Origin: Desulfobacterales bacterium
GTDB lineage: Bacteria; Desulfobacterota; Desulfobacteria; Desulfobacterales; DTYH01
NCBI GenBank assembly: GCA_012961955.1
Contig: DTYH01000241.1
Coordinates: 1-47,880 of the forward strand
Direction of reading: 5' to 3'
Length of the DNA: 47,880 nt
Shown: piece by piece, positions 1 through 47,880 of the stretch
Layout of the letters: every line of letters begins with the position of its first letter
How positions within the stretch are numbered: the first letter of the stretch is position 1
Translations under genes and position numbers: made by a program
The notes under the pieces: model-generated
What the model saw: the letters and a program-made list of their open reading frames with translations, nothing else
Told to the model about the DNA's origin: nothing
The model's database searches: none

Positions 1-2
1 CC

Positions 3-1607
3 AAGATCATTGTTGAACTTAAGGACGGAGGACAAACGCTTATTCGGGTATCGGACAACGGGACAGGAATGGAACACAATGAAGCACTCCTATCCCTTGA
101 ACGGTATGCAACCAGTAAGGTATATCGAGACGAAGACCTTTTTACCATTGCGACGCTTGGCTTTCGGGGTGAGGCACTCCCCAGTATCGCCTCTGTCTCC
201 CATATGTGCATCATCACCAAAACAAAAAACAGCCTCTCAGGAACCAGAATCGTTGTTCAAGGAGGAAACATCAAGCAGGTCTCAGAAACAGGTGCTCCTG
301 AAGGAACCATGGTAGAGGTGTCTCACCTCTTTTCTAATACTCCTGCCAGACGTAAGTTTCTAAAAACCTTAAAGACAGAGTTAGGTCATATCACAGATTG
401 CGTAACCAAAATAGCCCTGGCATACCCTCAGATCCACTTTAGAATTATTCACAATAGTAGGGTTATTGGGAACTGGCCCGCAGTAGGAGAACCCCTCCAA
501 CGAATTGTAGATATTTTAGGTCTCTCTGTTCGAGATCAGTTGTTCCCATTGGACTACCAGAAAGACCTCCTCAAGATAACCGGGGCTGTAGCCGCACCCG
601 GCATTAGCCGGTCCACGTCTCGTTCTGTCAATGTCTTTATCAATGGCCGTACTGTAACAGAAAGACTAATCGAAAAGGGGATCCAGAAGGCTTACCACGG
701 CCGTCTCCTAAAGGGCAAGTTTCCACTTGCTGTAATATTTGTTTCCCTCCCTTTTGACCAGGTAGATGTTAATGTTCACCCTACCAAGAGCGTGGTACGT
801 TTTGAAGACCCGAAACTGGTTCACGATGCCGTTGTTGATGTTGTAACTAAGACTCTGGAAATCTATGGCCGTCCCTACGTGAAAGAAGCGAAAGCACAGG
901 AAGGGGTGACAACACACTCCTCTTACATGAGACCTTCCATTTCAGGATCCCCCATCTTGACTCTCAGGGAATCCGAAAACGGGATAGAGAAATCTGGCCA
1001 GGCCCCACTCTTTCCAGACACAGGGCTTTCCTCACTTCAGGTGATTGGCCAGGTCTCGAATACGTATATCCTATGCGAATCTTCTACTGGCCTAGTCCTG
1101 ATCGATCAGCATGCAGCCCATGAAAGGATACTCTTTGAATCGTTAAAGGTTGCCTATAGGAATTCTGACATTCCTATTCAACAGCTTTTAGTCCCGGAAA
1201 TATTAGAGCTGAACTTCAGGGAATCTGATATCCTGGACTCAGTAAGAGGAGATCTTCAAGGTCTGGGGCTGGAAATGGAACCGTTTGGGTGGAGAACCTA
1301 CCTTATAAAATCGGTCCCTTCCATCCTAATAAATAGAGAAATCGGTCCATTGATCAAGGAGATATCAGAGCTCGCTGATGAAATACAGTGTTCATCAGAT
1401 TTTGAGACCCTTCTTGCGGAATGTTTCAAGATCATGTCATGCCATGGGGCTATCCGTGCTAATCAGGAGCTGCGTAAAGAGGAAATGGAAGCCCTCCTCA
1501 AACAGCTCGACAGGCTGGAAAACCCGTCTCACTGCCCACATGGGCGTCCAACCTGGATAATCTGGACCATGCGCAGGATTGAAAAGGAATTCAAAAGATT
1601 GCTTTGA
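3..1607 (+). CDS. mutL: DNA mismatch repair protein MutL, 5'-truncated by the window edge
   Basis: Frame 3 is open from the window edge (KIIVELKDGGQTLIRVSDNGTGM...) and runs into track ORF 69..1607. MutL motifs: FRGEALPSI, endonuclease motif DQHAAHERILFE, C-terminal CPHGRP. Stop TGA at 1605-1607. Confidence 0.92.
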   Translation, partial: KIIVELKDGGQTLIRVSDNGTGMEHNEALLSLERYATSKVYRDEDLFTIATLGFRGEALPSIASVSHMCIITKTKNSLSGTRIVVQGGNIKQVSETGAPEGTMVEVSHLFSNTPARRKFLKTLKTELGHITDCVTKIALAYPQIHFRIIHNSRVIGNWPAVGEPLQRIVDILGLSVRDQLFPLDYQKDLLKITGAVAAPGISRSTSRSVNVFINGRTVTERLIEKGIQKAYHGRLLKGKFPLAVIFVSLPFDQVDVNVHPTKSVVRFEDPKLVHDAVVDVVTKTLEIYGRPYVKEAKAQEGVTTHSSYMRPSISGSPILTLRESENGIEKSGQAPLFPDTGLSSLQVIGQVSNTYILCESSTGLVLIDQHAAHERILFESLKVAYRNSDIPIQQLLVPEILELNFRESDILDSVRGDLQGLGLEMEPFGWRTYLIKSVPSILINREIGPLIKEISELADEIQCSSDFETLLAECFKIMSCHGAIRANQELRKEEMEALLKQLDRLENPSHCPHGRPTWIIWTMRRIEKEFKRLL

Positions 1608-1997
1608 GTTTCTATCCTCTTTCTGTTGCCGTCCTGTTGATTTTTTTTGTCTTTACATAACGGTATTTTTAAGATATAAGTTATTTCCATTTCTACATTT
1701 TCAACAATCTAATCTAGAGTTCATCCATTGATAACCTGTTAGAGGATAGGACACAAAATAAGTTTCCAATTCATAAATGAGGGATTCTTTAGATCCGCAA
1801 GACCGCACACACGTTTTTGTTGAGATCTACGTATAGCAGGCTGCAGATGAAAACCCGCGGCCATCGGCTCCACTTATCTCAGGGGCATAGGCTCTCTGCG
1901 AGCCAGGGACTGGGAACTCCGCCTCAGAGCAGGAGCGGAGCCAGTCGGAAGAAGAACCGTTTTATGGATGGAAACCGATCTAAGAAGGAGGTAGGGG

Positions 1998-2303
1998 ATG
2001 TTAGACTTGGTGAAGAAAGGTTTTTTATTGGGCCTTGGGGCAACTATGCTGACCAAAGAACGGGTGGAGAAATTAGCAGATGATCTCGTAAAGAGAGGGA
2101 AGTTAACCACAGAGGAAGCAAAAAAGATAACCAAGGATTTCTGGGAAGAGACAAAAAGAGACATAGAATCGGTTCAACACAAGGGCAAAAAAGAGATAGA
2201 GAGGCTTTTCGCCAGTTTTGATATTGTGACGAGGGCGGAGTTTGATATGCTGGAAAAGAGAATCAAGGAACTGGAGGAGGCCCTGAAAAGTCGGGATGAA
2301 TAG
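1998..2303 (+). CDS. Phasin-like coiled-coil protein (COG3937-type)
   Basis: 101-aa ORF with AAGGAGG 7 nt upstream of the ATG. Charged helical sequence (LGLGA..TKERVEKLADDLVKRGKLTTEEAKK) typical of small phasin-like proteins found next to ubiB. Confidence 0.6.
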   Translation: MLDLVKKGFLLGLGATMLTKERVEKLADDLVKRGKLTTEEAKKITKDFWEETKRDIESVQHKGKKEIERLFASFDIVTRAEFDMLEKRIKELEEALKSRDE

Positions 2304-2602
2304 TACAGTCTTGTATTAACCCTACAACGCCATTTGCCGATCTTGCCCCTAAATGCACCAGCTCTTCTTCTAACAAGGCTACAATATATTACACAAGATC
2401 GACTAAGTCAGATAGTAGGGTTAATGTCTTCTCCGTCCTTTAAAGCGCATGTTAACTGCCTTCGGAGGAAGCGCATGATCTATCGGCGTCTTCTTGTGTA
2501 TAGATTAACAAGTACTCGCCTCGAAATGAGGCTTTTCTTTGCTCCAACCCTTTGTGGCTCTTTTATTTTGTCTATGCGGACTGTAAAGAATCTCTCGTAA
2601 TA

Positions 2603-2710
2603 ATATCAGTACTACACCGTCACTTTTTGACGTTATTCCCGCGAAGCCGGGCATTCAAAATCCTAGCCGCATTGAAAACAGGGTAGATTCCCGCTTTCGC
2701 GGGAATGAGA
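2603..2710. repeat. Dispersed repeat family A, copy A1
   Basis: actacaccgtcactttttgacgttattccc..caaaatcc..attgaaaacagg..gattcccgctttcgcgggaa recurs at 15255-15405. Ends in a perfect hairpin ATTCCCGC-TTTC-GCGGGAAT (2687-2706). Confidence 0.8.
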
Positions 2711-2974
2711 TTAGAAAATAACCATCTCATATAATTTGGGTTGAATTTCAGCTAGTCAGCCGTTAAATGCTGCTGTAGTGTTAGGAAAGAATTTAAAGCC
2801 GCCTACTGAGTTGAGCTCTCCTTGAAAGTTGAACGACGTAAGAAATACTCACCGTTTCCCAGGCTTGGCAACAGTAAACCCCGTTAAGATAGGGTTCCCC
2901 TCGAGAAATTTGACGGGGTGAAAAGAAAGACTTGCTCCTTGGGGAGCAAAACAAAAAAAGACCTCTGCTTTTTT

Positions 2975-4639
2975 ATGGAAAAACCTTTACTTGAAATAAA
3001 ACCCATACGGAACATTGCTCGATTCAAGGATATCGTAGGAATATTGTTCAAGTATGGGTTTGATGGTTTAGTGGAAAAGCTTGGATTACCAGGCAGCTAT
3101 CTTATTAAGAAGTTTACCAAGATAGAGCGGGGTCTAACCATATGGGAAAGGATACGTTTTGCTCTGGAAGACCTTGGCCCCACATACGTAAAGTTCGGTC
3201 AGATATTGAGCATGAGGCCCGACTTAATCCCTCCTGGATTAATTCACGAATTAAGAAAGCTGAGAGAGAGTGTTCATCACGAAGATTTTGATGCAATACG
3301 GGAGATGGTGGAAGAATCATTGAAGATAAGATTAGATGACGTATTCGAATCTTTTGAGGAGCTTCCAATAGCTGCGGGTTCGCTTGCCCAGGTTCACAGA
3401 GCCATCCTGAAAAAAGAGAAGAAAGAAGTAGCCGTTAAGGTTCAAAGACCCCACATTAAAAGGATTATAAAATCTGACCTAGACATCTTGCAAACCATAG
3501 CCAAAATGGTTCATGATAGGGTAGAAACCCTCCAGCCATACAACATCCCCGGAATAGTCCAGGAGATTGAAAGACATTTATCAAGAGAGATCGATTTCAT
3601 TAACGAGGCCACTAATATTCAAATCTTTAAACAGAATTTTGCCTTGGTAACTGATGTCCACGCCCCTGATATATATATCGAATACACATGCCCGACTGTT
3701 CTTACCATGGAATTCATAGATGGAGAAAAGATAGAAGACATAGGAGGGGAAGAGAGAAAAGAACGACTGGCCCGCAGGGGCGTAGAGATTGTCCTAAAGC
3801 AGATACTAATTGACGGTTTCTTTCATTCCGATCCTCATCCGGGGAATATCCGGATCTTAGAAGGAGATGTCATATGCTTTCTGGACTGGGGGATGGTTGG
3901 AAGGCTAACCACCGAGATGAGATACCTTCTGGTGGACTTTATCAAGGCTCTTGCCTACAGGAACGGGAAGAAACTATTGAAGACCCTCATCTCCATGTCG
4001 GCGTCTGTCCCTCCTCTCCTTGATGAAGCTGCTTTACAGACCGAAACCCTTTTCTTGATGGACAGACTCCATTCCCGCCTTAACAAAACGGTCAATGTAG
4101 GAAGGTTCTTGACCGAACTGGTTAATCTGCTCCGGCAGCATCGGGTTGAACTGCGACCGGATTACGTGTTTATGATAAAGGCATTGGTCGCGATAGAGGG
4201 GACTGGAAGAGAGCTTTGGGCCGATTTTGATGCGATCAATGAACTCAAGCCGCTCATCACCAAGGTTACCTTCCTGCGGATGAACCCGTTTGCGGCTGAA
4301 GCCATGTTCCTGGGAAAGTTAGCCGAATCATTAAAGCTTATAGTGAACCTACCTGAAAAGGTGGAAAGCCTGATCAAACACATTGAGGGTGGGAAACTTA
4401 CCCTAGAGGTTCACCATAGGGGCCTAGAGGGCACAAACTGGACCTTGCATGTTGTGGGAAATCGAATCGCATTTGGCCTAATCATAGCCGCACTGATAAT
4501 AGGCTCATCCATGGTTATCACTTCAGGTATCGGCCCTTTCCTTTTCGGCTACCCCATCTTTGGTATTGCTGGATACGTATTTTCAGGAGTACTCGGTATC
4601 TGGCTGGTGATTCATATGATCCTCCGTAGGAACTTATAG
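2975..4639 (+). CDS. ubiB: ABC1/UbiB-family atypical kinase
   Basis: Track ORF 2918..4639. ABC1 kinase-like motifs (GPTYVKFGQILSMRPDL, AAGSLAQVHRA, FFHSDPHPGNI) and C-terminal TM helices. ATG 2975 is preferred over the GTG 2918 extension; neither has a strong RBS. Confidence 0.88.
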   Translation: MEKPLLEIKPIRNIARFKDIVGILFKYGFDGLVEKLGLPGSYLIKKFTKIERGLTIWERIRFALEDLGPTYVKFGQILSMRPDLIPPGLIHELRKLRESVHHEDFDAIREMVEESLKIRLDDVFESFEELPIAAGSLAQVHRAILKKEKKEVAVKVQRPHIKRIIKSDLDILQTIAKMVHDRVETLQPYNIPGIVQEIERHLSREIDFINEATNIQIFKQNFALVTDVHAPDIYIEYTCPTVLTMEFIDGEKIEDIGGEERKERLARRGVEIVLKQILIDGFFHSDPHPGNIRILEGDVICFLDWGMVGRLTTEMRYLLVDFIKALAYRNGKKLLKTLISMSASVPPLLDEAALQTETLFLMDRLHSRLNKTVNVGRFLTELVNLLRQHRVELRPDYVFMIKALVAIEGTGRELWADFDAINELKPLITKVTFLRMNPFAAEAMFLGKLAESLKLIVNLPEKVESLIKHIEGGKLTLEVHHRGLEGTNWTLHVVGNRIAFGLIIAALIIGSSMVITSGIGPFLFGYPIFGIAGYVFSGVLGIWLVIHMILRRNL

Positions 4640-5204
4640 ACTAGATCGGAACTGTCACCATCGTCGATTTGACTCTTGAGATTGAATAAATACTTCAACC
4701 ATCCCGTGAGAGTTTTGTAACCGTTCCCCTGAATTTAACACTCTGGCTCCCTGAAAAAATTGATCTGCGTACCATGTTGGCTTTCTGCAATTGAAGGGCA
4801 GCCATGGATAAATTTTTTAGGAGCATGGCACGAAAAAGGCCTGCCTGCCTCGCGCGTTAGCAGGACGAGGGTCTGAGAGAAAGCAACAACGGCACAAACA
4901 TTTAGCATGGCCTCCGGTCTCTCTAAGTTGTTAGCTCTTACGAGCAGGAAACCTTAACGCCTGCACCCCGGGGGGAAATGTGCCATGAATACAATACACA
5001 GAAGCGCCAAGGCAAATATCATCGCGTGCGTGTCAAGCAATGTTTGAGGCACTCGAAAGTAACAGGGACAATGCAGTTGTTTTACCTGCTGTTTAAAAGA
5101 ATACATCGATGACTACTTAATAAGGTATTAGCGCCTATATGGATACACTTTCGTCATAGCAGTTAGGGTCATACGTTTTAAAAAAATTGTACGAGGAGGC
5201 TCTT

Positions 5205-6359
5205 ATGAATTCTGGACAAGATCAGGAAAGAGTACGATGTGCTTCCCTCAAAGAACAAATCCATTAATAGGTGGAAAGAGGAAGGGAAGAAGGTATTTGG
5301 GTACATGTGTACCAATATCCCAGAGGAACTGATCTATGCTGCTGGCATTCTTCCAGTCAGACTGACAGGAAAGCCTGTGGATATTGTGGAAGCGAACAAA
5401 CACCATGCGATCTATATGTGCCACCATGCACGGAGTGTGATGGAAGTGGGGCTCTTGGATGAATATGAGTGCCTGGACGGAATTGTGAACGCCTACGGCT
5501 GTGAAGGTTCCTGTAACATATTTCAGGTTTTAGGATTGGTATTAGCTTTTGATTTTTTCTTGAATTTCTTCGTATCCCCCATAATGCTCGGACAAACTTG
5601 GCTCAAAGGTTCTATATGCAGGAGCTACAGATCTTTAAGCAAAGGCTGGAAAAATACATAGGACACGAGATTACCAATGAAGATATCCCTGATGCTATCG
5701 ACATCTATAACGAAAATAGGCAGTTGTTGAGGGAACTCTATGACCTTAGAGGCCTTGAGGATTATCCGCTTATTTCAGGGAGGGAAACAGGGGGGGTGCT
5801 CTACTGGGTTAATGCCAGCCCTAAGGATAAGGCCAACGAGACTTTAAAGGCCTGCCTTTATTTCGAAATTAAGGGAACGAGGTGACAAACACGAATTCTC
5901 AGGGCCTAGAATCCATATCTCGGTATGATCCCGGATTTAGAAATTTATGAACAGATAGAAGAGCTGGGTGGTATGGTCGTATCTGATGACCTTTGCCTTG
6001 GTTCCCGATACTTCTGGGACGAAGCGACCCGAACATACAATCCCCTTTTTGGACTGGCAAGGCATCGTCTGGAATGTATCCCATGCTCGTGCATGTGTTC
6101 GGAAAAGGTGGCAGAGGATCGACTGGCCCATATTATAAATCTAACAAAGAGATACAGAGTAGACGGTGTAATCTTTGCAACGTACAAATGGTGTGATCCT
6201 ATACAAATGGATCGACCTGACATGATGAGAGAACTGGAGAACGAAAACATCCCCGTTCTTTCTGTGGAGATGGAAAAAATATTTGGTGCCGCCCAACAGA
6301 GGACTCGTCTGGAGGCCTTTTTTGAATCTAGGAGGTTGATGCCATGGCTGAAAAGGTAA
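5205..6359 (+). pseudogene. Decayed BcrB/BadE-HgdB family gene (benzoyl-CoA reductase / 2-hydroxyacyl-CoA dehydratase subunit)
   Basis: One ~385-codon gene split over track ORFs 5239..5661, 5598..5885 and 5925..6359. ATG 5205 has GAGGAGG upstream but hits TAA at 5265. Frame switches lie near 5239-5265, in the T6 run 5553-5558, within 5848-5883 and near 5917-5926. Family motifs are readable across frames (WKEEGKKVFGY..PEELIYAAGILPVRL; GPRIHIS..IPDLEIYEQIEELGGMVVSDDLCLGSRYF). Confidence 0.75.
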
Positions 6360-7626
6360 AGACTGACAAATCGGTAAAGTATTTAAGCACAACCAAGGAA
6401 GTATACCCCATGGTCAAGGCGTATTATGAGGAGGCTGAAAGGGTGAAGAAGGATCATTCCAAGGCCGTTGTGTGGTTGACTGGCGCTGGAATTGTAGGTT
6501 TGACACGGGTTTATGAAGATGTCCTTCCTGTGTATCCGGAAAATTTTAATGCCTACTGCGCGGCCAAGCAGATCACGCCTGACCTTCTTGAGATTGCAGA
6601 GGGTGCGGGTTATGCCCATAATCTGTGTGGCTATTTTCGCAACTGCTATGGGTATATGTTAGGCGGGAAGGATCTGCCTTTAGGGTTTGCGGGGGGTGGA
6701 ATGCCTGATCCAGACATGCTGATTGCCGACAGCGGGTCGTGTATGGTCCACCTCAAATGGTGGCGACAGATGTAGCGGTTTTATAATTATAAGGTCCCAA
6801 CCTACATCTTTGAAACCCCTTACGTTCCTCCCCGCATGTCCTACAAGGAGGTGGAGGATCATTATCTGGAATACGTGGTTGCCCAGATCAAGGAATGCCT
6901 GGAATTTATTGGCACTGTCCTGGGAAAAAAGCTGGACGAAGACCGACTCAGAGAGGTTGTAAGGCTTTCAGATAAACCCGCAGAGCTGTTTGACGAGGTG
7001 CAGGAGTTGAGAAAAGCTGCTCCCTGCCCTGCTGGTTCAGAAGATATTCTCTCCTGTATCATGCCCATGGTCAGTGGCCAGGGAGTCAGGCTGCTGTCGA
7101 TTTTTATACAAAGCTAGGGGATGAAGTTAAAGAGAAGGTAGACCAGGGAAAAGGGGTAGTGTCTGAAGAAAGGTTCCGCATACTCTTTGATAATATACCC
7201 CCCTGGTTCACGCTGGGGATATTCAATTACCTTCATAAATTTAATGCTGTAAGTGTGCACGAAACATATACATACTACTTCCACATGGATGGTCACAGGA
7301 TGGACACTGACAGACCGTACGAGGGCTTGGCGCGAAAGTATCTTTCTTCCTGCTGGTTCACGAAATCGGTCAAAGAGACGATCTACGATTTGGTGGCAAA
7401 GAAGGTCGTCGATTATGACATAGACGGTGTTATCTCTTATATCCTCTATGGTGGCAAGATTTCGAGTGGCTTCATGCCTGAACAGAGAAATATTATAGAG
7501 GTAGAGTATGGAGTGCCTTCCCTCCTCCTTAAAGGTGACATGGTAGACCCGCGGGATTATCAGGATGCTCAGGTGAAGAACAGAATCGATGCCTTCTTTG
7601 AGATGTTGGACAAGAAAAAGAAATAA
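6344..7626 (+). pseudogene. Decayed BcrC/BadD-HgdA family gene (partner subunit)
   Basis: Track ORFs 6344..6775 and 6836..7117 share a frame, interrupted by TAG 6773-6775 (KWWRQM*RFYNYKVPTYIFETP). A -1/+1 shift near 7072-7080 links to ORF 7159..7626; frame 1 reads WPGSQAAVDFYTKLGDEVKEKVDQGKGVVSEERFRILFDNIPPW. Confidence 0.75.
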
Positions 7627-8052
7627 AGACTCCGCTAATTATCGAAATCTGTCATTTTGGATATCTCTCTGCGATGCTTGGGGTCGCGTAGCGTCTTAGC
7701 GTCTTTAGGAGGTTTTCTTTTTTTTCGGTCCTCCTACATATGAGTTGGTAAAATATAAGGATTCAAGGGTTTCCGTAAAATATTTAACAATTAATCTAAT
7801 GGAAGAAACAAGCAACTAAAATCCTTTATGATTTGATAATGCTTGTAAGGTGGGGGTTTTACGCCCCGATCTGGGTGAAATATAAAAAGTCACCCTACGT
7901 TTGGTTTTGCTCATAATAGAGAGGATTGCTCAATGCACTTCTATGATCCTTGGAAAACAGACACTCGAATCGTGGAATCCTCGAATCCTTTGTCACGAAC
8001 CAACTGGGGGGGAGAGCCTTTGTTTGTAACATTTTAGGTTCATACAATTTAA

Positions 8053-9852
8053 GTGAGTACATTGCATATTATCTCAACCCCGCACCAACTCCTTTATTTC
8101 GGTTTGTTGCTCCTTTCTGCACTTCTCATGGGCAAGTTGTTTGCCCGCTTAGGTGCAGGAGAGATTGCTGGGCAGATCCTGGGAGGTCTTTTGATCAACC
8201 CTTACTTTCTGATGCGATTAGGATTTGCCTCAAGAGAGTATCAACAGGCCTTCGGGAGTTTTAAGTTTTTGATGTTTGCAGTCTTTTCGCTCATAGTCTT
8301 TGGACTGGGTGAAGAGATGCACATTGAACGCATGAAAAAAGCAGGAAGAGACACATTTGCCATATCTATTATCCAGGTAACACTCACCTTTTCATTGATT
8401 TCTATTCTATTCTTCCTTGTCGGCACTTCATTGATCCTTTCCCTTATAATTGGAACTGTCGGTGTGGCTACCGCCCCGGCTGCACTCTTTATACTCATAA
8501 AGACGATGGGAATTGAAGGCGATCTTCGATACAAGACAGGTAACATCGTGGTACTGAGTAATGTTATTCAGGTCATAATGTTCTCAATATTTCTACAGAT
8601 CGCCTCAGATGCAGAAACAGGGAAGATTCTTATACCGGCTAAGATTTTAGGTGTAATGTTCAAAGAGATGGGCTTGGCTGTCATAGTCGGGATGATCATT
8701 TTTGGTGTGTTAAAACTTGCTGTAAAAGATATAAAGCTAGAAGCGATGCCCACACCCAGTAGCGACAAAACGGGTCTGGGCTTCTTACGGTTTATCTTTG
8801 AAGATACACCCACTCCGTCGCTGGAAATATTCCTTTTGATTCTTGGGCTAATCTGTGCCGGGTCGGCAATTGCGTGGAGTTTGGGATTGCCCTTTTTGAT
8901 CACTAGCCTAACAGCTGGCGTACTAGTAGCAAATTTTCATTCGCGGCGCGTGTTTGATTCTCTCTTTATCGGGAACGTCACTCCGCTGCTCAATCTCATT
9001 TTTTTTGCTTTGGTTGGAGCCAGTCTAAGATTAGATGCCTATAATTTTAAGATATTATTCTACGTGTTACTCTATGTCATTGGTAGGGCTGTAGGGAAGT
9101 TCATTGGTACGAGGATCGGTTGCAAGATAACTCAACAGGACTTAAAAATAACTAAATGCTTACCTATGCTTATGCTTCCTCAGGCCGGCCTGGCTGCCGT
9201 TCAGGTAGCATTTATTGGTATGGCTTTATCCGAAGGAGAGTTCATTTTTCAAATAGTCATTCCAGCCATGATCGTTTTTGAAGTAGGGGGGATTCTGGCA
9301 TCAGAACATGCACTAAAACGATGGAAATCATGGGTCATTGGCGAGGAAAGAATACTGAAGGGGGAGGGAGTTTTAGAGAAAGAAAGGTCGCTGTTAAGTT
9401 CTACTCTAAAAGAGAACAATATAAAGATTCCCTTGATAGGTACGGACAAGATTCAGGTAATAAACGAAATGCTAGATTGTTTAGTGGATAACGGAGAAAT
9501 TGAGAAGAAAACAAAGGATTATCTCTTTAATGAAGTGATTCAAAGAGAAAAAATACAGTCAACCGGGATCGGGGATGGGATTGCAATACCACACACAAGG
9601 AGTGAATTAGTAGACAGATTGATCTGTGCTTTGGGTATAAAAAAGGATGAAGGTATTAGTTTCAATTCGATAGACGGAATCCCGGTGAATATCCTGTTCC
9701 TTTTTATCTCTCCTGAAAAAGAGACAGGTGCTCACCTCAAGCTGTTATCAGAGATCTCATTTGTCTTGAGAAAAAGAAAGAATCGAGAATTGCTAAAAAA
9801 CATGACCAAAAGAGAAGAGGTGTACAATTTTTTCCGAAATATCAAGATATGA
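8053..9852 (+). CDS. CPA2-type cation/H+ antiporter fused to a C-terminal PTS EIIA (Ntr/fructose type) domain
   Basis: 599-aa ORF. About 12 TM helices with Na_H_Exchanger-like N-terminus (LLLSALLMGKLFARLGAGEIAGQILGGLLINP). C-terminal ~150 aa carry the EIIA-2 signature STGIGDGIAIPHTRS with the phosphorylatable His. Confidence 0.8.
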   Translation: MSTLHIISTPHQLLYFGLLLLSALLMGKLFARLGAGEIAGQILGGLLINPYFLMRLGFASREYQQAFGSFKFLMFAVFSLIVFGLGEEMHIERMKKAGRDTFAISIIQVTLTFSLISILFFLVGTSLILSLIIGTVGVATAPAALFILIKTMGIEGDLRYKTGNIVVLSNVIQVIMFSIFLQIASDAETGKILIPAKILGVMFKEMGLAVIVGMIIFGVLKLAVKDIKLEAMPTPSSDKTGLGFLRFIFEDTPTPSLEIFLLILGLICAGSAIAWSLGLPFLITSLTAGVLVANFHSRRVFDSLFIGNVTPLLNLIFFALVGASLRLDAYNFKILFYVLLYVIGRAVGKFIGTRIGCKITQQDLKITKCLPMLMLPQAGLAAVQVAFIGMALSEGEFIFQIVIPAMIVFEVGGILASEHALKRWKSWVIGEERILKGEGVLEKERSLLSSTLKENNIKIPLIGTDKIQVINEMLDCLVDNGEIEKKTKDYLFNEVIQREKIQSTGIGDGIAIPHTRSELVDRLICALGIKKDEGISFNSIDGIPVNILFLFISPEKETGAHLKLLSEISFVLRKRKNRELLKNMTKREEVYNFFRNIKI

Positions 9853-9860
9853 CATCTGTC

Positions 9861-11282
9861 TTAAAACAACAGCCTGAGGACACCATCCATGCTGACCAAT
9901 AGTTTGCGGCATATACCCCCTGTACCCATGGCGTCAGCAAACAGCCTCTCCCGTAATACCTGTATGGACTGGATCGGGCTGGCAAATCTGTGCAGTTTGC
10001 CTGTGTTCATAGCATAACGTTCCTGTATTAGAAGCTCTTTTGCCATGCTCAAAAATTGACGACTATCATTGAGAATCGACCTCAATCGTCTAGATATCTC
10101 GCAACTACCATGAAGACCGTCTTGAACTCTTTCCTCTATCCTCTTTCTGATCTCCTTTGCCATAAGATAGACAGTGCTGTACTCAAGGCCCATAATACCT
10201 CTCTTCCACTGGAGCAACCATCCGTTACGCCGATACCATAGAAAGTTTCGAATACCAAAAGAAACGAAGTCTTCCATTTCCCTCTCCAGTTCATCAGCAT
10301 ACTTTAAAGCATCCAGAGAGATGGCTACACACCTATTTGAAGATAGACCCTTTGTGCAAGCCTTGCCCATATCCTTTGATCGACTCGGGCTATTGGACAC
10401 CAGATATTGCCAGAGGTTGAAAAGTGCAAGATGACCCGTTGTATCGTCAGGGGTCTCAAGATGAATGTAGGAGAGTACTACCTTTCCCCTCCCGTACGAG
10501 CTTTCCACTATAGCTGGTTCGCCCTTTATGTTGATAGGGTCTAACCTTATCCCGTATTCTTTTTCCCATGGTTCCCACCCTGTTCTTGAGTTGTTAATAT
10601 CTTTAGCGTTCAAATCCGCGACAAAAAAATCGTCAGCAGGATCGCCATATACGGCCAGGACTTTAATAGATTCAGCTTTACAATACATAAACTGGGAGGG
10701 CCACCAGACATGAAATATCGAAGGCGATTCGATTCCAGCCCATAGAGGGTGGCGAGGCTCTTGCGCGTATACATGGATCGGTCCGCTAAAGTTTGGGACC
10801 CGATCCCTTACATCCATTCGTTTAAGTGGCACCAGGGAGAGACCCTCTTTTACGTCGAGCGCTAACCCGGCACCACCACAAAACCCCAGATAAGACCCTC
10901 CATTTCGAACAAAGTTACGGATACACTCCTTACCACCCTCTCCCAAGGCTCTGGCCTTCTGTCTAGCCCAACCACCCGGGACTATAAAAATGTCATATCC
11001 TTCGAGCATTCCCTGTTTGATCTCATCCGCATTGATCGGTCTGAAATCAAACGCGAGATCAGAAAGGGTATTCAACGCAATAATACCCCACAGAAACGAT
11101 TCGTCCCAGAATAAAGCCGAGCGTCCCCTTTTTAAGGGCCCTCCGTCATGAAATCGACCTGCCTCAATAGGACCCGGCGGATGATCAACGGCCTCGCCTC
11201 GATTCAGGGCGGTGTTCACTTCCCTGATACTATCATCGATTAAACCAATCTGGGTTGATTCTACCGGCGTTTTGGCAGACAC
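9861..11282 (-). CDS. Class-I glutamine-amidotransferase-like / BPL_N-domain protein
   Basis: 473-aa ORF. YDIFIVPGGWARQ...GGSYLGFCGGAGLAL resembles the BPL_N (biotin-protein-ligase N-terminal, GATase1-like) fold. Function unknown. Confidence 0.45.
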   Translation of the reverse strand: MSAKTPVESTQIGLIDDSIREVNTALNRGEAVDHPPGPIEAGRFHDGGPLKRGRSALFWDESFLWGIIALNTLSDLAFDFRPINADEIKQGMLEGYDIFIVPGGWARQKARALGEGGKECIRNFVRNGGSYLGFCGGAGLALDVKEGLSLVPLKRMDVRDRVPNFSGPIHVYAQEPRHPLWAGIESPSIFHVWWPSQFMYCKAESIKVLAVYGDPADDFFVADLNAKDINNSRTGWEPWEKEYGIRLDPINIKGEPAIVESSYGRGKVVLSYIHLETPDDTTGHLALFNLWQYLVSNSPSRSKDMGKACTKGLSSNRCVAISLDALKYADELEREMEDFVSFGIRNFLWYRRNGWLLQWKRGIMGLEYSTVYLMAKEIRKRIEERVQDGLHGSCEISRRLRSILNDSRQFLSMAKELLIQERYAMNTGKLHRFASPIQSIQVLRERLFADAMGTGGICRKLLVSMDGVLRLLF

Positions 11283-11290
11283 GTCATCCT

Positions 11291-12334
11291 CTAAAAACCT
11301 GCGATATAGCCAAATACTCCTACTAATAGCCCGACAACAAAGTTTATGATCTTGATAAATACAAAACCCCTTTTTGATTCAGCAAAAAGAGGGAGCATCC
11401 CGTGGCCATCCTGTACAACAGAACTTGCCAAGAGAATACTTAAGGGAATAGTCCCCTGGGCAAACAGGGTGACAAATATCATATGGGGGCCAGATTCTGG
11501 AATTAGGCCTACAAGGCATGCTATGACCAACATGGTTAAGTGTTTGGACTTAATCCATGCTCCGAGATCTAGATATTCTACAAATACGTGTACCAGCAAT
11601 AACGCACCAAATGTCCAGAGAAAGATCCTGGGAACGTGATTCTTTCCTATGTGTTCCCAGAGGTGTTCTTCCAGAAAATGTTCAGGGACGGTCGAGACTA
11701 TAAAAAGGGCAAACAAAGCACTAGCAAAAAAGGTGACCTTTATCCAGTTCCACTGTGATGGTCCAATCTGATTAAAGATCAATCCGGAAATGAAAAAAAC
11801 TAGAACGACAATCAATAATCCTCGCTGAAGGGTAAGGTTCCTCAACTGATCGACGATCTTTCCATGCAAAAAGCACCTGCATTCATACTCCTCATGAAAC
11901 TCCAGCTTATTAAACGTTTTCATTATCTTGAAGTCTGGCTTGAATATGAGGTCTGTTAGAAAACCTGAAGCAATTCCCAATCCAAACAGGATGAAGGTCA
12001 AAAGAAGCGCCTTACCCGGAAACATGGAAAACATTACATACCCCTCATCTCCACAGGTAGCAACCATTGCGGCTACCAGCGCTCCCAGACCAACTATGTT
12101 ATGGGTATAGAGGGCTACCACAGTGAACGCACCGAGACAGCCTGGCGTAGCACCAAGACATGCACACAAAACATACTGGAGCCAGAGCGATCCTCTCAAT
12201 GGCTCTTGCCAGTTCCCCCTAGTCTGAACATTTAGATACTCTATCACGAGCATCATCACGAAGACAAAGCTGGTAATCATTAAGGCATGTTTAACCGTCT
12301 CTATAATCATGTCAAGGACACCTATCGAAACCAT
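11291..12334 (-). CDS. Polytopic membrane protein, possibly ArsP_2-type putative metal transporter
   Basis: 347-aa ORF with ~10 hydrophobic segments and a GATPGCLGAF...ATCGDEGYVMF pattern. It lies 8 nt upstream of the BPL_N-like gene on the same strand. The family assignment is from memory only. Confidence 0.4.
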   Translation of the reverse strand: MVSIGVLDMIIETVKHALMITSFVFVMMLVIEYLNVQTRGNWQEPLRGSLWLQYVLCACLGATPGCLGAFTVVALYTHNIVGLGALVAAMVATCGDEGYVMFSMFPGKALLLTFILFGLGIASGFLTDLIFKPDFKIMKTFNKLEFHEEYECRCFLHGKIVDQLRNLTLQRGLLIVVLVFFISGLIFNQIGPSQWNWIKVTFFASALFALFIVSTVPEHFLEEHLWEHIGKNHVPRIFLWTFGALLLVHVFVEYLDLGAWIKSKHLTMLVIACLVGLIPESGPHMIFVTLFAQGTIPLSILLASSVVQDGHGMLPLFAESKRGFVFIKIINFVVGLLVGVFGYIAGF

Positions 12335-12419
12335 GTATTACCACCTCAAGTTTTGCACCTATATATACAAAGTCCGTGTTTCCACAACAAATGCTTTTGT
12401 GGAAAAAGATATGACTCAA

Positions 12420-12500
12420 TTGAGACCTTGATGGCCTTAGAAGAGGCCATTTTGCGAACGACTCTGAGCAATTTTGGACTTTTTTGAGACCATCAAGGAA
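12420..12500. repeat. Dispersed repeat family D, copy D1
   Basis: Core ttttgcgaacgactctgagcaattttgga is shared with 46235-46275, 47815-47880, 42767-42885 and 40330-40366. Flanked by inverted ccttgatgg / ccatcaagg. Confidence 0.75.
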
Positions 12501-13205
12501 ATCAACTCTACGCCTTCCATTTCGTCAATAAGCAGGCGATCCGTATGCATATTCCCTTTGTTTAGGGGTATGAAACTCCAGATAGCAAGCAAGGATTTAC
12601 GTATGTGGGTCATTTCTTTTCATGCCTGAACAGTTTACACTGTCAGATCATAATTCGAGTCGATTCATCCATATCCAGAGTAAGTTGCTGCCCTTGCCCT
12701 GAACTGCGGCTCAACTACCTCTTTCCATAGGAAATTGAATTGTTTGCACTCTTACAAGAACCTGTTTACCAAAAATGGATGATAATCTCACTGACTTGTA
12801 CAATCCCAAAAACGGAATCTTAACCAAGTCGTAACGTCTCAGCCTTAGGTAATTGAAGGCCCGGGAGCGGGATATGAGCAACAAACAGTGGAACGAGGAC
12901 CTTAAGTTTAATTACAGAAAGATGAGGTGTCAACGTTTAAAAATAGAACCTTCCACACTCTGACCGGTTACTTTTAACTCGTTCTCCCTTTCACGTAATT
13001 GCATCCCAACTTCAACGTATTGTTGACAACGAACGACCCATGTATTAAAAGTAACTAACATTTTTGATCCATATTCCGAATTATTTCGCGCCCTCACTTT
13101 TTCAAATGACTAAAGTGTTGCGAAGAAACAAACCTTAGCTTTGAGATTATGGCCTGGATTCTTTTGTCTTAAGCCATTTCTTAAAAACCGAACCATGGAG
13201 GACAA

Positions 13206-13781
13206 ATGGGGAAGCAAAACGAATACCAAACATCCCTGAAGGGACACTTTCTGATTGCCATGCCCGACCTTAAGGACCCGAATTTCCATCGAACCGTGAC
13301 CTATGTTTGTGAACATACCCCGGAAGGGACCATAGGTCTGGTGATAAACCGTCTCCATCCGGAACTGACCATGGGGGCTGTGTTTAAGGAACTAAATCTG
13401 GAGTCTATACCGGAAATGGACTCCCTGCCCATCCACTTGGGAGGGCCTGTCCACACAAACCAGATATTCATACTCCATGGCCCACCCTTTGACTGGGAAG
13501 GCTGCCGTCAGGTAACCCCTTCTCTTGCCTTGAGCAATTCAAAAGACGTTCTGGAAATGCTTGCCAAAGGGGAAGGACCCAAATCCTTTATTATCACTAT
13601 CGGGTGTGCAGGCTGGGGACCAGGCCAACTAGAATCTGAGCTTATGGCTAATGTCTGGATAACATGTCCGGCGAGTGAGACCATACTATTTGAAACACCT
13701 GTTGAAAAACGCTGGCAGGAGGCCGCAAACCTTATGGGAATCGACCCAATGCACCTTACGAGTGCACCAGGCCATGCTTAG
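13206..13781 (+). CDS. yqgE: YqgE/AlgH family protein (UPF0301)
   Basis: 191-aa ORF with GGAGGA RBS. Family N-terminal signature LKGHFLIAMPDLKDPNFHRTVTYVCEHTPEGTIGLVINR. Confidence 0.9.
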   Translation: MGKQNEYQTSLKGHFLIAMPDLKDPNFHRTVTYVCEHTPEGTIGLVINRLHPELTMGAVFKELNLESIPEMDSLPIHLGGPVHTNQIFILHGPPFDWEGCRQVTPSLALSNSKDVLEMLAKGEGPKSFIITIGCAGWGPGQLESELMANVWITCPASETILFETPVEKRWQEAANLMGIDPMHLTSAPGHA

Positions 13782-13843
13782 AAGTAAAAGGGCTGCTATC
13801 TTACTTGAGAATTTACTACAATACACAAACCAAGGGGCTAAAG

Positions 13844-14356
13844 ATGGGAGAGATACGAAGCACACTGGATATCATAATGGAAAAGACAAAGCACCTGACC
13901 ATGAGTGAGGAGGAAAAGGAGGAGCTGCGCAAGAAGGAATTAAGAGGAAAGGTAAAAGGGATAGTTCAAAAATTCCTGGATGGTCAAAAGGATATAAGAG
14001 ACATAAAATCGGTCATTGAAACTGAGGGTAAGCATGGGGATATCCAAGAATTTCTGAAAATAGAATTGATTGAGCGCATAAATCCAAACGATAACAACGA
14101 AAACATATTTCAACTCTTGGAAGAGGTTCTGAACATCAACACAATTCCTCTCAAACGGGTAATAAACGAATTCCAGAAAAAAGTGGCCGAAGAAAAGGCC
14201 ATTAGGCTTAAAAATCTCAAGAATCAATTAGCAAATAGAGGGATATCAGGCTCTGCTGTTGTTCCCAATATGGCTCTTGATGAGGAATGGAATCAGTTCC
14301 TTCAAAAATCCGTAAAAGAGTGCAAAGACCGTTTAAGTATCATAGCAGAAAGCTGA
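13844..14356 (+). CDS. Hypothetical charged helical protein
   Basis: Track ORF 13805..14356; the internal ATG 13844 preceded by AAGGGG is the likelier start. No recognisable domain. Confidence 0.5.
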   Translation: MGEIRSTLDIIMEKTKHLTMSEEEKEELRKKELRGKVKGIVQKFLDGQKDIRDIKSVIETEGKHGDIQEFLKIELIERINPNDNNENIFQLLEEVLNINTIPLKRVINEFQKKVAEEKAIRLKNLKNQLANRGISGSAVVPNMALDEEWNQFLQKSVKECKDRLSIIAES

Positions 14357-14999
14357 ACCAATAGCTCTCAATCATTCGGAAGTTACTTTCTACGAGCTTC
14401 CTTCCGCTAACGATTTCACCATGGCCTGGCAGGATGTGCTCGACCTCAAGGCTTGCAATTCTTTTGATACTTTCCTTCAGAAGCCTCCCGTTACCGCCTG
14501 GCAAGTCGGTCCGTCCGATCCCCTGGCTAAAAACCACGTCTCCCGTAAAAAGCACCCCGTAATCAGGCCAGTATAGGCATATAGAGCCTGGTGTATGGCC
14601 AGGGGTTAGTATCACGTGAAGTGTTATGTCGCCAACCACGAGTTCCCCTTCCTCCAAAAAAAAGTCTGGTGGAATCCCATCCGCCCCCTTGGCTCCGCCA
14701 TAAGGACCGGCAAGCTCTTCAATAAACTGATATTCTTCAGAACTCATGGCGATAAGGGTTGGCTTTCCAAACATCTGAGCGGCCTCCATATGGTCAGGAT
14801 GCCCGTGTGTGAGAATCACTAAATCGATCTGATCCATGGATAGGTTCAGATCAGCCAACCCTTGCCTTACATGGCTGAAAAGGTGTCGGTGACCGGGATC
14901 GACCAGGATCTTCTGTGGGCCATCAATAAGATAGGTGTTGCAGTTATTGGCTGTTATATCGCGCCAAATAAAGGCATGCAAGCTATCGAATAGTTTCAT
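14340..14999 (-). CDS. MBL-fold metallo-hydrolase (glyoxalase II-like)
   Basis: 219-aa ORF with the HxHxDH motif (LTHGHPDHM) and downstream TPGHTPGS. Convergent 17-nt overlap with the preceding gene. Confidence 0.88.
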   Translation of the reverse strand: MKLFDSLHAFIWRDITANNCNTYLIDGPQKILVDPGHRHLFSHVRQGLADLNLSMDQIDLVILTHGHPDHMEAAQMFGKPTLIAMSSEEYQFIEELAGPYGGAKGADGIPPDFFLEEGELVVGDITLHVILTPGHTPGSICLYWPDYGVLFTGDVVFSQGIGRTDLPGGNGRLLKESIKRIASLEVEHILPGHGEIVSGRKLVESNFRMIESYWFSFLL

Positions 15000-15118
15000 A
15001 ACTCAACCCCCTCCTCCCCAAGGAACATACCTCCTTGAAAAAAAGTGCCTGAGATGTTGCTTCGTGCAATTGAAGCGTGGCCGTGGCCAGTACATAGGTT
15101 TCAAAAGCTGTATAAAGG

Positions 15119-15250
15119 TAACTGTTCGGGGGGCAAAGCTTTTCTTTACACTTCCATGTCTCCAACCTTTGTTTTTCCAGTAGGTTAAGACCGGGGGATA
15201 CTCTGCCCCTCCGCATTCCACCTTCGTTTCACCCCGTTAGGATTTTACAC
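15119..15250. repeat. Dispersed repeat family C, copy C1
   Basis: Starts aactgttcggggggcaaagcttttc and shares internal cctttgtttttcca with C2 (34570-34699). Degenerate right end caccccgttagg. Abuts repeat A2. Confidence 0.7.
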
Positions 15251-15254
15251 GCGG

Positions 15255-15405
15255 CATTAATACTACAGCGTCACTTTTTGACGTCATGCCCTCGAAGTCT
15301 GTTCCTGACACCATCACGAAGCGGGTATCCAAAATCCAAACCATATTGAAAACAGGCTGGATTCCCGCCTCTGCTCGGGGTCGAGGACAAGCTTTCGCGG
15401 GAAGG
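15255..15405. repeat. Dispersed repeat family A, copy A2
   Basis: Collinear with A1 (tactacagcgtcactttttgacgtcatgccc..ccaaaatcc..attgaaaacagg..gattcccgc..gctttcgcgggaa), with two internal insertions relative to A1. Confidence 0.8.
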
Positions 15406-15508
15406 TGCAATATTTCCGTTTTAAGCCAATGCCTCCACACGGGGCTTTTCTAACCGGGTAAAGAATTTCACAGAAAATCTTAAGGAGTCTGCTAGCATGC
15501 TATCAGTC

Positions 15509-16542
15509 CTACATCGGGTAACAGTCTGTGAAGGACATAGCCTCGATGTTTCCGTCCTGGACGAATAAATAGATAGGCATCACATCTATCCAAACTTTCC
15601 CACCTGCGGTAAAATGGTCAGTTATCCGAGAGGATTTCCACGCCGTATCAGAATTAGTTATGACCCTATCTTCATCTCTTGACATAAATAACTCGTTCGA
15701 TGAAATGGCCTCTTTCCATGTCTTAATACGGTCATCCAGAGACCCTTCCTGTTTTAGGATATTTCTAACCTTATCAGCAATAGAGTCCCAGGAAACCGGT
15801 TCTACTGGATCTCCGTGAACGGTATTCTCTTTTACAAACTCGCCAAAAAAGGCATGTAGGCGTTCACACGCCTCTATATAATCGTTTGCGTTATGCCTTT
15901 CAACCCCCCCATTTTCAGGCTCATATTCCCAATGCAAATAAGGACGATCTGGGTAGGTGGCAACCGCCCCGTGACCTACTGGAACAGTCTCCGCCAGGGT
16001 ACCTGCAACCCTTGTTTTAAACGTCTCAAACTTGGTTTTGACGTAATCCAATATAGATGCCGACTCCACATATACCCTTATCGATTCACTTTTAACCCTG
16101 TTGCAATCCCTGGCTAGCCCGGTAAATCCGTAATGGGAAAAGGTGTCGGCATAAACGTGTGCAGCAATCCCTACCAGGCTTGGCCCGAACGTCTCCAGCT
16201 TATTTTGAACGGCGTGTTCAAGCATCTTTCTTGCTGGAATGCTGTGCTTCGTGCACACCATCTTTTCAACAAATGCTTGTGCGGTTTCATCATTGCCAGG
16301 CAGGAAGTGAAAAGGTACCCACAGCCTCCACTGGTCGCCAGGAATCATATTCTGATAATCGATCGGCCTGTTTGATGTCATGGTTGGAAGAACAGCGGTT
16401 TGATCCTCTAAGACAACCGCCTCATCTTCAATGGCATCGTCCACGAACTGGAGGCATATGCAATGATTTGCGCTACCTCGGGTTTGATCCCGGCAGCACG
16501 AGCCAAAGCATAAACCCCAAAAAAATGCATGTCTAACTGCAT
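15509..16542 (-). pseudogene. Conserved hypothetical protein (His-rich motif HVYADTFSHYGF), N-terminus displaced by a 1-nt frameshift
   Basis: Track ORF 15509..16444 starts at an internal GTG. An ATG at 16542 (with an AAGGGTGA-like RBS) encodes MQLDMHFFGVYALARAAGIKPEVAQIIAYAS in another frame and joins ..QFVDDAIEDE only if one C is added in the CC run at ~16450-16451. Confidence 0.6.
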
Positions 16543-16580
16543 GGGTATCACCCTTTGTCGCATCAGATGATCGTATCGGT

Positions 16581-16883
16581 TCACGGCATGAAGCCTTTCT
16601 CGATTGGCCTTACCTTCTGGTAGCCTTTGGAAATAGACTCGATATTGAGTAAATATCCGGCTATTCGATAAAGGTTGTAGATTACCCCCTTGGAAGGACT
16701 AACGGGGTAAGGATTAGGGAGTAAGGTAGGCGTCAACAACTGGTTTGCATGAGGACAAATCGGAAAGAGTGAAGACTTATTCCTTTCCTTTGACATTTTT
16801 GACGGTTCAGGCACACCCCTGCACCGTTCACACTGCCTATACGCCTCATGCAAAAAATATATTGACCCCTGCCTCTTGCCCAT
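16581..16883 (-). CDS. Unassigned 100-aa ORF
   Basis: Only the open reading frame supports it. No domain recognised and no clear RBS. It may be non-coding or a gene remnant. Confidence 0.2.
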   Translation of the reverse strand: MGKRQGSIYFLHEAYRQCERCRGVPEPSKMSKERNKSSLFPICPHANQLLTPTLLPNPYPVSPSKGVIYNLYRIAGYLLNIESISKGYQKVRPIEKGFMP

Positions 16884-17169
16884 GACGCCTGAGAAACGGA
16901 ACGGATAACCGAATGTTTACGATATTACTCTACTGTTTCCAATATACCATTTCGCCCTTAAAGATAAACCTTTTGGCTCTTAAGTCCAAGCCTAAATTAG
17001 CCAATAAACTCACGTTTACGCTGGCAAAACCGTTGATGACAATCATTTAGCCAGAGTTGAAAAGTTTTTCAATATTTGTTCCAGATGAATTGTAAAGCCT
17101 TGTCCTGTCACCTCAGTGAAAGCGGGAATGATGATTATGGAATATTTGAATTCAGGTAATTACCCAGAT

Positions 17170-17385
17170 GTTGTCAGTGATCACACATCAGTGAAAGGAT
17201 CGATGCCAGTCTCCGCCTAGCCGACACCGATGAACGACATTGACCACCGATGAGGGCCTTTTTGTCTGCTGCTTTGCTTTTCATGGTCATTCCGAACGGA
17301 CCAAAGCCGAGTGAAGAATCTCTTTAGGTGATTCGCTTTCGTTCAGCACGACGCTCTTGACCTGAATAGTTACGATAATTTTCGC
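17170..17385. repeat. Dispersed repeat family B, copy B1
   Basis: Blocks gttgtcagt, tgaccaccgatgagggccttttt, gtcattccgaacg, gagtgaagaatctct and ttgacc..aat.gttacga are shared in order with 40080-40266, and in reverse with 20035-20145. Confidence 0.7.
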
Positions 17386-17400
17386 TCATTTGAGGCCCAC

Positions 17401-18597
17401 CTAAATGAAGTTCTGATGAACGAAAGGACAGTCTGGATCTGAGGCAAAAAGATCATTACTATAAGCATAAGCCCTGCCTCGGCATCCTCCACAGACCTCG
17501 TTGTAGCGACAACTCCCGCACGGCCCCTTCAGGTTTCGTCTATCTCTCAGCTTTAGAAAGGTTTCACTATTACTCCATATATCCAAGGCAGATGTTTCAA
17601 GGATATTGCCGGCCTTAACGGCGACGAATGCGCAAGGCCACACATCGCCGTTCGATTTAACATAGTACATCCCTCGTCCAGCGATGCACCCCTTGAAGAA
17701 TCGTGAAGCAGTGCGCGGACTTAACCCATGCTTCATGGTAAGGTAGGCAAAGTATCCCGGGAGAGCAACAGGGACCACTACCGGGCGTATCCTCCCCTGA
17801 ATCGAATGGGTCTTTTCCATTACCCAGGAGAACTCCTCGGGCTTAAGGATTGTATTCCATATTTCTCCCCCCCGGCCGACGGGAACGAGCTGATAGAGTA
17901 ATACTACATGAGCCGGGATACTGTCAGCAAGGAGAAGCAGCTCTTCCAGTTCATCAAGGTTATATCTGGAGATAGCAATATTTATCTGGATATACAGATC
18001 CTCCCGTCTCGCATTCTCTATTCCCTCGACGGCCCTTTCAAATGTTTCCTCCTGGCAGCGAAAGGAATCATGCTTGTTCGGATCAACAGAGTCAATACTG
18101 GCGGCAATCCCCATAACTCCGCTTCTTTTCAAAAGCTTTGCTTCCCTGTTGTCTATCAAAGTGGCGTTTGTAGCGACTACCGTGCCAAACCCCAAGTCTC
18201 TGGCATACGATAAAAGCTCATAAACATCCTTTCGCACTAAAGGCTCCCCGCCGGTAAAGACGAGCATTCTGAACTCTGGAACCTCAGCAAGGCTCTTGAT
18301 GACCCTTTTGGCATCTTCGGTGTTTAACTCGTCAAAAATACCCTCTCCAGCCCTAACATGGCAGTGTTTGCAGCGAAGATTGCATCGCGGTGTTATTTCA
18401 TATACCGGATGGGTGGGGAAACCGAAGCACCCTATCCCGGTAGCACCTGCTGCCACCTTAAACAGATTTGAAAGATTCTTTGTCCAAAGGGGTAGACCTT
18501 GCCAGCGTGTGGTCTGCCTGAAGACTAGTATGGACGCCACCTGTTTCATCAACAAATCTGGTGGGATATAGAACGGCTTAACCATTCTTTTCATCAT
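17401..18597 (-). CDS. Radical SAM enzyme with C-terminal SPASM domain
   Basis: 398-aa ORF. CxxxCxxC motif (CNLRCKHC) and Cys-rich SPASM tail (CGSCRYNEVCGGCRGRAYA...DPDCP). ~65-aa N-terminal extension. Its start overlaps the upstream prenyltransferase stop by 4 nt. Confidence 0.85.
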   Translation of the reverse strand: MMKRMVKPFYIPPDLLMKQVASILVFRQTTRWQGLPLWTKNLSNLFKVAAGATGIGCFGFPTHPVYEITPRCNLRCKHCHVRAGEGIFDELNTEDAKRVIKSLAEVPEFRMLVFTGGEPLVRKDVYELLSYARDLGFGTVVATNATLIDNREAKLLKRSGVMGIAASIDSVDPNKHDSFRCQEETFERAVEGIENARREDLYIQINIAISRYNLDELEELLLLADSIPAHVVLLYQLVPVGRGGEIWNTILKPEEFSWVMEKTHSIQGRIRPVVVPVALPGYFAYLTMKHGLSPRTASRFFKGCIAGRGMYYVKSNGDVWPCAFVAVKAGNILETSALDIWSNSETFLKLRDRRNLKGPCGSCRYNEVCGGCRGRAYAYSNDLFASDPDCPFVHQNFI

Positions 18598-19505
18598 AAC
18601 ACAAATGCTAAAATCAGACTTAATGTAGTTCCTAGATTTAAGACCAGCGTTTTAGCACAAATTCCCTCTAATTTTCCTCGATCTTTATAGTCGCCCCGAA
18701 GTACCTGGCCCGTCGTGACAACGGACAGAATAAAAATCGGGGCGAAAAAGATAATCGCCTTGATAGGAACTCCGAAGGAGAAGGAGAGAACATAGGATCC
18801 CCAAAAAGCAAGGCTCACCAGAACATAGAATCTGCTCATTCTCTTCTTCCCGAAGCGAACTACAAGGTTTTTCTTGCATATCTTCTTGTCAGCGGGGTAA
18901 TCAGGGAATTCATTGATCAGTATAACGTTAAATATGGTAAAGGCGATTGGCAACGCGATCCAGTAAATTAAGGTGGGAATCTCCCCTACCTGGATATAAT
19001 ATGAAGCTGCAACTGGAAGCCAGCCATAGGCAAACCAGATCCATATCTCCCCGAAGCCCCGGTAAGCCCATTGGATAGGCTTGGTGCTGTAGAAAAAGCC
19101 GGCCACCAACCCTAAAGCACCTAAAAGTATAGTGTAAGGGCCTGTCCTATAACAAAACTGGAGCAAGAGCCCGACTCCTCCCGATAGAACCAAACAAACA
19201 AGAGCCGCGATAAGGGCGTGTCTTTTAGGGATGATTCCTGTTTGGAGTACCTGAGTTCCACCGGAAAACCGATTTCTTTCAAAGCGACTAAGAGTATCCG
19301 TCTCGTAATCAAAGTATTCCCCTGAATAATAGGTGGCAAGCATGATCAATATCGTTGCCAAGAGCCCCCAGCCAAACACGACCCAATCAAGACGACCTGT
19401 CTGATGCCAGGCCAGAACGGCGCCGAGGATAAACGGCAAAACCCCTACTGTATGAAAGGGTGGCCTTGATAGATTAAACCAGGCTTGCAGTTTATCTCTG
19501 TTCAT
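18594..19505 (-). CDS. UbiA-superfamily (MenA-like) prenyltransferase
   Basis: 303-aa ORF with AAGGAGG RBS and ~8-9 TM helices. MenA-like layout with an atypical first acidic motif (SGEYFDYETD) and a second motif region (INEFPDYPADKK). Confidence 0.8.
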   Translation of the reverse strand: MNRDKLQAWFNLSRPPFHTVGVLPFILGAVLAWHQTGRLDWVVFGWGLLATILIMLATYYSGEYFDYETDTLSRFERNRFSGGTQVLQTGIIPKRHALIAALVCLVLSGGVGLLLQFCYRTGPYTILLGALGLVAGFFYSTKPIQWAYRGFGEIWIWFAYGWLPVAASYYIQVGEIPTLIYWIALPIAFTIFNVILINEFPDYPADKKICKKNLVVRFGKKRMSRFYVLVSLAFWGSYVLSFSFGVPIKAIIFFAPIFILSVVTTGQVLRGDYKDRGKLEGICAKTLVLNLGTTLSLILAFVL

Positions 19506-20034
19506 TCGATTCCTCCTTAACCTTTTTCCATGATCGATAACAGGGATTTCTACAATAGCCCCCTAAAATAATGATAAAAACCTTGGCAGAACTGTCACCG
19601 CAAAACTATTAGTTGTTCCTATACGGAATTTGTGTCTTATTTCCTCTGTTCTACTCGGTCCGGCTACCTGTTTCAGAACAAATCGTCCTCATGGTTGGTA
19701 CGCAGCGGTATAGGTTTGGAGTTATTTTTCACATCTTTTGGCCTAAGTCAAGTCCATACATTTCTTCTACAACGATCCTTATGTCACTGTTGACAGGGTA
19801 AAGAAAAGCTTCACCCGTGAACAGTTACGTCCTTTTTTAGTTGTTTCTGCATCTAAGCATGGTTCAGGACTCAACAGCCTTTTGAGACATTGAACTGTTT
19901 CATACGCACACATATTGATCCTTGGTTTATTGTTGACATAAATGTATCATTTTGATAGTCAATAACTTACGGCTTGGGAATGGTCCGAGAGGGTGTCTGG
20001 ACAGAATCGATTTATCTACCTTTCTTGGATAACT

Positions 20035-20145
20035 ATTCAGGTCGAAAGCGTTATGGTGAGCGGGAGCGAAGTCTCTAAACAGATTTTTCGGTCGCGATCA
20101 GAATGACCGGGAAAAGCACAGCAACAGAAAAGAAGAGCCTCTTGA
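20035..20145. repeat. Dispersed repeat family B, partial inverted copy B3
   Basis: gaaagcg...cagaatgaccgggaaaagcacagcaacagaaaag matches the reverse complement of B1 (gaacgaaagcg...cggaatgaccatgaaaagcaaagcagcagacaaaaag). Confidence 0.55.
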
Positions 20146-20205
20146 GTAGGTTACCCTTCTTGTAACTTATTCACAGCGAAGATCGATACTTGAGGTCAAT
20201 TTAAG

Positions 20206-20754
20206 ATGATGAATAAACCCAAACCGTGTGACATGCTTACAGACTTTGTCACCGGAAAGCAGGTCCCCAATATAGGTGCGGAAGAAAACCGACAGCGAGT
20301 AGAACGGTTTCTGGTTGAGAATAGGGGTTACAGTAAAGAGGACATTGAGGTGGACGCTGATATTGTCTTCAACATTGGTGATGAACAGGTCCGTTCCAAT
20401 GTTGACCTGGTTGTCCGTGTCCAGGGAAAGAGGTTCATGGTGCTCAGGTGCGTACCAGGCTCACTGGTATCTAGAGAACGAGAAACCCTGGCCTCTGCCA
20501 GGTTACTGGATTCGTATCAGATCCCCTTTTCAGTTGTGACAGACGGAAAGGATGCGGAGCTCCTTGACACGATTACCGGAAAGGTGATTGCCAGCGGAAT
20601 GGAAGCGATTCCCTCCAAAGAGGAAGCCATAAGACGTATAAATGAAATAGATTTCCTGCCTTTTCCCAAAGAGAGGCTAGAACGAGAAAAGATCATCTTT
20701 CGATCATACGACGAAATGAACATTAATGTCCAGAGGAGGCTTAAAAGAGAGTGA
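20206..20754 (+). CDS. HsdR N-terminal-domain-like (PD-(D/E)xK fold) stand-alone protein
   Basis: 182-aa ORF. The pattern D.VTGK.V.....EE.RQ.VE..L....GY....I...........VD....... (RCVPGS)...A..QL..Y resembles the small type I restriction enzyme R N-terminal domain proteins. No R-M partner genes are nearby. Confidence 0.45.
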   Translation: MMNKPKPCDMLTDFVTGKQVPNIGAEENRQRVERFLVENRGYSKEDIEVDADIVFNIGDEQVRSNVDLVVRVQGKRFMVLRCVPGSLVSRERETLASARLLDSYQIPFSVVTDGKDAELLDTITGKVIASGMEAIPSKEEAIRRINEIDFLPFPKERLEREKIIFRSYDEMNINVQRRLKRE

Positions 20755-21052
20755 CAAAACAATGTGTCCAGGAAAACAAAACACGCTTTTGTGGTTTCAC
20801 CGAGAGGTTAAACGCCTACGGCCGGAGACTTATAAGGCAAAGATTGTTCTTGACATGTCAGATGGTTTCTAATAAGTGTAACGTTTTTATAAATTTGTAC
20901 GTATGGAGATTTTTTAGGAGTCCTTTTCGTCCTAAAACTCAAAAAACCGCGCGTATAGCCGGGGTAAATATATTTTTGTTACACCCGATGATAAAAGGCT
21001 TTTACATTCAACGGTGACTTATATTAAGTATAATTGAGAAAGGAGAGATGTT

Positions 21053-22312
21053 ATGGCTGAAACAGGACATGGTGGCAACCAAATCGTTGAGAGGATTTTG
21101 GAGCCTCAAGAGGCCGCCGAAAAGATTAAAGGGCTAAAATCGATCCCGATTCGAAGTCAGATTGCAAACGAGGTAATAGACATTGCATACGGGTGGTTCA
21201 CGCCTCTGCAAGGTTTCATGGGCAGGGCAGATGTGGATGCTGTATGCAAGAACATGAGGTTGGTAAATGGGACCATCTGGAGTATCCCTATAGTCTTCGA
21301 TCTCTCAGAAGCGGAGGTATCCGACTACGGTATTAAGGAAGGGGATACGGTGCTTCTGACATATGACGACAACCCGATGGCCATATTTGAAGTGGAGGAG
21401 ATATACGAGTACGACAAAAAGGAGATGTGCCAGGCCGTATACGGGACGACAGAGGAAAAACACCCGGGTTGTGCAAGAACGTACAGTTACAAGGACAAAT
21501 TCCTGGGTGGCAAGATTACGCTTGTCAATCGGCCAAAGATCAACCCTCCATTTGAGCCATACTTTATCCCACCCCTTCAGATGAGAAAGATATTTAAAGA
21601 GAAGGGATGGGAAAGGATTGTGGCCCATCAGACAAGGAATGTTCCTCATACAGGACATGAATGGCTCATGAAAGGCGCATGGCTGCAGACGTACGCTGAG
21701 CTATCTATTGAAAAACCCCTTGTCGGAGTCTTGGTAAATGCGATTATTGGCGAAAAGCGGAAAGGGGACTATATCGATGAGGCCATCATCTTAACACAGG
21801 ACGAGTTGAGGAAGGCGGGTTACTTTGGGGATCATAACCACTTGACCTCTCTTACCTTCTGGGATATGCGATATGCAGGACCAAGGGAGGCAGTCTTTCA
21901 TGCGATGCTACGGGCCAATTTGGGCTTGACACACCACATGTACGGGAGAGACCATGCAGGAGTGGGGGACTATTATGGCACTTATGAGGCCCACCATTTG
22001 CTCGCCAGCGTACAGGATGATCTAGCCATTACTCCTGTATATTCCATGAACTGGCTGTACTGCCCGCATTGCGGCGAAATCACATCCGAGGGGCTTTGCA
22101 ACCACAAAGATGAGTGGCAAAAGTTCAGTGGTACACTCATCAGGAGTATTGTCCAGGATGGTGTGAAACCGCCCAGGCTGATATTCAGGCCAGAAGTCTT
22201 TGATCTCGTAATGGAATGCGCCGAAAAATACGGTTTTGGATCGCCCTTCGTTACAGATGAATATCTTGAAAAGAGAACACCTGTTTTTACAATTCCGCCA
22301 TTGAGTGTATAA
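21053..22312 (+). CDS. sat: Sulfate adenylyltransferase (ATP sulfurylase)
   Basis: 419-aa ORF with AGGAG RBS. Motifs VAHQTRNVPHTGHEWL (QxRNxxHxxH) and GRDHAGVG. Size matches the dissimilatory-type Sat of sulfate reducers. Confidence 0.93.
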   Translation: MAETGHGGNQIVERILEPQEAAEKIKGLKSIPIRSQIANEVIDIAYGWFTPLQGFMGRADVDAVCKNMRLVNGTIWSIPIVFDLSEAEVSDYGIKEGDTVLLTYDDNPMAIFEVEEIYEYDKKEMCQAVYGTTEEKHPGCARTYSYKDKFLGGKITLVNRPKINPPFEPYFIPPLQMRKIFKEKGWERIVAHQTRNVPHTGHEWLMKGAWLQTYAELSIEKPLVGVLVNAIIGEKRKGDYIDEAIILTQDELRKAGYFGDHNHLTSLTFWDMRYAGPREAVFHAMLRANLGLTHHMYGRDHAGVGDYYGTYEAHHLLASVQDDLAITPVYSMNWLYCPHCGEITSEGLCNHKDEWQKFSGTLIRSIVQDGVKPPRLIFRPEVFDLVMECAEKYGFGSPFVTDEYLEKRTPVFTIPPLSV

Positions 22313-22327
22313 GAGGGAGGTGAAATC

Positions 22328-22627
22328 ATGGCTGAAGAAAAATATCCGATCAATATCTGGGTAAACGAAGAACGATACGAAAAGCTGAAGAATGCCGGAC
22401 TTGCTGACATGTGCGAGGAGATGCTGGCTGGTATGAAGGTCATAAGGGTGTATGCCAACGATGCTCAAAAGGACAAGATATTGGCTAGATTTCCGACAGC
22501 AAAATTCGACGCTTCGACCACCAAGAGTATTGAACTCCTTCCGAGGGATGTGAAGGATAAGATTTTTGATAAGGTTGTTGAAAAACAGAGCATAGATGTG
22601 CTGGACGAGTTCCTAAACGAATATTAA
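22328..22627 (+). CDS. Small acidic hypothetical protein co-oriented with sat
   Basis: 99-aa ORF, 15 nt after the sat stop, with GGGAGG RBS. Followed by a strong hairpin. No recognisable domain. Confidence 0.5.
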   Translation: MAEEKYPINIWVNEERYEKLKNAGLADMCEEMLAGMKVIRVYANDAQKDKILARFPTAKFDASTTKSIELLPRDVKDKIFDKVVEKQSIDVLDEFLNEY

Positions 22628-22636
22628 CACAAATGG

Positions 22637-22668
22637 GAGGGTGTCTCTCCTTTACGAGAGACACCCTC
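22637..22668 (+). terminator. Stem-loop after the sat operon
   Basis: Perfect 13-bp stem GAGGGTGTCTCTC / GAGAGACACCCTC with a 6-nt loop, 10 nt after the stop. The trailing T tract is weak (TTCT). Confidence 0.45.
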
Positions 22669-23362
22669 TTCTGACCTACCTCCCTCCTTAACCTTCTTCC
22701 TCATAAGGAAATACTCGTGGTCCGCATGCTTCTGTAGACTCGGCACACTGAGGGAGACACTTAGACGAACACGCCAAAGAAGCTTCCCGTTATCAATCCT
22801 CACATCCAGCCTCGTAACTTCCTCACTGCGACCGGAACTCGACTATTCCGGCCAAAGCTGGGGCGAGTAATTCTTGGCTTCCAATCCATTACTTTATTTC
22901 TTCGGACCAGTCCTCTTTTAGGGGGTGTATGGCATAAGATGAGCCTTCAACATCGTTCCGGTCAAAATCTTCCAAGATCGGGCGACATTCTTCAATCAGG
23001 CAAGGCTTGTTTAACACCCTCCTTCTCGATTCAGGGGTCCCTTCCCGGACGCCCATCAGCCACATGAGATCCGTACCCTTCTATTTGAGATTTGACCATT
23101 CTCTAGCTTGTACGTCTCCGAGGGTGACCTTCCTCACCTCTCTTTCTGAAAGACGGCTCAACTATGCAATAAGATTCATTTCATAGATGTGGGGTGGTTC
23201 TTTCTGAACCGATTCAATGGTTTCGGTGTAAACCTGTATTGATTCTAGCATGATCTGATCAGGAGGCTCTGAACCCCCCTTACCTCCGAGAAGAGGTAGA
23301 AGATATGCGCAACACTAATCTGAACGGGGAGAGAAAAATTTAAGAGTATCTTCTGAACGGAT

Positions 23363-23743
23363 CTAAATCAGGTGTCTCACTACCTGCCATAACTCTTCAG
23401 TATTAATTGGCTTGGCGACATAGTCCTCAGCTTCGGTAGACATCCCGTCCGCATGAGAATAGGTCGTGTTGGGCACCTTTTCGCCTACTGCTGTCAGTAG
23501 GACTATTGGGATATCCCTAGTTTCTTCCTTTGCCTTGAGCTCAGCGCACAGAACATAACCATTCTTTCTCGGCATCATAACATCGAGAACAATTAGGTCT
23601 GGCCGTCGTTTTTTAATGGATTCTTCTGCCTCGATCCCGTCATAGGCCCGACCAACTTCAAACCCTTTACTCTCCAGCATCATAGCCGCAGTTTCCAGAT
23701 CGTCAGGCTCGTCGTCCACAACCAATATGTACTTCTTGTCCAT
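23363..23743 (-). CDS. Single-domain response regulator (CheY-like receiver)
   Basis: 126-aa ORF with canonical REC residues (VVDDEPDD, LIVLDVMMP, LLTAV, YVAKP). Confidence 0.9.
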   Translation of the reverse strand: MDKKYILVVDDEPDDLETAAMMLESKGFEVGRAYDGIEAEESIKKRRPDLIVLDVMMPRKNGYVLCAELKAKEETRDIPIVLLTAVGEKVPNTTYSHADGMSTEAEDYVAKPINTEELWQVVRHLI

Positions 23744-23804
23744 GAATTTCCTCCTTTTCTTTGTTTCAAATGAAAGTAGTAAAATAACTAATCTCTACAT
23801 TCTA

Positions 23805-24737
23805 CTAAACCACCTCTGGCCTTGGATAAAGGCCGCTCCGTTCCACGATCTCCGGCACTTTCTCTTCCCACTCAATAGCCATAATGTGAAAACCTCTGAC
23901 GCCTTCCACTTCTCTGAGCCTCTGTATGGTCTCAACACATATCTTGATCCCTTCTTCTGGCTGCTTCTCCTTAGGTACACCACTCATTCTTTTGACTATT
24001 CCATCAGGCACATCCATACCAGGTACGCGATTCTTCATGTATCTTGCCATGCCTGCCGACTTTAAAGGTGTCACTCCCGCCAGGATGTATGTCTTCTCGT
24101 GGAGGCCTCTATCTCTCGCCATCTTCATCCACGACTCGAACTTCTCAACGTTATAGACACACTGGGTCTGTATAAATTCCGCCCCAGCAGCTATCTTTTT
24201 TGCCAGGCGGCGAACCCGTATCTCAAATGGGTCTGCAAATGGATTTGCCGCTGCACCCACAAACATCTTTGGAGGTCGCTGAATATCTTCCCCCCCTAGG
24301 AACTTGGCCTCATCCCTCATGAATCTGACAGTCTGAACCAAATTTATTGAGTCAAGATCGAATACGTTCTGCCCATGCGGGTTGTCGCCAAATATCTGAT
24401 GATCTCCGGAGAGGCATAATATGTTATAGATATCAAACGATGCAGCACCAAGGATATCACTTTGTAAGGCGATTCGATTCCTGTCTCTTGTGACCATCTG
24501 AAGTACTGGTTCAACACCCATTAGCTTGAGGTGGATACAGGCAGCCAGACTACAGAGGCGGGTCACTGAGGTCTGATTGTCAGTAACATTGATGGCATCA
24601 ACATGATCCTTGATCATCTTGGCCTTCTTTGTAACAAACTCTCCATCACTACCGCGGGGCGGACCGCACTCAGACGTAACTGCCAGATGTCCAGCTGCAA
24701 GAATCTTTTCCAGCTTACTCGGCGTATTTGTGTTCAT
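23805..24737 (-). CDS. metF: Methylenetetrahydrofolate reductase, acetogen/SRB type
   Basis: 310-aa ORF. MTHFR motifs (ECGPPRG, INVTDNQ, MVTRDRNRIALQSDILGA, LSGDH). ATGA overlap with upstream metV. Confidence 0.88.
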   Translation of the reverse strand: MNTNTPSKLEKILAAGHLAVTSECGPPRGSDGEFVTKKAKMIKDHVDAINVTDNQTSVTRLCSLAACIHLKLMGVEPVLQMVTRDRNRIALQSDILGAASFDIYNILCLSGDHQIFGDNPHGQNVFDLDSINLVQTVRFMRDEAKFLGGEDIQRPPKMFVGAAANPFADPFEIRVRRLAKKIAAGAEFIQTQCVYNVEKFESWMKMARDRGLHEKTYILAGVTPLKSAGMARYMKNRVPGMDVPDGIVKRMSGVPKEKQPEEGIKICVETIQRLREVEGVRGFHIMAIEWEEKVPEIVERSGLYPRPEVV

Positions 24738-25402
24738 AGTCTTAAGTCCTCCCTGACTACCCTTCTGGGTCCACCGGCCCGTTCAGTGGACCAATCTTTA
24801 ATGGGAATAATCTTCTCATAGTCGTCCAGTCTACCCAGTTCATTAAGCCGGTCGATGATAAGCTGCCAGGCACAATCGAGCTCTTTATCTATTTCACACT
24901 TCCCTTTTGTGGATCCGCCGCAAGGGCCATTGAGGATTCTTTTAGCACACCGGGAAATGGGACAGATTCCAGCTGTCTCTCCTAGGATACATTTCCCACA
25001 CCCCTGACACCGTTCGCTCCAGACACCCCTTTCCTCAGTCACCCCCATGAAGCAAGTATCTACTCCTGGCAAGACACGGGTCCTGAAATATTTCTCAGCC
25101 ATAAATTGTACTCCGGCGCCACAGGCCAAGGAGATTACTACATCATATCGGTCGATGATCTTCCTCAACTCTTCCAGATATTCGTGGTCGCACTGACGCT
25201 CCAGGGTGACCTCGTCAATCTTCATATTCTTTCCCTGATTCATGAAATACATGCGAAGCGCCGAGGCAAGTATCCCCACCTCTTTTTTGCCACCCGCCTC
25301 ACAGACTGTAACGCATTCATTACAACCTGCTATAAGGATCTTTTCATAATCCCTTACCCCTTCAATGATCTCCTCGATCGGCTTTTGTTTCGCCACAATC
25401 AT
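24734..25402 (-). CDS. metV: MetV (MTHFR C-terminal-domain, Cys-rich Fe-S/Zn subunit)
   Basis: 222-aa ORF. Cys clusters (GCNECVTVCEAGG; CQGCGKCILGETAGICPISRCAKRILNGPCGG) as in the MetF-associated small subunit of acetogens. Confidence 0.75.
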   Translation of the reverse strand: MIVAKQKPIEEIIEGVRDYEKILIAGCNECVTVCEAGGKKEVGILASALRMYFMNQGKNMKIDEVTLERQCDHEYLEELRKIIDRYDVVISLACGAGVQFMAEKYFRTRVLPGVDTCFMGVTEERGVWSERCQGCGKCILGETAGICPISRCAKRILNGPCGGSTKGKCEIDKELDCAWQLIIDRLNELGRLDDYEKIIPIKDWSTERAGGPRRVVREDLRL

Positions 25403-25469
25403 ATTGCTACGACCTCGCTTTCTAGGGTTAGTTGATCAGTCGAGTAGCCGCATCTACTCCACAAAAAAA

Positions 25470-25907
25470 TCATATCATGCACCCATTCTTTTCCTTACTT
25501 ATTTTGATCGGGTTAGGTCCCATCTTTCTTATCTTTTCCGTCATTTCAACAGCGATCTCGGCAAACCGGGGTCCTTCACCAGAAGAGAGGTTATACATCT
25601 GCACCCGCTCACCTCCAACACCTATGCTTTCCAATATATGCTGAGCCTGTTCCACCCGCTTCCGGGCCCTCAGGTTGCCGCTATTGAACCGACAGTCACC
25701 TTCCAGGCAACCGACTACATAGACTCCGTCTGCCCCCTTTTCAAAAGCCCGTAAGAGATGAAGGACATCGACTTTGCCGGTACAAGGAACACCGATAATC
25801 TTTATATTTTCTGGGTATTGGATACGCATGGAACCTGCCAGGTCCGCGGCTGAGTATCCTCAGAAGTTACAGCAAAACGTGATAATGATCGGCTCGAATC
25901 CTTCCAT
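25470..25907 (-). CDS. mvhD: MvhD-like [2Fe-2S] protein with an in-frame TGA (predicted Sec) at codon 16
   Basis: Track ORF 25470..25829 extends in frame to ATG 25907, which overlaps the hdrA stop as TAATG. Reading: MEGFEPIIITFCCNF-TGA(25860-25862)-GYSAADLAGSMRIQYP.... The TGA replaces the second Cys of the CNWC motif that is present in the paralog at 29.7 kb. Confidence 0.75.
25820..25859 (-). promoter_or_regulatory. Candidate SECIS stem-loop for mvhD copy 1
   Basis: The RNA immediately 3' of the UGA is GGAUAC-N28-GUAUCC, with an inner GGACC-UGGCA-GG(U)UCC hairpin. Confidence 0.45.
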
Positions 25908-28900
25908 TATAAGACTCCTTCCAGCAAGGCTTCGACTTTGCTTAAAACCTGTTCATCTTCGTACCAGTTTAGTTGAATCGCCTTTGCAGGGCATTCCGCG
26001 GCACAGATTCCGCAGCCGTGACACAGGGCCTCATCAATTTCGCTGGCACCCTTCTCATTGACTCGAGGTACATCATAAGGGCAAGCCCGAACACATATAA
26101 GGCATGCTGCACACCTGTCCTGGTCTACGTTTGCGGTTACGGCAGAAAGGACGATCTCTGGCTGGGAAAGGAATGTGGTAGCCCTGGAAGCTGCCGCAAG
26201 GGCCTGAGAGATGGTCTCGGATATGAGCTTTGGGCTGTGCGCTGTGCCGCACAGGAATATCCCTTCATTCGCCAGATCGACTGGTCTCAATTTGACATGG
26301 GCCTCAATGAAATATCCCTCTTCGTTTCTGGGTAGCTTGAGGATAGAAGCCAGTTCTTCTGTATCCTCAGGGACCATGCCCGAGCTCAAGGCCAGCAGAT
26401 CGGCCGGAACCTGAAGATCCCGTTGAAGCAGGTGATCCTTGAAGGTTACGATCACGCCTTCTCTTGCAGATTCAACAACCGGTGGGTTGTCGACATGGTA
26501 CCGGAAAAACGCGACGCCTTTGCGTCTGGCCTCGGTGAAATAGTCTTCCAGCAGCCCATACGTTCGTATATCACGATATAGGATATAAACCTCGGCATCC
26601 GGATTAAGCTCTTTTATATGCAAGGCATTCTTCACAGCGCTCTGACAGCAGACTCTGGAGCAGTTGGGGTTTTCCTCGTTCCTGGAACCAACGCATTGGA
26701 TCATGACCACCCGCTTGAGGTCAGAAGCCCCCTTTACCTCCAATCGTTTCCCCAGTTCAATTTGGGTCATCACGCGAGGATCCTGTCCGTATAAATACTC
26801 TTTTGGTTTGTACTCATTAGCACCAGTGGCCACAATAACCACCCCGTGCTGAATCTTCCGCTCGTACATTCGGGGACCGACCAGAATCTCCGTGGTGAAG
26901 TTCCCTTTGAATCCAGTGAATCCGACGATGAGAGATTCGGTCAGTACCTGAATCATTTTATGCTGGTTGACCTTTTCGATCAGCTCATATAGGTAGGCCT
27001 GTATATCCTCACCTTCGATAGTGGTTGTTAATTCCCTTGCCAGACCGCCAAGTTGGGCCTCTTTTTCCACAATCACCGCCTCAAAACCCTGGTCTGCAAG
27101 ACCTAAAGCGGCATTCATACCTGCAATACCGCCCCCGATCACCAGTCCTCGTCGGTTGATGGGAATCCTTTTTTCTTTGAGTGGTTTTAGTAGATTCGCC
27201 CTGGCCACCGCCATCCTTACGAGATCCTTCGCCTTGTTAGTAGCGGTCTCGGGATCGTTTCCATGAACCCATGAGTTATGGTTTCTGATATTGGCCATCT
27301 CGAACAGATACTTATTCAGACCACATGCCTGAAGAGTCTCCTGGAACATCTGTTCATGTGTCCTTGGGGAGCATGAGGCAACCACAACCCGGTTTAGATT
27401 CTTCTCTTTGATCACCTCTTTGATCTTGTCCTGGGTGTCCTGAGAGCAGGTGAAGAGATTCTGATCGGTAAAAACAACATTGGGCAGGGTGGCAGCGTAT
27501 TCGGCCACGGCAGGGACGTCAACGACACCACCAATATTGATCCCACAATTGCAGACGAAGACCCCGATCCTGGGCTCCTCTTCCGCCACATCGATCTCAA
27601 CCGGCATCTCAATGGACTTTGCGTCTCTTCCCCTTGCTTCGGCAAGTACTGTCGCTGCTGCACAAGCAGCAGCACTGGCCTCAGTAACCGAGGTGGGAAT
27701 ATCTTTTGGACCTTGAAACACTCCACTGACAAAAATGCCTGGTCGTGATGTACTGACTGGTGAAAACGGATGGGTGGCCGCAAATTTGTATTTGTTCACC
27801 TCCACACCAAGCCTTCTGGCCAGGTCAAGAAGTGAATCAGGGATTCGCAAGCCAACGGACAGCACGACCATGTTGAATGTTTCTCTCTTTAGCTCTCCTC
27901 CTTCATCAACGTACTCTATGGATAAATCTCCAGTCTCGCGTACCTCATCAATGGTGTGAATCCTGGACTTGACAAACCGGACTCCACTCTTATCCTTTGC
28001 TCGTTGGTAGTACTTCTCGTAGTCTTTTCCGAAGGTTCTCATGTCGATGTTGAATACGGTACAGTCAAGTTCTCCATGTGAATGCTCCTTGGCGATCATG
28101 GCCTCCTTTATGGCATACATGCAACAGACAGAAGAACAATAGCCATTCCCACAAAGATTGACATCCCTTGACCCCACACACTGAATCCAGGCGATTCTCC
28201 TGGGCCCTTCTCTGTCCAAGGGTCGCATAAGGTGTCCTCGATAAGGGCCAGATGCACTCAAGATTCTTTCAAACTCTTCGCTGGTGACCACGTTGGAAAA
28301 CCTACCATAACCTAATAGCTCCAAGCCTGATGGATCAAAACCCTGACTCCCTGGAGACAGTATCAACGCTCCAACAGAAAGGGTGGTTCTTCTTTCCGTA
28401 TCATCGTAATTGATGGCCTTTGCCAGGCACATGGCTTCACAAAGGCCGCAACCAATGCATGTATCTGGATCAATTGCAAAGGCAAGAGGTACAGCCTGGG
28501 CATATTCTATGTAAGCAGCTTTCCTTTCATCCAACCCTAGATTATATAGGTTGAGAGTCGTGACAGGACAGTGTTTGGCACATTCCCCACAACCCGTACA
28601 CTTAACAGGATCGATATACCGGGGATAGCTGATCAGTGTGACCTTAAAATTTCCAGGCTTGCCTTCAACGCTTTCTATTTCACTATTTGTGACGATATTT
28701 ATGTTCAGGTGCCGGCCGACCTCGACCAGTTTCGGAGAAATAATTCACATCGCGCAGTCATTGGTCGGAAAGGTCTTGTCCAAACGGGACATCATACCGC
28801 CTATACTTGACGACCTCTCCACTAGGTGAACATAGTACCCCGAATTGGCAAGATCCAATGCGGCCTGCATGCCTGAAATGCCTGCACCGATGACCATTAC

Positions 28901-28933
28901 TGATCCACTCTTGATATCTTTTATATCTCCCAT
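25907..28933 (-). CDS. hdrA: Large tandem-module HdrA-like flavoprotein (1008 codons) with an in-frame TGA (predicted Sec)
   Basis: Track ORFs 28745..28933 and 25907..28534 are in the same frame with TGA 28745-28747 as the only stop between them. Reading: VIGAGISGMQAALDLA...[21 protein letters not shown]. It has two GxGxxG sites, two CVGSR...CC modules and four CxxCxxCxxxC ferredoxin motifs. AAGGAG RBS before ATG 28933. Confidence 0.82.
28712..28729 (-). promoter_or_regulatory. Candidate SECIS hairpin for hdrA copy 1
   Basis: The RNA CUGGUC-GAGGUC-GGCCGG starts 15 nt after the UGA. It forms a 6-bp stem (including G-U pairs) with a GGUC-containing loop. The 20 nt CTGGTCGAGGTCGGCCGGCA are identical in hdrA copy 2, although flanking synonymous sites differ. 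Confidence 0.6.
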
Positions 28934-28960
28934 CTTGACTCCTTATTTGTAACCCTCAGT

Positions 28961-29713
28961 TCAGGATATTAATCCAAATACAGGCACGCTACCTTGGTAT
29001 CCTTTAAATGCAACCTGGTTAATCTTTTCCATCTCTGAAAGGAGATACGATATCCTGCGTAGTTCAAGCCCTGTACGTTTGCTGATATCCCTCACACAGG
29101 ATGAGCCTTCCTTCAATGCAAGGTAGATCTGGTTCTTCTGGTATTCCCTTTCTAAAACAGAGGTCAAGATACCCTCAAATCGGCTCGCATCCCACTTCCG
29201 ACCATATACGTCGCCTGCGGTAGTCAGTGAGACCTCCTTCCCCACGAGCCAGCGCAACGTTTCGCTGGCCACCGTCATCTCAGCTGCATCGAGCTCCAGT
29301 TTGAAGGCCCGGGCATCAAACCTACCCTGACGCTTTATCGATTCAGTAACATTGTTAACAATTTCAGCAAAACGTTGCCCTTCTGCTGAAGAACACCAGG
29401 CGATATGAAGTCTGTCTCTTCCTATAGAGGCAAGATCCAGAAGCCTTTGGGTAAGACGGATTTTCTTTTCTGCTTGAACATTACCTTCCAGGTAATGGCA
29501 ATCACCGATATGTCACCCTGAAACCAGGACCCCGTCCCAACCGTCCTTTAAGGCCTTTATGACAAACACAGGATCAACGCGTGCAGAGCACATGACCCTC
29601 ACTGACCTCAGGTTTGATGGGTATTGGAGACGAGATACCCCGGCAAGATCCGCTGCTGCGTACGCGCACCAGTTACACAAAAATGCCAATATCTTTGGTT
29701 CAAATTGTTCCAT
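28961..29713 (-). CDS. mvhD: MvhD-like protein with an in-frame TGA (predicted Sec) and a ~110-aa winged-helix-like C-terminal extension
   Basis: Track ORFs 29513..29743 and 28961..29278 are in the same frame. Reading: ...DGWDGVLVSG-TGA(29513-29515)-HIGDCHYLEGNVQAEKK...; the paralog has GCLEGDC there. Start ATG 29713 (MEQFEPKILAFLCNWCAY, AGGGAGG upstream) is preferred over 29743. C-terminus: SCVRDISKRTGLELRRISYLLSEMEKINQVAFKG. Confidence 0.72.
29479..29497 (-). promoter_or_regulatory. Candidate SECIS hairpin for mvhD copy 2
   Basis: The RNA CAUUACC-UGGAA-GGUAAUG forms a perfect 7-bp stem with a 5-nt loop and starts 15 nt after the UGA. Confidence 0.55.
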
Positions 29714-30231
29714 GTTGTCTACAACCTCCCTTTCACCAGCCATCTACACTCATTCCCAGAACTCCAGTTAATCAATCGCAACATTTAAGCGTTCTGAAAC
29801 AAGCCGGTTGCATCAGACTCAAGCTGAACTTACGATGCAGGATATATGATGCATTCGGCGGAAACACATTGCACGTAAACCCCGTGTGAAAAAAGAAGTA
29901 TGTGTCGATTTTGACCCCGTGATTCCGCACGGGGCTTTTCTAGCGGAGTAAATCCAGTTATCCGCGTAACCTTTCATAAGCAAAACCAACCGTAGGGTGG
30001 CATCTTACATCTCACCGAAATTGCGGTGTGGTGCAAACCCCTTACAAATATTATCAAACCATAAGGCTTGTGGCTGCTTACTCTATCCTCGGTTTTGCAC
30101 GTAGCCATGACTATAACCAGATTTGCGGGATGCTGTAATCTTGCATCGTGTATCGTATGTTCAGAATTCGGCTTGTCTTTTGACGGGGCACGGTTTGTTT
30201 CAAGAGGCTGAAGTCTTAAAACCAATCAATC

Positions 30232-33200
30232 TTATATCCCAGCAGATACGGCCGCCAAGATCTGGCGATCCCTGAAATGGAGCATATCGACAGCCCTTTG
30301 TGGACATGAGGCTGCACATAATCCGCATCCCTTGCAGGAAGCCTGAATGTTTTTTGCCCGATACCCCTTGCCCTCTATCTCCTCCATGAGAATACCTCCA
30401 AAACTGCACACTTGTGCACACAGGCCACATCCGATACATCTATCACTGTCTATCTGCGCGACAATAGGAGAAATCTTAATAGAAGGCTTTGAAAGGACAA
30501 CGGAAGCCCTGCTCGCGGCAGCCATCGCTTGAGTAATGCTTTCATCGATCGGTTTAGGATGGTGCGCCAAACCACACACGAATAAGCCGTCATTTGCAAA
30601 ATCTACAGGTCTGAGCTTTGCGTGGGCCTCTACAAAAAACCTATCATCGTCTAAGGGTAGCTTGAAATAACTGGCAAGCTCTTCATGCCCTGATGGTTCA
30701 ATGGCCGTCGCCAGATTCAGGAAATCCGATTTGATCAAAAGATCCCTCTGAAGGACTGGATCAAATACACGAATCTCGAGTCCATCACCTACTTCATTGA
30801 CAATAGGCTTCTTTTCAGGGGTGTATCTAATAAAGATTATTCCCTTCTCCCTTGCTTTCCGGTAAAGGGCTTCTTTCTCCCCATATGTCCTAATATCCCG
30901 ATATAATATAAAAATCTCCATATCGGGCTTTTGTTCTTTTAGATGAATGGCCTGCGTAATAGATGTCGTGCAACAGAGCCTTGAGCAGTAAGGTCTACGT
31001 TCGTCCCTTGATCCCACACACAGGATAAAAGCAACAGCTTTAGCATTCCTGATCTTGTCCGGATCTTGCTCAAGTTCATGCCATCGCGTCACCCTCGGAT
31101 TCTTGCCATAAAGGTACTCATCTGTGCTTGAAGCCCGTGCACCGGTAGCTATAATCCCCACTCCATGCTTGATAATCCTGGCCTCTCCTTTGTGAAGGAC
31201 TTCTGTTTCAAAGTTGCCGATAAAACCCGAAGAACCTGTCACCTCTGCGTTCAACAGGACTTCCATTCGAGGATGGCTCTCCACCCTGTTCACCAAGTCA
31301 GATAGATACTTGTTAACATCCTTCCCACCCCATGTCTCTTTGATGTCTCTTGCATTTCCTCCCAATACGGACGATTTTTCGACAATAGTTGTGGGAAAAC
31401 CCTGGTCAGCAAGGCTCAAGGCCGCATTCATACCAGCAACACCCCCTCCAATAACAAGCGCAGATCTCTCAATCTCCACCACTACATCTGGAATAGGCTC
31501 TAACAAAGATGCCTTTGCAATAGCCATCCTCACAAGGTCTTTGGCCTTTTCTGTGGCTGTCTCTTTACTATCGGAATGGACCCACGTGCATTGATTCCGG
31601 ATATTGGCCATTTCGAATAGATGCTGGTTCAATCCAGCCTTCCGTATGGTTTCCTGAAATAGAGCTTCATGTGTCTTTGGTGAACACGCCGCAACCACAA
31701 GGCGGTTCAGAGCGTGTTCTCTGATCACCTCAACCATCTTCTCCTGTGTGTCCTGGCTGCAGGTAAAAAGATTCTCTTCAACGTAGACCACATTGGGCAG
31801 GGTTTTTGCGTATTCCGCTATGGCAGGAACATCTGCAAACCCGCCAATATTTACTCCACAGTTGCACACAAATACGCCTATACGTGGCCCTTCATCGGTC
31901 ACATCATTTTCTTTAGGAAATACATGTTCCTTAATTAGTTGCCCTCGGGACGGAGCCAAGCTGGTAGCTGATGCGCACGCCGCTGCACTTGCCTCCATAA
32001 CACACTGAGGAATGTCCTTGCATCCCTGAAGCAGCCCGGCAACATAGATGCCTGGCCTGGAAGTCGCAACGGGCAAGAAATCCTCTGTATCCACAAAGTT
32101 GTACTGGTTAAGCCGAATACCCAGATTTTTGGCTAGGTCTACGGCAGGTTTCGCGGGTTCCATACCGACTGACAGGACGACCATATCAAACTCTTCTTCA
32201 ACCACCTTCCCGGATTCCTCCAAATAGTACTCGATTTTGAGTGTACCGGTCTCATCTGCTTGCGTAATAGTGTGTACTCTCGAACGGATAAAGCGAACCC
32301 CTTCAGATTTGGCCCTTTCAAGATATCTTTCAAACCCCTTTCCGTATGTTCGTATATCCATATAGAAGATAGCGCCCACGAAATCGTCCCCGATATGTTC
32401 CTTTGCAACCATGGCCTCCTTGATCGCATACATGCAACAGACCGATGAGCAGTACTCGTTGTCGCACCGGTTGACGTCGCGGGAACCAACACATTGAAGC
32501 CATGCGATCCTTCTCGCCTTTCTCTGGTCAGAAAGACGGACCACATCTCCGGCATAAGGGCCCCCGGCTGAAAGGATCCGTTCAAACTCTATGCTGCTCA
32601 CCACATTGGGAAGTGTGGAATATTGGTAATTATCGAACCGGGAAGGATCAAACGGTCGAAAACCGCCTGTCAAGATGATAGACCCGACCTCGATCTTTAC
32701 GATCTCTTCCTTCTCATCGAAATTGATTGCCCCGGCAGGGCAGAACTTTTCACAGGCCTTACACCTGCCGCCTTTCTTGAAGTATATGCATCTGCCTGGG
32801 TCAAGAACATATTTGAAAGGCACAGCCTGAGCGTATGGTAAATAGGCAGCCTTCCTAGTTGCGAGACCCTGGTTGAATTCGTCAACAGCCTTCGCAGGAC
32901 ACTTTTCAGCACATATCCCACAGGCAATACATTTTTCCATATCCACATAGCGAGGGGATCTCCTCAGGGTGACATCAAAACGACCCTCCTCTCCATCAAT
33001 GCTGCTTACTTCTGAAAGAGTAAGGAGTTCAATATTTATATGCCGGCCGACCTCGACCAGCTTTGGCGAAAGAATTCACATAGCACAGTCATTGGTCGGA
33101 AAGGTCTTATCTAGCTGGGCCATGACTCCGCCAACCGCGGGAGATTTTTCCACAAGATAAACATAGTAGCCCGACTCAGCCAGATCTAATGCCGATTGGA

Positions 33201-33267
33201 GCCCGGTGATACCACCTCCCACAACCATGACTGACCCTATCAGGTCATTAGATTCTCTCTTGGTCAT
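30232..33267 (-). CDS. hdrA: Large tandem-module HdrA-like flavoprotein, paralog 2 (1011 codons), with an in-frame TGA (predicted Sec)
   Basis: Track ORFs 33076..33267 and 30232..32946 are in the same frame with TGA 33076-33078 as the only stop between them. Reading: [21 protein letters not shown], the same position as in paralog 1. Same domain order as paralog 1. Confidence 0.82.
33043..33060 (-). promoter_or_regulatory. Candidate SECIS hairpin for hdrA copy 2
   Basis: Identical CUGGUCGAGGUCGGCCGG element at the same 15-nt offset from the UGA as in copy 1. Confidence 0.6.
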
Positions 33268-33282
33268 TCTCCATATTCCTCT

Positions 33283-34158
33283 CTACAGGTTTGCTGCGTT
33301 AAGAACCTGTGGGAGCTTATCCTCCCACCCTACGGTTGAGATCATAACTCCTGCCATTCCCATATCTTTCAACTGGTTAATGAGTTCCCCTGCTATTTGA
33401 ATACAATGCTTTAACCTGTCCGGTGCTTTCTGAATCCCCCTTATCATCTCGGAGGGGATGGAGATGTTCTTGATGTTTCGATCGATGTAGCGTGCCATTC
33501 CAACAGACTTTAGAAGGAGAACAGTCGGGATCACAGCAACTTGGCTTGTATCTATTCGTTTAATGAACTGCTGGAATTGGTGAAGGTCAAAGACTGGGGT
33601 AGTAACGACAAATTCCACCCCAGCCTCTATCATCTTTTGAAGGTTCTCTATCTCCGTGTCTAGGCCACTGCCGACCGCGCCCGCGTTAATAGTCGAACCG
33701 ATAAAGAACTCTGGTGCACTTGAAAGCTCTATCCCTGCCATATCCCTGCCCCTTTGAAGCTTTTGAATCGTCTCCACTAGTTGTATCAGGTCTAAATCGT
33801 ATACAGCCTTTGCCTGGGGATGATCACCATATCGGATATCTTCGCCCGAGACGGCCATGATATTAGGTATTCCTAAAGCAGCCGCAGCAAGGACGTCTCC
33901 CTGTAGGGCCAACCTGTTTCGATCCCGACAACATACCTGAAAAACCGTCTCAAAACCGTTCATTTGAAGAAAGACACATCCGCCGAGAGAACTTGCCTTC
34001 ATTACGGAGTTGGCCATTTCAGGTATCACAAGCGCATCTAAGCGACCCTTTACCTGGTTGGCATTCTTCAAAAGACGAGAGAAGTCAGCACCTTTAGGCG
34101 TTTCAAATTCACCCAGCACGATATGTTCACCAGATTCTATCTTTTCCTTTAGCGGCAT
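33283..34158 (-). CDS. Divergent MetF-like (MTHFR family) protein, no adjacent MetV
   Basis: 291-aa ORF, collinear with MTHFR motifs (QVCCRDRNRLALQGDVLAAAALGI, AVSGED, FFIGSTIN, TPVFD). 15 nt upstream of hdrA paralog 2. Confidence 0.7.
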   Translation of the reverse strand: MPLKEKIESGEHIVLGEFETPKGADFSRLLKNANQVKGRLDALVIPEMANSVMKASSLGGCVFLQMNGFETVFQVCCRDRNRLALQGDVLAAAALGIPNIMAVSGEDIRYGDHPQAKAVYDLDLIQLVETIQKLQRGRDMAGIELSSAPEFFIGSTINAGAVGSGLDTEIENLQKMIEAGVEFVVTTPVFDLHQFQQFIKRIDTSQVAVIPTVLLLKSVGMARYIDRNIKNISIPSEMIRGIQKAPDRLKHCIQIAGELINQLKDMGMAGVMISTVGWEDKLPQVLNAANL

Positions 34159-34159
34159 A

Positions 34160-34549
34160 TTACAAACCTCCGAGTTTGTGGGCTAATTTATTGATAGCGT
34201 TGGAGATAGCCATTTCAAGGTCCTCAATTCCAAAGGACTTTACGTGATAGTAGAATATCCTCTGCTGGCGAATCCTGCTTTCGAGTTCTGGCGTATTGAC
34301 TTCAGCACAGATAATGATCGGGAGGTCCCTCACCATACCTTTGATAACAGAAATAAATCCGCAATCCTTCTCCAAAAGTGCAGCATCCAAGACCAGGACG
34401 TCTATACTCTGGCTCTGGAGGGTCAAGAGAGTCTCTTTTAAGGTTCCCGCAAGCATAACCCTGTAGCCCCTTTTGGTCAAAAATGAATGGAGTTCAGACG
34501 AAATCGCCTCCACTGGTTCAGCAAAAAGGACTGTCCTCTCTTTTTTCAT
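34160..34549 (-). CDS. Receiver-like (atypical REC) single-domain protein
   Basis: 129-aa ORF with a CheY-like beta-alpha pattern. It keeps VLVLDAAL and a late Lys (HVKSF) but lacks the N-terminal acidic pair (VLFAEPVE). Its stop is 1 nt from the metF-like start. Confidence 0.6.
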   Translation of the reverse strand: MKKERTVLFAEPVEAISSELHSFLTKRGYRVMLAGTLKETLLTLQSQSIDVLVLDAALLEKDCGFISVIKGMVRDLPIIICAEVNTPELESRIRQQRIFYYHVKSFGIEDLEMAISNAINKLAHKLGGL

Positions 34550-34569
34550 AAAGCAAGCCCTTTGATCGT

Positions 34570-34699
34570 AACTGTTCAGGGGGTAAAGCTTTTCTTAAAG
34601 CGACTTGGCGGAAGCCTTTGTTTTTCCATGAGTCGAGAGTAGGGGAAACCAGAACCACCACGGTTCACCCCGCTAGAAAAACCTCACCTCGTGAACAGT
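34570..34699. repeat. Dispersed repeat family C, copy C2 (inside the predicted 5' UTR of the cluster)
   Basis: Left end aactgttcagggggtaaagcttttc, right end gaaaaacctcacctcgtgaacag (inverted). Internal gcgacttggcgga and cctttgtttttcca are shared with C3 and C1. Confidence 0.75.
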
Positions 34700-34751
34700 G
34701 ACCTATGATCTTGTGATATCAGATATGGACTCGAATCTGTTCTCTTTTAGA

Positions 34752-34766
34752 GCAATGTTGGTGCCT
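34752..34766 (-). promoter_or_regulatory. Sigma54 (-24/-12) promoter
   Basis: The minus strand reads AGGCAC-CAACA-TTGCT against consensus TGGCAC-N5-TTGCW, with exact GG-N10-GC spacing. It lies ~200 nt upstream of ATG 34549 and downstream of an NtrC-type activator gene. Confidence 0.6.
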
Positions 34767-34843
34767 AATCTAAAAAAATAGTTAGACGAGATATTTCAAA
34801 TGGTTATGTTGTGTGGTTAATCAAGGGAGAATTTAGGACATGA

Positions 34844-34944
34844 GTAATTTTGTAACACATATGACGATTAAGTCTGTATAACATTGTGATTATACAGGAC
34901 TTTTTTCAGTTGCGAGGATAGCTCGCTTGATGTTACAAAATTAC
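34844..34944. promoter_or_regulatory. Candidate enhancer (UAS) palindromes upstream of the sigma54 promoter
   Basis: Perfect 14-nt inverted repeat GTAATTTTGTAACA (34844-34857) / TGTTACAAAATTAC (34931-34944), enclosing CTGTATAA-N8-TTATACAG (34874-34897). Located 80-190 nt upstream of the -24 element. Confidence 0.35.
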
Positions 34945-34976
34945 ACGTCCATCATCCAGAAAGAAGCGGGAGACAT

Positions 34977-35002
34977 AACTGTTCACGGGGGTGAAGCTTT
35001 TC
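34977..35002. repeat. Solo family-C terminal repeat
   Basis: aactgttcacgggggtgaagcttttc with no matching right end nearby. Confidence 0.6.
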
Positions 35003-35040
35003 AACAGGTCCTGAAGGGTTCTTAGAAGGTTGGAACTCGG

Positions 35041-36402
35041 TCAAGAAAGGTTATACCTCTTTATTTTCAGCCCTAATGTCTTGCGATTTATACCGAGTAT
35101 CTTTGCAGCCAGAGTCTTCTTCCCTCTGGTTCTCTGCAACACAAATCGGATATACTTCTTCTCCAGTTCTTCCAGGCTGAGAAGCTCTTCGGAAAATATC
35201 TGAAACTCTCCCTGCCTCTGCGAGATATACGCAGGCAGATTGCTAGCGCGTATTACGTCCGTATCTTCCAGGACAAGAATGCGCTCTATGATATGTTTGA
35301 GTTCTCTCACATTTCCCGGCCAAGCGTACTCTTTCAGTATCTCAATAGCCTCGGGTGAGACCTCAGGGATGGGCTTTTTTATCTTCTGACTGAATTGGTT
35401 AAGAAAGTGGTCTATAAGGAGGGGGATATCCTCCTTTCTTTCCCTTAGGGGAGGAAGATGAATGGGTACCACACTGAGACGATAATAGAGGTCTTCTCTG
35501 AAGGTTCCAGCTTTAATCGAATCATGGAGATCCTTATTGGAAGCAGATATGATCCTTATATCCAGTTTGATCTTCTTCTGATCTCCTACCTTCATGAATT
35601 CCCTTTCCTGGATCACCCGTAGAAGTTTTGCCTGAGTTGTCAGACTTAAGTTGGAAATTTCATCGAAGAAAAAGGTTCCATGATTAGCCAGCTCAAAAAG
35701 ACCGTGTTTTGTGTGTATCGCTCCAGTAAATGAACCCTTAACATGACCAAAAAGTTCACTCTCTAGGAGTGTCTCAACAAGGGACGAACAGTCCACCGCC
35801 ACAAATTCCTTATGACTCCGATTACTGTTTACATGAATTGCTCTGGCTACCAATTCCTTCCCTGTTCCGCTCTCTCCTGTAATAAGTACAGTGCTGTCCG
35901 TAGGTGCTACCCTGAGTATCTTATCGAATATCTCCTTCATGGGAGGGCTCTGGCCGACGATCAGGTGTTTGCTCGATTCAATCTTGAGCCCAAATTTATT
36001 TACTATAGACTTTTTGGATACCGTATCAGTCGGTTTAATCTTATTTATAGCGACCTCCAGATCATCGATCCGAAATGGTTTGACCAGATAATCCAAAGCT
36101 CCGAGTTTAATACATTGAACGGCCGTATCTATGGTTGGGTAACCGGTAATCATGATGACCCTTGTATCAGGATGTTTAACCCGTATCTCCTTCAACACCT
36201 GTATACCGTCCATATCCTCCATGCGAATATCAAGGAGGACAAGATCAAATCTGCTGTGCGCTAAAAGACTAAGGGCCTCACTACCATTTGCAGCCAGGAC
36301 AGAACTGATCCCTCTATTTCTGAGAATTCTATCGATTCCGTTACGGACAACAGGCTCGTCGTCTACAACCAGCACTCGATTTATATTGTTAAAAGAGTTC
36401 AT
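35041..36402 (-). CDS. Sigma54-dependent response regulator (NtrC family: REC-AAA+-Fis HTH)
   Basis: Track ORF 35041..36453; ATG 36402 (MNSFNNINRVLVVDDEP) is the likelier start. Walker A GESGTGKE, GAFTGA-type loop (GSFTGA), C-terminal HTH (KTLAAKILGINRKTLGLKIKRY). Confidence 0.9.
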   Translation of the reverse strand: MNSFNNINRVLVVDDEPVVRNGIDRILRNRGISSVLAANGSEALSLLAHSRFDLVLLDIRMEDMDGIQVLKEIRVKHPDTRVIMITGYPTIDTAVQCIKLGALDYLVKPFRIDDLEVAINKIKPTDTVSKKSIVNKFGLKIESSKHLIVGQSPPMKEIFDKILRVAPTDSTVLITGESGTGKELVARAIHVNSNRSHKEFVAVDCSSLVETLLESELFGHVKGSFTGAIHTKHGLFELANHGTFFFDEISNLSLTTQAKLLRVIQEREFMKVGDQKKIKLDIRIISASNKDLHDSIKAGTFREDLYYRLSVVPIHLPPLRERKEDIPLLIDHFLNQFSQKIKKPIPEVSPEAIEILKEYAWPGNVRELKHIIERILVLEDTDVIRASNLPAYISQRQGEFQIFSEELLSLEELEKKYIRFVLQRTRGKKTLAAKILGINRKTLGLKIKRYNLS

Positions 36403-36490
36403 AACAAAAGAACCCCTACCAAAGAATAGTAACATTTTTGCGTTTTTAAACAACGTAACAGCCGCATTAAACTCAAGCTGAATGCGCGAT

Positions 36491-37984
36491 TCACGATACG
36501 TGAACCGTCACCCCTTCTTTTATGACCGGCAACAGTATTCTGAACGTCGTACCTTCATTGGGAACACTTTCCACATCGATAGTGCCACGATGTGCTTCAA
36601 CAATGCCCTTTACTATTGCAAGACCCAGACCCGTGCCAACAACCTGCCGTGTTTTTGGATGCTTCACCCTATAAAACTTATCAAAAATTTTTGGTAGCTC
36701 CTCTGGTTCGATCCCCACGCCGGTATCCGAAACCTTTATCTCCATGTACTCACCAAGCCCCCTGGCACTCACATTCACTAGACCTCCATCAGGGGAATAA
36801 TTGATAGCGTTGATAATCAAGTTGTTGAAGATCTCTTGTACGTTTTTGGGATCGCCCTGCACCGGCTTCATGTTTTCGCATGAATACGAGAGAGTTATAC
36901 CCTTTTCTTTTGCTATCGGTTCCATCGTGCTCACTACATCCCGTATGATCTCTTCCACATCTATGGGAACCTGGTGCTGGACATACCTCCCCTCCTCAAT
37001 TCTGGCCACGTCAAGGAGGTCATTTATTAATCTAATGAGTTGATCTATCTTCCTTAATCCCCTGCTTATGAAATCCCGCTGCTTTTCCTGTAACGGGCCT
37101 GTCAATCCTTCTAAAATAACGGTGTTCAACTGTCTGAGAGAAATAAGCGGGCTCCGCAGTTCATGAGCTACCATATTGACAAAATCCGATTTCATCTGGT
37201 CCAGTTGTTTGAAGGCGGTGATATTATCAAAGACTGTCACTGTTCCCACCACACTATTGTCAGGACTGAGTACTGGTGCTGACATGATCCGCAGCACATT
37301 CTTGCCAACACTTATCTCCTGAGAGATGGACTCTCTTTCAGAGCATTGGCCGGACAGAATATTCTTGAGAGTTGTCAAGAGGGCCTCATCATTAATGATA
37401 GAGGTTAAGGCCACGGGGTTTTCTATATCTCCAGGCACTTCCAGCAATCTCATCAATGCAGGATTGTGGAGTACTACCTCTAGATTACGGTTGGTTACCA
37501 TTACACCATTGGCCATACAGTTAATTATGGTCTTTAGTCGACTCTTCTCCATATGCAGGTCATAAAGGTTTCGTATATTTTTCTCTTGAAACGATCTAGC
37601 TTTTTGTTCGAGCCTCCTCTTTTCAGAGGCCCTGTTCACCGTCAAGAGAAACTGGTCGACCTGGAAAGGCTTAGTAATGAAATCATAAGCACCTTTCTTC
37701 ATGCACTCCACGGCCGTGTCAACGGTTCCATGGCCAGTAATAATAATGACAGGTATGTCTGGATATTGGTCACGGGCCTTTTCAAGAACCTCTTCTCCAC
37801 TCATGACAGGCATTTTCAGATCGAGAAGGATGATATCCACCTCTTCCCTTTTGAGGATATCCATGGCCTCCTGTCCATTTTCTGCAGACACGACCCCATA
37901 GCCTTTTCCGGTTAACACCCGCTGGCACCCTTCCCTGACAATCTTCTCGTCGTCTACCACTAAAACTTTGATTTCTTCGTTCAT
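36491..37984 (-). CDS. Hybrid REC-PAS-histidine kinase
   Basis: 497-aa ORF. N-terminal receiver (VLVVDDEK, ILLDLKMP), PAS, H-box HELRSPL, HATPase_c (GTGLGLAIVKG). ATGA overlap with the upstream kinase gene. Confidence 0.88.
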   Translation of the reverse strand: MNEEIKVLVVDDEKIVREGCQRVLTGKGYGVVSAENGQEAMDILKREEVDIILLDLKMPVMSGEEVLEKARDQYPDIPVIIITGHGTVDTAVECMKKGAYDFITKPFQVDQFLLTVNRASEKRRLEQKARSFQEKNIRNLYDLHMEKSRLKTIINCMANGVMVTNRNLEVVLHNPALMRLLEVPGDIENPVALTSIINDEALLTTLKNILSGQCSERESISQEISVGKNVLRIMSAPVLSPDNSVVGTVTVFDNITAFKQLDQMKSDFVNMVAHELRSPLISLRQLNTVILEGLTGPLQEKQRDFISRGLRKIDQLIRLINDLLDVARIEEGRYVQHQVPIDVEEIIRDVVSTMEPIAKEKGITLSYSCENMKPVQGDPKNVQEIFNNLIINAINYSPDGGLVNVSARGLGEYMEIKVSDTGVGIEPEELPKIFDKFYRVKHPKTRQVVGTGLGLAIVKGIVEAHRGTIDVESVPNEGTTFRILLPVIKEGVTVHVS

Positions 37985-39975
37985 GATTCATCCAATCCAA
38001 TGAAAACATCCTCTTCGATGGGTTGTTCTCTCAATTTACGAGGGAGCTCGATGATAAAATTGGTCCCTCCTTCGGGTGGACACTCAAAATCGATTCTACC
38101 CCCGTGCAACTTAATGATATTTTGGGTAATGCTCAAACCGAGTCCTGTGCCCTTCCCCGTCGGTTTAGTGGTAAAAAACATATCGAATATCTTGTCCCGG
38201 AATTCTTCTGGAATGCCCGGCCCGGAGTCAGCAACGGAAATGATAAACCTTTGTTGCTCCGCCTCATATCGAGCCTTGATATCCAATCTCCCTCTCCCCT
38301 CCATTGCGTCGGCTGCGTTGATGAAGAGGTTTGTAAAAACCTGCTGAAGCTGACCAATATCCCCTATCATTTCAGGCATATTACTTTGTATATCCTTCTT
38401 CACCTCGATATTTTGGAATGACGCCTGGTTGATCAATAGATTGAGGCACTGTTCTATCAATCTCTCTAAACTAAAAAAGGATACCTTACCTATCGATTTG
38501 CGACTGAACTCTAGTAAGTCCGATACGATCCTTTTGCATCGAAGTGTTTGTTGAATCATTTCCTCTAAATCGTCCAAAGACTGAGGATCATCCTTAAGGT
38601 TTTCCTTGAGCAACTCAGCATAGATCAGAATACCTGATAATGGGTTGTTTATCTCGTGTGCTACTCCAGCGGCCATTCTCCCTATAGATGCGATCTTATC
38701 CGATTGGATCAGTTGAAGCTGGGCTTCTTCCAATTCCCTTCGCATCTTCAGTATTTCTCGCATATCGGTGAACACCCCCACGCTTCCCATCTCTTTTCCA
38801 TCAACACGTATAATCGAGGCGGACAGTGTCACTGGTATCTTTTCACCATCTTTAGTTGTTATGAACATACTGGTGGGGTTCAGTTTATCAGGAGGACCGT
38901 ATTGGCTACTCCGCATCTTTTTCATATTTTCTCTTGCCATCTCTATGTCATAAAAACTGCTCAAGTGTCCTTTGTTGATGATCTCCTGAGCCGAATATCC
39001 AGTCAGTCGTTCCATACCTTCATTAAAGATAAGGACCTTTCCTTTTGTATCCACCACAACGATCCCGTCCACAGTACTCTGGATTACGTTTTGAAGGAAT
39101 GTGTTCGATTTTCGCACTTCATGCTCGAGCTTGATCCTATCAGTTACGTCCCTTGAGGCCTCCACCAATTGAACGGTTTCGCCGTGATCATTTAGTATAG
39201 GAGAGACTGTGATGACATCAAACCGCTGTTCCCCGTTTTCATCCCGGTATTCGTGAATCGTGCTGATTACCTCTTTTTCTTTTTTAACCTTTTCCAGATA
39301 ACATATCCTGCCATCTTCGCTGCACGGCTTATCCAAACCGTACCTCACCTCGTAACAGTATCTACCCACAACCTCCTCAGATCTGAAACCGTATTCCCTG
39401 AGAAAGGTCTGGTTTACCGCTTCAATGGTGTTGTCCCTGTTTACCACCATAACTCTATATGGCAGGGAATCCAGTATGGTCTGGGTGTACTTCTTCTTTT
39501 GTTCTTCGTACAGCCTACGTTCCCTTTCAAACGCGACCTTTTCGCTTTCGACCAGGAACAGATCCCATAGAATCCTCAAGATTCCTGCAGACCTGTGATC
39601 GATTAAAGCAACCCCTGAAGGCTTTGTACGAAGGATTTCTTTCCTGACCTCCTCACGTCCGGTAAGTTCAAGGATAAGATTAAGACCTTCAAGTTTGTAC
39701 AGCTCCTTAAAATCGTTGGTAGTAAAGAGGTTAAGATCCCTGGCGTAAACCAGGCCTGGTGAGTTTTCGTTTGAACTTGCCACTCCCAGAATCTTCATGT
39801 TTATCCGGGACAGGCGATCCTTGTCCAGGATTTTGAGAAGGAAATAACATACCTTTCCGCCGCCTACAATGGCCACATTAAGGGGATTTTTCGACATTTT
39901 CTCCTGGATACCTTCAAGTATCCTATTTGAGGTGAAATCTGTCGTTGATTCCGACATGGTCCTATCAAGAATCAA
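37981..39975 (-). CDS. Cytoplasmic sensor histidine kinase: Rossmann-like N-domain, 2 PAS, HisKA, HATPase
   Basis: 664-aa ORF. N-terminus NVAIVGGGKVCYFLLKIL... (dinucleotide-fold-like), a Cys-containing PAS (RYCYEVRYGLDKPCSEDGRICY), H-box AHEINNPL, G-box GTGLGLS. No TM helices seen. Confidence 0.85.
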   Translation of the reverse strand: MILDRTMSESTTDFTSNRILEGIQEKMSKNPLNVAIVGGGKVCYFLLKILDKDRLSRINMKILGVASSNENSPGLVYARDLNLFTTNDFKELYKLEGLNLILELTGREEVRKEILRTKPSGVALIDHRSAGILRILWDLFLVESEKVAFERERRLYEEQKKKYTQTILDSLPYRVMVVNRDNTIEAVNQTFLREYGFRSEEVVGRYCYEVRYGLDKPCSEDGRICYLEKVKKEKEVISTIHEYRDENGEQRFDVITVSPILNDHGETVQLVEASRDVTDRIKLEHEVRKSNTFLQNVIQSTVDGIVVVDTKGKVLIFNEGMERLTGYSAQEIINKGHLSSFYDIEMARENMKKMRSSQYGPPDKLNPTSMFITTKDGEKIPVTLSASIIRVDGKEMGSVGVFTDMREILKMRRELEEAQLQLIQSDKIASIGRMAAGVAHEINNPLSGILIYAELLKENLKDDPQSLDDLEEMIQQTLRCKRIVSDLLEFSRKSIGKVSFFSLERLIEQCLNLLINQASFQNIEVKKDIQSNMPEMIGDIGQLQQVFTNLFINAADAMEGRGRLDIKARYEAEQQRFIISVADSGPGIPEEFRDKIFDMFFTTKPTGKGTGLGLSITQNIIKLHGGRIDFECPPEGGTNFIIELPRKLREQPIEEDVFIGLDES

Positions 39976-40079
39976 ATTCGTTAGTCGGCAAGATTTCAGA
40001 GCCTTGCAGATTCCGTCTTTTCACGTCGGCCCCGTGAGGCCTTCGGTCTCGTACAGGGCCAGCGTAGAAATATGGTGTC

Positions 40080-40266
40080 GGTTGTCAGTAGCCGGTTAAT
40101 TGGCACTGACCACCGACGAGGCCTTTTGTTCTCTGTTGCTGTATATGTCATACGCGCTCTGAACGAAGCTTATTACTGCCTCCCAGGCAAGGCGAAGCGA
40201 AGAATCTCTCTAGATGTTCCGCTTACACTCATTATCACCTTTTGACCAATTGAATTACGAATTCGG
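40080..40266. repeat. Dispersed repeat family B, copy B2
   Basis: Collinear with B1 (gttgtcagt, tgaccaccgacgaggcctttt, gtcatacgcg, gcgaagcgaagaatctct, ttgaccaattgaattacga). Confidence 0.7.
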
Positions 40267-40329
40267 TACTGCCTTGTTTTGCTCACTTAGTATAATGGCG
40301 GTATCGCAAAAGGTTGTTTTGTGATCGGT

Positions 40330-40366
40330 ATTGAGCGATCGTGAATCCCAAAATTGCTCACGGAGA
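40330..40366. repeat. Family-D-related hairpin module
   Basis: attgagcgatcgtgaatcccaaaattgctcacggag parallels the D3 end attgagcaatttaatcccaggattgctcaccgag (47845-47880). Confidence 0.6.
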
Positions 40367-40415
40367 GAAGAAGATTAAACTTTTTGTAACAATTTAGGTT
40401 TTGAAAAAAATTGTC

Positions 40416-40436
40416 GCAGGAGGATGCTCCTCCTGC
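40416..40436 (-). terminator. Terminator-like hairpin on the minus strand
   Basis: GCAGGAGGA-GCA-TCCTCCTGC (9-bp stem), followed on the minus strand by GACAATTTTTTTC. It lies ~500 nt beyond the HD-GYP gene stop, so what it terminates is unclear. Confidence 0.4.
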
Positions 40437-40941
40437 CGGGTCTCACCATAGTGAAAAAAGTTAAGAGTGAAAGATGAAAATGCATTCCTACATATAAATC
40501 CTTCACTTTCCACTCTTCATTATTCACTCTTTGATACGACGCCGTCCAGCCGCGACCGAATAGTCCCCTTTCAAAGAGCCAAACTGTTACAAATTTTTGC
40601 CGTACCGTCCCGTGGTAGCAACGAGTGAAAAGGGTTTCATCCCTTCCTCCCCTTCTAATGGGGAGAACGAAGGTTGCTGCGGTTTCCCCCTGTCAAGTCA
40701 AAGGTCTCTCCGCCAGGCCATTCCGAGAAAAGCCTCACCTCGCGGGGAGTTGCTAAATCCCAAGAGGTAAATACATGCTATGTCATCTAAGTTATGACAG
40801 GATATTTAAATTATAACAGAACCGATTTCTTAAAGAAAGAGATTTCTGCCTTTTTTGAGGTGGTATAAGCTGGCAACTTGGCGGGCTTGTGAGTCCAAAT
40901 GATTCGGACGAGGGGGATGACTGGATCACAAGTGGACGGTG

Positions 40942-42744
40942 TTAGACCGTGTTGCTACCGTTATTCTCTATCTCGAGCCTAAACCCTCTCTGTGTAAATA
41001 GCCTTAAACAGGCATCCACGGCCTCGGGGTCGTAAAGGATCCCTCTATTCTTTGATATCTCCTCTAATGCTTTGTCCACGCCTAAGGCCGGTCGATATGG
41101 TCGATGAGACGCCATCGCCTCAACAACGTCAGCTACACCTAAGATCCTTGCTTCCAGCAGAATCTCCGCACCTTTAAGCCCTCTAGGATACCCTGATCCG
41201 TCCATTCTCTCGTGATGCTGAAGCACTATTTGGGCCACCGGCCATGGGAAATCAATCTCCTTCAATATATCATAACCGACCTGGGGATGAGATTTTATCA
41301 GCCTGAATTCGACTTCTGTTAACTCACCGGGTTTGCTCAGAATCTCGGCAGGCACAGAGATCTTCCCAAGATCATGAACAACCCCCGCCATACGGATTCC
41401 ATCGATCTGCTCCTCTGAAAGACCCATCTCAGTAGCTATGGCACGGGCAAGATTAGCCACACGCCGTTGGTGACCGGCAGTGTACGGATCCCTCGTTTCG
41501 ACTGTCAACGCTATGACCTGGATGGTTCCCCCCATTGCCTTTCGGAGCTTTTCCATGCTCTGTTCCAATTTTCTCTGTGCCTGCTTGTATTTGGTAATAT
41601 CTCTAATGATCCCTTGGTATTCTAGAATACTTCCATCACTGGCTCTCCGCACACTCGAAGTGAGCAGGCAGTCTATCTCCGTTCCGTCCTTCCTGCGAAG
41701 CCTCACCTCATAGTCTCTAAGAAATGACGTATCCTCTATTACCTCCTGGAATTTAAGCCACTCATCAGGATTGGCATATATCATTCGGATGTTCATACCT
41801 ATCATCTCTTTTCTGGTATACCCGAAGGTATCTAATGCGGCCTGATTGACGTCAACTAAACTACCATCCCTGGTAGTTATATAGATTGCGTCCCTCGAAT
41901 CCCTGAAAAGGGTGTAGTACCTTTCCTCGCTCTCCCGGAGTGCCTCTTCTGCCCGCTTGTTGTCGGTAATATCGCGAGCAATGGCAAATACAATATCCCG
42001 TCCTTTCTGATGAATCTTACTGGCAGTCAAATGAACATTTACTAGCGTTCCGTCTTTGCGACGCCATACCCGTTCTCCTAACGTAATCGCTCCGTGCATC
42101 AAAATACGCTTTATGTTAGCATCAATACTGTCCCTGTCGTGTGCCACAAAGTCATAGACTGATAATTTGCGTACCTCATACAACTGGTAACCAAGGAGAT
42201 TCAGGAATGCAGCATTTGTTTCCAGTACCTGCTTCGTTTCGGGATCAAACATATAAATGGCCTCCACTGATTGTTGGATGAGCATCTTATAGCGTTCTTC
42301 GGTTTCATGGAGGGCCTCCTCGGTTCGTTTAAGGTCAGTGATGTCCATGAAGTTTCCAAGAACCGCGCGCCTCCCCTTATAATAGATAGAAGTAACCCTC
42401 TCCATGACCCACAAGGTCTTACCCTCCTTGTTAACAACCCTGAATTCATAGGGGGAATATCTCTCCCCTTTCAGCATCTTCACAGCGTTTTCCCTTACCT
42501 TAGGAGTGTCATCACTAAGGACGAGTCTAAGAGAATCCATCCCCAATAATTCCTGTTCGCTATACCCGGAGAGTTTCTGGAACTGCGGGTTGACAAGCTT
42601 GAACTTTCCGTCCTGGACAATGTATAAACCAATTGGGGAGCTGACGAATAGGGCCTTGAACAATTCCTTCGCCTGGTTTTGCTGGGTTTCTAACTTTTTG
42701 CATCTGTATGTAAGCTCATCTCTTGGGCTACCTCGGTCTTTCAT
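40942..42744 (-). CDS. Triple-PAS HD-GYP domain protein (c-di-GMP phosphodiesterase family)
   Basis: Track ORF 40942..42798. ATG 42744 has GGGAGG 7 nt upstream, and the longer 5' extension lies inside a repeat element. HD-GYP motifs VHDLGK and HHERMDGSGYPRGL. Confidence 0.88.
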   Translation of the reverse strand: MKDRGSPRDELTYRCKKLETQQNQAKELFKALFVSSPIGLYIVQDGKFKLVNPQFQKLSGYSEQELLGMDSLRLVLSDDTPKVRENAVKMLKGERYSPYEFRVVNKEGKTLWVMERVTSIYYKGRRAVLGNFMDITDLKRTEEALHETEERYKMLIQQSVEAIYMFDPETKQVLETNAAFLNLLGYQLYEVRKLSVYDFVAHDRDSIDANIKRILMHGAITLGERVWRRKDGTLVNVHLTASKIHQKGRDIVFAIARDITDNKRAEEALRESEERYYTLFRDSRDAIYITTRDGSLVDVNQAALDTFGYTRKEMIGMNIRMIYANPDEWLKFQEVIEDTSFLRDYEVRLRRKDGTEIDCLLTSSVRRASDGSILEYQGIIRDITKYKQAQRKLEQSMEKLRKAMGGTIQVIALTVETRDPYTAGHQRRVANLARAIATEMGLSEEQIDGIRMAGVVHDLGKISVPAEILSKPGELTEVEFRLIKSHPQVGYDILKEIDFPWPVAQIVLQHHERMDGSGYPRGLKGAEILLEARILGVADVVEAMASHRPYRPALGVDKALEEISKNRGILYDPEAVDACLRLFTQRGFRLEIENNGSNTV

Positions 42745-42766
42745 CTTTTGGCCTCCCAACTCTGAT

Positions 42767-42885
42767 GGTTTCGTGAAAAGCCGTTTTGCGATCAACATTG
42801 ATGTAATTGTTCACGGGATGAAGCTTTTCTTTACCCCATGAACAGTTTACACATTGAGCAATTTTGGACCCTTTACGAGACCATC
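42767..42885. repeat. Dispersed repeat family D, copy D4, interrupted by a family-C element
   Basis: ggtttcgtgaaaagccgttttgcgatcaacattg[...]agcaattttggaccctttacgagaccatca aligns with D3/D1 once 42801-42856 is removed. Confidence 0.75.
42801..42856. mobile_element. Minimal family-C palindromic element (MITE-like) inserted in D4
   Basis: aattgttcacgggatgaagcttttctttaccccatgaacagtt consists of the two family-C terminal inverted repeats back to back. It is flanked by direct ACATTG at 42795-42800 and 42851-42856. Confidence 0.5.
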
Positions 42886-43223
42886 ATATTTATTGCCAAT
42901 AAAAAACGGTGTATCACCAGTTTGCCCCATTAAAAAACCTCCGTGCAGGAGCACGGGCCCCGTAAGAGACCGAAGGTCTTACGAAGGCCGTCTGGAATTC
43001 TAATGGGGTTTGCTGGTAGGATCCCGCCATAGGTTACAGCCTTTCAAGAAAACCATCTTGGAACGATCGCTCCATGGGCTCGCGGATAGGGAAGAATCAA
43101 AGAGAATCTTATAAAACTTTAAATCGAGATGTAAAAGAAAAAAGTATCAGAGTTCTGAACTAGTCTAAATTCTCTCAAGGCGTATTAGAGAAAATAGTGA
43201 TCAGACCCATTCCCATTTTGGTA

Positions 43224-43252
43224 TTGACAACTGAGTACCATGCCAATACATT
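43224..43252 (+). promoter_or_regulatory. Sigma70-like promoter
   Basis: TTGACA (43224-43229), a 17-nt spacer, then TACATT (43247-43252). The nearest downstream plus-strand features are repeat C3 and the RNase gene ~400 nt away. Confidence 0.3.
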
Positions 43253-43320
43253 AAGTTTAAGGGCTGTATGATCTTTCACTTGTTACACTATTGGAGCGAA
43301 CGATTAGAACAGATTTCTTG

Positions 43321-43493
43321 AAACTGTTCACAAGGTGAAGCTTTTCTTGAAACGACTTGGCGGAGATCTTTACCTATTCCGTGAGTTGAGAGCGGAGGGG
43401 GCAGAGGATCCCCGGCTCTCAACTCACTGAAAAGCTAGGTTTGAAGACATCGAAGTGTAGGCCCCGTTAGAAAAGCTTCCCCCGTAAAGAGTT
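43321..43493. repeat. Dispersed repeat family C, copy C3 (longest)
   Basis: Ends aactgttcacaaggtgaagcttttc ... gaaaagcttcccccgtaaagagtt (inverted). Internal perfect 13-bp stem GTGAGTTGAGAGC/GCTCTCAACTCAC. Confidence 0.75.
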
Positions 43494-43654
43494 TCCATTT
43501 TTTTTTCGCATCCACTTAGTTGGTCGTTTGTAACTTATGCATCGGCCAGCAGGGTATCTTCTTCCGCGAGCACCCCAAAATGTATACAAAAAGATATCCC
43601 CTGACTGGTCTTCAATTTTATAAGGCTGAACTTTCACTTTTTTCTGAATAAGCC

Positions 43655-45640
43655 ATGGAACCTGGGGAAGTCATAGAATATTTTCATCGAAAACAGATAC
43701 TTTGCGCTGTTATCATTGACAAGAAGAAAAACAAATATCAATTGATTAATGAAAACAATCGTGAAGTTAGTATGTCGGAGAACCGTTTTATCCATGTCTC
43801 CCAAGACCGACTCGATCTCAAGATGGGTCGTGACCGACTGGTAAGACGTTTAAACGAGATCGCCAGCAGAAGAAGAGAACTTCAAATGGAAATAAATATT
43901 AAGGAATTGTGGGAGGTAGTCTATGAAGAAGCAGCATGGTTTGACGTTCGTACACTGGCAGAACTCTCCTTTGGCGGGGAGATAACAGATGACCACATAT
44001 CGGCTGTAAGGCGCGCAATCTTCGAAGATAGAATCTATTTCAAGTTCGACATAGACAGATTCTATCCAAACTCCCCAAGATTGGTGGAACAGATTAGGAT
44101 ACAAATTGAAGAGGAAGAGAAAAGGATACAAGCCGTAGAACAGGGGGCAAGATGGCTAAAACAGGTTCATGAGGCAAAAGGGGGGGAGTTCCCTGGAGTT
44201 GATAGTGAAACAGTAGAGGTTCTTAAGTCTTACTACCTCTTCGGAAAAGAGAGTCCTCATTATGCATTTGCAAAGGAGATACTCAAGCGGGCCGGTCTGG
44301 ATATCGAGGAAGGTCCCTTCTACATATTAACCAAACTCGGTATATGGAGTCACGACGAGAATCTCGATCTTCATCGGTACCAAATCACCAATGAATTCTC
44401 ACCTGAAGTCATTAAAGCAGCAGAGGAGCTCTTTCTAAACGCCCGCCATGGCTACCATAATCACGCTTATCGACGAGACCTTACCCATCTTAATCTTATA
44501 ACCATCGATGGACAGGCTACACAGGATTTCGATGACGCCCTAAGTGTGGAACAGGAGGAAAATGGATGTCGAATAGGAATCCACATTACCGATGTGTCAC
44601 ACTTCATACCAAAGGGGAGCGTATTGGATCAGGAGGCACTAGTCAGGGCAAGCTCCATATATATGCCAGATGCCCGCATCACAATGCTTCCTCCATGTCT
44701 TTCTGAGGATCTTTTCAGCTTGAGGAAGGGCGAAGATCGTCCGGCGATAAGTATCATGGCTCATTTAGACGACACAGCAAGAGTCGTCGATTATGAAATA
44801 TTCCCCAGTATCATCCGCGTAAGTCGACAACTTACATACTTTGACGTCAATCAAATAATAGAAGATGACCACGACCTTGCGCTTTTATACAGAATGGCTC
44901 AAAAACTGCTTAGGAAGCGAATCCATGCTGGTGCAATTCAATTGAATATTCCTGAAATATATATTCGGGTAGACGAGCAGGGCGAGATTGTACTGAAGCA
45001 GGTAAACCAGGAAAACCCAGGCCGCACGTTAGTCTCGGAATGTATGGTTCTGGCCAATTGGCTCGCCGGCAACTTTTTAAAGGATCATGATCAGCCTGCC
45101 ATCTATAGATCACAAATGGAGCCTCGTCAAAGGCTGGTTACCGGTAACGGCGGATCCCTCTATCAAAACTGGATGCAACGAAAATTCCTAAATCGTGTTA
45201 TCCTCGACCTGGAACCACAACCCCACAGCGCTCTGGGCCTCGATGTTTATGTTACCTTCACATCCCCTATTAGGAAATATTTCGATCTCGTAACTCAGCG
45301 TCAATTACGTGCTGTCCTGGGATTGGAGGACTCTTACACAAAAGATGAGCTTCGCCATATCGTGAATCTCCTTGAACAGCCACTTAGCCAAATAATGCAG
45401 ATCCAGATAAGGCGTACCCAATATTGGATCCTAAGGTATCTTGAACGGAAGATAGGAGAAAAAGAGGAGGCCTTAGTCCTCGATAGGCAACGCAATCATT
45501 ATCTAATCCTGTTAACAGCCTATTTGATTGAGACCTCGCTTCCCTTAACTTGTGGACTGGATTTGAGACCAGAAGACAGGATCGAAGTAACTATAAAACG
45601 TGTTGATGCCAGGTCGGGTACCCTTACTGTAGCTGTTTAA
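43655..45640 (+). CDS. RNase II/RNase R family 3'-5' exoribonuclease (RNB domain)
   Basis: 661-aa ORF. RNB motifs ITIDGQATQDFDDALSVE, IHITDVSHFI, SIYMPD, TSPIRKYFDLVTQRQL. S1-like C-terminus. Confidence 0.88.
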   Translation: MEPGEVIEYFHRKQILCAVIIDKKKNKYQLINENNREVSMSENRFIHVSQDRLDLKMGRDRLVRRLNEIASRRRELQMEINIKELWEVVYEEAAWFDVRTLAELSFGGEITDDHISAVRRAIFEDRIYFKFDIDRFYPNSPRLVEQIRIQIEEEEKRIQAVEQGARWLKQVHEAKGGEFPGVDSETVEVLKSYYLFGKESPHYAFAKEILKRAGLDIEEGPFYILTKLGIWSHDENLDLHRYQITNEFSPEVIKAAEELFLNARHGYHNHAYRRDLTHLNLITIDGQATQDFDDALSVEQEENGCRIGIHITDVSHFIPKGSVLDQEALVRASSIYMPDARITMLPPCLSEDLFSLRKGEDRPAISIMAHLDDTARVVDYEIFPSIIRVSRQLTYFDVNQIIEDDHDLALLYRMAQKLLRKRIHAGAIQLNIPEIYIRVDEQGEIVLKQVNQENPGRTLVSECMVLANWLAGNFLKDHDQPAIYRSQMEPRQRLVTGNGGSLYQNWMQRKFLNRVILDLEPQPHSALGLDVYVTFTSPIRKYFDLVTQRQLRAVLGLEDSYTKDELRHIVNLLEQPLSQIMQIQIRRTQYWILRYLERKIGEKEEALVLDRQRNHYLILLTAYLIETSLPLTCGLDLRPEDRIEVTIKRVDARSGTLTVAV

Positions 45641-45682
45641 ACTTGTTACCTAAATTCCATAAAAGACAGGGCACCACAAGGA

Positions 45683-46123
45683 TTGCCAAATCTCGTCGTA
45701 TATACTTTAGGGACAAGTACCCGTACCAAGGAAGAATTCCTCGAGCTTATACATCACTATCACATTGAAGCTGTGGTAGACGTACGGAGCTTTCCTCAGA
45801 GCAGATTCGACCACTTTAAAAAATACAACCTGGCAAGGATACTAAGGGAGGATGGGTATACGTATATCTACTTGGGTAAGGAATTAGGTGGATTTCGAAA
45901 GGGTGGCTATCTATCCTATACTCTTACTACTTCATACCAGTCAGGCATATTCCAGCTGGAAGAGGTCGCCAGGGAGAGTACCACTGCCTTTATTTGTGCG
46001 GAAAGGTTTCCCTGGAAGTGTCATAGACGTTTTATCGCCTCAAGCCTGGAAGAGAGGGGATGGGAGGTGATACATATAATCGATAAGGATAGGGTCTGGA
46101 GATATCAAGGATTGACTAAATAA
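45683..46123 (+). CDS. DUF488 family protein
   Basis: 146-aa ORF with a TTG start. TLGTSTRTKEEFLELI...VVDVRSFPQSR...CAERFPWKCHRRFIA is typical of DUF488. Confidence 0.8.
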   Translation: MPNLVVYTLGTSTRTKEEFLELIHHYHIEAVVDVRSFPQSRFDHFKKYNLARILREDGYTYIYLGKELGGFRKGGYLSYTLTTSYQSGIFQLEEVARESTTAFICAERFPWKCHRRFIASSLEERGWEVIHIIDKDRVWRYQGLTK

Positions 46124-46234
46124 CCCAAGTTTCGCACCCTAATATATACAAAACAATACAACACGCCGTTTTTCCACAAACGCTTTTTACGGAAAAAAAT
46201 ATCACTCGTTTGAAAGATCTTGATTCCCTTAAAA

Positions 46235-46275
46235 AAGGCCATGTTGCGAACGACTTTGAGCAATCTTGGAAAAGG
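46235..46275. repeat. Dispersed repeat family D, copy D2
   Basis: ggccatgttgcgaacgactttgagcaatcttggaaaagg matches the D core. It lies ~110 nt upstream of the Nudix gene. Confidence 0.7.
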
Positions 46276-46382
46276 ATTCAGGAGTTGTATGTATATTCCC
46301 TTTGTTTACAGGTGCGAAACTTGAGTAAAAAAACTGAACGAAACATGAGATGCTTCGTAGAACTTGAGGACAATGTTTCGAA

Positions 46383-46817
46383 ATGGAAGATAAGACTAAA
46401 AAGAATGGCTCAATCGAATATAAGGATGTGGTTACAGTCTTCTTATCCCGCAGGAACAAGATCTTGATCTTGCGGCGAAGCGAGAAAGTCGGTACATATA
46501 GAGGATCCTGGGCAGGCATCAGTGGTTATCTGGAAAAGTCACCAATAGAACAGGCGTATACGGAAATCCTTGAGGAAACAGGTCTTACGGCACAAGATGT
46601 GATCTTGATCAAGGAAGGAGATCCTGTCCTTGTGTTGGATCGGGAAAATCAGAGGGCATGGCGTGTTCATCCCTTTCTCTTTGCAGCAAAATACCCAGAG
46701 AAGATACGACTCGATTGGGAAAATGTTGAGATGCGCTGGGTTCGACCCGATGAGCTGAAATATTTTAATACTGTGCCTGATCTTGACAGGGCTCTCGAAA
46801 GTGTTTTCAAAGAATGA
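46383..46817 (+). CDS. Nudix hydrolase
   Basis: 144-aa ORF with a Nudix box (GISGYLEKSPIEQAYTEILEETGL). ATGA overlap with the next gene. Confidence 0.85.
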   Translation: MEDKTKKNGSIEYKDVVTVFLSRRNKILILRRSEKVGTYRGSWAGISGYLEKSPIEQAYTEILEETGLTAQDVILIKEGDPVLVLDRENQRAWRVHPFLFAAKYPEKIRLDWENVEMRWVRPDELKYFNTVPDLDRALESVFKE

Positions 46818-47749
46818 ATTCCGTAATCGAAGACCGTCTTGCTGCCATTGAACAGGACAAGAAACGGGGTGCAGTTCAACTGGCAGCAGAAGCCATCCGC
46901 GTCCTTATGCTGGCCAGCCACGAAGTCTCTGCGCCTGACACTCCGCAATTCCTTTCAAAGATGAAGGAAATTGTTCTCAGAATATCCAAGTGCCGACCAT
47001 CCATGGCCCCGCTCACCAACTGGGGATTGATCTTCTATGAACGTCTTCTCGATAGCATATTGCCGGATTTCACGCCAGTAGAAGCCGCAAACGCGGCAGA
47101 AAGGATAGGGCTTCAGCTTCTTGAAGAACAAAACGCCATTCTCATGAAGATGGTTGATGTGGCACGCTCTCTTCTCCGCTCGGAAAAGGTTATACTGACC
47201 TTGAGCTATTCATCCACAGTAGAAGCCATCCTAAGCCAGGCTGCCCCACTGGCATGTCAGATCATAGTGGCCGAATCCCGGCCCCTGCTTGAAGGGAGAA
47301 GGCTGGTTCTCAACCTTAAGGAGAAGGGTTTTTCCGTTCGTTGCATCACGGATGCGGAAGTTTCATATTTTGTCCGTGACGTGAGTCTTGTCCTGTTGGG
47401 AGCCGACTCTATTTGTAACGATCTAAGTGCAATAAACAAAGTGGGGAGTCTTGCTGCAGCACTTGCCGCCCAGGAATACAAAAAACCCTGTACGATCGCT
47501 GCCGACACCTTAAAGATAGATCCACTACATTCATCGGAGACTATTGAGCTGGAAGAGAAGACAGGGGATGAGGTCTGGCCAGAACACCCCCACCTCTGCA
47601 TTAATATCTACTTTGAGCCGATTCCAAGACACCTAATTACCTCATATATTACAGAGAAGGGGGTTTTTGATGCTGATCGTATGTTTCTGGAAGTAACGCG
47701 CTGGAAGGAATTACGTGAAAAAATGATGATGGGTCACATAACTGGTTGA
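46814..47749 (+). CDS. eIF-2B alpha/beta/delta-like family protein (ribose-1,5-bisphosphate / MTR-1-P isomerase family)
   Basis: 311-aa ORF. LSYSSTVEAIL, VAESRPLLEGRRL, LLGADSICNDLSAINKVGS are typical of the IF-2B family. Its size is closer to the e2b2/R15P-isomerase type than to MtnA. Confidence 0.75.
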   Translation: MNSVIEDRLAAIEQDKKRGAVQLAAEAIRVLMLASHEVSAPDTPQFLSKMKEIVLRISKCRPSMAPLTNWGLIFYERLLDSILPDFTPVEAANAAERIGLQLLEEQNAILMKMVDVARSLLRSEKVILTLSYSSTVEAILSQAAPLACQIIVAESRPLLEGRRLVLNLKEKGFSVRCITDAEVSYFVRDVSLVLLGADSICNDLSAINKVGSLAAALAAQEYKKPCTIAADTLKIDPLHSSETIELEEKTGDEVWPEHPHLCINIYFEPIPRHLITSYITEKGVFDADRMFLEVTRWKELREKMMMGHITG

Positions 47750-47814
47750 CCGTACCTCCCCCTGTAACTTAGAAGAAGGTACATACATACATCTTTCTGA
47801 AGAGCCAAGGTGTG

Positions 47815-47880
47815 ACGGTCTCGTGAAAACTCGTTTTGCGAACACTATTGAGCAATTTAATCCCAGGATTGCTCACCGAG
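47815..47880. repeat. Dispersed repeat family D, copy D3 (runs to the window edge)
   Basis: ggtctcgtgaaaactcgttttgcgaacactattgagcaatttaatcccaggattgctcaccgag. Confidence 0.7.

Follow-up and report, generated by a model that had tools for sequence, protein, structure and literature searches.

We have found, in a stretch of 47,880 nucleotides from a sulfate-reducing bacterium of the Desulfobacterales (DTYH01000241.1:1-47880, hereafter the window), a real and conserved operon that codes for two folate (methylene-H4F) reductases together with two large, selenocysteine-containing (Sec), electron-splitting flavoproteins. The operon is an uncharacterised variant within a known enzyme type and does not define a new class of system. 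In our preferred reading, to which we give a probability of roughly 0.6, it would be inducible and would encode a soluble, multi-flavin and multi-FeS Hdr-type methyl-/methylene-H4F oxidoreductase that uses flavin-based electron bifurcation or confurcation. The initial annotation had not recognised this composition as characterised, and we also found no solved structure or paper describing a complex with the same subunit set. Among its relatives, only the HdrABC-containing enzymes of Moorella and Sporomusa have been studied biochemically (PMC9430772). That metF and hdrA lie together in sulfate reducers had been noted before (PMC10553843).

Layout, control and conservation of the operon

The gene order, strand and coordinates first proposed for the cluster were all correct (Table 1). 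Reading the minus strand from 34549 to 23363 there are a degenerate receiver (RECu), the reductase paralogue MetFL, a fused HdrA (Sec), a gap, an MvhD (Sec) with a winged-helix tail (MvhDx), a second fused HdrA (Sec), a short MvhD (Sec), MetV, MetF and a canonical receiver (RECd). Tight junctions of 1-27 nt had been described throughout, the gap excepted. The overlaps are there (the mvhD2 ATG with the hdrA2 stop as TAATG, and metF with metV by 4 nt as ATGA), but the MvhD2/MetV and MetF/REC junctions measure 61-67 nt. In the same way, two hdrA-mvhD pairs are present as annotated, but they are old paralogues and not the product of a recent duplication, HdrA1 and HdrA2 being about 51% identical and MvhDx and MvhD2 about 40%. 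There were no hydrogenase or Flox genes nearby, as had been stated.

Table 1. Coordinates of the operon and its neighbouring features in the window
Feature	Position	Strand	Details
PAS-domain sensor histidine kinase, opens the conserved regulatory block	37981-39975	-	Pfam PAS_4, PAS_9, HisKA, HATPase_c
Hybrid REC-histidine kinase	36491-37984	-	Pfam Response_reg, HisKA, HATPase_c
NtrC-type sigma54 EBP (REC, AAA+, Fis-type HTH)	35041-36453	-	Sigma54_activat E 3e-69, Response_reg, HTH_8
Probable UAS, inverted repeat	34844-34944	-	GTAATTTTGTAACA (34931-34944) and TGTTACAAAATTAC (34844-34857); arms conserved in orthologous upstream regions
sigma54 -24/-12 element	34751-34766	-	AGGCACcaacaTTGCT; one mismatch to TGGCAC-N5-TTGCW
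RECu, degenerate single-domain receiver	34160-34549	-	weak Pfam REC, 32 bits
MetFL, 291-aa MTHFR paralogue without MetV partner	33283-34158	-	PF02219 E 2.5e-24
HdrA1, fused two-module HdrA selenoprotein, 1011 aa	30232-33267	-	in-frame TGA 33078-33076
Non-coding insertion between hdrA1 and mvhD	29744-30231	-	488 nt
MvhDx, MvhD/FlpD [2Fe-2S] with C-terminal extension	28961-29743	-	FlpD E 2.5e-49; TGA 29515-29513
HdrA2, second fused two-module HdrA selenoprotein, 1008 aa	25907-28933	-	TGA 28747-28745
MvhD2, short MvhD selenoprotein	25470-25907	-	FlpD E 1e-48; TGA 25862-25860 in CCNF-U-GY
MetV, DUF5981 MTHFR-associated Fe-S subunit	24734-25402	-	PF12225 E 1.5e-37
MetF, MTHFR catalytic subunit	23805-24737	-	PF02219 E 6.6e-36
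RECd, canonical single-domain response regulator	23363-23743	-	Response_reg E 3.5e-24
Terminator-like hairpin, strong	22637-22668	-	13-bp stem, 8 GC pairs
sat	21053-22312		Pfam scan of ORFs

The proposed sigma54 control was supported by three lines of evidence. A (A/G)GGCA(C/T)-N5-TTGCT element was found in 5/5 orthologous loci examined, 77-217 nt before the first gene. A palindromic repeat, probably an enhancer judging by its conservation, lies 78-178 nt upstream of the -24/-12 element, and both of its arms are kept in the window and in three of the four other orthologous loci examined (L083, L084, L085). Besides, the gene for an NtrC-type activator (EBP) directly precedes the operon here, in the same three loci and in L088. 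The hybrid kinase is kept in L083-L085, while the PAS kinase gene also stands upstream in L084, L085, L088 and L090. The adjacent two-component system and its activator probably drive the conserved promoter, and this type of control suggests a conditional rather than a central catabolic role. We did not see rpoN itself. At the other end, a hairpin common to the operon and to the convergent sat-DUF6955 unit is the likely 3' limit of transcription.

Two single-domain receivers do bracket the cluster as annotated, but the upstream one is degenerate. In the four closest orthologues of RECu the CheY positions D12, D13 and T87 are replaced by E, P and A, respectively (T87 is kept in L013), and in L084 the position of D57 is occupied by H. 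RECd has all five CheY signature residues and follows metF in most complete loci.

Comparison of the neighbourhood across genomes indicated that the full layout, HK-HK-EBP-REC-MetFL-HdrA1-MvhDx-HdrA2-MvhD2-MetV-MetF-REC, recurs in L083, L084 and L085. Its two components are both widespread in MAGs. One is the tandem HdrA-MvhD(wHTH)-HdrA-MvhD, which spans Desulfobacterota to Asgard archaea, usually adjoins hdrCB and is an old module; in both of these groups it can be followed by MetV-MetF. The other is a Desulfobacterota operon marked by MetFL, REC-MetFL-HdrL-MvhD-MetV-MetF-REC-ACT, that typically has no hdrBC in cis. Homologues of the 291-aa MetFL at 70% identity or more number in the hundreds, and in more than 25 metagenome contigs the gene always immediately precedes hdrA or hdrL, next to MetVF. 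MetFL is 32% identical to the MetF of the operon, which in turn is 80% identical to its L001 orthologue. By its gene content the window is a rare hybrid, with the tandem set in a MetFL operon and an HdrA1 devoid of the NAD(P)H-binding insert.

Selenoproteins and fused HdrA

All four in-frame UGA codons sit where homologues carry TGA, TGC or TGT only, in support of the selenocysteines predicted before. Over about 90 loci, the HdrA Cys197 site had 28 TGA and 94 Cys codons, the MvhD G-x-H site 19 and 84, and the MvhD N-W-x site 3 and 118, with no other codon at any of them. The TGA of MvhD2 is also found in L084 and L085, with Cys codons in all other loci. The homologous ORF runs on past each UGA, and 14-18 nt after it begins a candidate SECIS-like hairpin with a G-rich loop (GGU, GGA or GGC). 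HdrA1 and HdrA2 share the same hairpin, and the z scores are modest, from -0.1 to -1.6. HdrA and MvhD/VhuD are listed Sec families (PMC13188914). No selA, selB, selC or selD was found in the window or its contig.

Both HdrA are double-module proteins of about 110 kDa, of the roughly 1000 aa annotated, and 78-81% identical to their closest relatives. Mapped on 5odc_A, module 1 of both proteins shows a thioredoxin-reductase fold, an inserted ferredoxin domain (predicted to dock ferredoxin), Sec at Cys197 and the pair E356/K409, the signature of a bifurcating flavin from which bifurcation itself is predicted. [quoted passage not shown] The set of elements of a methanogen-type bifurcating HdrA is complete once per fused protein, divided between the modules, so that one polypeptide imitates the homodimer of HdrA. 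Fused forms in which one module has lost Cys197 and the other the N-terminal domain have been described (PMC9012536), and double-module HdrA is usual among Hdr-type MTHFRs (PMC9430772, PMC9012536).

The tail that had been noticed on one MvhD is predicted to be a winged helix. MvhDx, whose probable start is 29713, has a helical linker followed by a C-terminal domain (AF2 model pLDDT 89.6) with a modelled three-helix bundle and beta-hairpin wing, and its top Foldseek matches were Zalpha, ArsR/SmtB, MarR and DsrD (target-normalised TM up to 0.87). In Pfam the window sequence was marginal (HTH_24 E 0.03), while homologues pass the HTH_5 and MarR_2 thresholds.

Comparison with known systems

The closest system is the Hdr-type MTHFR MetFV-HdrABC-MvhD of Moorella and Sporomusa (Mock et al., 2014; Kremp et al., 2022, PMC9430772). 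[quoted passage not shown] Module 1 keeps the inserted ferredoxin domain that is absent in S. ovata HdrA, and the GltD/NAD(P)H domain of Moorella HdrA is missing.

This last domain also separates the window from HdrL, an HdrA with a GltD/NfnB-like NAD(P)H module, marked by Fer4_20 and an extra Rossmann fold, that is found in Desulfobacterium autotrophicum and Syntrophobacter (PMC2702500, PMC5947623). The L083 HdrL and the window HdrA1 are orthologues (70% identity outside the insert), and the flanking genes RECu, MetFL, MvhD, MetV, MetF and RECd are shared with the HdrL ('rfLdVFRT') operon of MAGs. However, the NAD(P)H-binding insert of about 465 aa, present in the L083, L088, L089 and L090 proteins, is absent from the window HdrA1, which has lost it; Fer4_20 had no Pfam match in HdrA1 or HdrA2. 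The window also adds a second HdrA-MvhD pair, including the wHTH-bearing MvhD, and has no ACT-domain gene after the downstream REC, where one is usual.

Methanogen HdrABC-MvhAGD (PDB 5ODC and relatives) aligns over the HdrA domains (E about 1e-187) and MvhD (E about 1e-40). The Sec of the window takes the position of Cys197, a ligand of the N-terminal cluster of the partner, but in place of the HdrA homodimer there is one fused pseudo-dimer whose halves have lost complementary domains, hydrogenase and HdrBC are lacking, and the partner is folate-linked instead of CoM-S-S-CoB. Another parallel, drawn by description only, is BamE/BamF of class II benzoyl-CoA reductase, a large HdrA-like selenoprotein and an MvhD-like protein that form an electron-bifurcation or transfer module on a non-heterodisulfide catalytic unit. 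There the catalytic partner is the tungsten protein BamB, not an MTHFR, and HdrBC-like BamCD is also present. The selenoprotein BamE is mentioned in PMC5109826.

Proposed function and alternatives

Under the preferred reading, MetFV, and probably MetFL too, would exchange electrons via MvhD with the HdrA flavins. There the methyl/methylene-H4F couple (-200 mV) would be coupled by bifurcation or confurcation both with ferredoxin and with another partner of higher potential. In this way the thermodynamic barrier of the MTHFR reaction in the Wood-Ljungdahl pathway would be lifted, whether the pathway runs oxidatively, as in a complete oxidiser, or reductively. The window holds no Wood-Ljungdahl genes, and the pathway is therefore assumed. 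Methyl-THF oxidation is regarded as an endergonic step needing bifurcation (PMC6295475), and Hdr-type MTHFR and the E/K signature have been described (PMC9430772), but bifurcation has never been demonstrated even for the Moorella complex (PMC6295475, PMC9430772).

The initial annotation had reported no hdrBC, and this holds beyond the window. Queries of HdrD-like, HdrC and HdrB proteins (from L001, L021, L027 and L044) gave no tblastn match in the window, its ORFs of at least 182 aa have no CCG domain, and no CCG/HdrB, HdrC or HdrD was listed by Pfam among the called genes of positions 1505-63328 (about 62 kb) of the contig of 71314 nt. The canonical high-potential exit, the disulfide-reducing HdrCB/HdrD module, is therefore missing in cis. 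With the NAD(P)H insert of most sister operons also absent, the high-potential partner would come from another locus or the second MTHFR/HdrA pair would serve. Since hdrBC or hdrD could be encoded elsewhere in the genome, the operon may belong to an ordinary Moorella-type MetFV-HdrABC-MvhD, the lack of hdrBC being a matter of gene placement and not of composition. We regard this as possible though rather unlikely. Most loci with the same tandem have hdrC-hdrB or a fused hdrD adjoining (e.g., L003-L008, L016, L027-L033, L044, L049, L059, L069), operons of the more remote MetFL branch close with MetF-REC-HdrC-HdrB (L001, L133, L141, L157), hdrABC is frequently apart from metFV-mvhD (Poudel et al., PMC6085437) and genomes of sulfate reducers hold many HdrD/HdrBC paralogues (PMC2702500). 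However, no CCG gene lies within 10 kb in at least 15 complete and independent contigs from the lineage of the window, nor in about 62 kb of its own contig, and such a consistent loss from the operon suggests that the module is dispensable or replaced.

The single large gap, annotated as 490 nt, measures 488 nt and could split the operon into two transcripts in this genome. We consider it quite improbable, however, that REC-MetFL-HdrA1 and MvhDx-HdrA2-MvhD2-MetV-MetF-REC are two separate enzymes, transcribed and assembled independently. The gap carries a repeat of about 105 nt (29976-30079) whose second copy (7810-7914) stands upstream of a gene, together with a weak sigma70-like match (30139-30110) and a weak terminator-like hairpin (30070-30055); besides, the MetFL-HdrA-MvhD unit stands alone in L012, and the single-HdrL operons work without a second HdrA. 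But those promoter and terminator matches are no commoner than in shuffled sequence, and the gap holds no sigma54 element at up to two mismatches; it had no Rfam match and its fold was unremarkable (z = -0.65). The orthologous hdrA1/mvhD junctions are of 20-56 nt, which indicates that the ancestral state was one operon, and the adjacency of the tandem is kept across phyla. The gap is a lineage-specific insertion.

Very improbable is a non-bifurcating wire, in which HdrA/MvhD would only pass electrons between MetFV and a carrier, ferredoxin or another, with no energetic coupling, in the manner of simple ferredoxin-dependent MetVF enzymes: in several acetogens MetVF by itself uses reduced ferredoxin to reduce methylene-THF (PMC8515935, PMC8760232), non-bifurcating HdrA homologues are known (Appel et al., 2021, as cited in PMC9430772) and module 2 of both HdrA lacks the full E/K signature, but module 1 of both keeps E356, K409 and the inserted ferredoxin domain, and the strong conservation of two such large selenoflavoproteins is hard to explain by a simple relay.

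Going beyond the bifurcating oxidoreductase that we favor, we advance tentatively, and as an unlikely extension, that Desulfobacterota may hold a class of HdrBC-independent MTHFR-HdrA complexes in which MetFL takes the exit or docking role of HdrBC and, in the sub-branch of the window, the NAD(P)H module has given way to the second HdrA-MvhD pair. If true, this would be a purely ferredoxin- and folate-linked bifurcating enzyme, with bifurcation at two flavin sites and with two sites for folate. It would provide a new mode of coupling for the MTHFR step in the Wood-Ljungdahl pathway, and the phylum-spanning HdrA-MvhD(wHTH)-HdrA-MvhD tandem would be a distinct, uncharacterised bifurcation core.

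Gene layout and recoded codons

Six-frame reading of 23300-34800, together with Pfam and NCBIfam scans, gave nine co-directional genes on the minus strand, in the order that the initial annotation had claimed. The junctions, 5' to 3' along the operon, were 1, 15, 488, 27, -1 (TAATG), 67, -4 (ATGA) and 61 nt. The description of tight junctions (27 nt or less) outside the gap holds for most of them and fails for those of 67 and 61 nt. By Pfam, a PAS histidine kinase, a REC-histidine kinase and an NtrC-type sigma54 activator precede the operon, and DUF6955 and sat follow it convergently. Elsewhere in the window, at 5209-7626 (plus strand), PF06050 (HGD-D, 2-hydroxyacyl-CoA dehydratase family) is matched by six short ORFs spread over three frames, in what looks like a frameshifted or pseudogenised gene pair, or an assembly error.

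Genes of the operon, in order of transcription
Gene	Position	Strand	Assignment by
REC-like, weak (RECu)	34549-34160	-	Pfam/NCBIfam
MetFL, 291-aa MTHFR paralogue	34158-33283	-	Pfam/NCBIfam
HdrA1, 1011 aa	33267-30232	-	Pfam/NCBIfam
MvhDx, MvhD with C-terminal extension	29743-28961	-	Pfam/NCBIfam
HdrA2, 1008 aa	28933-25907	-	Pfam/NCBIfam
MvhD2, short MvhD	25907-25470	-	Pfam/NCBIfam
MetV (DUF5981)	25402-24734	-	Pfam/NCBIfam
MetF	24737-23805	-	Pfam/NCBIfam
REC, canonical (RECd)	23743-23363	-	Pfam/NCBIfam

One in-frame TGA interrupts each HdrA and each MvhD, i.e., four genes. HdrA is an established selenoprotein family, as is MvhD/VhuD (PMC13188914). In both HdrAs, Sec63 falls opposite Cys197 of the solved HdrA 5odc_A (motif NDCSIC) in the alignment; in the methanogen HdrA this residue is a ligand of the partner protomer's N-terminal [4Fe-4S] cluster (PMC9012536). 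Over all the loci fetched, TGA, TGC and TGT were the sole codons found at each recoded site, with counts of 28, 49 and 45 at the HdrA Cys197 site, 19, 42 and 42 at the MvhD G-x-H site and 3, 60 and 58 at the MvhD N-W-x site. A predicted exchange of Sec and Cys of this kind is the classic hallmark of genuine selenoproteins. In databases, HdrA2 homologues are mostly called as fragments of 923-945 aa that start just 3' of the UGA. A hairpin with a G-rich loop lies 14-18 nt 3' of each UGA, and HdrA1 and HdrA2 have the hairpin element CUGGUCGAGGUCGGCCGG in common; because the hairpin energies are not exceptional, we take this SECIS evidence as supportive only. In L001, a relative with a 6.1-Mb genome, an in-frame stop separates the 2x[4Fe-4S] part of the HdrD-like gene after RECd (15573-16895) from its CCG (HdrB-type) part, and both pieces share one frame. 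The gene probably codes for a fifth selenoprotein, of the GlpC/HdrD type.

Domain anatomy of HdrA and MvhD

Alignment of the four HdrA modules (two per protein) with 5odc_A confirmed that both HdrAs are double-module forms of about 1000 aa. Module 1 (about residues 1-450) has the thioredoxin-reductase fold with an inserted ferredoxin domain and retains Cys194, Sec197, E356 and K409, the last two being the bifurcating-flavin signature by the criterion of Appel et al. as applied in PMC9430772. [quoted passage not shown] Each HdrA is thus a covalent pseudo-dimer with complementary losses. The ANME HdrA3/4 and the MTHFR-linked HdrA of Moorella are likewise pseudo-dimers with complementary losses (Chadwick et al., PMC9012536), and the 101-kDa HdrA of Sporomusa is similar (PMC9430772), so the double-module form is typical of this class of enzymes rather than unusual.

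The winged helix assigned to one of the MvhDs was also found. Residues 1-140 of MvhDx are a normal MvhD (E 2e-40 to 5odc_D), and in the AlphaFold model of the exact post-Sec fragment (pLDDT 89.6) the extension is a helical linker followed by a winged helix, for which the best Foldseek matches were Zalpha, ArsR/SmtB, MarR and DsrD. Homologues of MvhDx at 48-50% identity exceed the Pfam thresholds of HTH_5 and MarR_2. A PDB search found no solved relative of this extension, and none of MetV.

Related operons and the place of hdrBC

The closest loci, L083 (GCA_030613055.1), L084 and L085 (GCA_964573885.1), code for an HdrA2 78-81% identical to that of the window. The conservation of the neighbourhood, proposed earlier as a check, was evident in them, since the layout is the same from the kinases through RECd, and no CCG gene was found within 10 kb. 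Neither Pfam nor tblastn found homologues of CCG/HdrB, HdrC or HdrD in the window, as had been claimed, nor were hdrBC genes of the same operon found just outside it, CCG/HdrB, HdrC and HdrD being absent across 1505-63328 of the 71,314-bp contig (ENA ERZ23486261, scaffold_97). Neither HdrD nor the ACT-domain gene of the relatives has left a trace in the 735-nt region 3' of RECd (22628-23362). That gene, coding for a conserved protein of about 340 aa with weak ACT-domain matches, is directly 3' of RECd in nearly all the hdrBC-less relatives (L083-L085, L088-L090 and many of L095-L163); the window is without it and has 735 nt of non-coding DNA in its place.

Homologues of MetFL that are 291 aa long and at least 70% identical number in the hundreds. 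In three look-ups and a metagenome scan, their dominant context was REC(degenerate)-MetFL-HdrL-MvhD-MetV-MetF-REC-ACT, in which HdrL, at about 1480 aa, includes an NAD(P)H module resembling GltD/NfnB. Of the complete contigs with this context, at least 15 had no hdrCB in cis. A more distant MetFL branch (about 53-56% identical) ends in REC-HdrC-HdrB, and so does L001. Outside an insert of about 465 aa, located within the inserted ferredoxin domain of HdrL, the window HdrA1 and the HdrL of L083 are 70% identical, and HdrA1 is therefore an HdrL orthologue minus the NAD(P)H module; absence of the insert rules out that the window HdrAs are themselves HdrLs. One contig, L088 (JGI 3300027690, Ga0209164_1000158), carries two complete HdrA/HdrL-MvhD-MetV-MetF clusters side by side, separated solely by a kinase-kinase-activator block.

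A genome-wide scan seeded with MvhDx and tabulated by tblastn found the HdrA-MvhD(wHTH)-HdrA-MvhD tandem in Desulfobacterota, including Desulfococcaceae HSG8 and the Olavius Delta 4 symbiont, and also in genomes of Dehalococcoidia, Bathyarchaeia, Thermoplasmata and Asgard (Promethearchaeota). It is usually directly beside hdrC-hdrB or a fused, apparently Sec-containing hdrD, and in several lineages metV-metF follow it (L003-L008, L016, L027, L032, L035). Inside a MetFL operon the tandem is rare (the window, L083-L085, L138, L001, L021 and L013). A recent tandem duplication of hdrA-mvhD is ruled out, the paralogues being 40-51% identical and the tandem kept across phyla.

The hdrA1/mvhDx junction is 20-56 nt in L084 and L085 (where measurable) and 45 nt in L001, and the 488 nt of the window are therefore a lineage-specific insertion. 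Within it, at 29976-30079 (minus strand), is a repeat of about 105 nt whose second copy, at 7810-7914 (plus strand), lies 5' of a gene whose product joins a Na+/H+ exchanger to PTS EIIA2. The copies are 73% identical over 109 nt (E 1e-11) and oriented like their next gene; the repeat has no Rfam match, is absent from the orthologous loci and could be a small mobile or regulatory element. A decayed gene or a recognisable RNA was ruled out, since the gap had no blastx similarity to any cluster protein, folded no better than shuffled sequence (z = -0.65) and gave nothing in an Rfam scan of 22300-35200 at E <= 1. Nor does it hold a second sigma54 element with two mismatches or fewer.

Control and proposed function

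The element AGGCACcaacaTTGCT (34766-34751, minus strand) has one mismatch to the sigma54 consensus. Matches of this kind over the whole window were at chance level (18 observed, 19.8 expected), and the promoter call consequently rests on position and orthologue conservation, not on the match. The claim of sigma54 control is supported in this way, (A/G)GGCA(C/T)-N5-TTGCT being found 77-111 nt 5' of the first gene in all of L083, L084, L085 and L013. A perfect 14-nt inverted repeat, GTAATTTTGTAACA ... TGTTACAAAATTAC, at 34931-34944 and 34844-34857 (78-178 nt 5' of the -24/-12), is common to the window and L083-L085. Its geometry is that of an enhancer, and the adjacent NtrC-type activator probably binds there; the orthologous loci also keep the kinase-kinase-activator block. 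A generic promoter/terminator scan was no richer than shuffled controls and was not relied on.

By their residues, RECu appears degenerate and RECd canonical. Compared with the CheY reference sequence, the RECu of the four closest orthologues has E for D12, P for D13 and A for T87; L013 retains T87, and one orthologue has H in place of D57. RECd (window and L001, L021, L083-L085) has a conserved insertion of about five residues in Y(S/T)HADGMSTEA(D/E)D, just before beta5, that CheY is without.

From its gene content, its conservation and the known biochemistry of related systems, the operon is predicted to encode an Hdr-type methyl-/methylene-H4F oxidoreductase. MetFV, and probably also MetFL, would be wired by the two MvhDs to the two pseudo-dimeric HdrAs, each with one ferredoxin-docking domain and a single flavin that bears the bifurcation signature. 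As hdrCB and the NAD(P)H module are absent, the high-potential partner may be supplied in trans, by HdrB/C (or HdrD) encoded at another locus, to which we give about one chance in four in view of the hdrCB or hdrD neighbours of most tandems and the many MetFL operons with none in cis, or it may be intrinsic to the two-MTHFR architecture. In Moorella and Sporomusa MetFV interacts with HdrABC-MvhD (PMC9430772), and the second redox partner of the acetogen Hdr-type enzyme has yet to be identified (PMC9430772, PMC6295475). Co-location of metF and hdrA was already reported in sulfate reducers and marine Chloroflexi (PMC10553843, PMC5736913, PMC6085437), and for syntrophic acetate oxidisers and the sulfate-reducing partners of ANME it was proposed that Hdr genes next to metF overcome the endergonic step of methyl-THF oxidation (PMC6295475, PMC10553843). 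All the components belong to known families and the operon family is common in MAGs; we found no characterised or solved complex with this subunit set in structures or literature, in agreement with the initial annotation.

In the Wood-Ljungdahl pathway it is the methylene-/methyl-H4F reductase step that poses the energetic puzzle: its potential of -200 mV is too positive for the reduction of NAD+ or ferredoxin in the oxidative direction. The main by-products of our survey are that the hdrBC-less MetFL-HdrL-MvhD-MetVF operon is widespread and that the two-HdrA/two-MvhD tandem spans phyla. In marine and sediment Desulfobacterota the MetFL-(HdrL or HdrA)-MvhD-MetVF family is very common and strongly conserved, usually without HdrBC. 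Within this family the window represents a rare natural variant: it has no NAD(P)H module either and instead carries the ancient tandem found also in Asgard archaea and Bathyarchaeia. Comparison of such variants is a direct route to learning which of the modules determine the enzyme's electron partners. Conserved control by sigma54 and a two-component system suggests that use of the enzyme is conditional, which has consequences for models of complete-oxidising sulfate reducers.

Follow-up and report, generated by a model that had tools for sequence, protein, structure and literature searches.

Two paralogous mvhD genes at a single locus of a Desulfobacterales bacterium each carry an in-frame UGA, and the two codons fall at different conserved positions, each copy having a cysteine where the other has the UGA. 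The locus thus raises the question of how the two codons are read, and whether their reciprocal placement stems from an exchange between the paralogs, from selection for two differently tuned modules or from separate inheritance. The window, that is the whole stretch of 47,880 nucleotides analysed here (contig DTYH01000241.1), occurs with an identical sequence in ENA, JGI and Logan assemblies that were made independently, and the UGAs are therefore not sequencing errors. The reading that we favour, with a probability of about 0.82, is that the UGAs are decoded as selenocysteine (Sec), each through a SECIS element of its own, and that the two copies are old paralogs with independently inherited Sec sites, which were not exchanged after duplication.

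The relevant features, all on the minus strand, are as follows:

23805..24737, minus: metF (methylenetetrahydrofolate reductase); PF02219, E = 6.6e-36
24734..25402, minus: metV-like gene (DUF5981, C-terminal domain family of methylene-tetrahydrofolate reductases); PF12225, E = 1.5e-37
25470..25907, minus: mvhD copy 1, short VhuD-like form, 145 aa; PF02662, 164.8 bits
25707..25709, minus: TGC (Cys) of copy 1 at column 67, VVG-C-LEGDCRF, read directly from the sequence
25831..25845, minus: predicted SECIS core of copy 1, GGACCU / GGC / AGGUUC, beginning 14 nt past the UGA
25860..25862, minus: in-frame UGA (predicted Sec) of copy 1, FCCNF-U-GYS, aligned with invariant Cys16
25907..28933, minus: hdrA-like gene 1, doubled HdrA of 1008 aa resembling BamE; from the translation and the NCBIfam HdrA2 model
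28712..28729, minus: hairpin of hdrA-like gene 1, CUGGUCG / AGGU / CGGCCGG
28745..28747, minus: in-frame UGA of hdrA-like gene 1, C60-A-M-U63
28961..29743, minus: mvhD copy 2, long form; PF02662, 166.8 bits, residues 18-138
29479..29497, minus: predicted SECIS hairpin of copy 2, CAUUACC (29497..29491) / UGGAA / GGUAAUG (29485..29479), beginning 15 nt past the UGA
29513..29515, minus: in-frame UGA (predicted Sec) of copy 2, GVLVSG-U-HIGDCHY, aligned with invariant Cys67
29666..29668, minus: TGC (Cys) of copy 2 at column 16, CNW-C, read directly from the sequence
30232..33267, minus: hdrA-like gene 2, 1011 aa; from the translation and an NCBIfam profile search
33042..33061, minus: hairpin of hdrA-like gene 2, from the RNA fold
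33076..33078, minus: in-frame UGA of hdrA-like gene 2, C-A-M-U
33283..34158, minus: second MTHFR-family gene, upstream of hdrA-like gene 2; PF02219, E = 2.5e-24

The locus would comprise two modules, each of an HdrA-type flavoprotein and an MvhD adaptor, beside the genes for MetF and MetV. The ATG of mvhD copy 1 overlaps the hdrA stop codon (TAATG), metF and metV adjoin hdrA and mvhD in an arrangement that is syntenic in two related loci (L001 and L090), and hdrA-like gene 1 scores 903 bits against the NCBIfam HdrA2 model, which is below the cut-off of that model. Alongside MetF/MetV and MTHFR genes, the window encodes regulators and a sulfate adenylyltransferase, and the host would be a sulfate-reducing bacterium of the Desulfobacteraceae type. 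Within the window there is no CCG-domain gene, and hence no hdrB or hdrC, nor are there bamBCDGHI genes or genes of the AOR or NuoF type. A search of the window for selA, selB, selC, selD and tRNA-Sec found none of them (ARAGORN returned 0 tRNA and 0 tRNA-Sec), and the source genome is assumed to supply the Sec machinery. With Rfam, the window gave 0 matches at gathering thresholds, as did 29650-30300 at E values up to 1. The spacer of 490 nt upstream of mvhD copy 2 likewise has 0 Rfam matches and 0 blastn matches among related loci, no convincing coding frame, promoter or terminator was found in it, and a search for sigma-54 promoters gave a number of matches that was not above chance.

Both mvhD products belong to the same domain family. 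When Cys is substituted for U, copies 1 and 2 score 164.8 and 166.8 bits, respectively, against PF02662 (cut-off 22.3), covering profile positions 1-123 and 1-121. The best solved relative of copy 1 is 9sfi_K (E = 3e-43), and among NCBIfam models copy 1 fits VhuD NF045873 best, with 177.1 bits against a cut-off of 215; copy 2 reaches 127.6 bits with the same model, also below the cut-off, and is matched by solved MvhD chains at E = 4e-44. Copy 2 probably starts at the ATG at 29713 and not at 29743, because the former has a GGGAGG ribosome-binding site and gives the MxxFEPKI start seen in homologues. It consists of an MvhD domain followed by a helical linker and a winged-helix tail, which together extend approximately 115 aa beyond the domain. 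An AlphaFold model of P0007, a homologue with 66% identity to copy 2, has a pLDDT of 89.7, and its N-terminal domain superposes on the solved MvhD chains 5odc_D, 8rvu_F and 7bkb_F with TM scores of 0.83-0.87 (5odc_D 0.83). In its C-terminus, helices lead into an element of three helices and two strands, which gives weak winged-helix matches (3cuo, 2kko and Z-alpha), and homologues of copy 2 have weak precomputed MarR/HTH Pfam matches. This model, which is of a homologue of copy 2 and not of a window protein, points to an MvhD fold for the PF02662 members encoded here. The three solved chains share with copy 2 the fold, the five Cys columns and the His68/Asp71 motif, but in them every one of the five columns is Cys, and they lack the C-terminal extension. 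Copy 1 also lacks the extension, and it has Leu in place of His68.

PF02662 has five invariant cysteines, at columns 13, 16, 42, 67 and 72, and all five are represented in both copies, one of them in each being encoded by UGA. The first-pass annotation had described copy 2 as keeping Cys in CNWC and having TGA in GVLVSG-U-HIGDCHY, with copy 1 the opposite, and had placed each UGA at a predicted cluster-ligand or redox Cys position; direct reading of the sequence bears out the description, and the alignment assigns the codons to columns 16 (copy 1) and 67 (copy 2).

If the UGAs are decoded as Sec, each should be accompanied by a bacterial-type SECIS element, and all four in-frame UGAs of the locus, one in each hdrA-like and each mvhD gene, would be served by a short hairpin of their own 14-15 nt downstream. 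In both mvhD genes the stem starts 14-15 nt past the UGA and the apical loop, which contains a G, begins 20-23 nt past it. Folding reproduces the 7-bp stem with UGGAA loop proposed earlier for copy 2, which can be extended to 8 bp with the loop GGA. The fold of the copy 1 region reaches beyond the conserved core (25859..25820), and its outer stem (GGAUAC/GUAUCC) was rejected as part of the element because it is not conserved among orthologues. Folding energies of single hairpins are uninformative here (shuffle z = -1.0 for copy 2 and -1.4 for copy 1, neither significant, with a range of -1.4 to +0.25 across hairpins), and comparative codon tests were used instead; it is this comparative evidence, not the single-sequence folds, that lifts the hairpins beyond chance. 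The mean synonymous-recoding z is -1.41 in Sec genes vs -0.18 in Cys genes (p = 1e-6), although for the window sequences themselves it is -2.0 in copy 1 and -0.6 in copy 2, so that copy 2 taken alone is not exceptional. For column 67, the stem is 7 bp or longer in all bacterial Sec genes, whereas Cys homologues average 4.4 bp (p = 2e-10), and for column 16 stems are again longer in Sec than in Cys genes (p = 0.008). Among genes encoding the HYxxGN peptide, all six inner pairs form in 18/20 Sec genes vs 1/87 Cys genes, and synonymous entropy at the stem codons of copy 2 falls to 0-0.4 in Sec genes only. In 77 orthologues of copy 1 the codons GCG GAC CTG GCA GGT are invariant, and normalised synonymous entropy is approximately 0 across the stem vs approximately 0.85 in the rest of the gene (p = 0.0015). 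The hairpin is broken in two syntenic orthologues that have Cys at column 67 (L090 and L006). Archaeal double-Sec genes lack these hairpins, which is consistent with a SECIS in the 3' UTR. Judged by nucleotide conservation, these comparisons show both mvhD hairpins, one downstream of each UGA as had been noted, to be bacterial SECIS elements, and the combination of a UGA on a Cys column with an RNA-conserved hairpin predicts that both codons are recoded to Sec.

Two other ways of reading the codons were weighed against Sec. That one or both UGAs are true stops, leaving pseudogenes or split genes, would fit the tendency of automatic gene callers to break genes at UGA and the lack of Sec machinery in the window, but homology and purifying selection continue beyond the codon: identity to orthologues is 0.77-0.85 before the UGA and 0.58-0.73 after it. 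Moreover, dozens of independent genomes and metagenomes keep the UGA where the family has an invariant Cys: at column 16 in 78/80 metagenomic orthologues of copy 1 and at column 67 in 16/20 of the closest homologues of copy 2, where the top protein matches include 13 'W' calls and 3 truncated proteins with the UGA confirmed in the DNA. With the SECIS footprints, and with an archaeal homologue whose selenocysteines at these two columns are established, we rejected genuine stops as very improbable. The 'W' translations of JGI, also deposited at these columns in 21/240 top database homologues, imply an alternative code (4 or 25, with UGA read as Trp or Gly), yet UGA ends 13 of the 29 genes of the window, both mvhD genes among them, and the residue that is invariant at these columns is Cys and not Trp. 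The W translations derive from short contigs, where the gene caller was probably misled by several in-frame UGAs. An alternative code was rejected on these grounds, and its likelihood is close to nil.

Decoding as Sec also agrees with what is found across the family. In a survey of 130 MvhD domains read at the DNA level, UGA occurs at columns 16 and 67 and nowhere else among the five (0 at columns 13, 42 and 72), and protein database matches show the same restriction. Column 16 alone has UGA in 8 domains, column 67 alone in 23 and both in 5, giving 36/130 in total and 28/130 for column 67, counts that come from a genome scan biased by search patterns demanding Cys at one of the two columns. 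Bacterial copies with both sites as Sec occur at three loci (L045, L052 and L054). Columns 16 and 67 are the already known Sec sites of archaeal VhuD, for which two Sec residues 50 codons apart are reported (PMC4989117); the family is catalogued among CxxU selenoproteins, with 2 Sec (PMC13188914), and PDB chain 9sfi_K has non-standard residues exactly at both columns. The initial view that two Cys-to-Sec positions in one small family at one locus are unusual is thus not sustained, the more so as reciprocal pairs within a single locus recur in several other lineages (L001, L004, L009, L019, L071, L102, L108, L132, L135 and L140).

Nor is there a swap between the paralogs. Copies 1 and 2 are only 44% identical and fall in different clades of a neighbour-joining tree (without support values), so that a recent duplication followed by an exchange was rejected; by sequence comparison, they are anciently diverged paralogs of separate subfamilies, each of which has inherited its own Sec site. 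Mapped on the same tree, the Sec and Cys states follow the subfamilies, and column 67 is evolutionarily labile on this reconstruction, with at least 10 changes of state in 123 sequences. It could nevertheless be proposed that selection placed selenium differently in the two copies so that the two modules differ in redox potential or chemistry. The sites do differ in kind, a non-ligand redox Cys and a probable cluster ligand, each is strongly conserved within its orthologue group, and loci with two modules are most often in the reciprocal state (8 loci vs 2 with Cys67). However, the state of each copy follows its subfamily with or without a partner: 73/80 loci with an orthologue of copy 1 have no second MvhD domain (in 5 kb flanks, many of the contigs being short), and of the 45 loci with 4.5 kb or more of upstream DNA, only 5 have the long form. 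At the syntenic loci L006 and L090 the long form has Cys67 while the short copy retains U16, which argues against an obligatory paired design, and in L009 and L019 the architecture is the opposite, with U67 in the short copy and U16 in the long one. Together with the lability of column 67 and the bacterial double-Sec copies, these observations make such sub-functionalisation unlikely. Under independent inheritance, which we prefer, the reciprocal pattern would reflect two separately inherited Sec sites that by chance came to share one operon.

What the two sites do can be approached from solved homologues. From the conserved Cys columns and these structures, the MvhD proteins of the locus are predicted to bind one [2Fe-2S] cluster. 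Published structural work makes column 16 a non-ligand redox Cys near this cluster; Cys16 of MvhD is termed an 'additional' conserved Cys (PMC13580544), and Sec19 of BamF occupies the same site (bioRxiv 10.64898/2026.04.10.717634). Column 67 is probably a cluster ligand, an assignment reached by elimination among the four remaining invariant Cys, as the structural literature yielded neither an explicit list of MvhD [2Fe-2S] ligands nor a statement on Sec ligation in VhuD. The suggestion that the two UGAs mark cluster-ligand or redox positions therefore stands on published structures for column 16 and on elimination for column 67. The latter lies in a G-[C/U]-H-x-G-D-C loop beside His68 and Asp71, which would face the CxxC/U pair of HdrA. 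Copy 1 would then carry Sec at the redox-active site beside the cluster, as BamF does, and copy 2 at the probable ligand, as most of its close relatives do. Recent structural papers call the electron path from the MvhD cluster to FAD unresolved, and Sec at either site may speed or ease electron transfer from the cluster to the Cys-Sec pair and FAD of HdrA, with the choice of selenium-bearing site being historically contingent and linked to selenium supply.

One of the closest counterparts is VhuD, which like both copies belongs to PF02662, is encoded beside hdrA and has Sec at the same two columns; these lie 51 positions apart, in the motifs C-x-x-U and G-U-x-x-x-[DE]-C. Of the bacterial-type proteins here, copy 1 is the nearest to VhuD (E = 3e-43), with which it also shares the VPCTGK motif. 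VhuD differs in carrying both Sec in one protein, where each paralog here has one UGA, in using a single archaeal SECIS in the 3' UTR instead of an in-frame bacterial hairpin per UGA, and in its partner, a [NiFeSe] hydrogenase, in place of MetF/MetV and doubled HdrA. BamF of the class II benzoyl-CoA reductase of Geobacter metallireducens resembles copy 2 as a [2Fe-2S] MvhD-type adaptor and selenoprotein with a winged-helix motif; it is >100 aa longer than archaeal MvhD, close to the extension of approximately 115 aa in copy 2 (BamF being compared by description only), and pairs with the fused double HdrA BamE, whose N-terminal Cys59/Cys62 correspond to C60/U63 here. However, the Sec of BamF is at column 16, whereas copy 2 encodes Cys at that column and has its Sec at column 67, and so lacks the CxxU; the long U16 forms of L009 and L019 fit BamF better. 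The bamB-I context of BamF is also missing from the window. The MetFV-HdrABC-MvhD complex of Moorella thermoacetica has a similar gene arrangement, with mvhD and hdrA clustered with metV and metF, but it has hdrB and hdrC; the present locus has instead a doubled HdrA of approximately 1010 aa, two HdrA/MvhD modules, a third MTHFR-family gene and HdrA and MvhD proteins that are all four predicted selenoproteins. Desulfobacterium autotrophicum HRM2, a Desulfobacteraceae genome, similarly has several hdrA/hdrL-mvhD pairs and several selenoproteins, among them Sec-containing mvhD1, 2, 3 and 5, whose Sec positions are not given in the main text of the paper (PMC2702500).

The locus is thus largely an ordinary case within a selenoprotein family that is already known. 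In metagenomes, nonetheless, MvhD and HdrA proteins that contain Sec are systematically mis-annotated, since gene callers split the genes or write UGA as W. A more speculative proposal, which we regard as doubtful but worth stating, is that columns 16 and 67 and the Sec of HdrA form a selenium-assisted relay, through a selenolate ligand, a selenenylsulfide or both, that bridges the >20 angstroms separating the cluster from the bifurcating flavin. Selenium at two adaptor Cys and at the CxxU of HdrA, with single-site versions side by side, offers a handle for mutagenesis and spectroscopy, and if the relay were real, this operon would hold natural single-site variants in which each half of it could be tested separately.

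Two mvhD genes, each encoding the small iron-sulphur electron adaptor MvhD, lie on the minus strand in a gene series that runs from a methylenetetrahydrofolate reductase (MTHFR)-family gene to metF. The coordinates of the genes, and of their key codons as read directly from the sequence, are:

34158..33283, minus strand, MTHFR-family gene, first in gene order, upstream of hdrA-like gene 2 and without an adjacent metV
33267..30232, minus strand, hdrA-like gene 2, followed by a spacer of ~490 nt and then mvhD copy 2
29743..28961, minus strand, mvhD copy 2 ORF, with its own TGA stop and 183 further codons in frame past the internal TGA
29668..29666, minus strand, CNW-C codon (TGC) of mvhD copy 2
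29515..29513, minus strand, in-frame TGA of mvhD copy 2
28933..25907, minus strand, hdrA-like gene 1, between mvhD copies 2 and 1
25907..25470, minus strand, mvhD copy 1, its ATG and the preceding gene's stop codon overlapping in TAATG
25862..25860, minus strand, in-frame TGA of mvhD copy 1
25709..25707, minus strand, column-67 TGC of mvhD copy 1
25402..24734, minus strand, metV-like gene, downstream of mvhD copy 1
24737..23805, minus strand, metF, last in gene order, after the metV-like gene

With U written as C, the Pfam family PF02662 aligns end-to-end with both copies (164.8 and 166.8 bits; cut-off 22.3), and solved MvhD chains match them with E-values of 9e-28 to 4e-44. Direct translation gives MAGEREVVDNMEQFEPKILAFLCNWCAY...GVLVSG-TGA-HIGDCHYLEGN... 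for copy 2 and MEGFEPIIITFCCNF-TGA-GYSAADLAGS...GVYVVGCLEGDCRF for copy 1. Re-reading and folding showed the first-pass annotation to be accurate in its sequence description, down to the copy 2 hairpin with its 7-bp stem (CAUUACC/GGUAAUG) and UGGAA loop. Copy 2 probably starts at ATG 29713 and not at the longest-ORF ATG 29743, because homologues begin MxxFEPKI and ATG 29713 has GGGAGG 11 nt ahead of it.

The product of each hdrA-like gene is a doubled HdrA of ~1010 aa that has two flavin-binding halves and lacks the usual N-terminal domain. Near residue 63 both genes read T-N-D-C-A-M-U, where U is an in-frame TGA, and a common hairpin (CUGGUCG/AGGU/CGGCCGG) lies downstream of it. Going by its published description, BamE, the HdrA-type subunit of class II benzoyl-CoA reductase, is similar and has a Cys59/Cys62 pair. 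Together with the two mvhD TGAs this gives four Sec codons; no Sec machinery genes lie within the window. Among named relatives, Desulfobacteraceae MAGs come closest, and assemblies produced independently (ENA, JGI, Logan) contain the identical sequence.

Other window genes encode ATP sulfurylase, PAS histidine kinases and a sigma-54 activator. The two MTHFR-family genes, one alone (33283-34158) and one in a metV-metF pair (23805-25402), suggest that a single regulated locus holds two separate reductase modules. A sigma-54 -24/-12 promoter-like site, AGGCACCAACATTGCT at 34751-34766 (minus strand), lies downstream of the sigma-54 activator gene (36453..35041) and upstream of the response-regulator/MTHFR/hdrA operon, such matches being no more frequent in the window than expected by chance. 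The non-coding spacer between the hdrA-like gene 2 stop and mvhD copy 2 (29744-30231) has a terminator-like hairpin at 29915-29934 on the plus strand, and gave no Rfam match, resembles none of the other loci and lacks a convincing ORF; its counterpart in syntenic loci measures ~20 nt (L001), ~25 nt (L005) or ~110 nt with (GTGGATA)n repeats (L004).

We conclude from comparison with relatives that both mvhD UGAs would be recoded as selenocysteine, each via its own bacterial-type SECIS element. A genuine stop, which the first-pass annotation had named as fatal to its reading, is contradicted by identity to orthologues that is 0.77-0.85 before the TGA and still 0.58-0.73 after it, and by conservation of the stem codons. 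An alternative genetic code is excluded because TGA is the ordinary stop of 13 of the 29 window genes, both mvhD genes included.

The MvhD family alignment has five invariant Cys, in columns 13, 16, 42, 67 and 72. An HMM was run on TGA-readthrough translations of 84 DNA sources, namely the window, three loci in synteny with it and 80 genome loci that a family alignment had picked out. Of the resulting 130 MvhD domains, 87 had Cys in all five columns, 23 had TGA in column 67 only, eight in column 16 only and five in both, the last class being under-sampled as primary matches because the scan patterns demanded Cys in column 16 or 67. Seven were partial or non-canonical, and none of the 130 had TGA in column 13, 42 or 72.

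In protein databases such selenoproteins are concealed by W calls and split genes. Among the best 120 matches to copy 2, 13 have W in column 67 and three begin MGDCHY right after it; among those to copy 1, eight have W in column 16 and two are truncated, one being the window's own gene fragment (in all, 21 W and five truncated among the best 240). The DNA of two W-called proteins has TGA at that codon in both. Most mis-called or split genes are JGI/ENA gene calls (proteins P0001-P0016 and P0124-P0161; loci L084 and L085).

Single folds of the hairpins are no better than shuffles (z -1.4 to +0.25); the signal for these putative elements is comparative, and it is strong. All bacterial column-67 Sec genes have an uninterrupted 7-9 bp stem beginning 10-16 nt past the UGA and averaging 7.2 bp; the corresponding average over 100 Cys homologues is 4.4 bp (p = 2e-10). 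Where the peptide is H-Y-x-x-G-N, 18 of 20 Sec genes have CAU-UAC...GGU-AAU and the remaining two CAC-UAU...GGC-AAU with a register-shifted stem (UGCCACUA/UAGUGGCA), and all six inner pairs are possible in only one of 87 Cys genes. Pairing is retained in variants such as AUUUCC/GGAAAU and AUUACCA/UGGUAAU. Normalised synonymous entropy at the H, Y, L, G and N codons is 0-0.4 in Sec genes versus 0.94-1.0 in Cys genes, and the mean z against synonymous recodings of each gene is -1.41 versus -0.18 (p = 1e-6). The Cys67 syntenic orthologues at loci L090 and L006 use UAU, GGC, and AAC or AAU here and no longer form the canonical stem.

For column 16, scanning metagenomes with copy 1 yielded 80 orthologues (66-81% identity), 78 of them with TGA in that column. 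Codons +5 to +9, GCG-GAC-CTG-GCA-GGT (A-D-L-A-G), which form the stem-loop GGACCU/GGC/AGGUUC, are invariant in 76-77 of the 77 distinct sequences; normalised synonymous entropy is 0.33-1.0 at all other conserved residues, with means of 0.44 within the element and 0.85 beyond it (p = 0.0015). In the two Cys16 orthologues G-T replaces G-S and the stem is lost. The outer stem of the window's copy 1 fold (GGAUAC/GUAUCC) showed no conservation in orthologues. Both hairpins are missing from the archaeal double-Sec genes L037 and L040, consistent with the location of archaeal SECIS elements in the 3' UTR.

These codon tests bear out the two Sec positions, each with its hairpin, that the first-pass annotation had proposed; its view of them as an unusual, reciprocal swap between paralogs fares less well. 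The copies are 44% identical and fall into separate groups of a neighbour-joining tree of 123 MvhD domains (without support values), copy 1 joining further short U16 genes as well as double-Sec VhuD-like genes from Asgard archaea, and copy 2 lying among long-form genes. Their nearest NCBIfam models also differ, being VhuD for copy 1 (177 bits, short of the 215-bit cut-off) and the MvhD domain of HdrA2 for copy 2. Copy 2 has a C-terminal extension of ~115 residues; in a model of its 66% identical relative P0007 (pLDDT 89.7) an MvhD N-domain (TM 0.83 to 5odc_D) precedes helices and a winged-helix-like element, an extended architecture similar to that described for BamF, the MvhD-type subunit. 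On the tree, parsimony requires at least three changes in column 16 and 10 in column 67.

The same pair of long U67 and short U16 copies occurs at L001/L002, L004, L102, L108, L132, L135 and L140. L006 and L090 combine Cys67 in the long form with U16 in the short form, and the opposite arrangement, short U67 with long U16, is found at L009 and L019 (Candidatus Desulfacyla euxinica). The L019 context is Bam-like: positions 3092-15952 of this MAG locus encode a NuoF-like protein, a 1079-aa Fe-S/HdrA fusion, a CCG-domain HdrD-like protein and a UGA-split double HdrA beside the two MvhDs. L071, from a MAG of the Firmicutes genus Desulfovirgula, has one U67 and one U16 copy. At the Desulfobulbales-type loci L045, L052 and L054 (Desulfocapsaceae, Desulfobacterales and Desulfobulbaceae MAGs), U67 copies stand alongside double-Sec copies with a hairpin downstream of each UGA, bacterial counterparts of archaeal double-Sec VhuD. 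From the subfamily tree, the NCBIfam placement and the locus states of relatives, the reciprocal pattern is recurrent but not obligatory, and would represent two old, independently inherited Sec sites side by side.

Both sites have precedents. Archaeal VhuD has two Sec 50 codons apart (PMC4989117), and a 2026 review lists the family as CxxU with 2 Sec (PMC13188914). Column 16 is MvhD Cys16 and corresponds to Sec19 of BamF in the Geobacter class II benzoyl-CoA reductase, for which a selenenylsulfide intermediate has been suggested (bioRxiv 10.64898/2026.04.10.717634). Column 67 is presumably a [2Fe-2S] ligand, since it is among the four invariant Cys left besides column 16; the literature yielded no paper that lists the MvhD ligands explicitly. 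It immediately precedes His68 and lies four residues ahead of Asp71, which are reported to approach or coordinate an undefined ligand held by HdrA Cys202/Cys205, the CxxU pair that bears Sec in the window and in M. maripaludis (U197).

The locus presents two HdrA-MvhD modules and four UGA/SECIS units, with Sec only at MvhD columns 16 and 67 and in the HdrA CxxU pair. Each MvhD would hold a [2Fe-2S] cluster and give electrons to the FAD of the HdrA encoded upstream; acting with the HdrA Cys-Sec pair, a Sec at column 16 (beside the cluster) or at column 67 (on it) may ease an electron hand-over in which structural papers leave a gap of >20 angstroms unexplained. It is possible that Sec placement sets different potentials for the two modules, a role weakened by the lability of column 67, and the column that carries selenium looks historically contingent. 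The genes belong to a known selenoprotein family with known Sec positions, and the first-pass interpretation is partly supported. Of some value are the clean evidence that comparative codon tests provide for two distinct in-frame SECIS elements, and the survey finding that, of the five invariant Cys of the family, only those in columns 16 and 67 are ever recoded.

Follow-up and report, generated by a model that had tools for sequence, protein, structure and literature searches.

A probable bacterial SECIS hairpin overlapping conserved codons in two tandem hdrA paralogs of a Desulfobacterales bacterium

In the bSECIS model for bacterial SECIS elements (bSECISearch, Zhang and Gladyshev; summarised in PMC13188914, Fig. 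2) a stem of 4–16 bp carries a loop of 3–9 nt, with a G within the first two loop positions that is followed by G or U; the distance from the UGA to the loop is 16–37 nt, and the minimum free energy (MFE) is −7.5 kcal/mol or lower. The SECIS of Escherichia coli fdhF (PMC8659212) has a bulged U17 in its 5′ arm and a 17-nt upper stem-loop lying 11 nt from the UGA. Selenocysteine (Sec)-containing HdrA and FrhD/MvhD proteins, in multiple copies, were described from Deltaproteobacteria in 2006 together with a bSECIS prediction (PMC1794560), and Sec-containing HdrA/MvhD were described from Desulfobacterium autotrophicum HRM2 in 2009 (PMC2702500); HdrL, too, belongs to the known Sec-containing proteins of Deltaproteobacteria. 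Remnant (‘fossil’) bSECIS elements have moreover been found in Cys-containing descendants (PMC1794560, Fig. 4). Sec-HdrA and the bacterial SECIS are already well established, and the locus described here opens no new question. It does provide a clean textbook case of overlapping protein and RNA constraint, with a codon-sharp footprint that is gone in Cys-type relatives.

The window, that is, the whole stretch of DNA analysed, comprises 47.9 kb (47,880 nt; contig DTYH01000241.1) from a Desulfobacterales bacterium. It contains two hdrA-like genes, paralog 2 at 30232..33267, with a translation of 1011 codons including one in-frame UGA, and paralog 1 at 28933..25907, with 1008 residues. Both copies are on the minus strand, which the first-pass annotation had not mentioned, and they lie 4.3 kb apart. 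Identity between them is 54% at the amino-acid level and 58% at the nucleotide level. Paralog 2 is modular, with an N-terminal HdrA FAD module, a second module of flavin/NAD type and C-terminal ferredoxin motifs. Its NCBIfam scores (HdrA2, E = 5e-295; HdrA, E = 4e-213) are both below the equivalog cut-offs, and we therefore treat it as an HdrA-like fusion and not as a strict HdrA equivalog. The gene order on the minus strand is metF, hdrA-2, mvhD, hdrA-1, mvhD, metV, metF. Sigma-54 two-component regulators are found upstream and an ATP sulfurylase gene elsewhere in the window; this gene content suggests a sulfate reducer that has a MetFV/HdrA/MvhD-type module. A scan for sigma-54 promoters gave no more matches than expected by chance. 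The two adjoining mvhD genes each have an in-frame UGA of their own and, after it, a hairpin whose loop begins with G.

As the first-pass annotation stated, the UGA occupies the homologous codon in both hdrA copies: codon 64 in paralog 2 (TGA at 33078..33076, minus strand) and codon 63 in paralog 1 (TGA at 28747..28745, minus strand). Homology to the HdrA structure 5ODC_A in the PDB runs across it (E = 4.6e-122, residues 13–437), and in this alignment, where query residue 13 corresponds to 5ODC residue 146, codon 64 falls on Cys197 of the Methanothermococcus thermolithotrophicus protein. Another solved HdrA, 9sfi_A, has an X at the UGA-aligned position, which we read as Sec. Cysteine codons (TGY) occupy the position in 26 homologs, making a Sec/Cys pair. 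The UGA would accordingly be decoded as selenocysteine in both paralogs. Among those open reading frames of the 47.9-kb window that were scanned against Pfam there was no selA, selB, selC or selD, and a tRNA scan of the same window found no tRNA, hence no tRNA-Sec; we therefore infer Sec decoding in this organism from its relatives.

Downstream of the UGA, after 15 nt, each paralog carries the same 20-nt block, CTGGTCGAGGTCGGCCGGCA, at 33060..33041 in paralog 2 and at 28729..28710 in paralog 1 (both minus strand). The first-pass annotation had reported this identity at this distance, and both copies could be located; the five synonymous differences it listed near the UGA (TGC/TGT, GCG/GCT, TCT/TCG, CCG/CCA, AAA/AAG) are likewise all real. 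The place it gave does hold the feature, but the start at 33043 drops the last two bases of the block. There are two exact matches to CTGGTCGAGGTCGGCCGGCA in the 47.9-kb window, both on the minus strand, and no shuffle of the window produced two matches at ≤2 mismatches.

The block folds into a hairpin, CUGGUCG-AGGU-CGGCCGG. In paralog 1 (28712..28729, minus strand) the stem has 7 bp, which is the majority form, and is preceded by AAA, the codon for Lys +5, leaving a spacer of 15 nt after the UGA. In paralog 2 (33042..33061, minus strand) Lys +5 is AAG, whose G (33061) pairs, so that the stem is extended to 8 bp (G-CUGGUCG / AGGU / CGGCCGG-C) and the spacer, AUU CUU UCG CCA AA (33062..33075, minus strand), is shortened to 14 nt. 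RNAfold energies are −10.2 kcal/mol for paralog 1 and −14.0 kcal/mol for paralog 2; direct evaluation of the bare hairpins gives −9.1 and −12.5 kcal/mol, respectively. Compared with shuffled sequences, a 32-nt segment of paralog 2 is unusually stable (z = −3.3), the paralog 1 hairpin is unconvincing (z = −0.57), and 59-nt contexts give z = +0.25 and −1.57, so the window by itself gives weak thermodynamic support. An alternative pairing noticed by eye, of an upstream CCGACC with the downstream GGUCGG, was set aside, the upstream codons not being conserved.

Each term of the bSECIS model is found in both paralogs. The hairpin lies in the coding region with its stem beginning 14–15 nt past the UGA, the loop AGGU has 4 nt on a stem of 7–8 bp, the loop G is supplied by A-G-G-U, the apical loop lies 22 nt past the UGA, and the bare-hairpin energies of −9.1 and −12.5 kcal/mol are below the MFE limit. 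An Rfam search of positions 25000–35000, with E up to 10, returned no SECIS or other relevant family.

Comparison of the two paralogs with each other carries only limited information. They use the same codon at 40% of their identical degenerate residues, and the block is the second longest identical run between them: the longest, AAGACCTTTCCGACCAATGACTG, has 23 nt, codes for KTFPTNDC and lies upstream of the UGA, and the third has 17 nt. The proposal that the block is conserved above other stretches thus fails in part for the window paralogs alone, given the longer run upstream, and holds across orthologs. In a chance test in which same-codon labels were shuffled within each amino-acid class (residue-stratified), at least six shared codons in a row appeared somewhere in the gene in 24% of shuffles, and at the pre-specified SECIS position with a probability of 8.5e-4; the paralog-only run statistic therefore reaches significance only where the site is pre-specified. 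By themselves the two paralogs are suggestive, not decisive, and it is the ortholog comparison that takes the identity of the block beyond chance. We also considered the 23-nt upstream run as part of an extended element, and discarded it: its codons vary freely among Sec orthologs (same-codon fraction 0.43–0.75), in a range similar to that of Cys-type genes, and long upstream runs are found between Cys/Cys copies as well (e.g. locus L072).

Orthologs were sought in one genome per species using two peptide patterns independent of the block, LDKTFPTN and AIN[FY]D[ED][KT]E. The scan yielded 80 loci, mostly from Desulfobacterota, the best match being 73% identical (locus L001, from an uncultured Desulfobacteraceae). 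These loci and the window together contain 94 hdrA N-terminal sites, 67 with TGA and 27 with TGY; the 92 with a full 120-nt context (66 TGA, 26 TGY) make up the analysed set. Where the peptide is LVEVGRH, the exact 20-mer is present at 51 of 52 TGA sites and at 0 of 6 TGY sites (Fisher p = 1.7e-7), the latter differing from the block by 1–6 mismatches. Cys (TGY) orthologs retaining the block would have spoken against an RNA structure, as the first-pass annotation pointed out, and among these six none does so.

The constraint on the Sec group has sharp edges. In this group codon +5 has a pairwise same-codon fraction of 0.86, codons +6 to +10 one of 1.0 and codon +11 one of 0.96; outside the block the value falls to 0.31 at +4 and 0.50 at +12, whereas the block codons of Cys-type genes give 0.18–0.54. 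The spacer codons +1 to +4 have fractions of 0.24–0.61, with synonymous sites free to vary. Since flanking synonymous sites are equally saturated in the Sec and Cys groups, relatedness is controlled; the two groups are partly separate clades, so that the comparison lacks phylogenetic independence and the saturated flanks serve as its internal control. A simple implementation of the bSECIS rules is satisfied at 62 of 66 TGA sites and at 1 of 26 TGY sites (p = 3e-17). Sec-specific synonymous constraint and agreement with the bSECIS model together bear out the original suggestion that an RNA structure (SECIS), and not the peptide alone, is under selection.

A second, independent sample was taken from metagenomes using only the pattern FPTNDCxM followed by TGA, and 104 of its 118 sites have the exact 18-nt core. 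All fetched loci together, 1.245 Mb, contain the core 162 times, each time with a TGA 18 nt before its start; TGY stands at that upstream position in none of the 162. The base 5′ of the stem is A at 88% of Sec sites versus 46% of Cys sites, and this A is retained through nonsynonymous changes. Two Cys-type genes, at loci L051 (Candidatus Adiutrix) and L066, have the block with a single mismatch, which in each case breaks a stem pair.

Variation within the main hairpin class was examined in 131 distinct sequences. Of all cells 99.2% are paired, and five of the seven unpaired ones fall at the terminal pair. A C-G to U-A double change occurs once, in two sequences, and single-sided changes that preserve pairing occur at four pairs; two of the single-sided changes alter the amino acid (R to Q, G to D), each replacing U.G by U-A. 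Wobble variants that would keep the pairs (GGT, GTT, TTG) number 0 or 1 per site. The block varies so little, and is so bound by its coding role, that there is next to no covariation, too little to prove structure alone. With Leu-Val-Glu-Val-Gly-Arg to be encoded, synonymous changes that leave the structure intact are limited to G-C to G.U wobbles, and these are probably disfavoured because they would bring a hairpin of about −9 kcal/mol close to the −7.5 threshold.

Other Sec-type hdrA lineages have two alternative classes of hairpin. One, UGAGUGC-GGUCG-GCACUUR, goes with the peptide LVECGRH, and its core is identical at all 10 Sec sites and at none of the 9 Cys sites; the other, GGAUGUC-GGUC-GRCAUCC, accompanies MLDVGRH and includes a change of U.G to U-A. 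Both have a stem of 7–8 bp and a GGU about 27 nt after the UGA, which suggests that the object under selection is a GGU-displaying hairpin and not one particular string. It is mainly these alternative classes that argue for structure over primary sequence.

Identity between tandem paralogs could in principle result from gene conversion or recent duplication instead of selection on RNA, and several observations are of the kind that this would produce: the copies are 4.3 kb apart on the same strand, the UGA is closely preceded by a longer identical run (23 nt), and in other genomes, too, copies within one genome often share long upstream runs. However, overall nucleotide identity between the paralogs is only 58%, dozens of genera have the block unchanged although their flanking synonymous sites are saturated, and conversion would not end exactly at the hairpin edges in every genome. 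Invariance across genomes that is limited to TGA-bearing genes effectively refutes conversion, and we consider it extremely improbable. We think just as little of the idea that the conserved peptide KLVEVGRH and codon-usage bias suffice. The peptide is indeed highly conserved, CTG, GAG and GGC are common codons, and a shared run of at least six codons somewhere in the gene is no rarity in the window (P = 0.24), but Cys-type genes encode the same peptide with other codons (0/6 exact, 1–6 mismatches), and same-codon rates in the window for Leu, Val, Gly and Arg are only 0.19–0.37. The comparison of Sec with Cys genes refutes this explanation.

Nor do we give appreciable weight to the UGA as a true stop, in which case the gene would be a pseudogene, or would be split with 63 aa as its N-terminal fragment, and the conservation downstream would be an unrelated matter. 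Standard gene callers do split the gene here, and the window shows no Sec machinery; yet frame and protein similarity run on past the UGA in 66 genes from genomes and 118 from metagenomes, a Cys of the catalytic domain aligns with the UGA, and the GxGxxG FAD-binding motif, upstream of the UGA, would be cut from the rest of its domain. A little less remote, though still very unlikely, is a primary-sequence element with a role beyond plain SelB recruitment, acting through sequence-specific recognition of the stem or through a shared selenium-responsive regulator of all hdrA copies. It would account for the near absence of the pair-preserving wobbles GGT, GTT and TTG from the 131 distinct sequences, and for the A before the stem (88% in Sec, 46% in Cys) that is kept through nonsynonymous changes. 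Against it, marginal stability (about −9 against a threshold of −7.5 kcal/mol) is enough to disfavour the wobbles, and the stem sequences of other Sec-type hdrA lineages are quite different.

We are thus highly confident that the 20-nt block is the bSECIS of each hdrA paralog, and of the ordinary type. By analogy with E. coli fdhF, the hairpin in the minus-strand transcript, with its stem from 14–15 nt past the UGA, would present G-G-U in its loop; SelB with GTP and Sec-tRNA(Sec) would bind this loop and be held at the ribosome as the UGA enters the A site, and Sec would be inserted with no termination. The confinement of the constraint to TGA-bearing genes lends this role of SelB indirect support. 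The Sec residue would lie in the FAD domain, in place of the cysteine that corresponds to Cys197 in archaeal HdrA. Under this bSECIS reading 18 nt would be doubly constrained, as hairpin and as codons for Leu-Val-Glu-Val-Gly-Arg. Even wobbles would be selected against, because the peptide blocks compensatory changes and the hairpin has only about −9 to −10 kcal/mol, and the double constraint would explain why the block is the same to the nucleotide in the paralogs, and in the majority of Sec-type hdrA genes in Desulfobacterota, although synonymous sites next to it are saturated. The exclusion of pair-preserving wobbles and the preferred A 5′ of the stem leave some room, albeit small, for an additional cause of the hairpin's invariance, either a SelB of this phylum that reads the stem sequence or a further factor co-regulating all Sec-type hdrA genes through the shared motif; the demands of the RNA may, in addition, be the reason for Val in place of Cys at protein position +9. 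We consider this extended reading unlikely.

Standard gene callers break the gene at the UGA. Annotation of the two hdrA genes and of the mvhD genes beside them should read through the UGA, as in putative selenoproteins, and splitting or pseudogene calls at hdrA/mvhD UGA codons would be wrong annotation.

The locus resembles those of Syntrophobacter and D. autotrophicum HRM2 in having several Sec-type hdrA genes, each followed by a gene for an mvhD selenoprotein, in a sulfate reducer, and, as in the deltaproteobacterial Sec-HdrA proteins already described (PMC1794560, PMC2702500), Sec would take the position of the conserved FAD-domain Cys. Unlike those, the copies here lie in a metF / hdrA / mvhD / hdrA / mvhD / metV / metF arrangement and not with hydrogenase or formate dehydrogenase genes. 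The remnant bSECIS known from Cys-containing descendants is matched by the near-identical blocks of L051 and L066, which belong to other genomes and are not features of the window.

With respect to the bSECIS consensus (PMC13188914), the hdrA hairpin matches every defining feature and has no defining difference; its sequence is unusually invariant throughout a phylum, owing to its overlap with a conserved peptide. Like the fdhF element it has a GGU-containing apical loop downstream of the UGA, predicted to serve SelB, so that the two would work in the same way in outline. Unlike fdhF, its stem is contiguous, without the bulged U, which places it outside the fdhF type; the stem starts 14–15 nt after the UGA as against 11 nt, the GGU is at nt 27–29 as against 22–24, and the long lower helix by which fdhF takes in the UGA is missing. 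The local hdrA sequence, GAGGUCGG, resembles that of E. coli fdhF, GCAGGUCUGC. The hdrA hairpin belongs, as a regular member, to the broader bSECIS class and not to the fdhF subtype.

In both hdrA paralogs the base directly 5' of the SECIS stem belongs to codon +5 after the UGA (33061-33063 in hdrA-2 and 28730-28732 in hdrA-1, both minus strand), and among the related loci it is A in 88% of Sec-type sites (AAA), which carry TGA at the homologous codon, versus 46% of Cys-type sites, which carry TGY. This A is kept even in the nonsynonymous variants ACA, ATA, GTA and AGA; hdrA-2 itself has the minority codon AAG, with which the stem gains an eighth pair. At residue +9 after Sec (33049-33051, minus strand) Val is found in 56 of the 66 Sec-type genes, where its codon GUC contributes bases to both the loop and the stem, and Cys in 16 of the 26 Cys-type genes; the amino acid here may be biased by the RNA requirement, a comparison that is confounded by clade structure.

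Two Cys-type hdrA genes (L051:3174 and L066:3120) retain the 20-nt block except for one mismatch each, C15 to G and C6 to G respectively, and in each a stem pair is broken. These near-complete blocks are probably fossil SECIS elements remaining after Sec-to-Cys conversion. Other Sec-type hdrA genes have different downstream peptides (LVECGRH, MLDVGRH) together with different hairpins, and were sorted into class B (L039, L043-L045, L048, L056, L059, L061, L063 and L070) and class C (L016:6781, L025:6819 and L031:4974). All hairpins of these two classes have a stem of 7-8 bp and a GGUC(G) loop, ∼27 nt after the UGA.

The hdrA paralogs are also identical over 23 nt just 5' of the UGA (33086-33108 and 28755-28777, minus strand), a run, AAGACCTTTCCGACCAATGACTG, that encodes KTFPTNDC and exceeds in length the block reported in the first-pass annotation. 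It was rejected as a part of the SECIS, since its codons are free to vary among orthologs and Cys/Cys hdrA copies share similar runs; it looks like the product of a very conserved peptide with biased codons, or of local conversion.

A candidate sigma-54 promoter, AGGCACCAACATTGCT (34751-34766, minus strand), fits the consensus with one mismatch and adjoins a sigma-54 activator gene (35041-36453), and the response-regulator/metF/hdrA operon follows it ∼200 nt downstream; over the whole window, matches to this consensus are no more frequent than expected by chance. The two hdrA UGA codons are 4.33 kb apart in the window, compared with ∼3.8 kb in the best-matching locus, L001. Two Cys-type hdrA modules, with ∼50% identity to the window protein and in the same tandem arrangement, occur in a contig labelled Promethearchaeota archaeon (JBHLOI010000070.1).

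No convincing ORF is present in the ∼490 nt (29744-30231) that separate the stop of hdrA-2 from the start of mvhD. The mvhD/FlpD-like gene that follows (28961-29743, minus strand; Pfam FlpD E = 2.5e-49 on read-through) is likely a third selenoprotein gene: it has an in-frame TGA (29513-29515, minus strand; context ...VLVSG*HIGDCHY), and a hairpin, CAUUACCU-GGA-AGGUAAUG, begins 15 nt 3' of it. Its C-terminal extension of ∼120 aa has no Pfam match. A second mvhD gene (25470-25907, minus strand), whose start codon, ATG, directly adjoins or shares bases with the stop codon of hdrA-1 and whose N-terminus is cut off by standard ORF calling, has an in-frame TGA at 25860-25862 (minus strand; context MEGFEPIIITFCCNF*GYSAADLAG), followed after 20 nt by a two-tier hairpin with a GGC loop. 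Its TGA occupies a different Cys position from that in the first mvhD gene.
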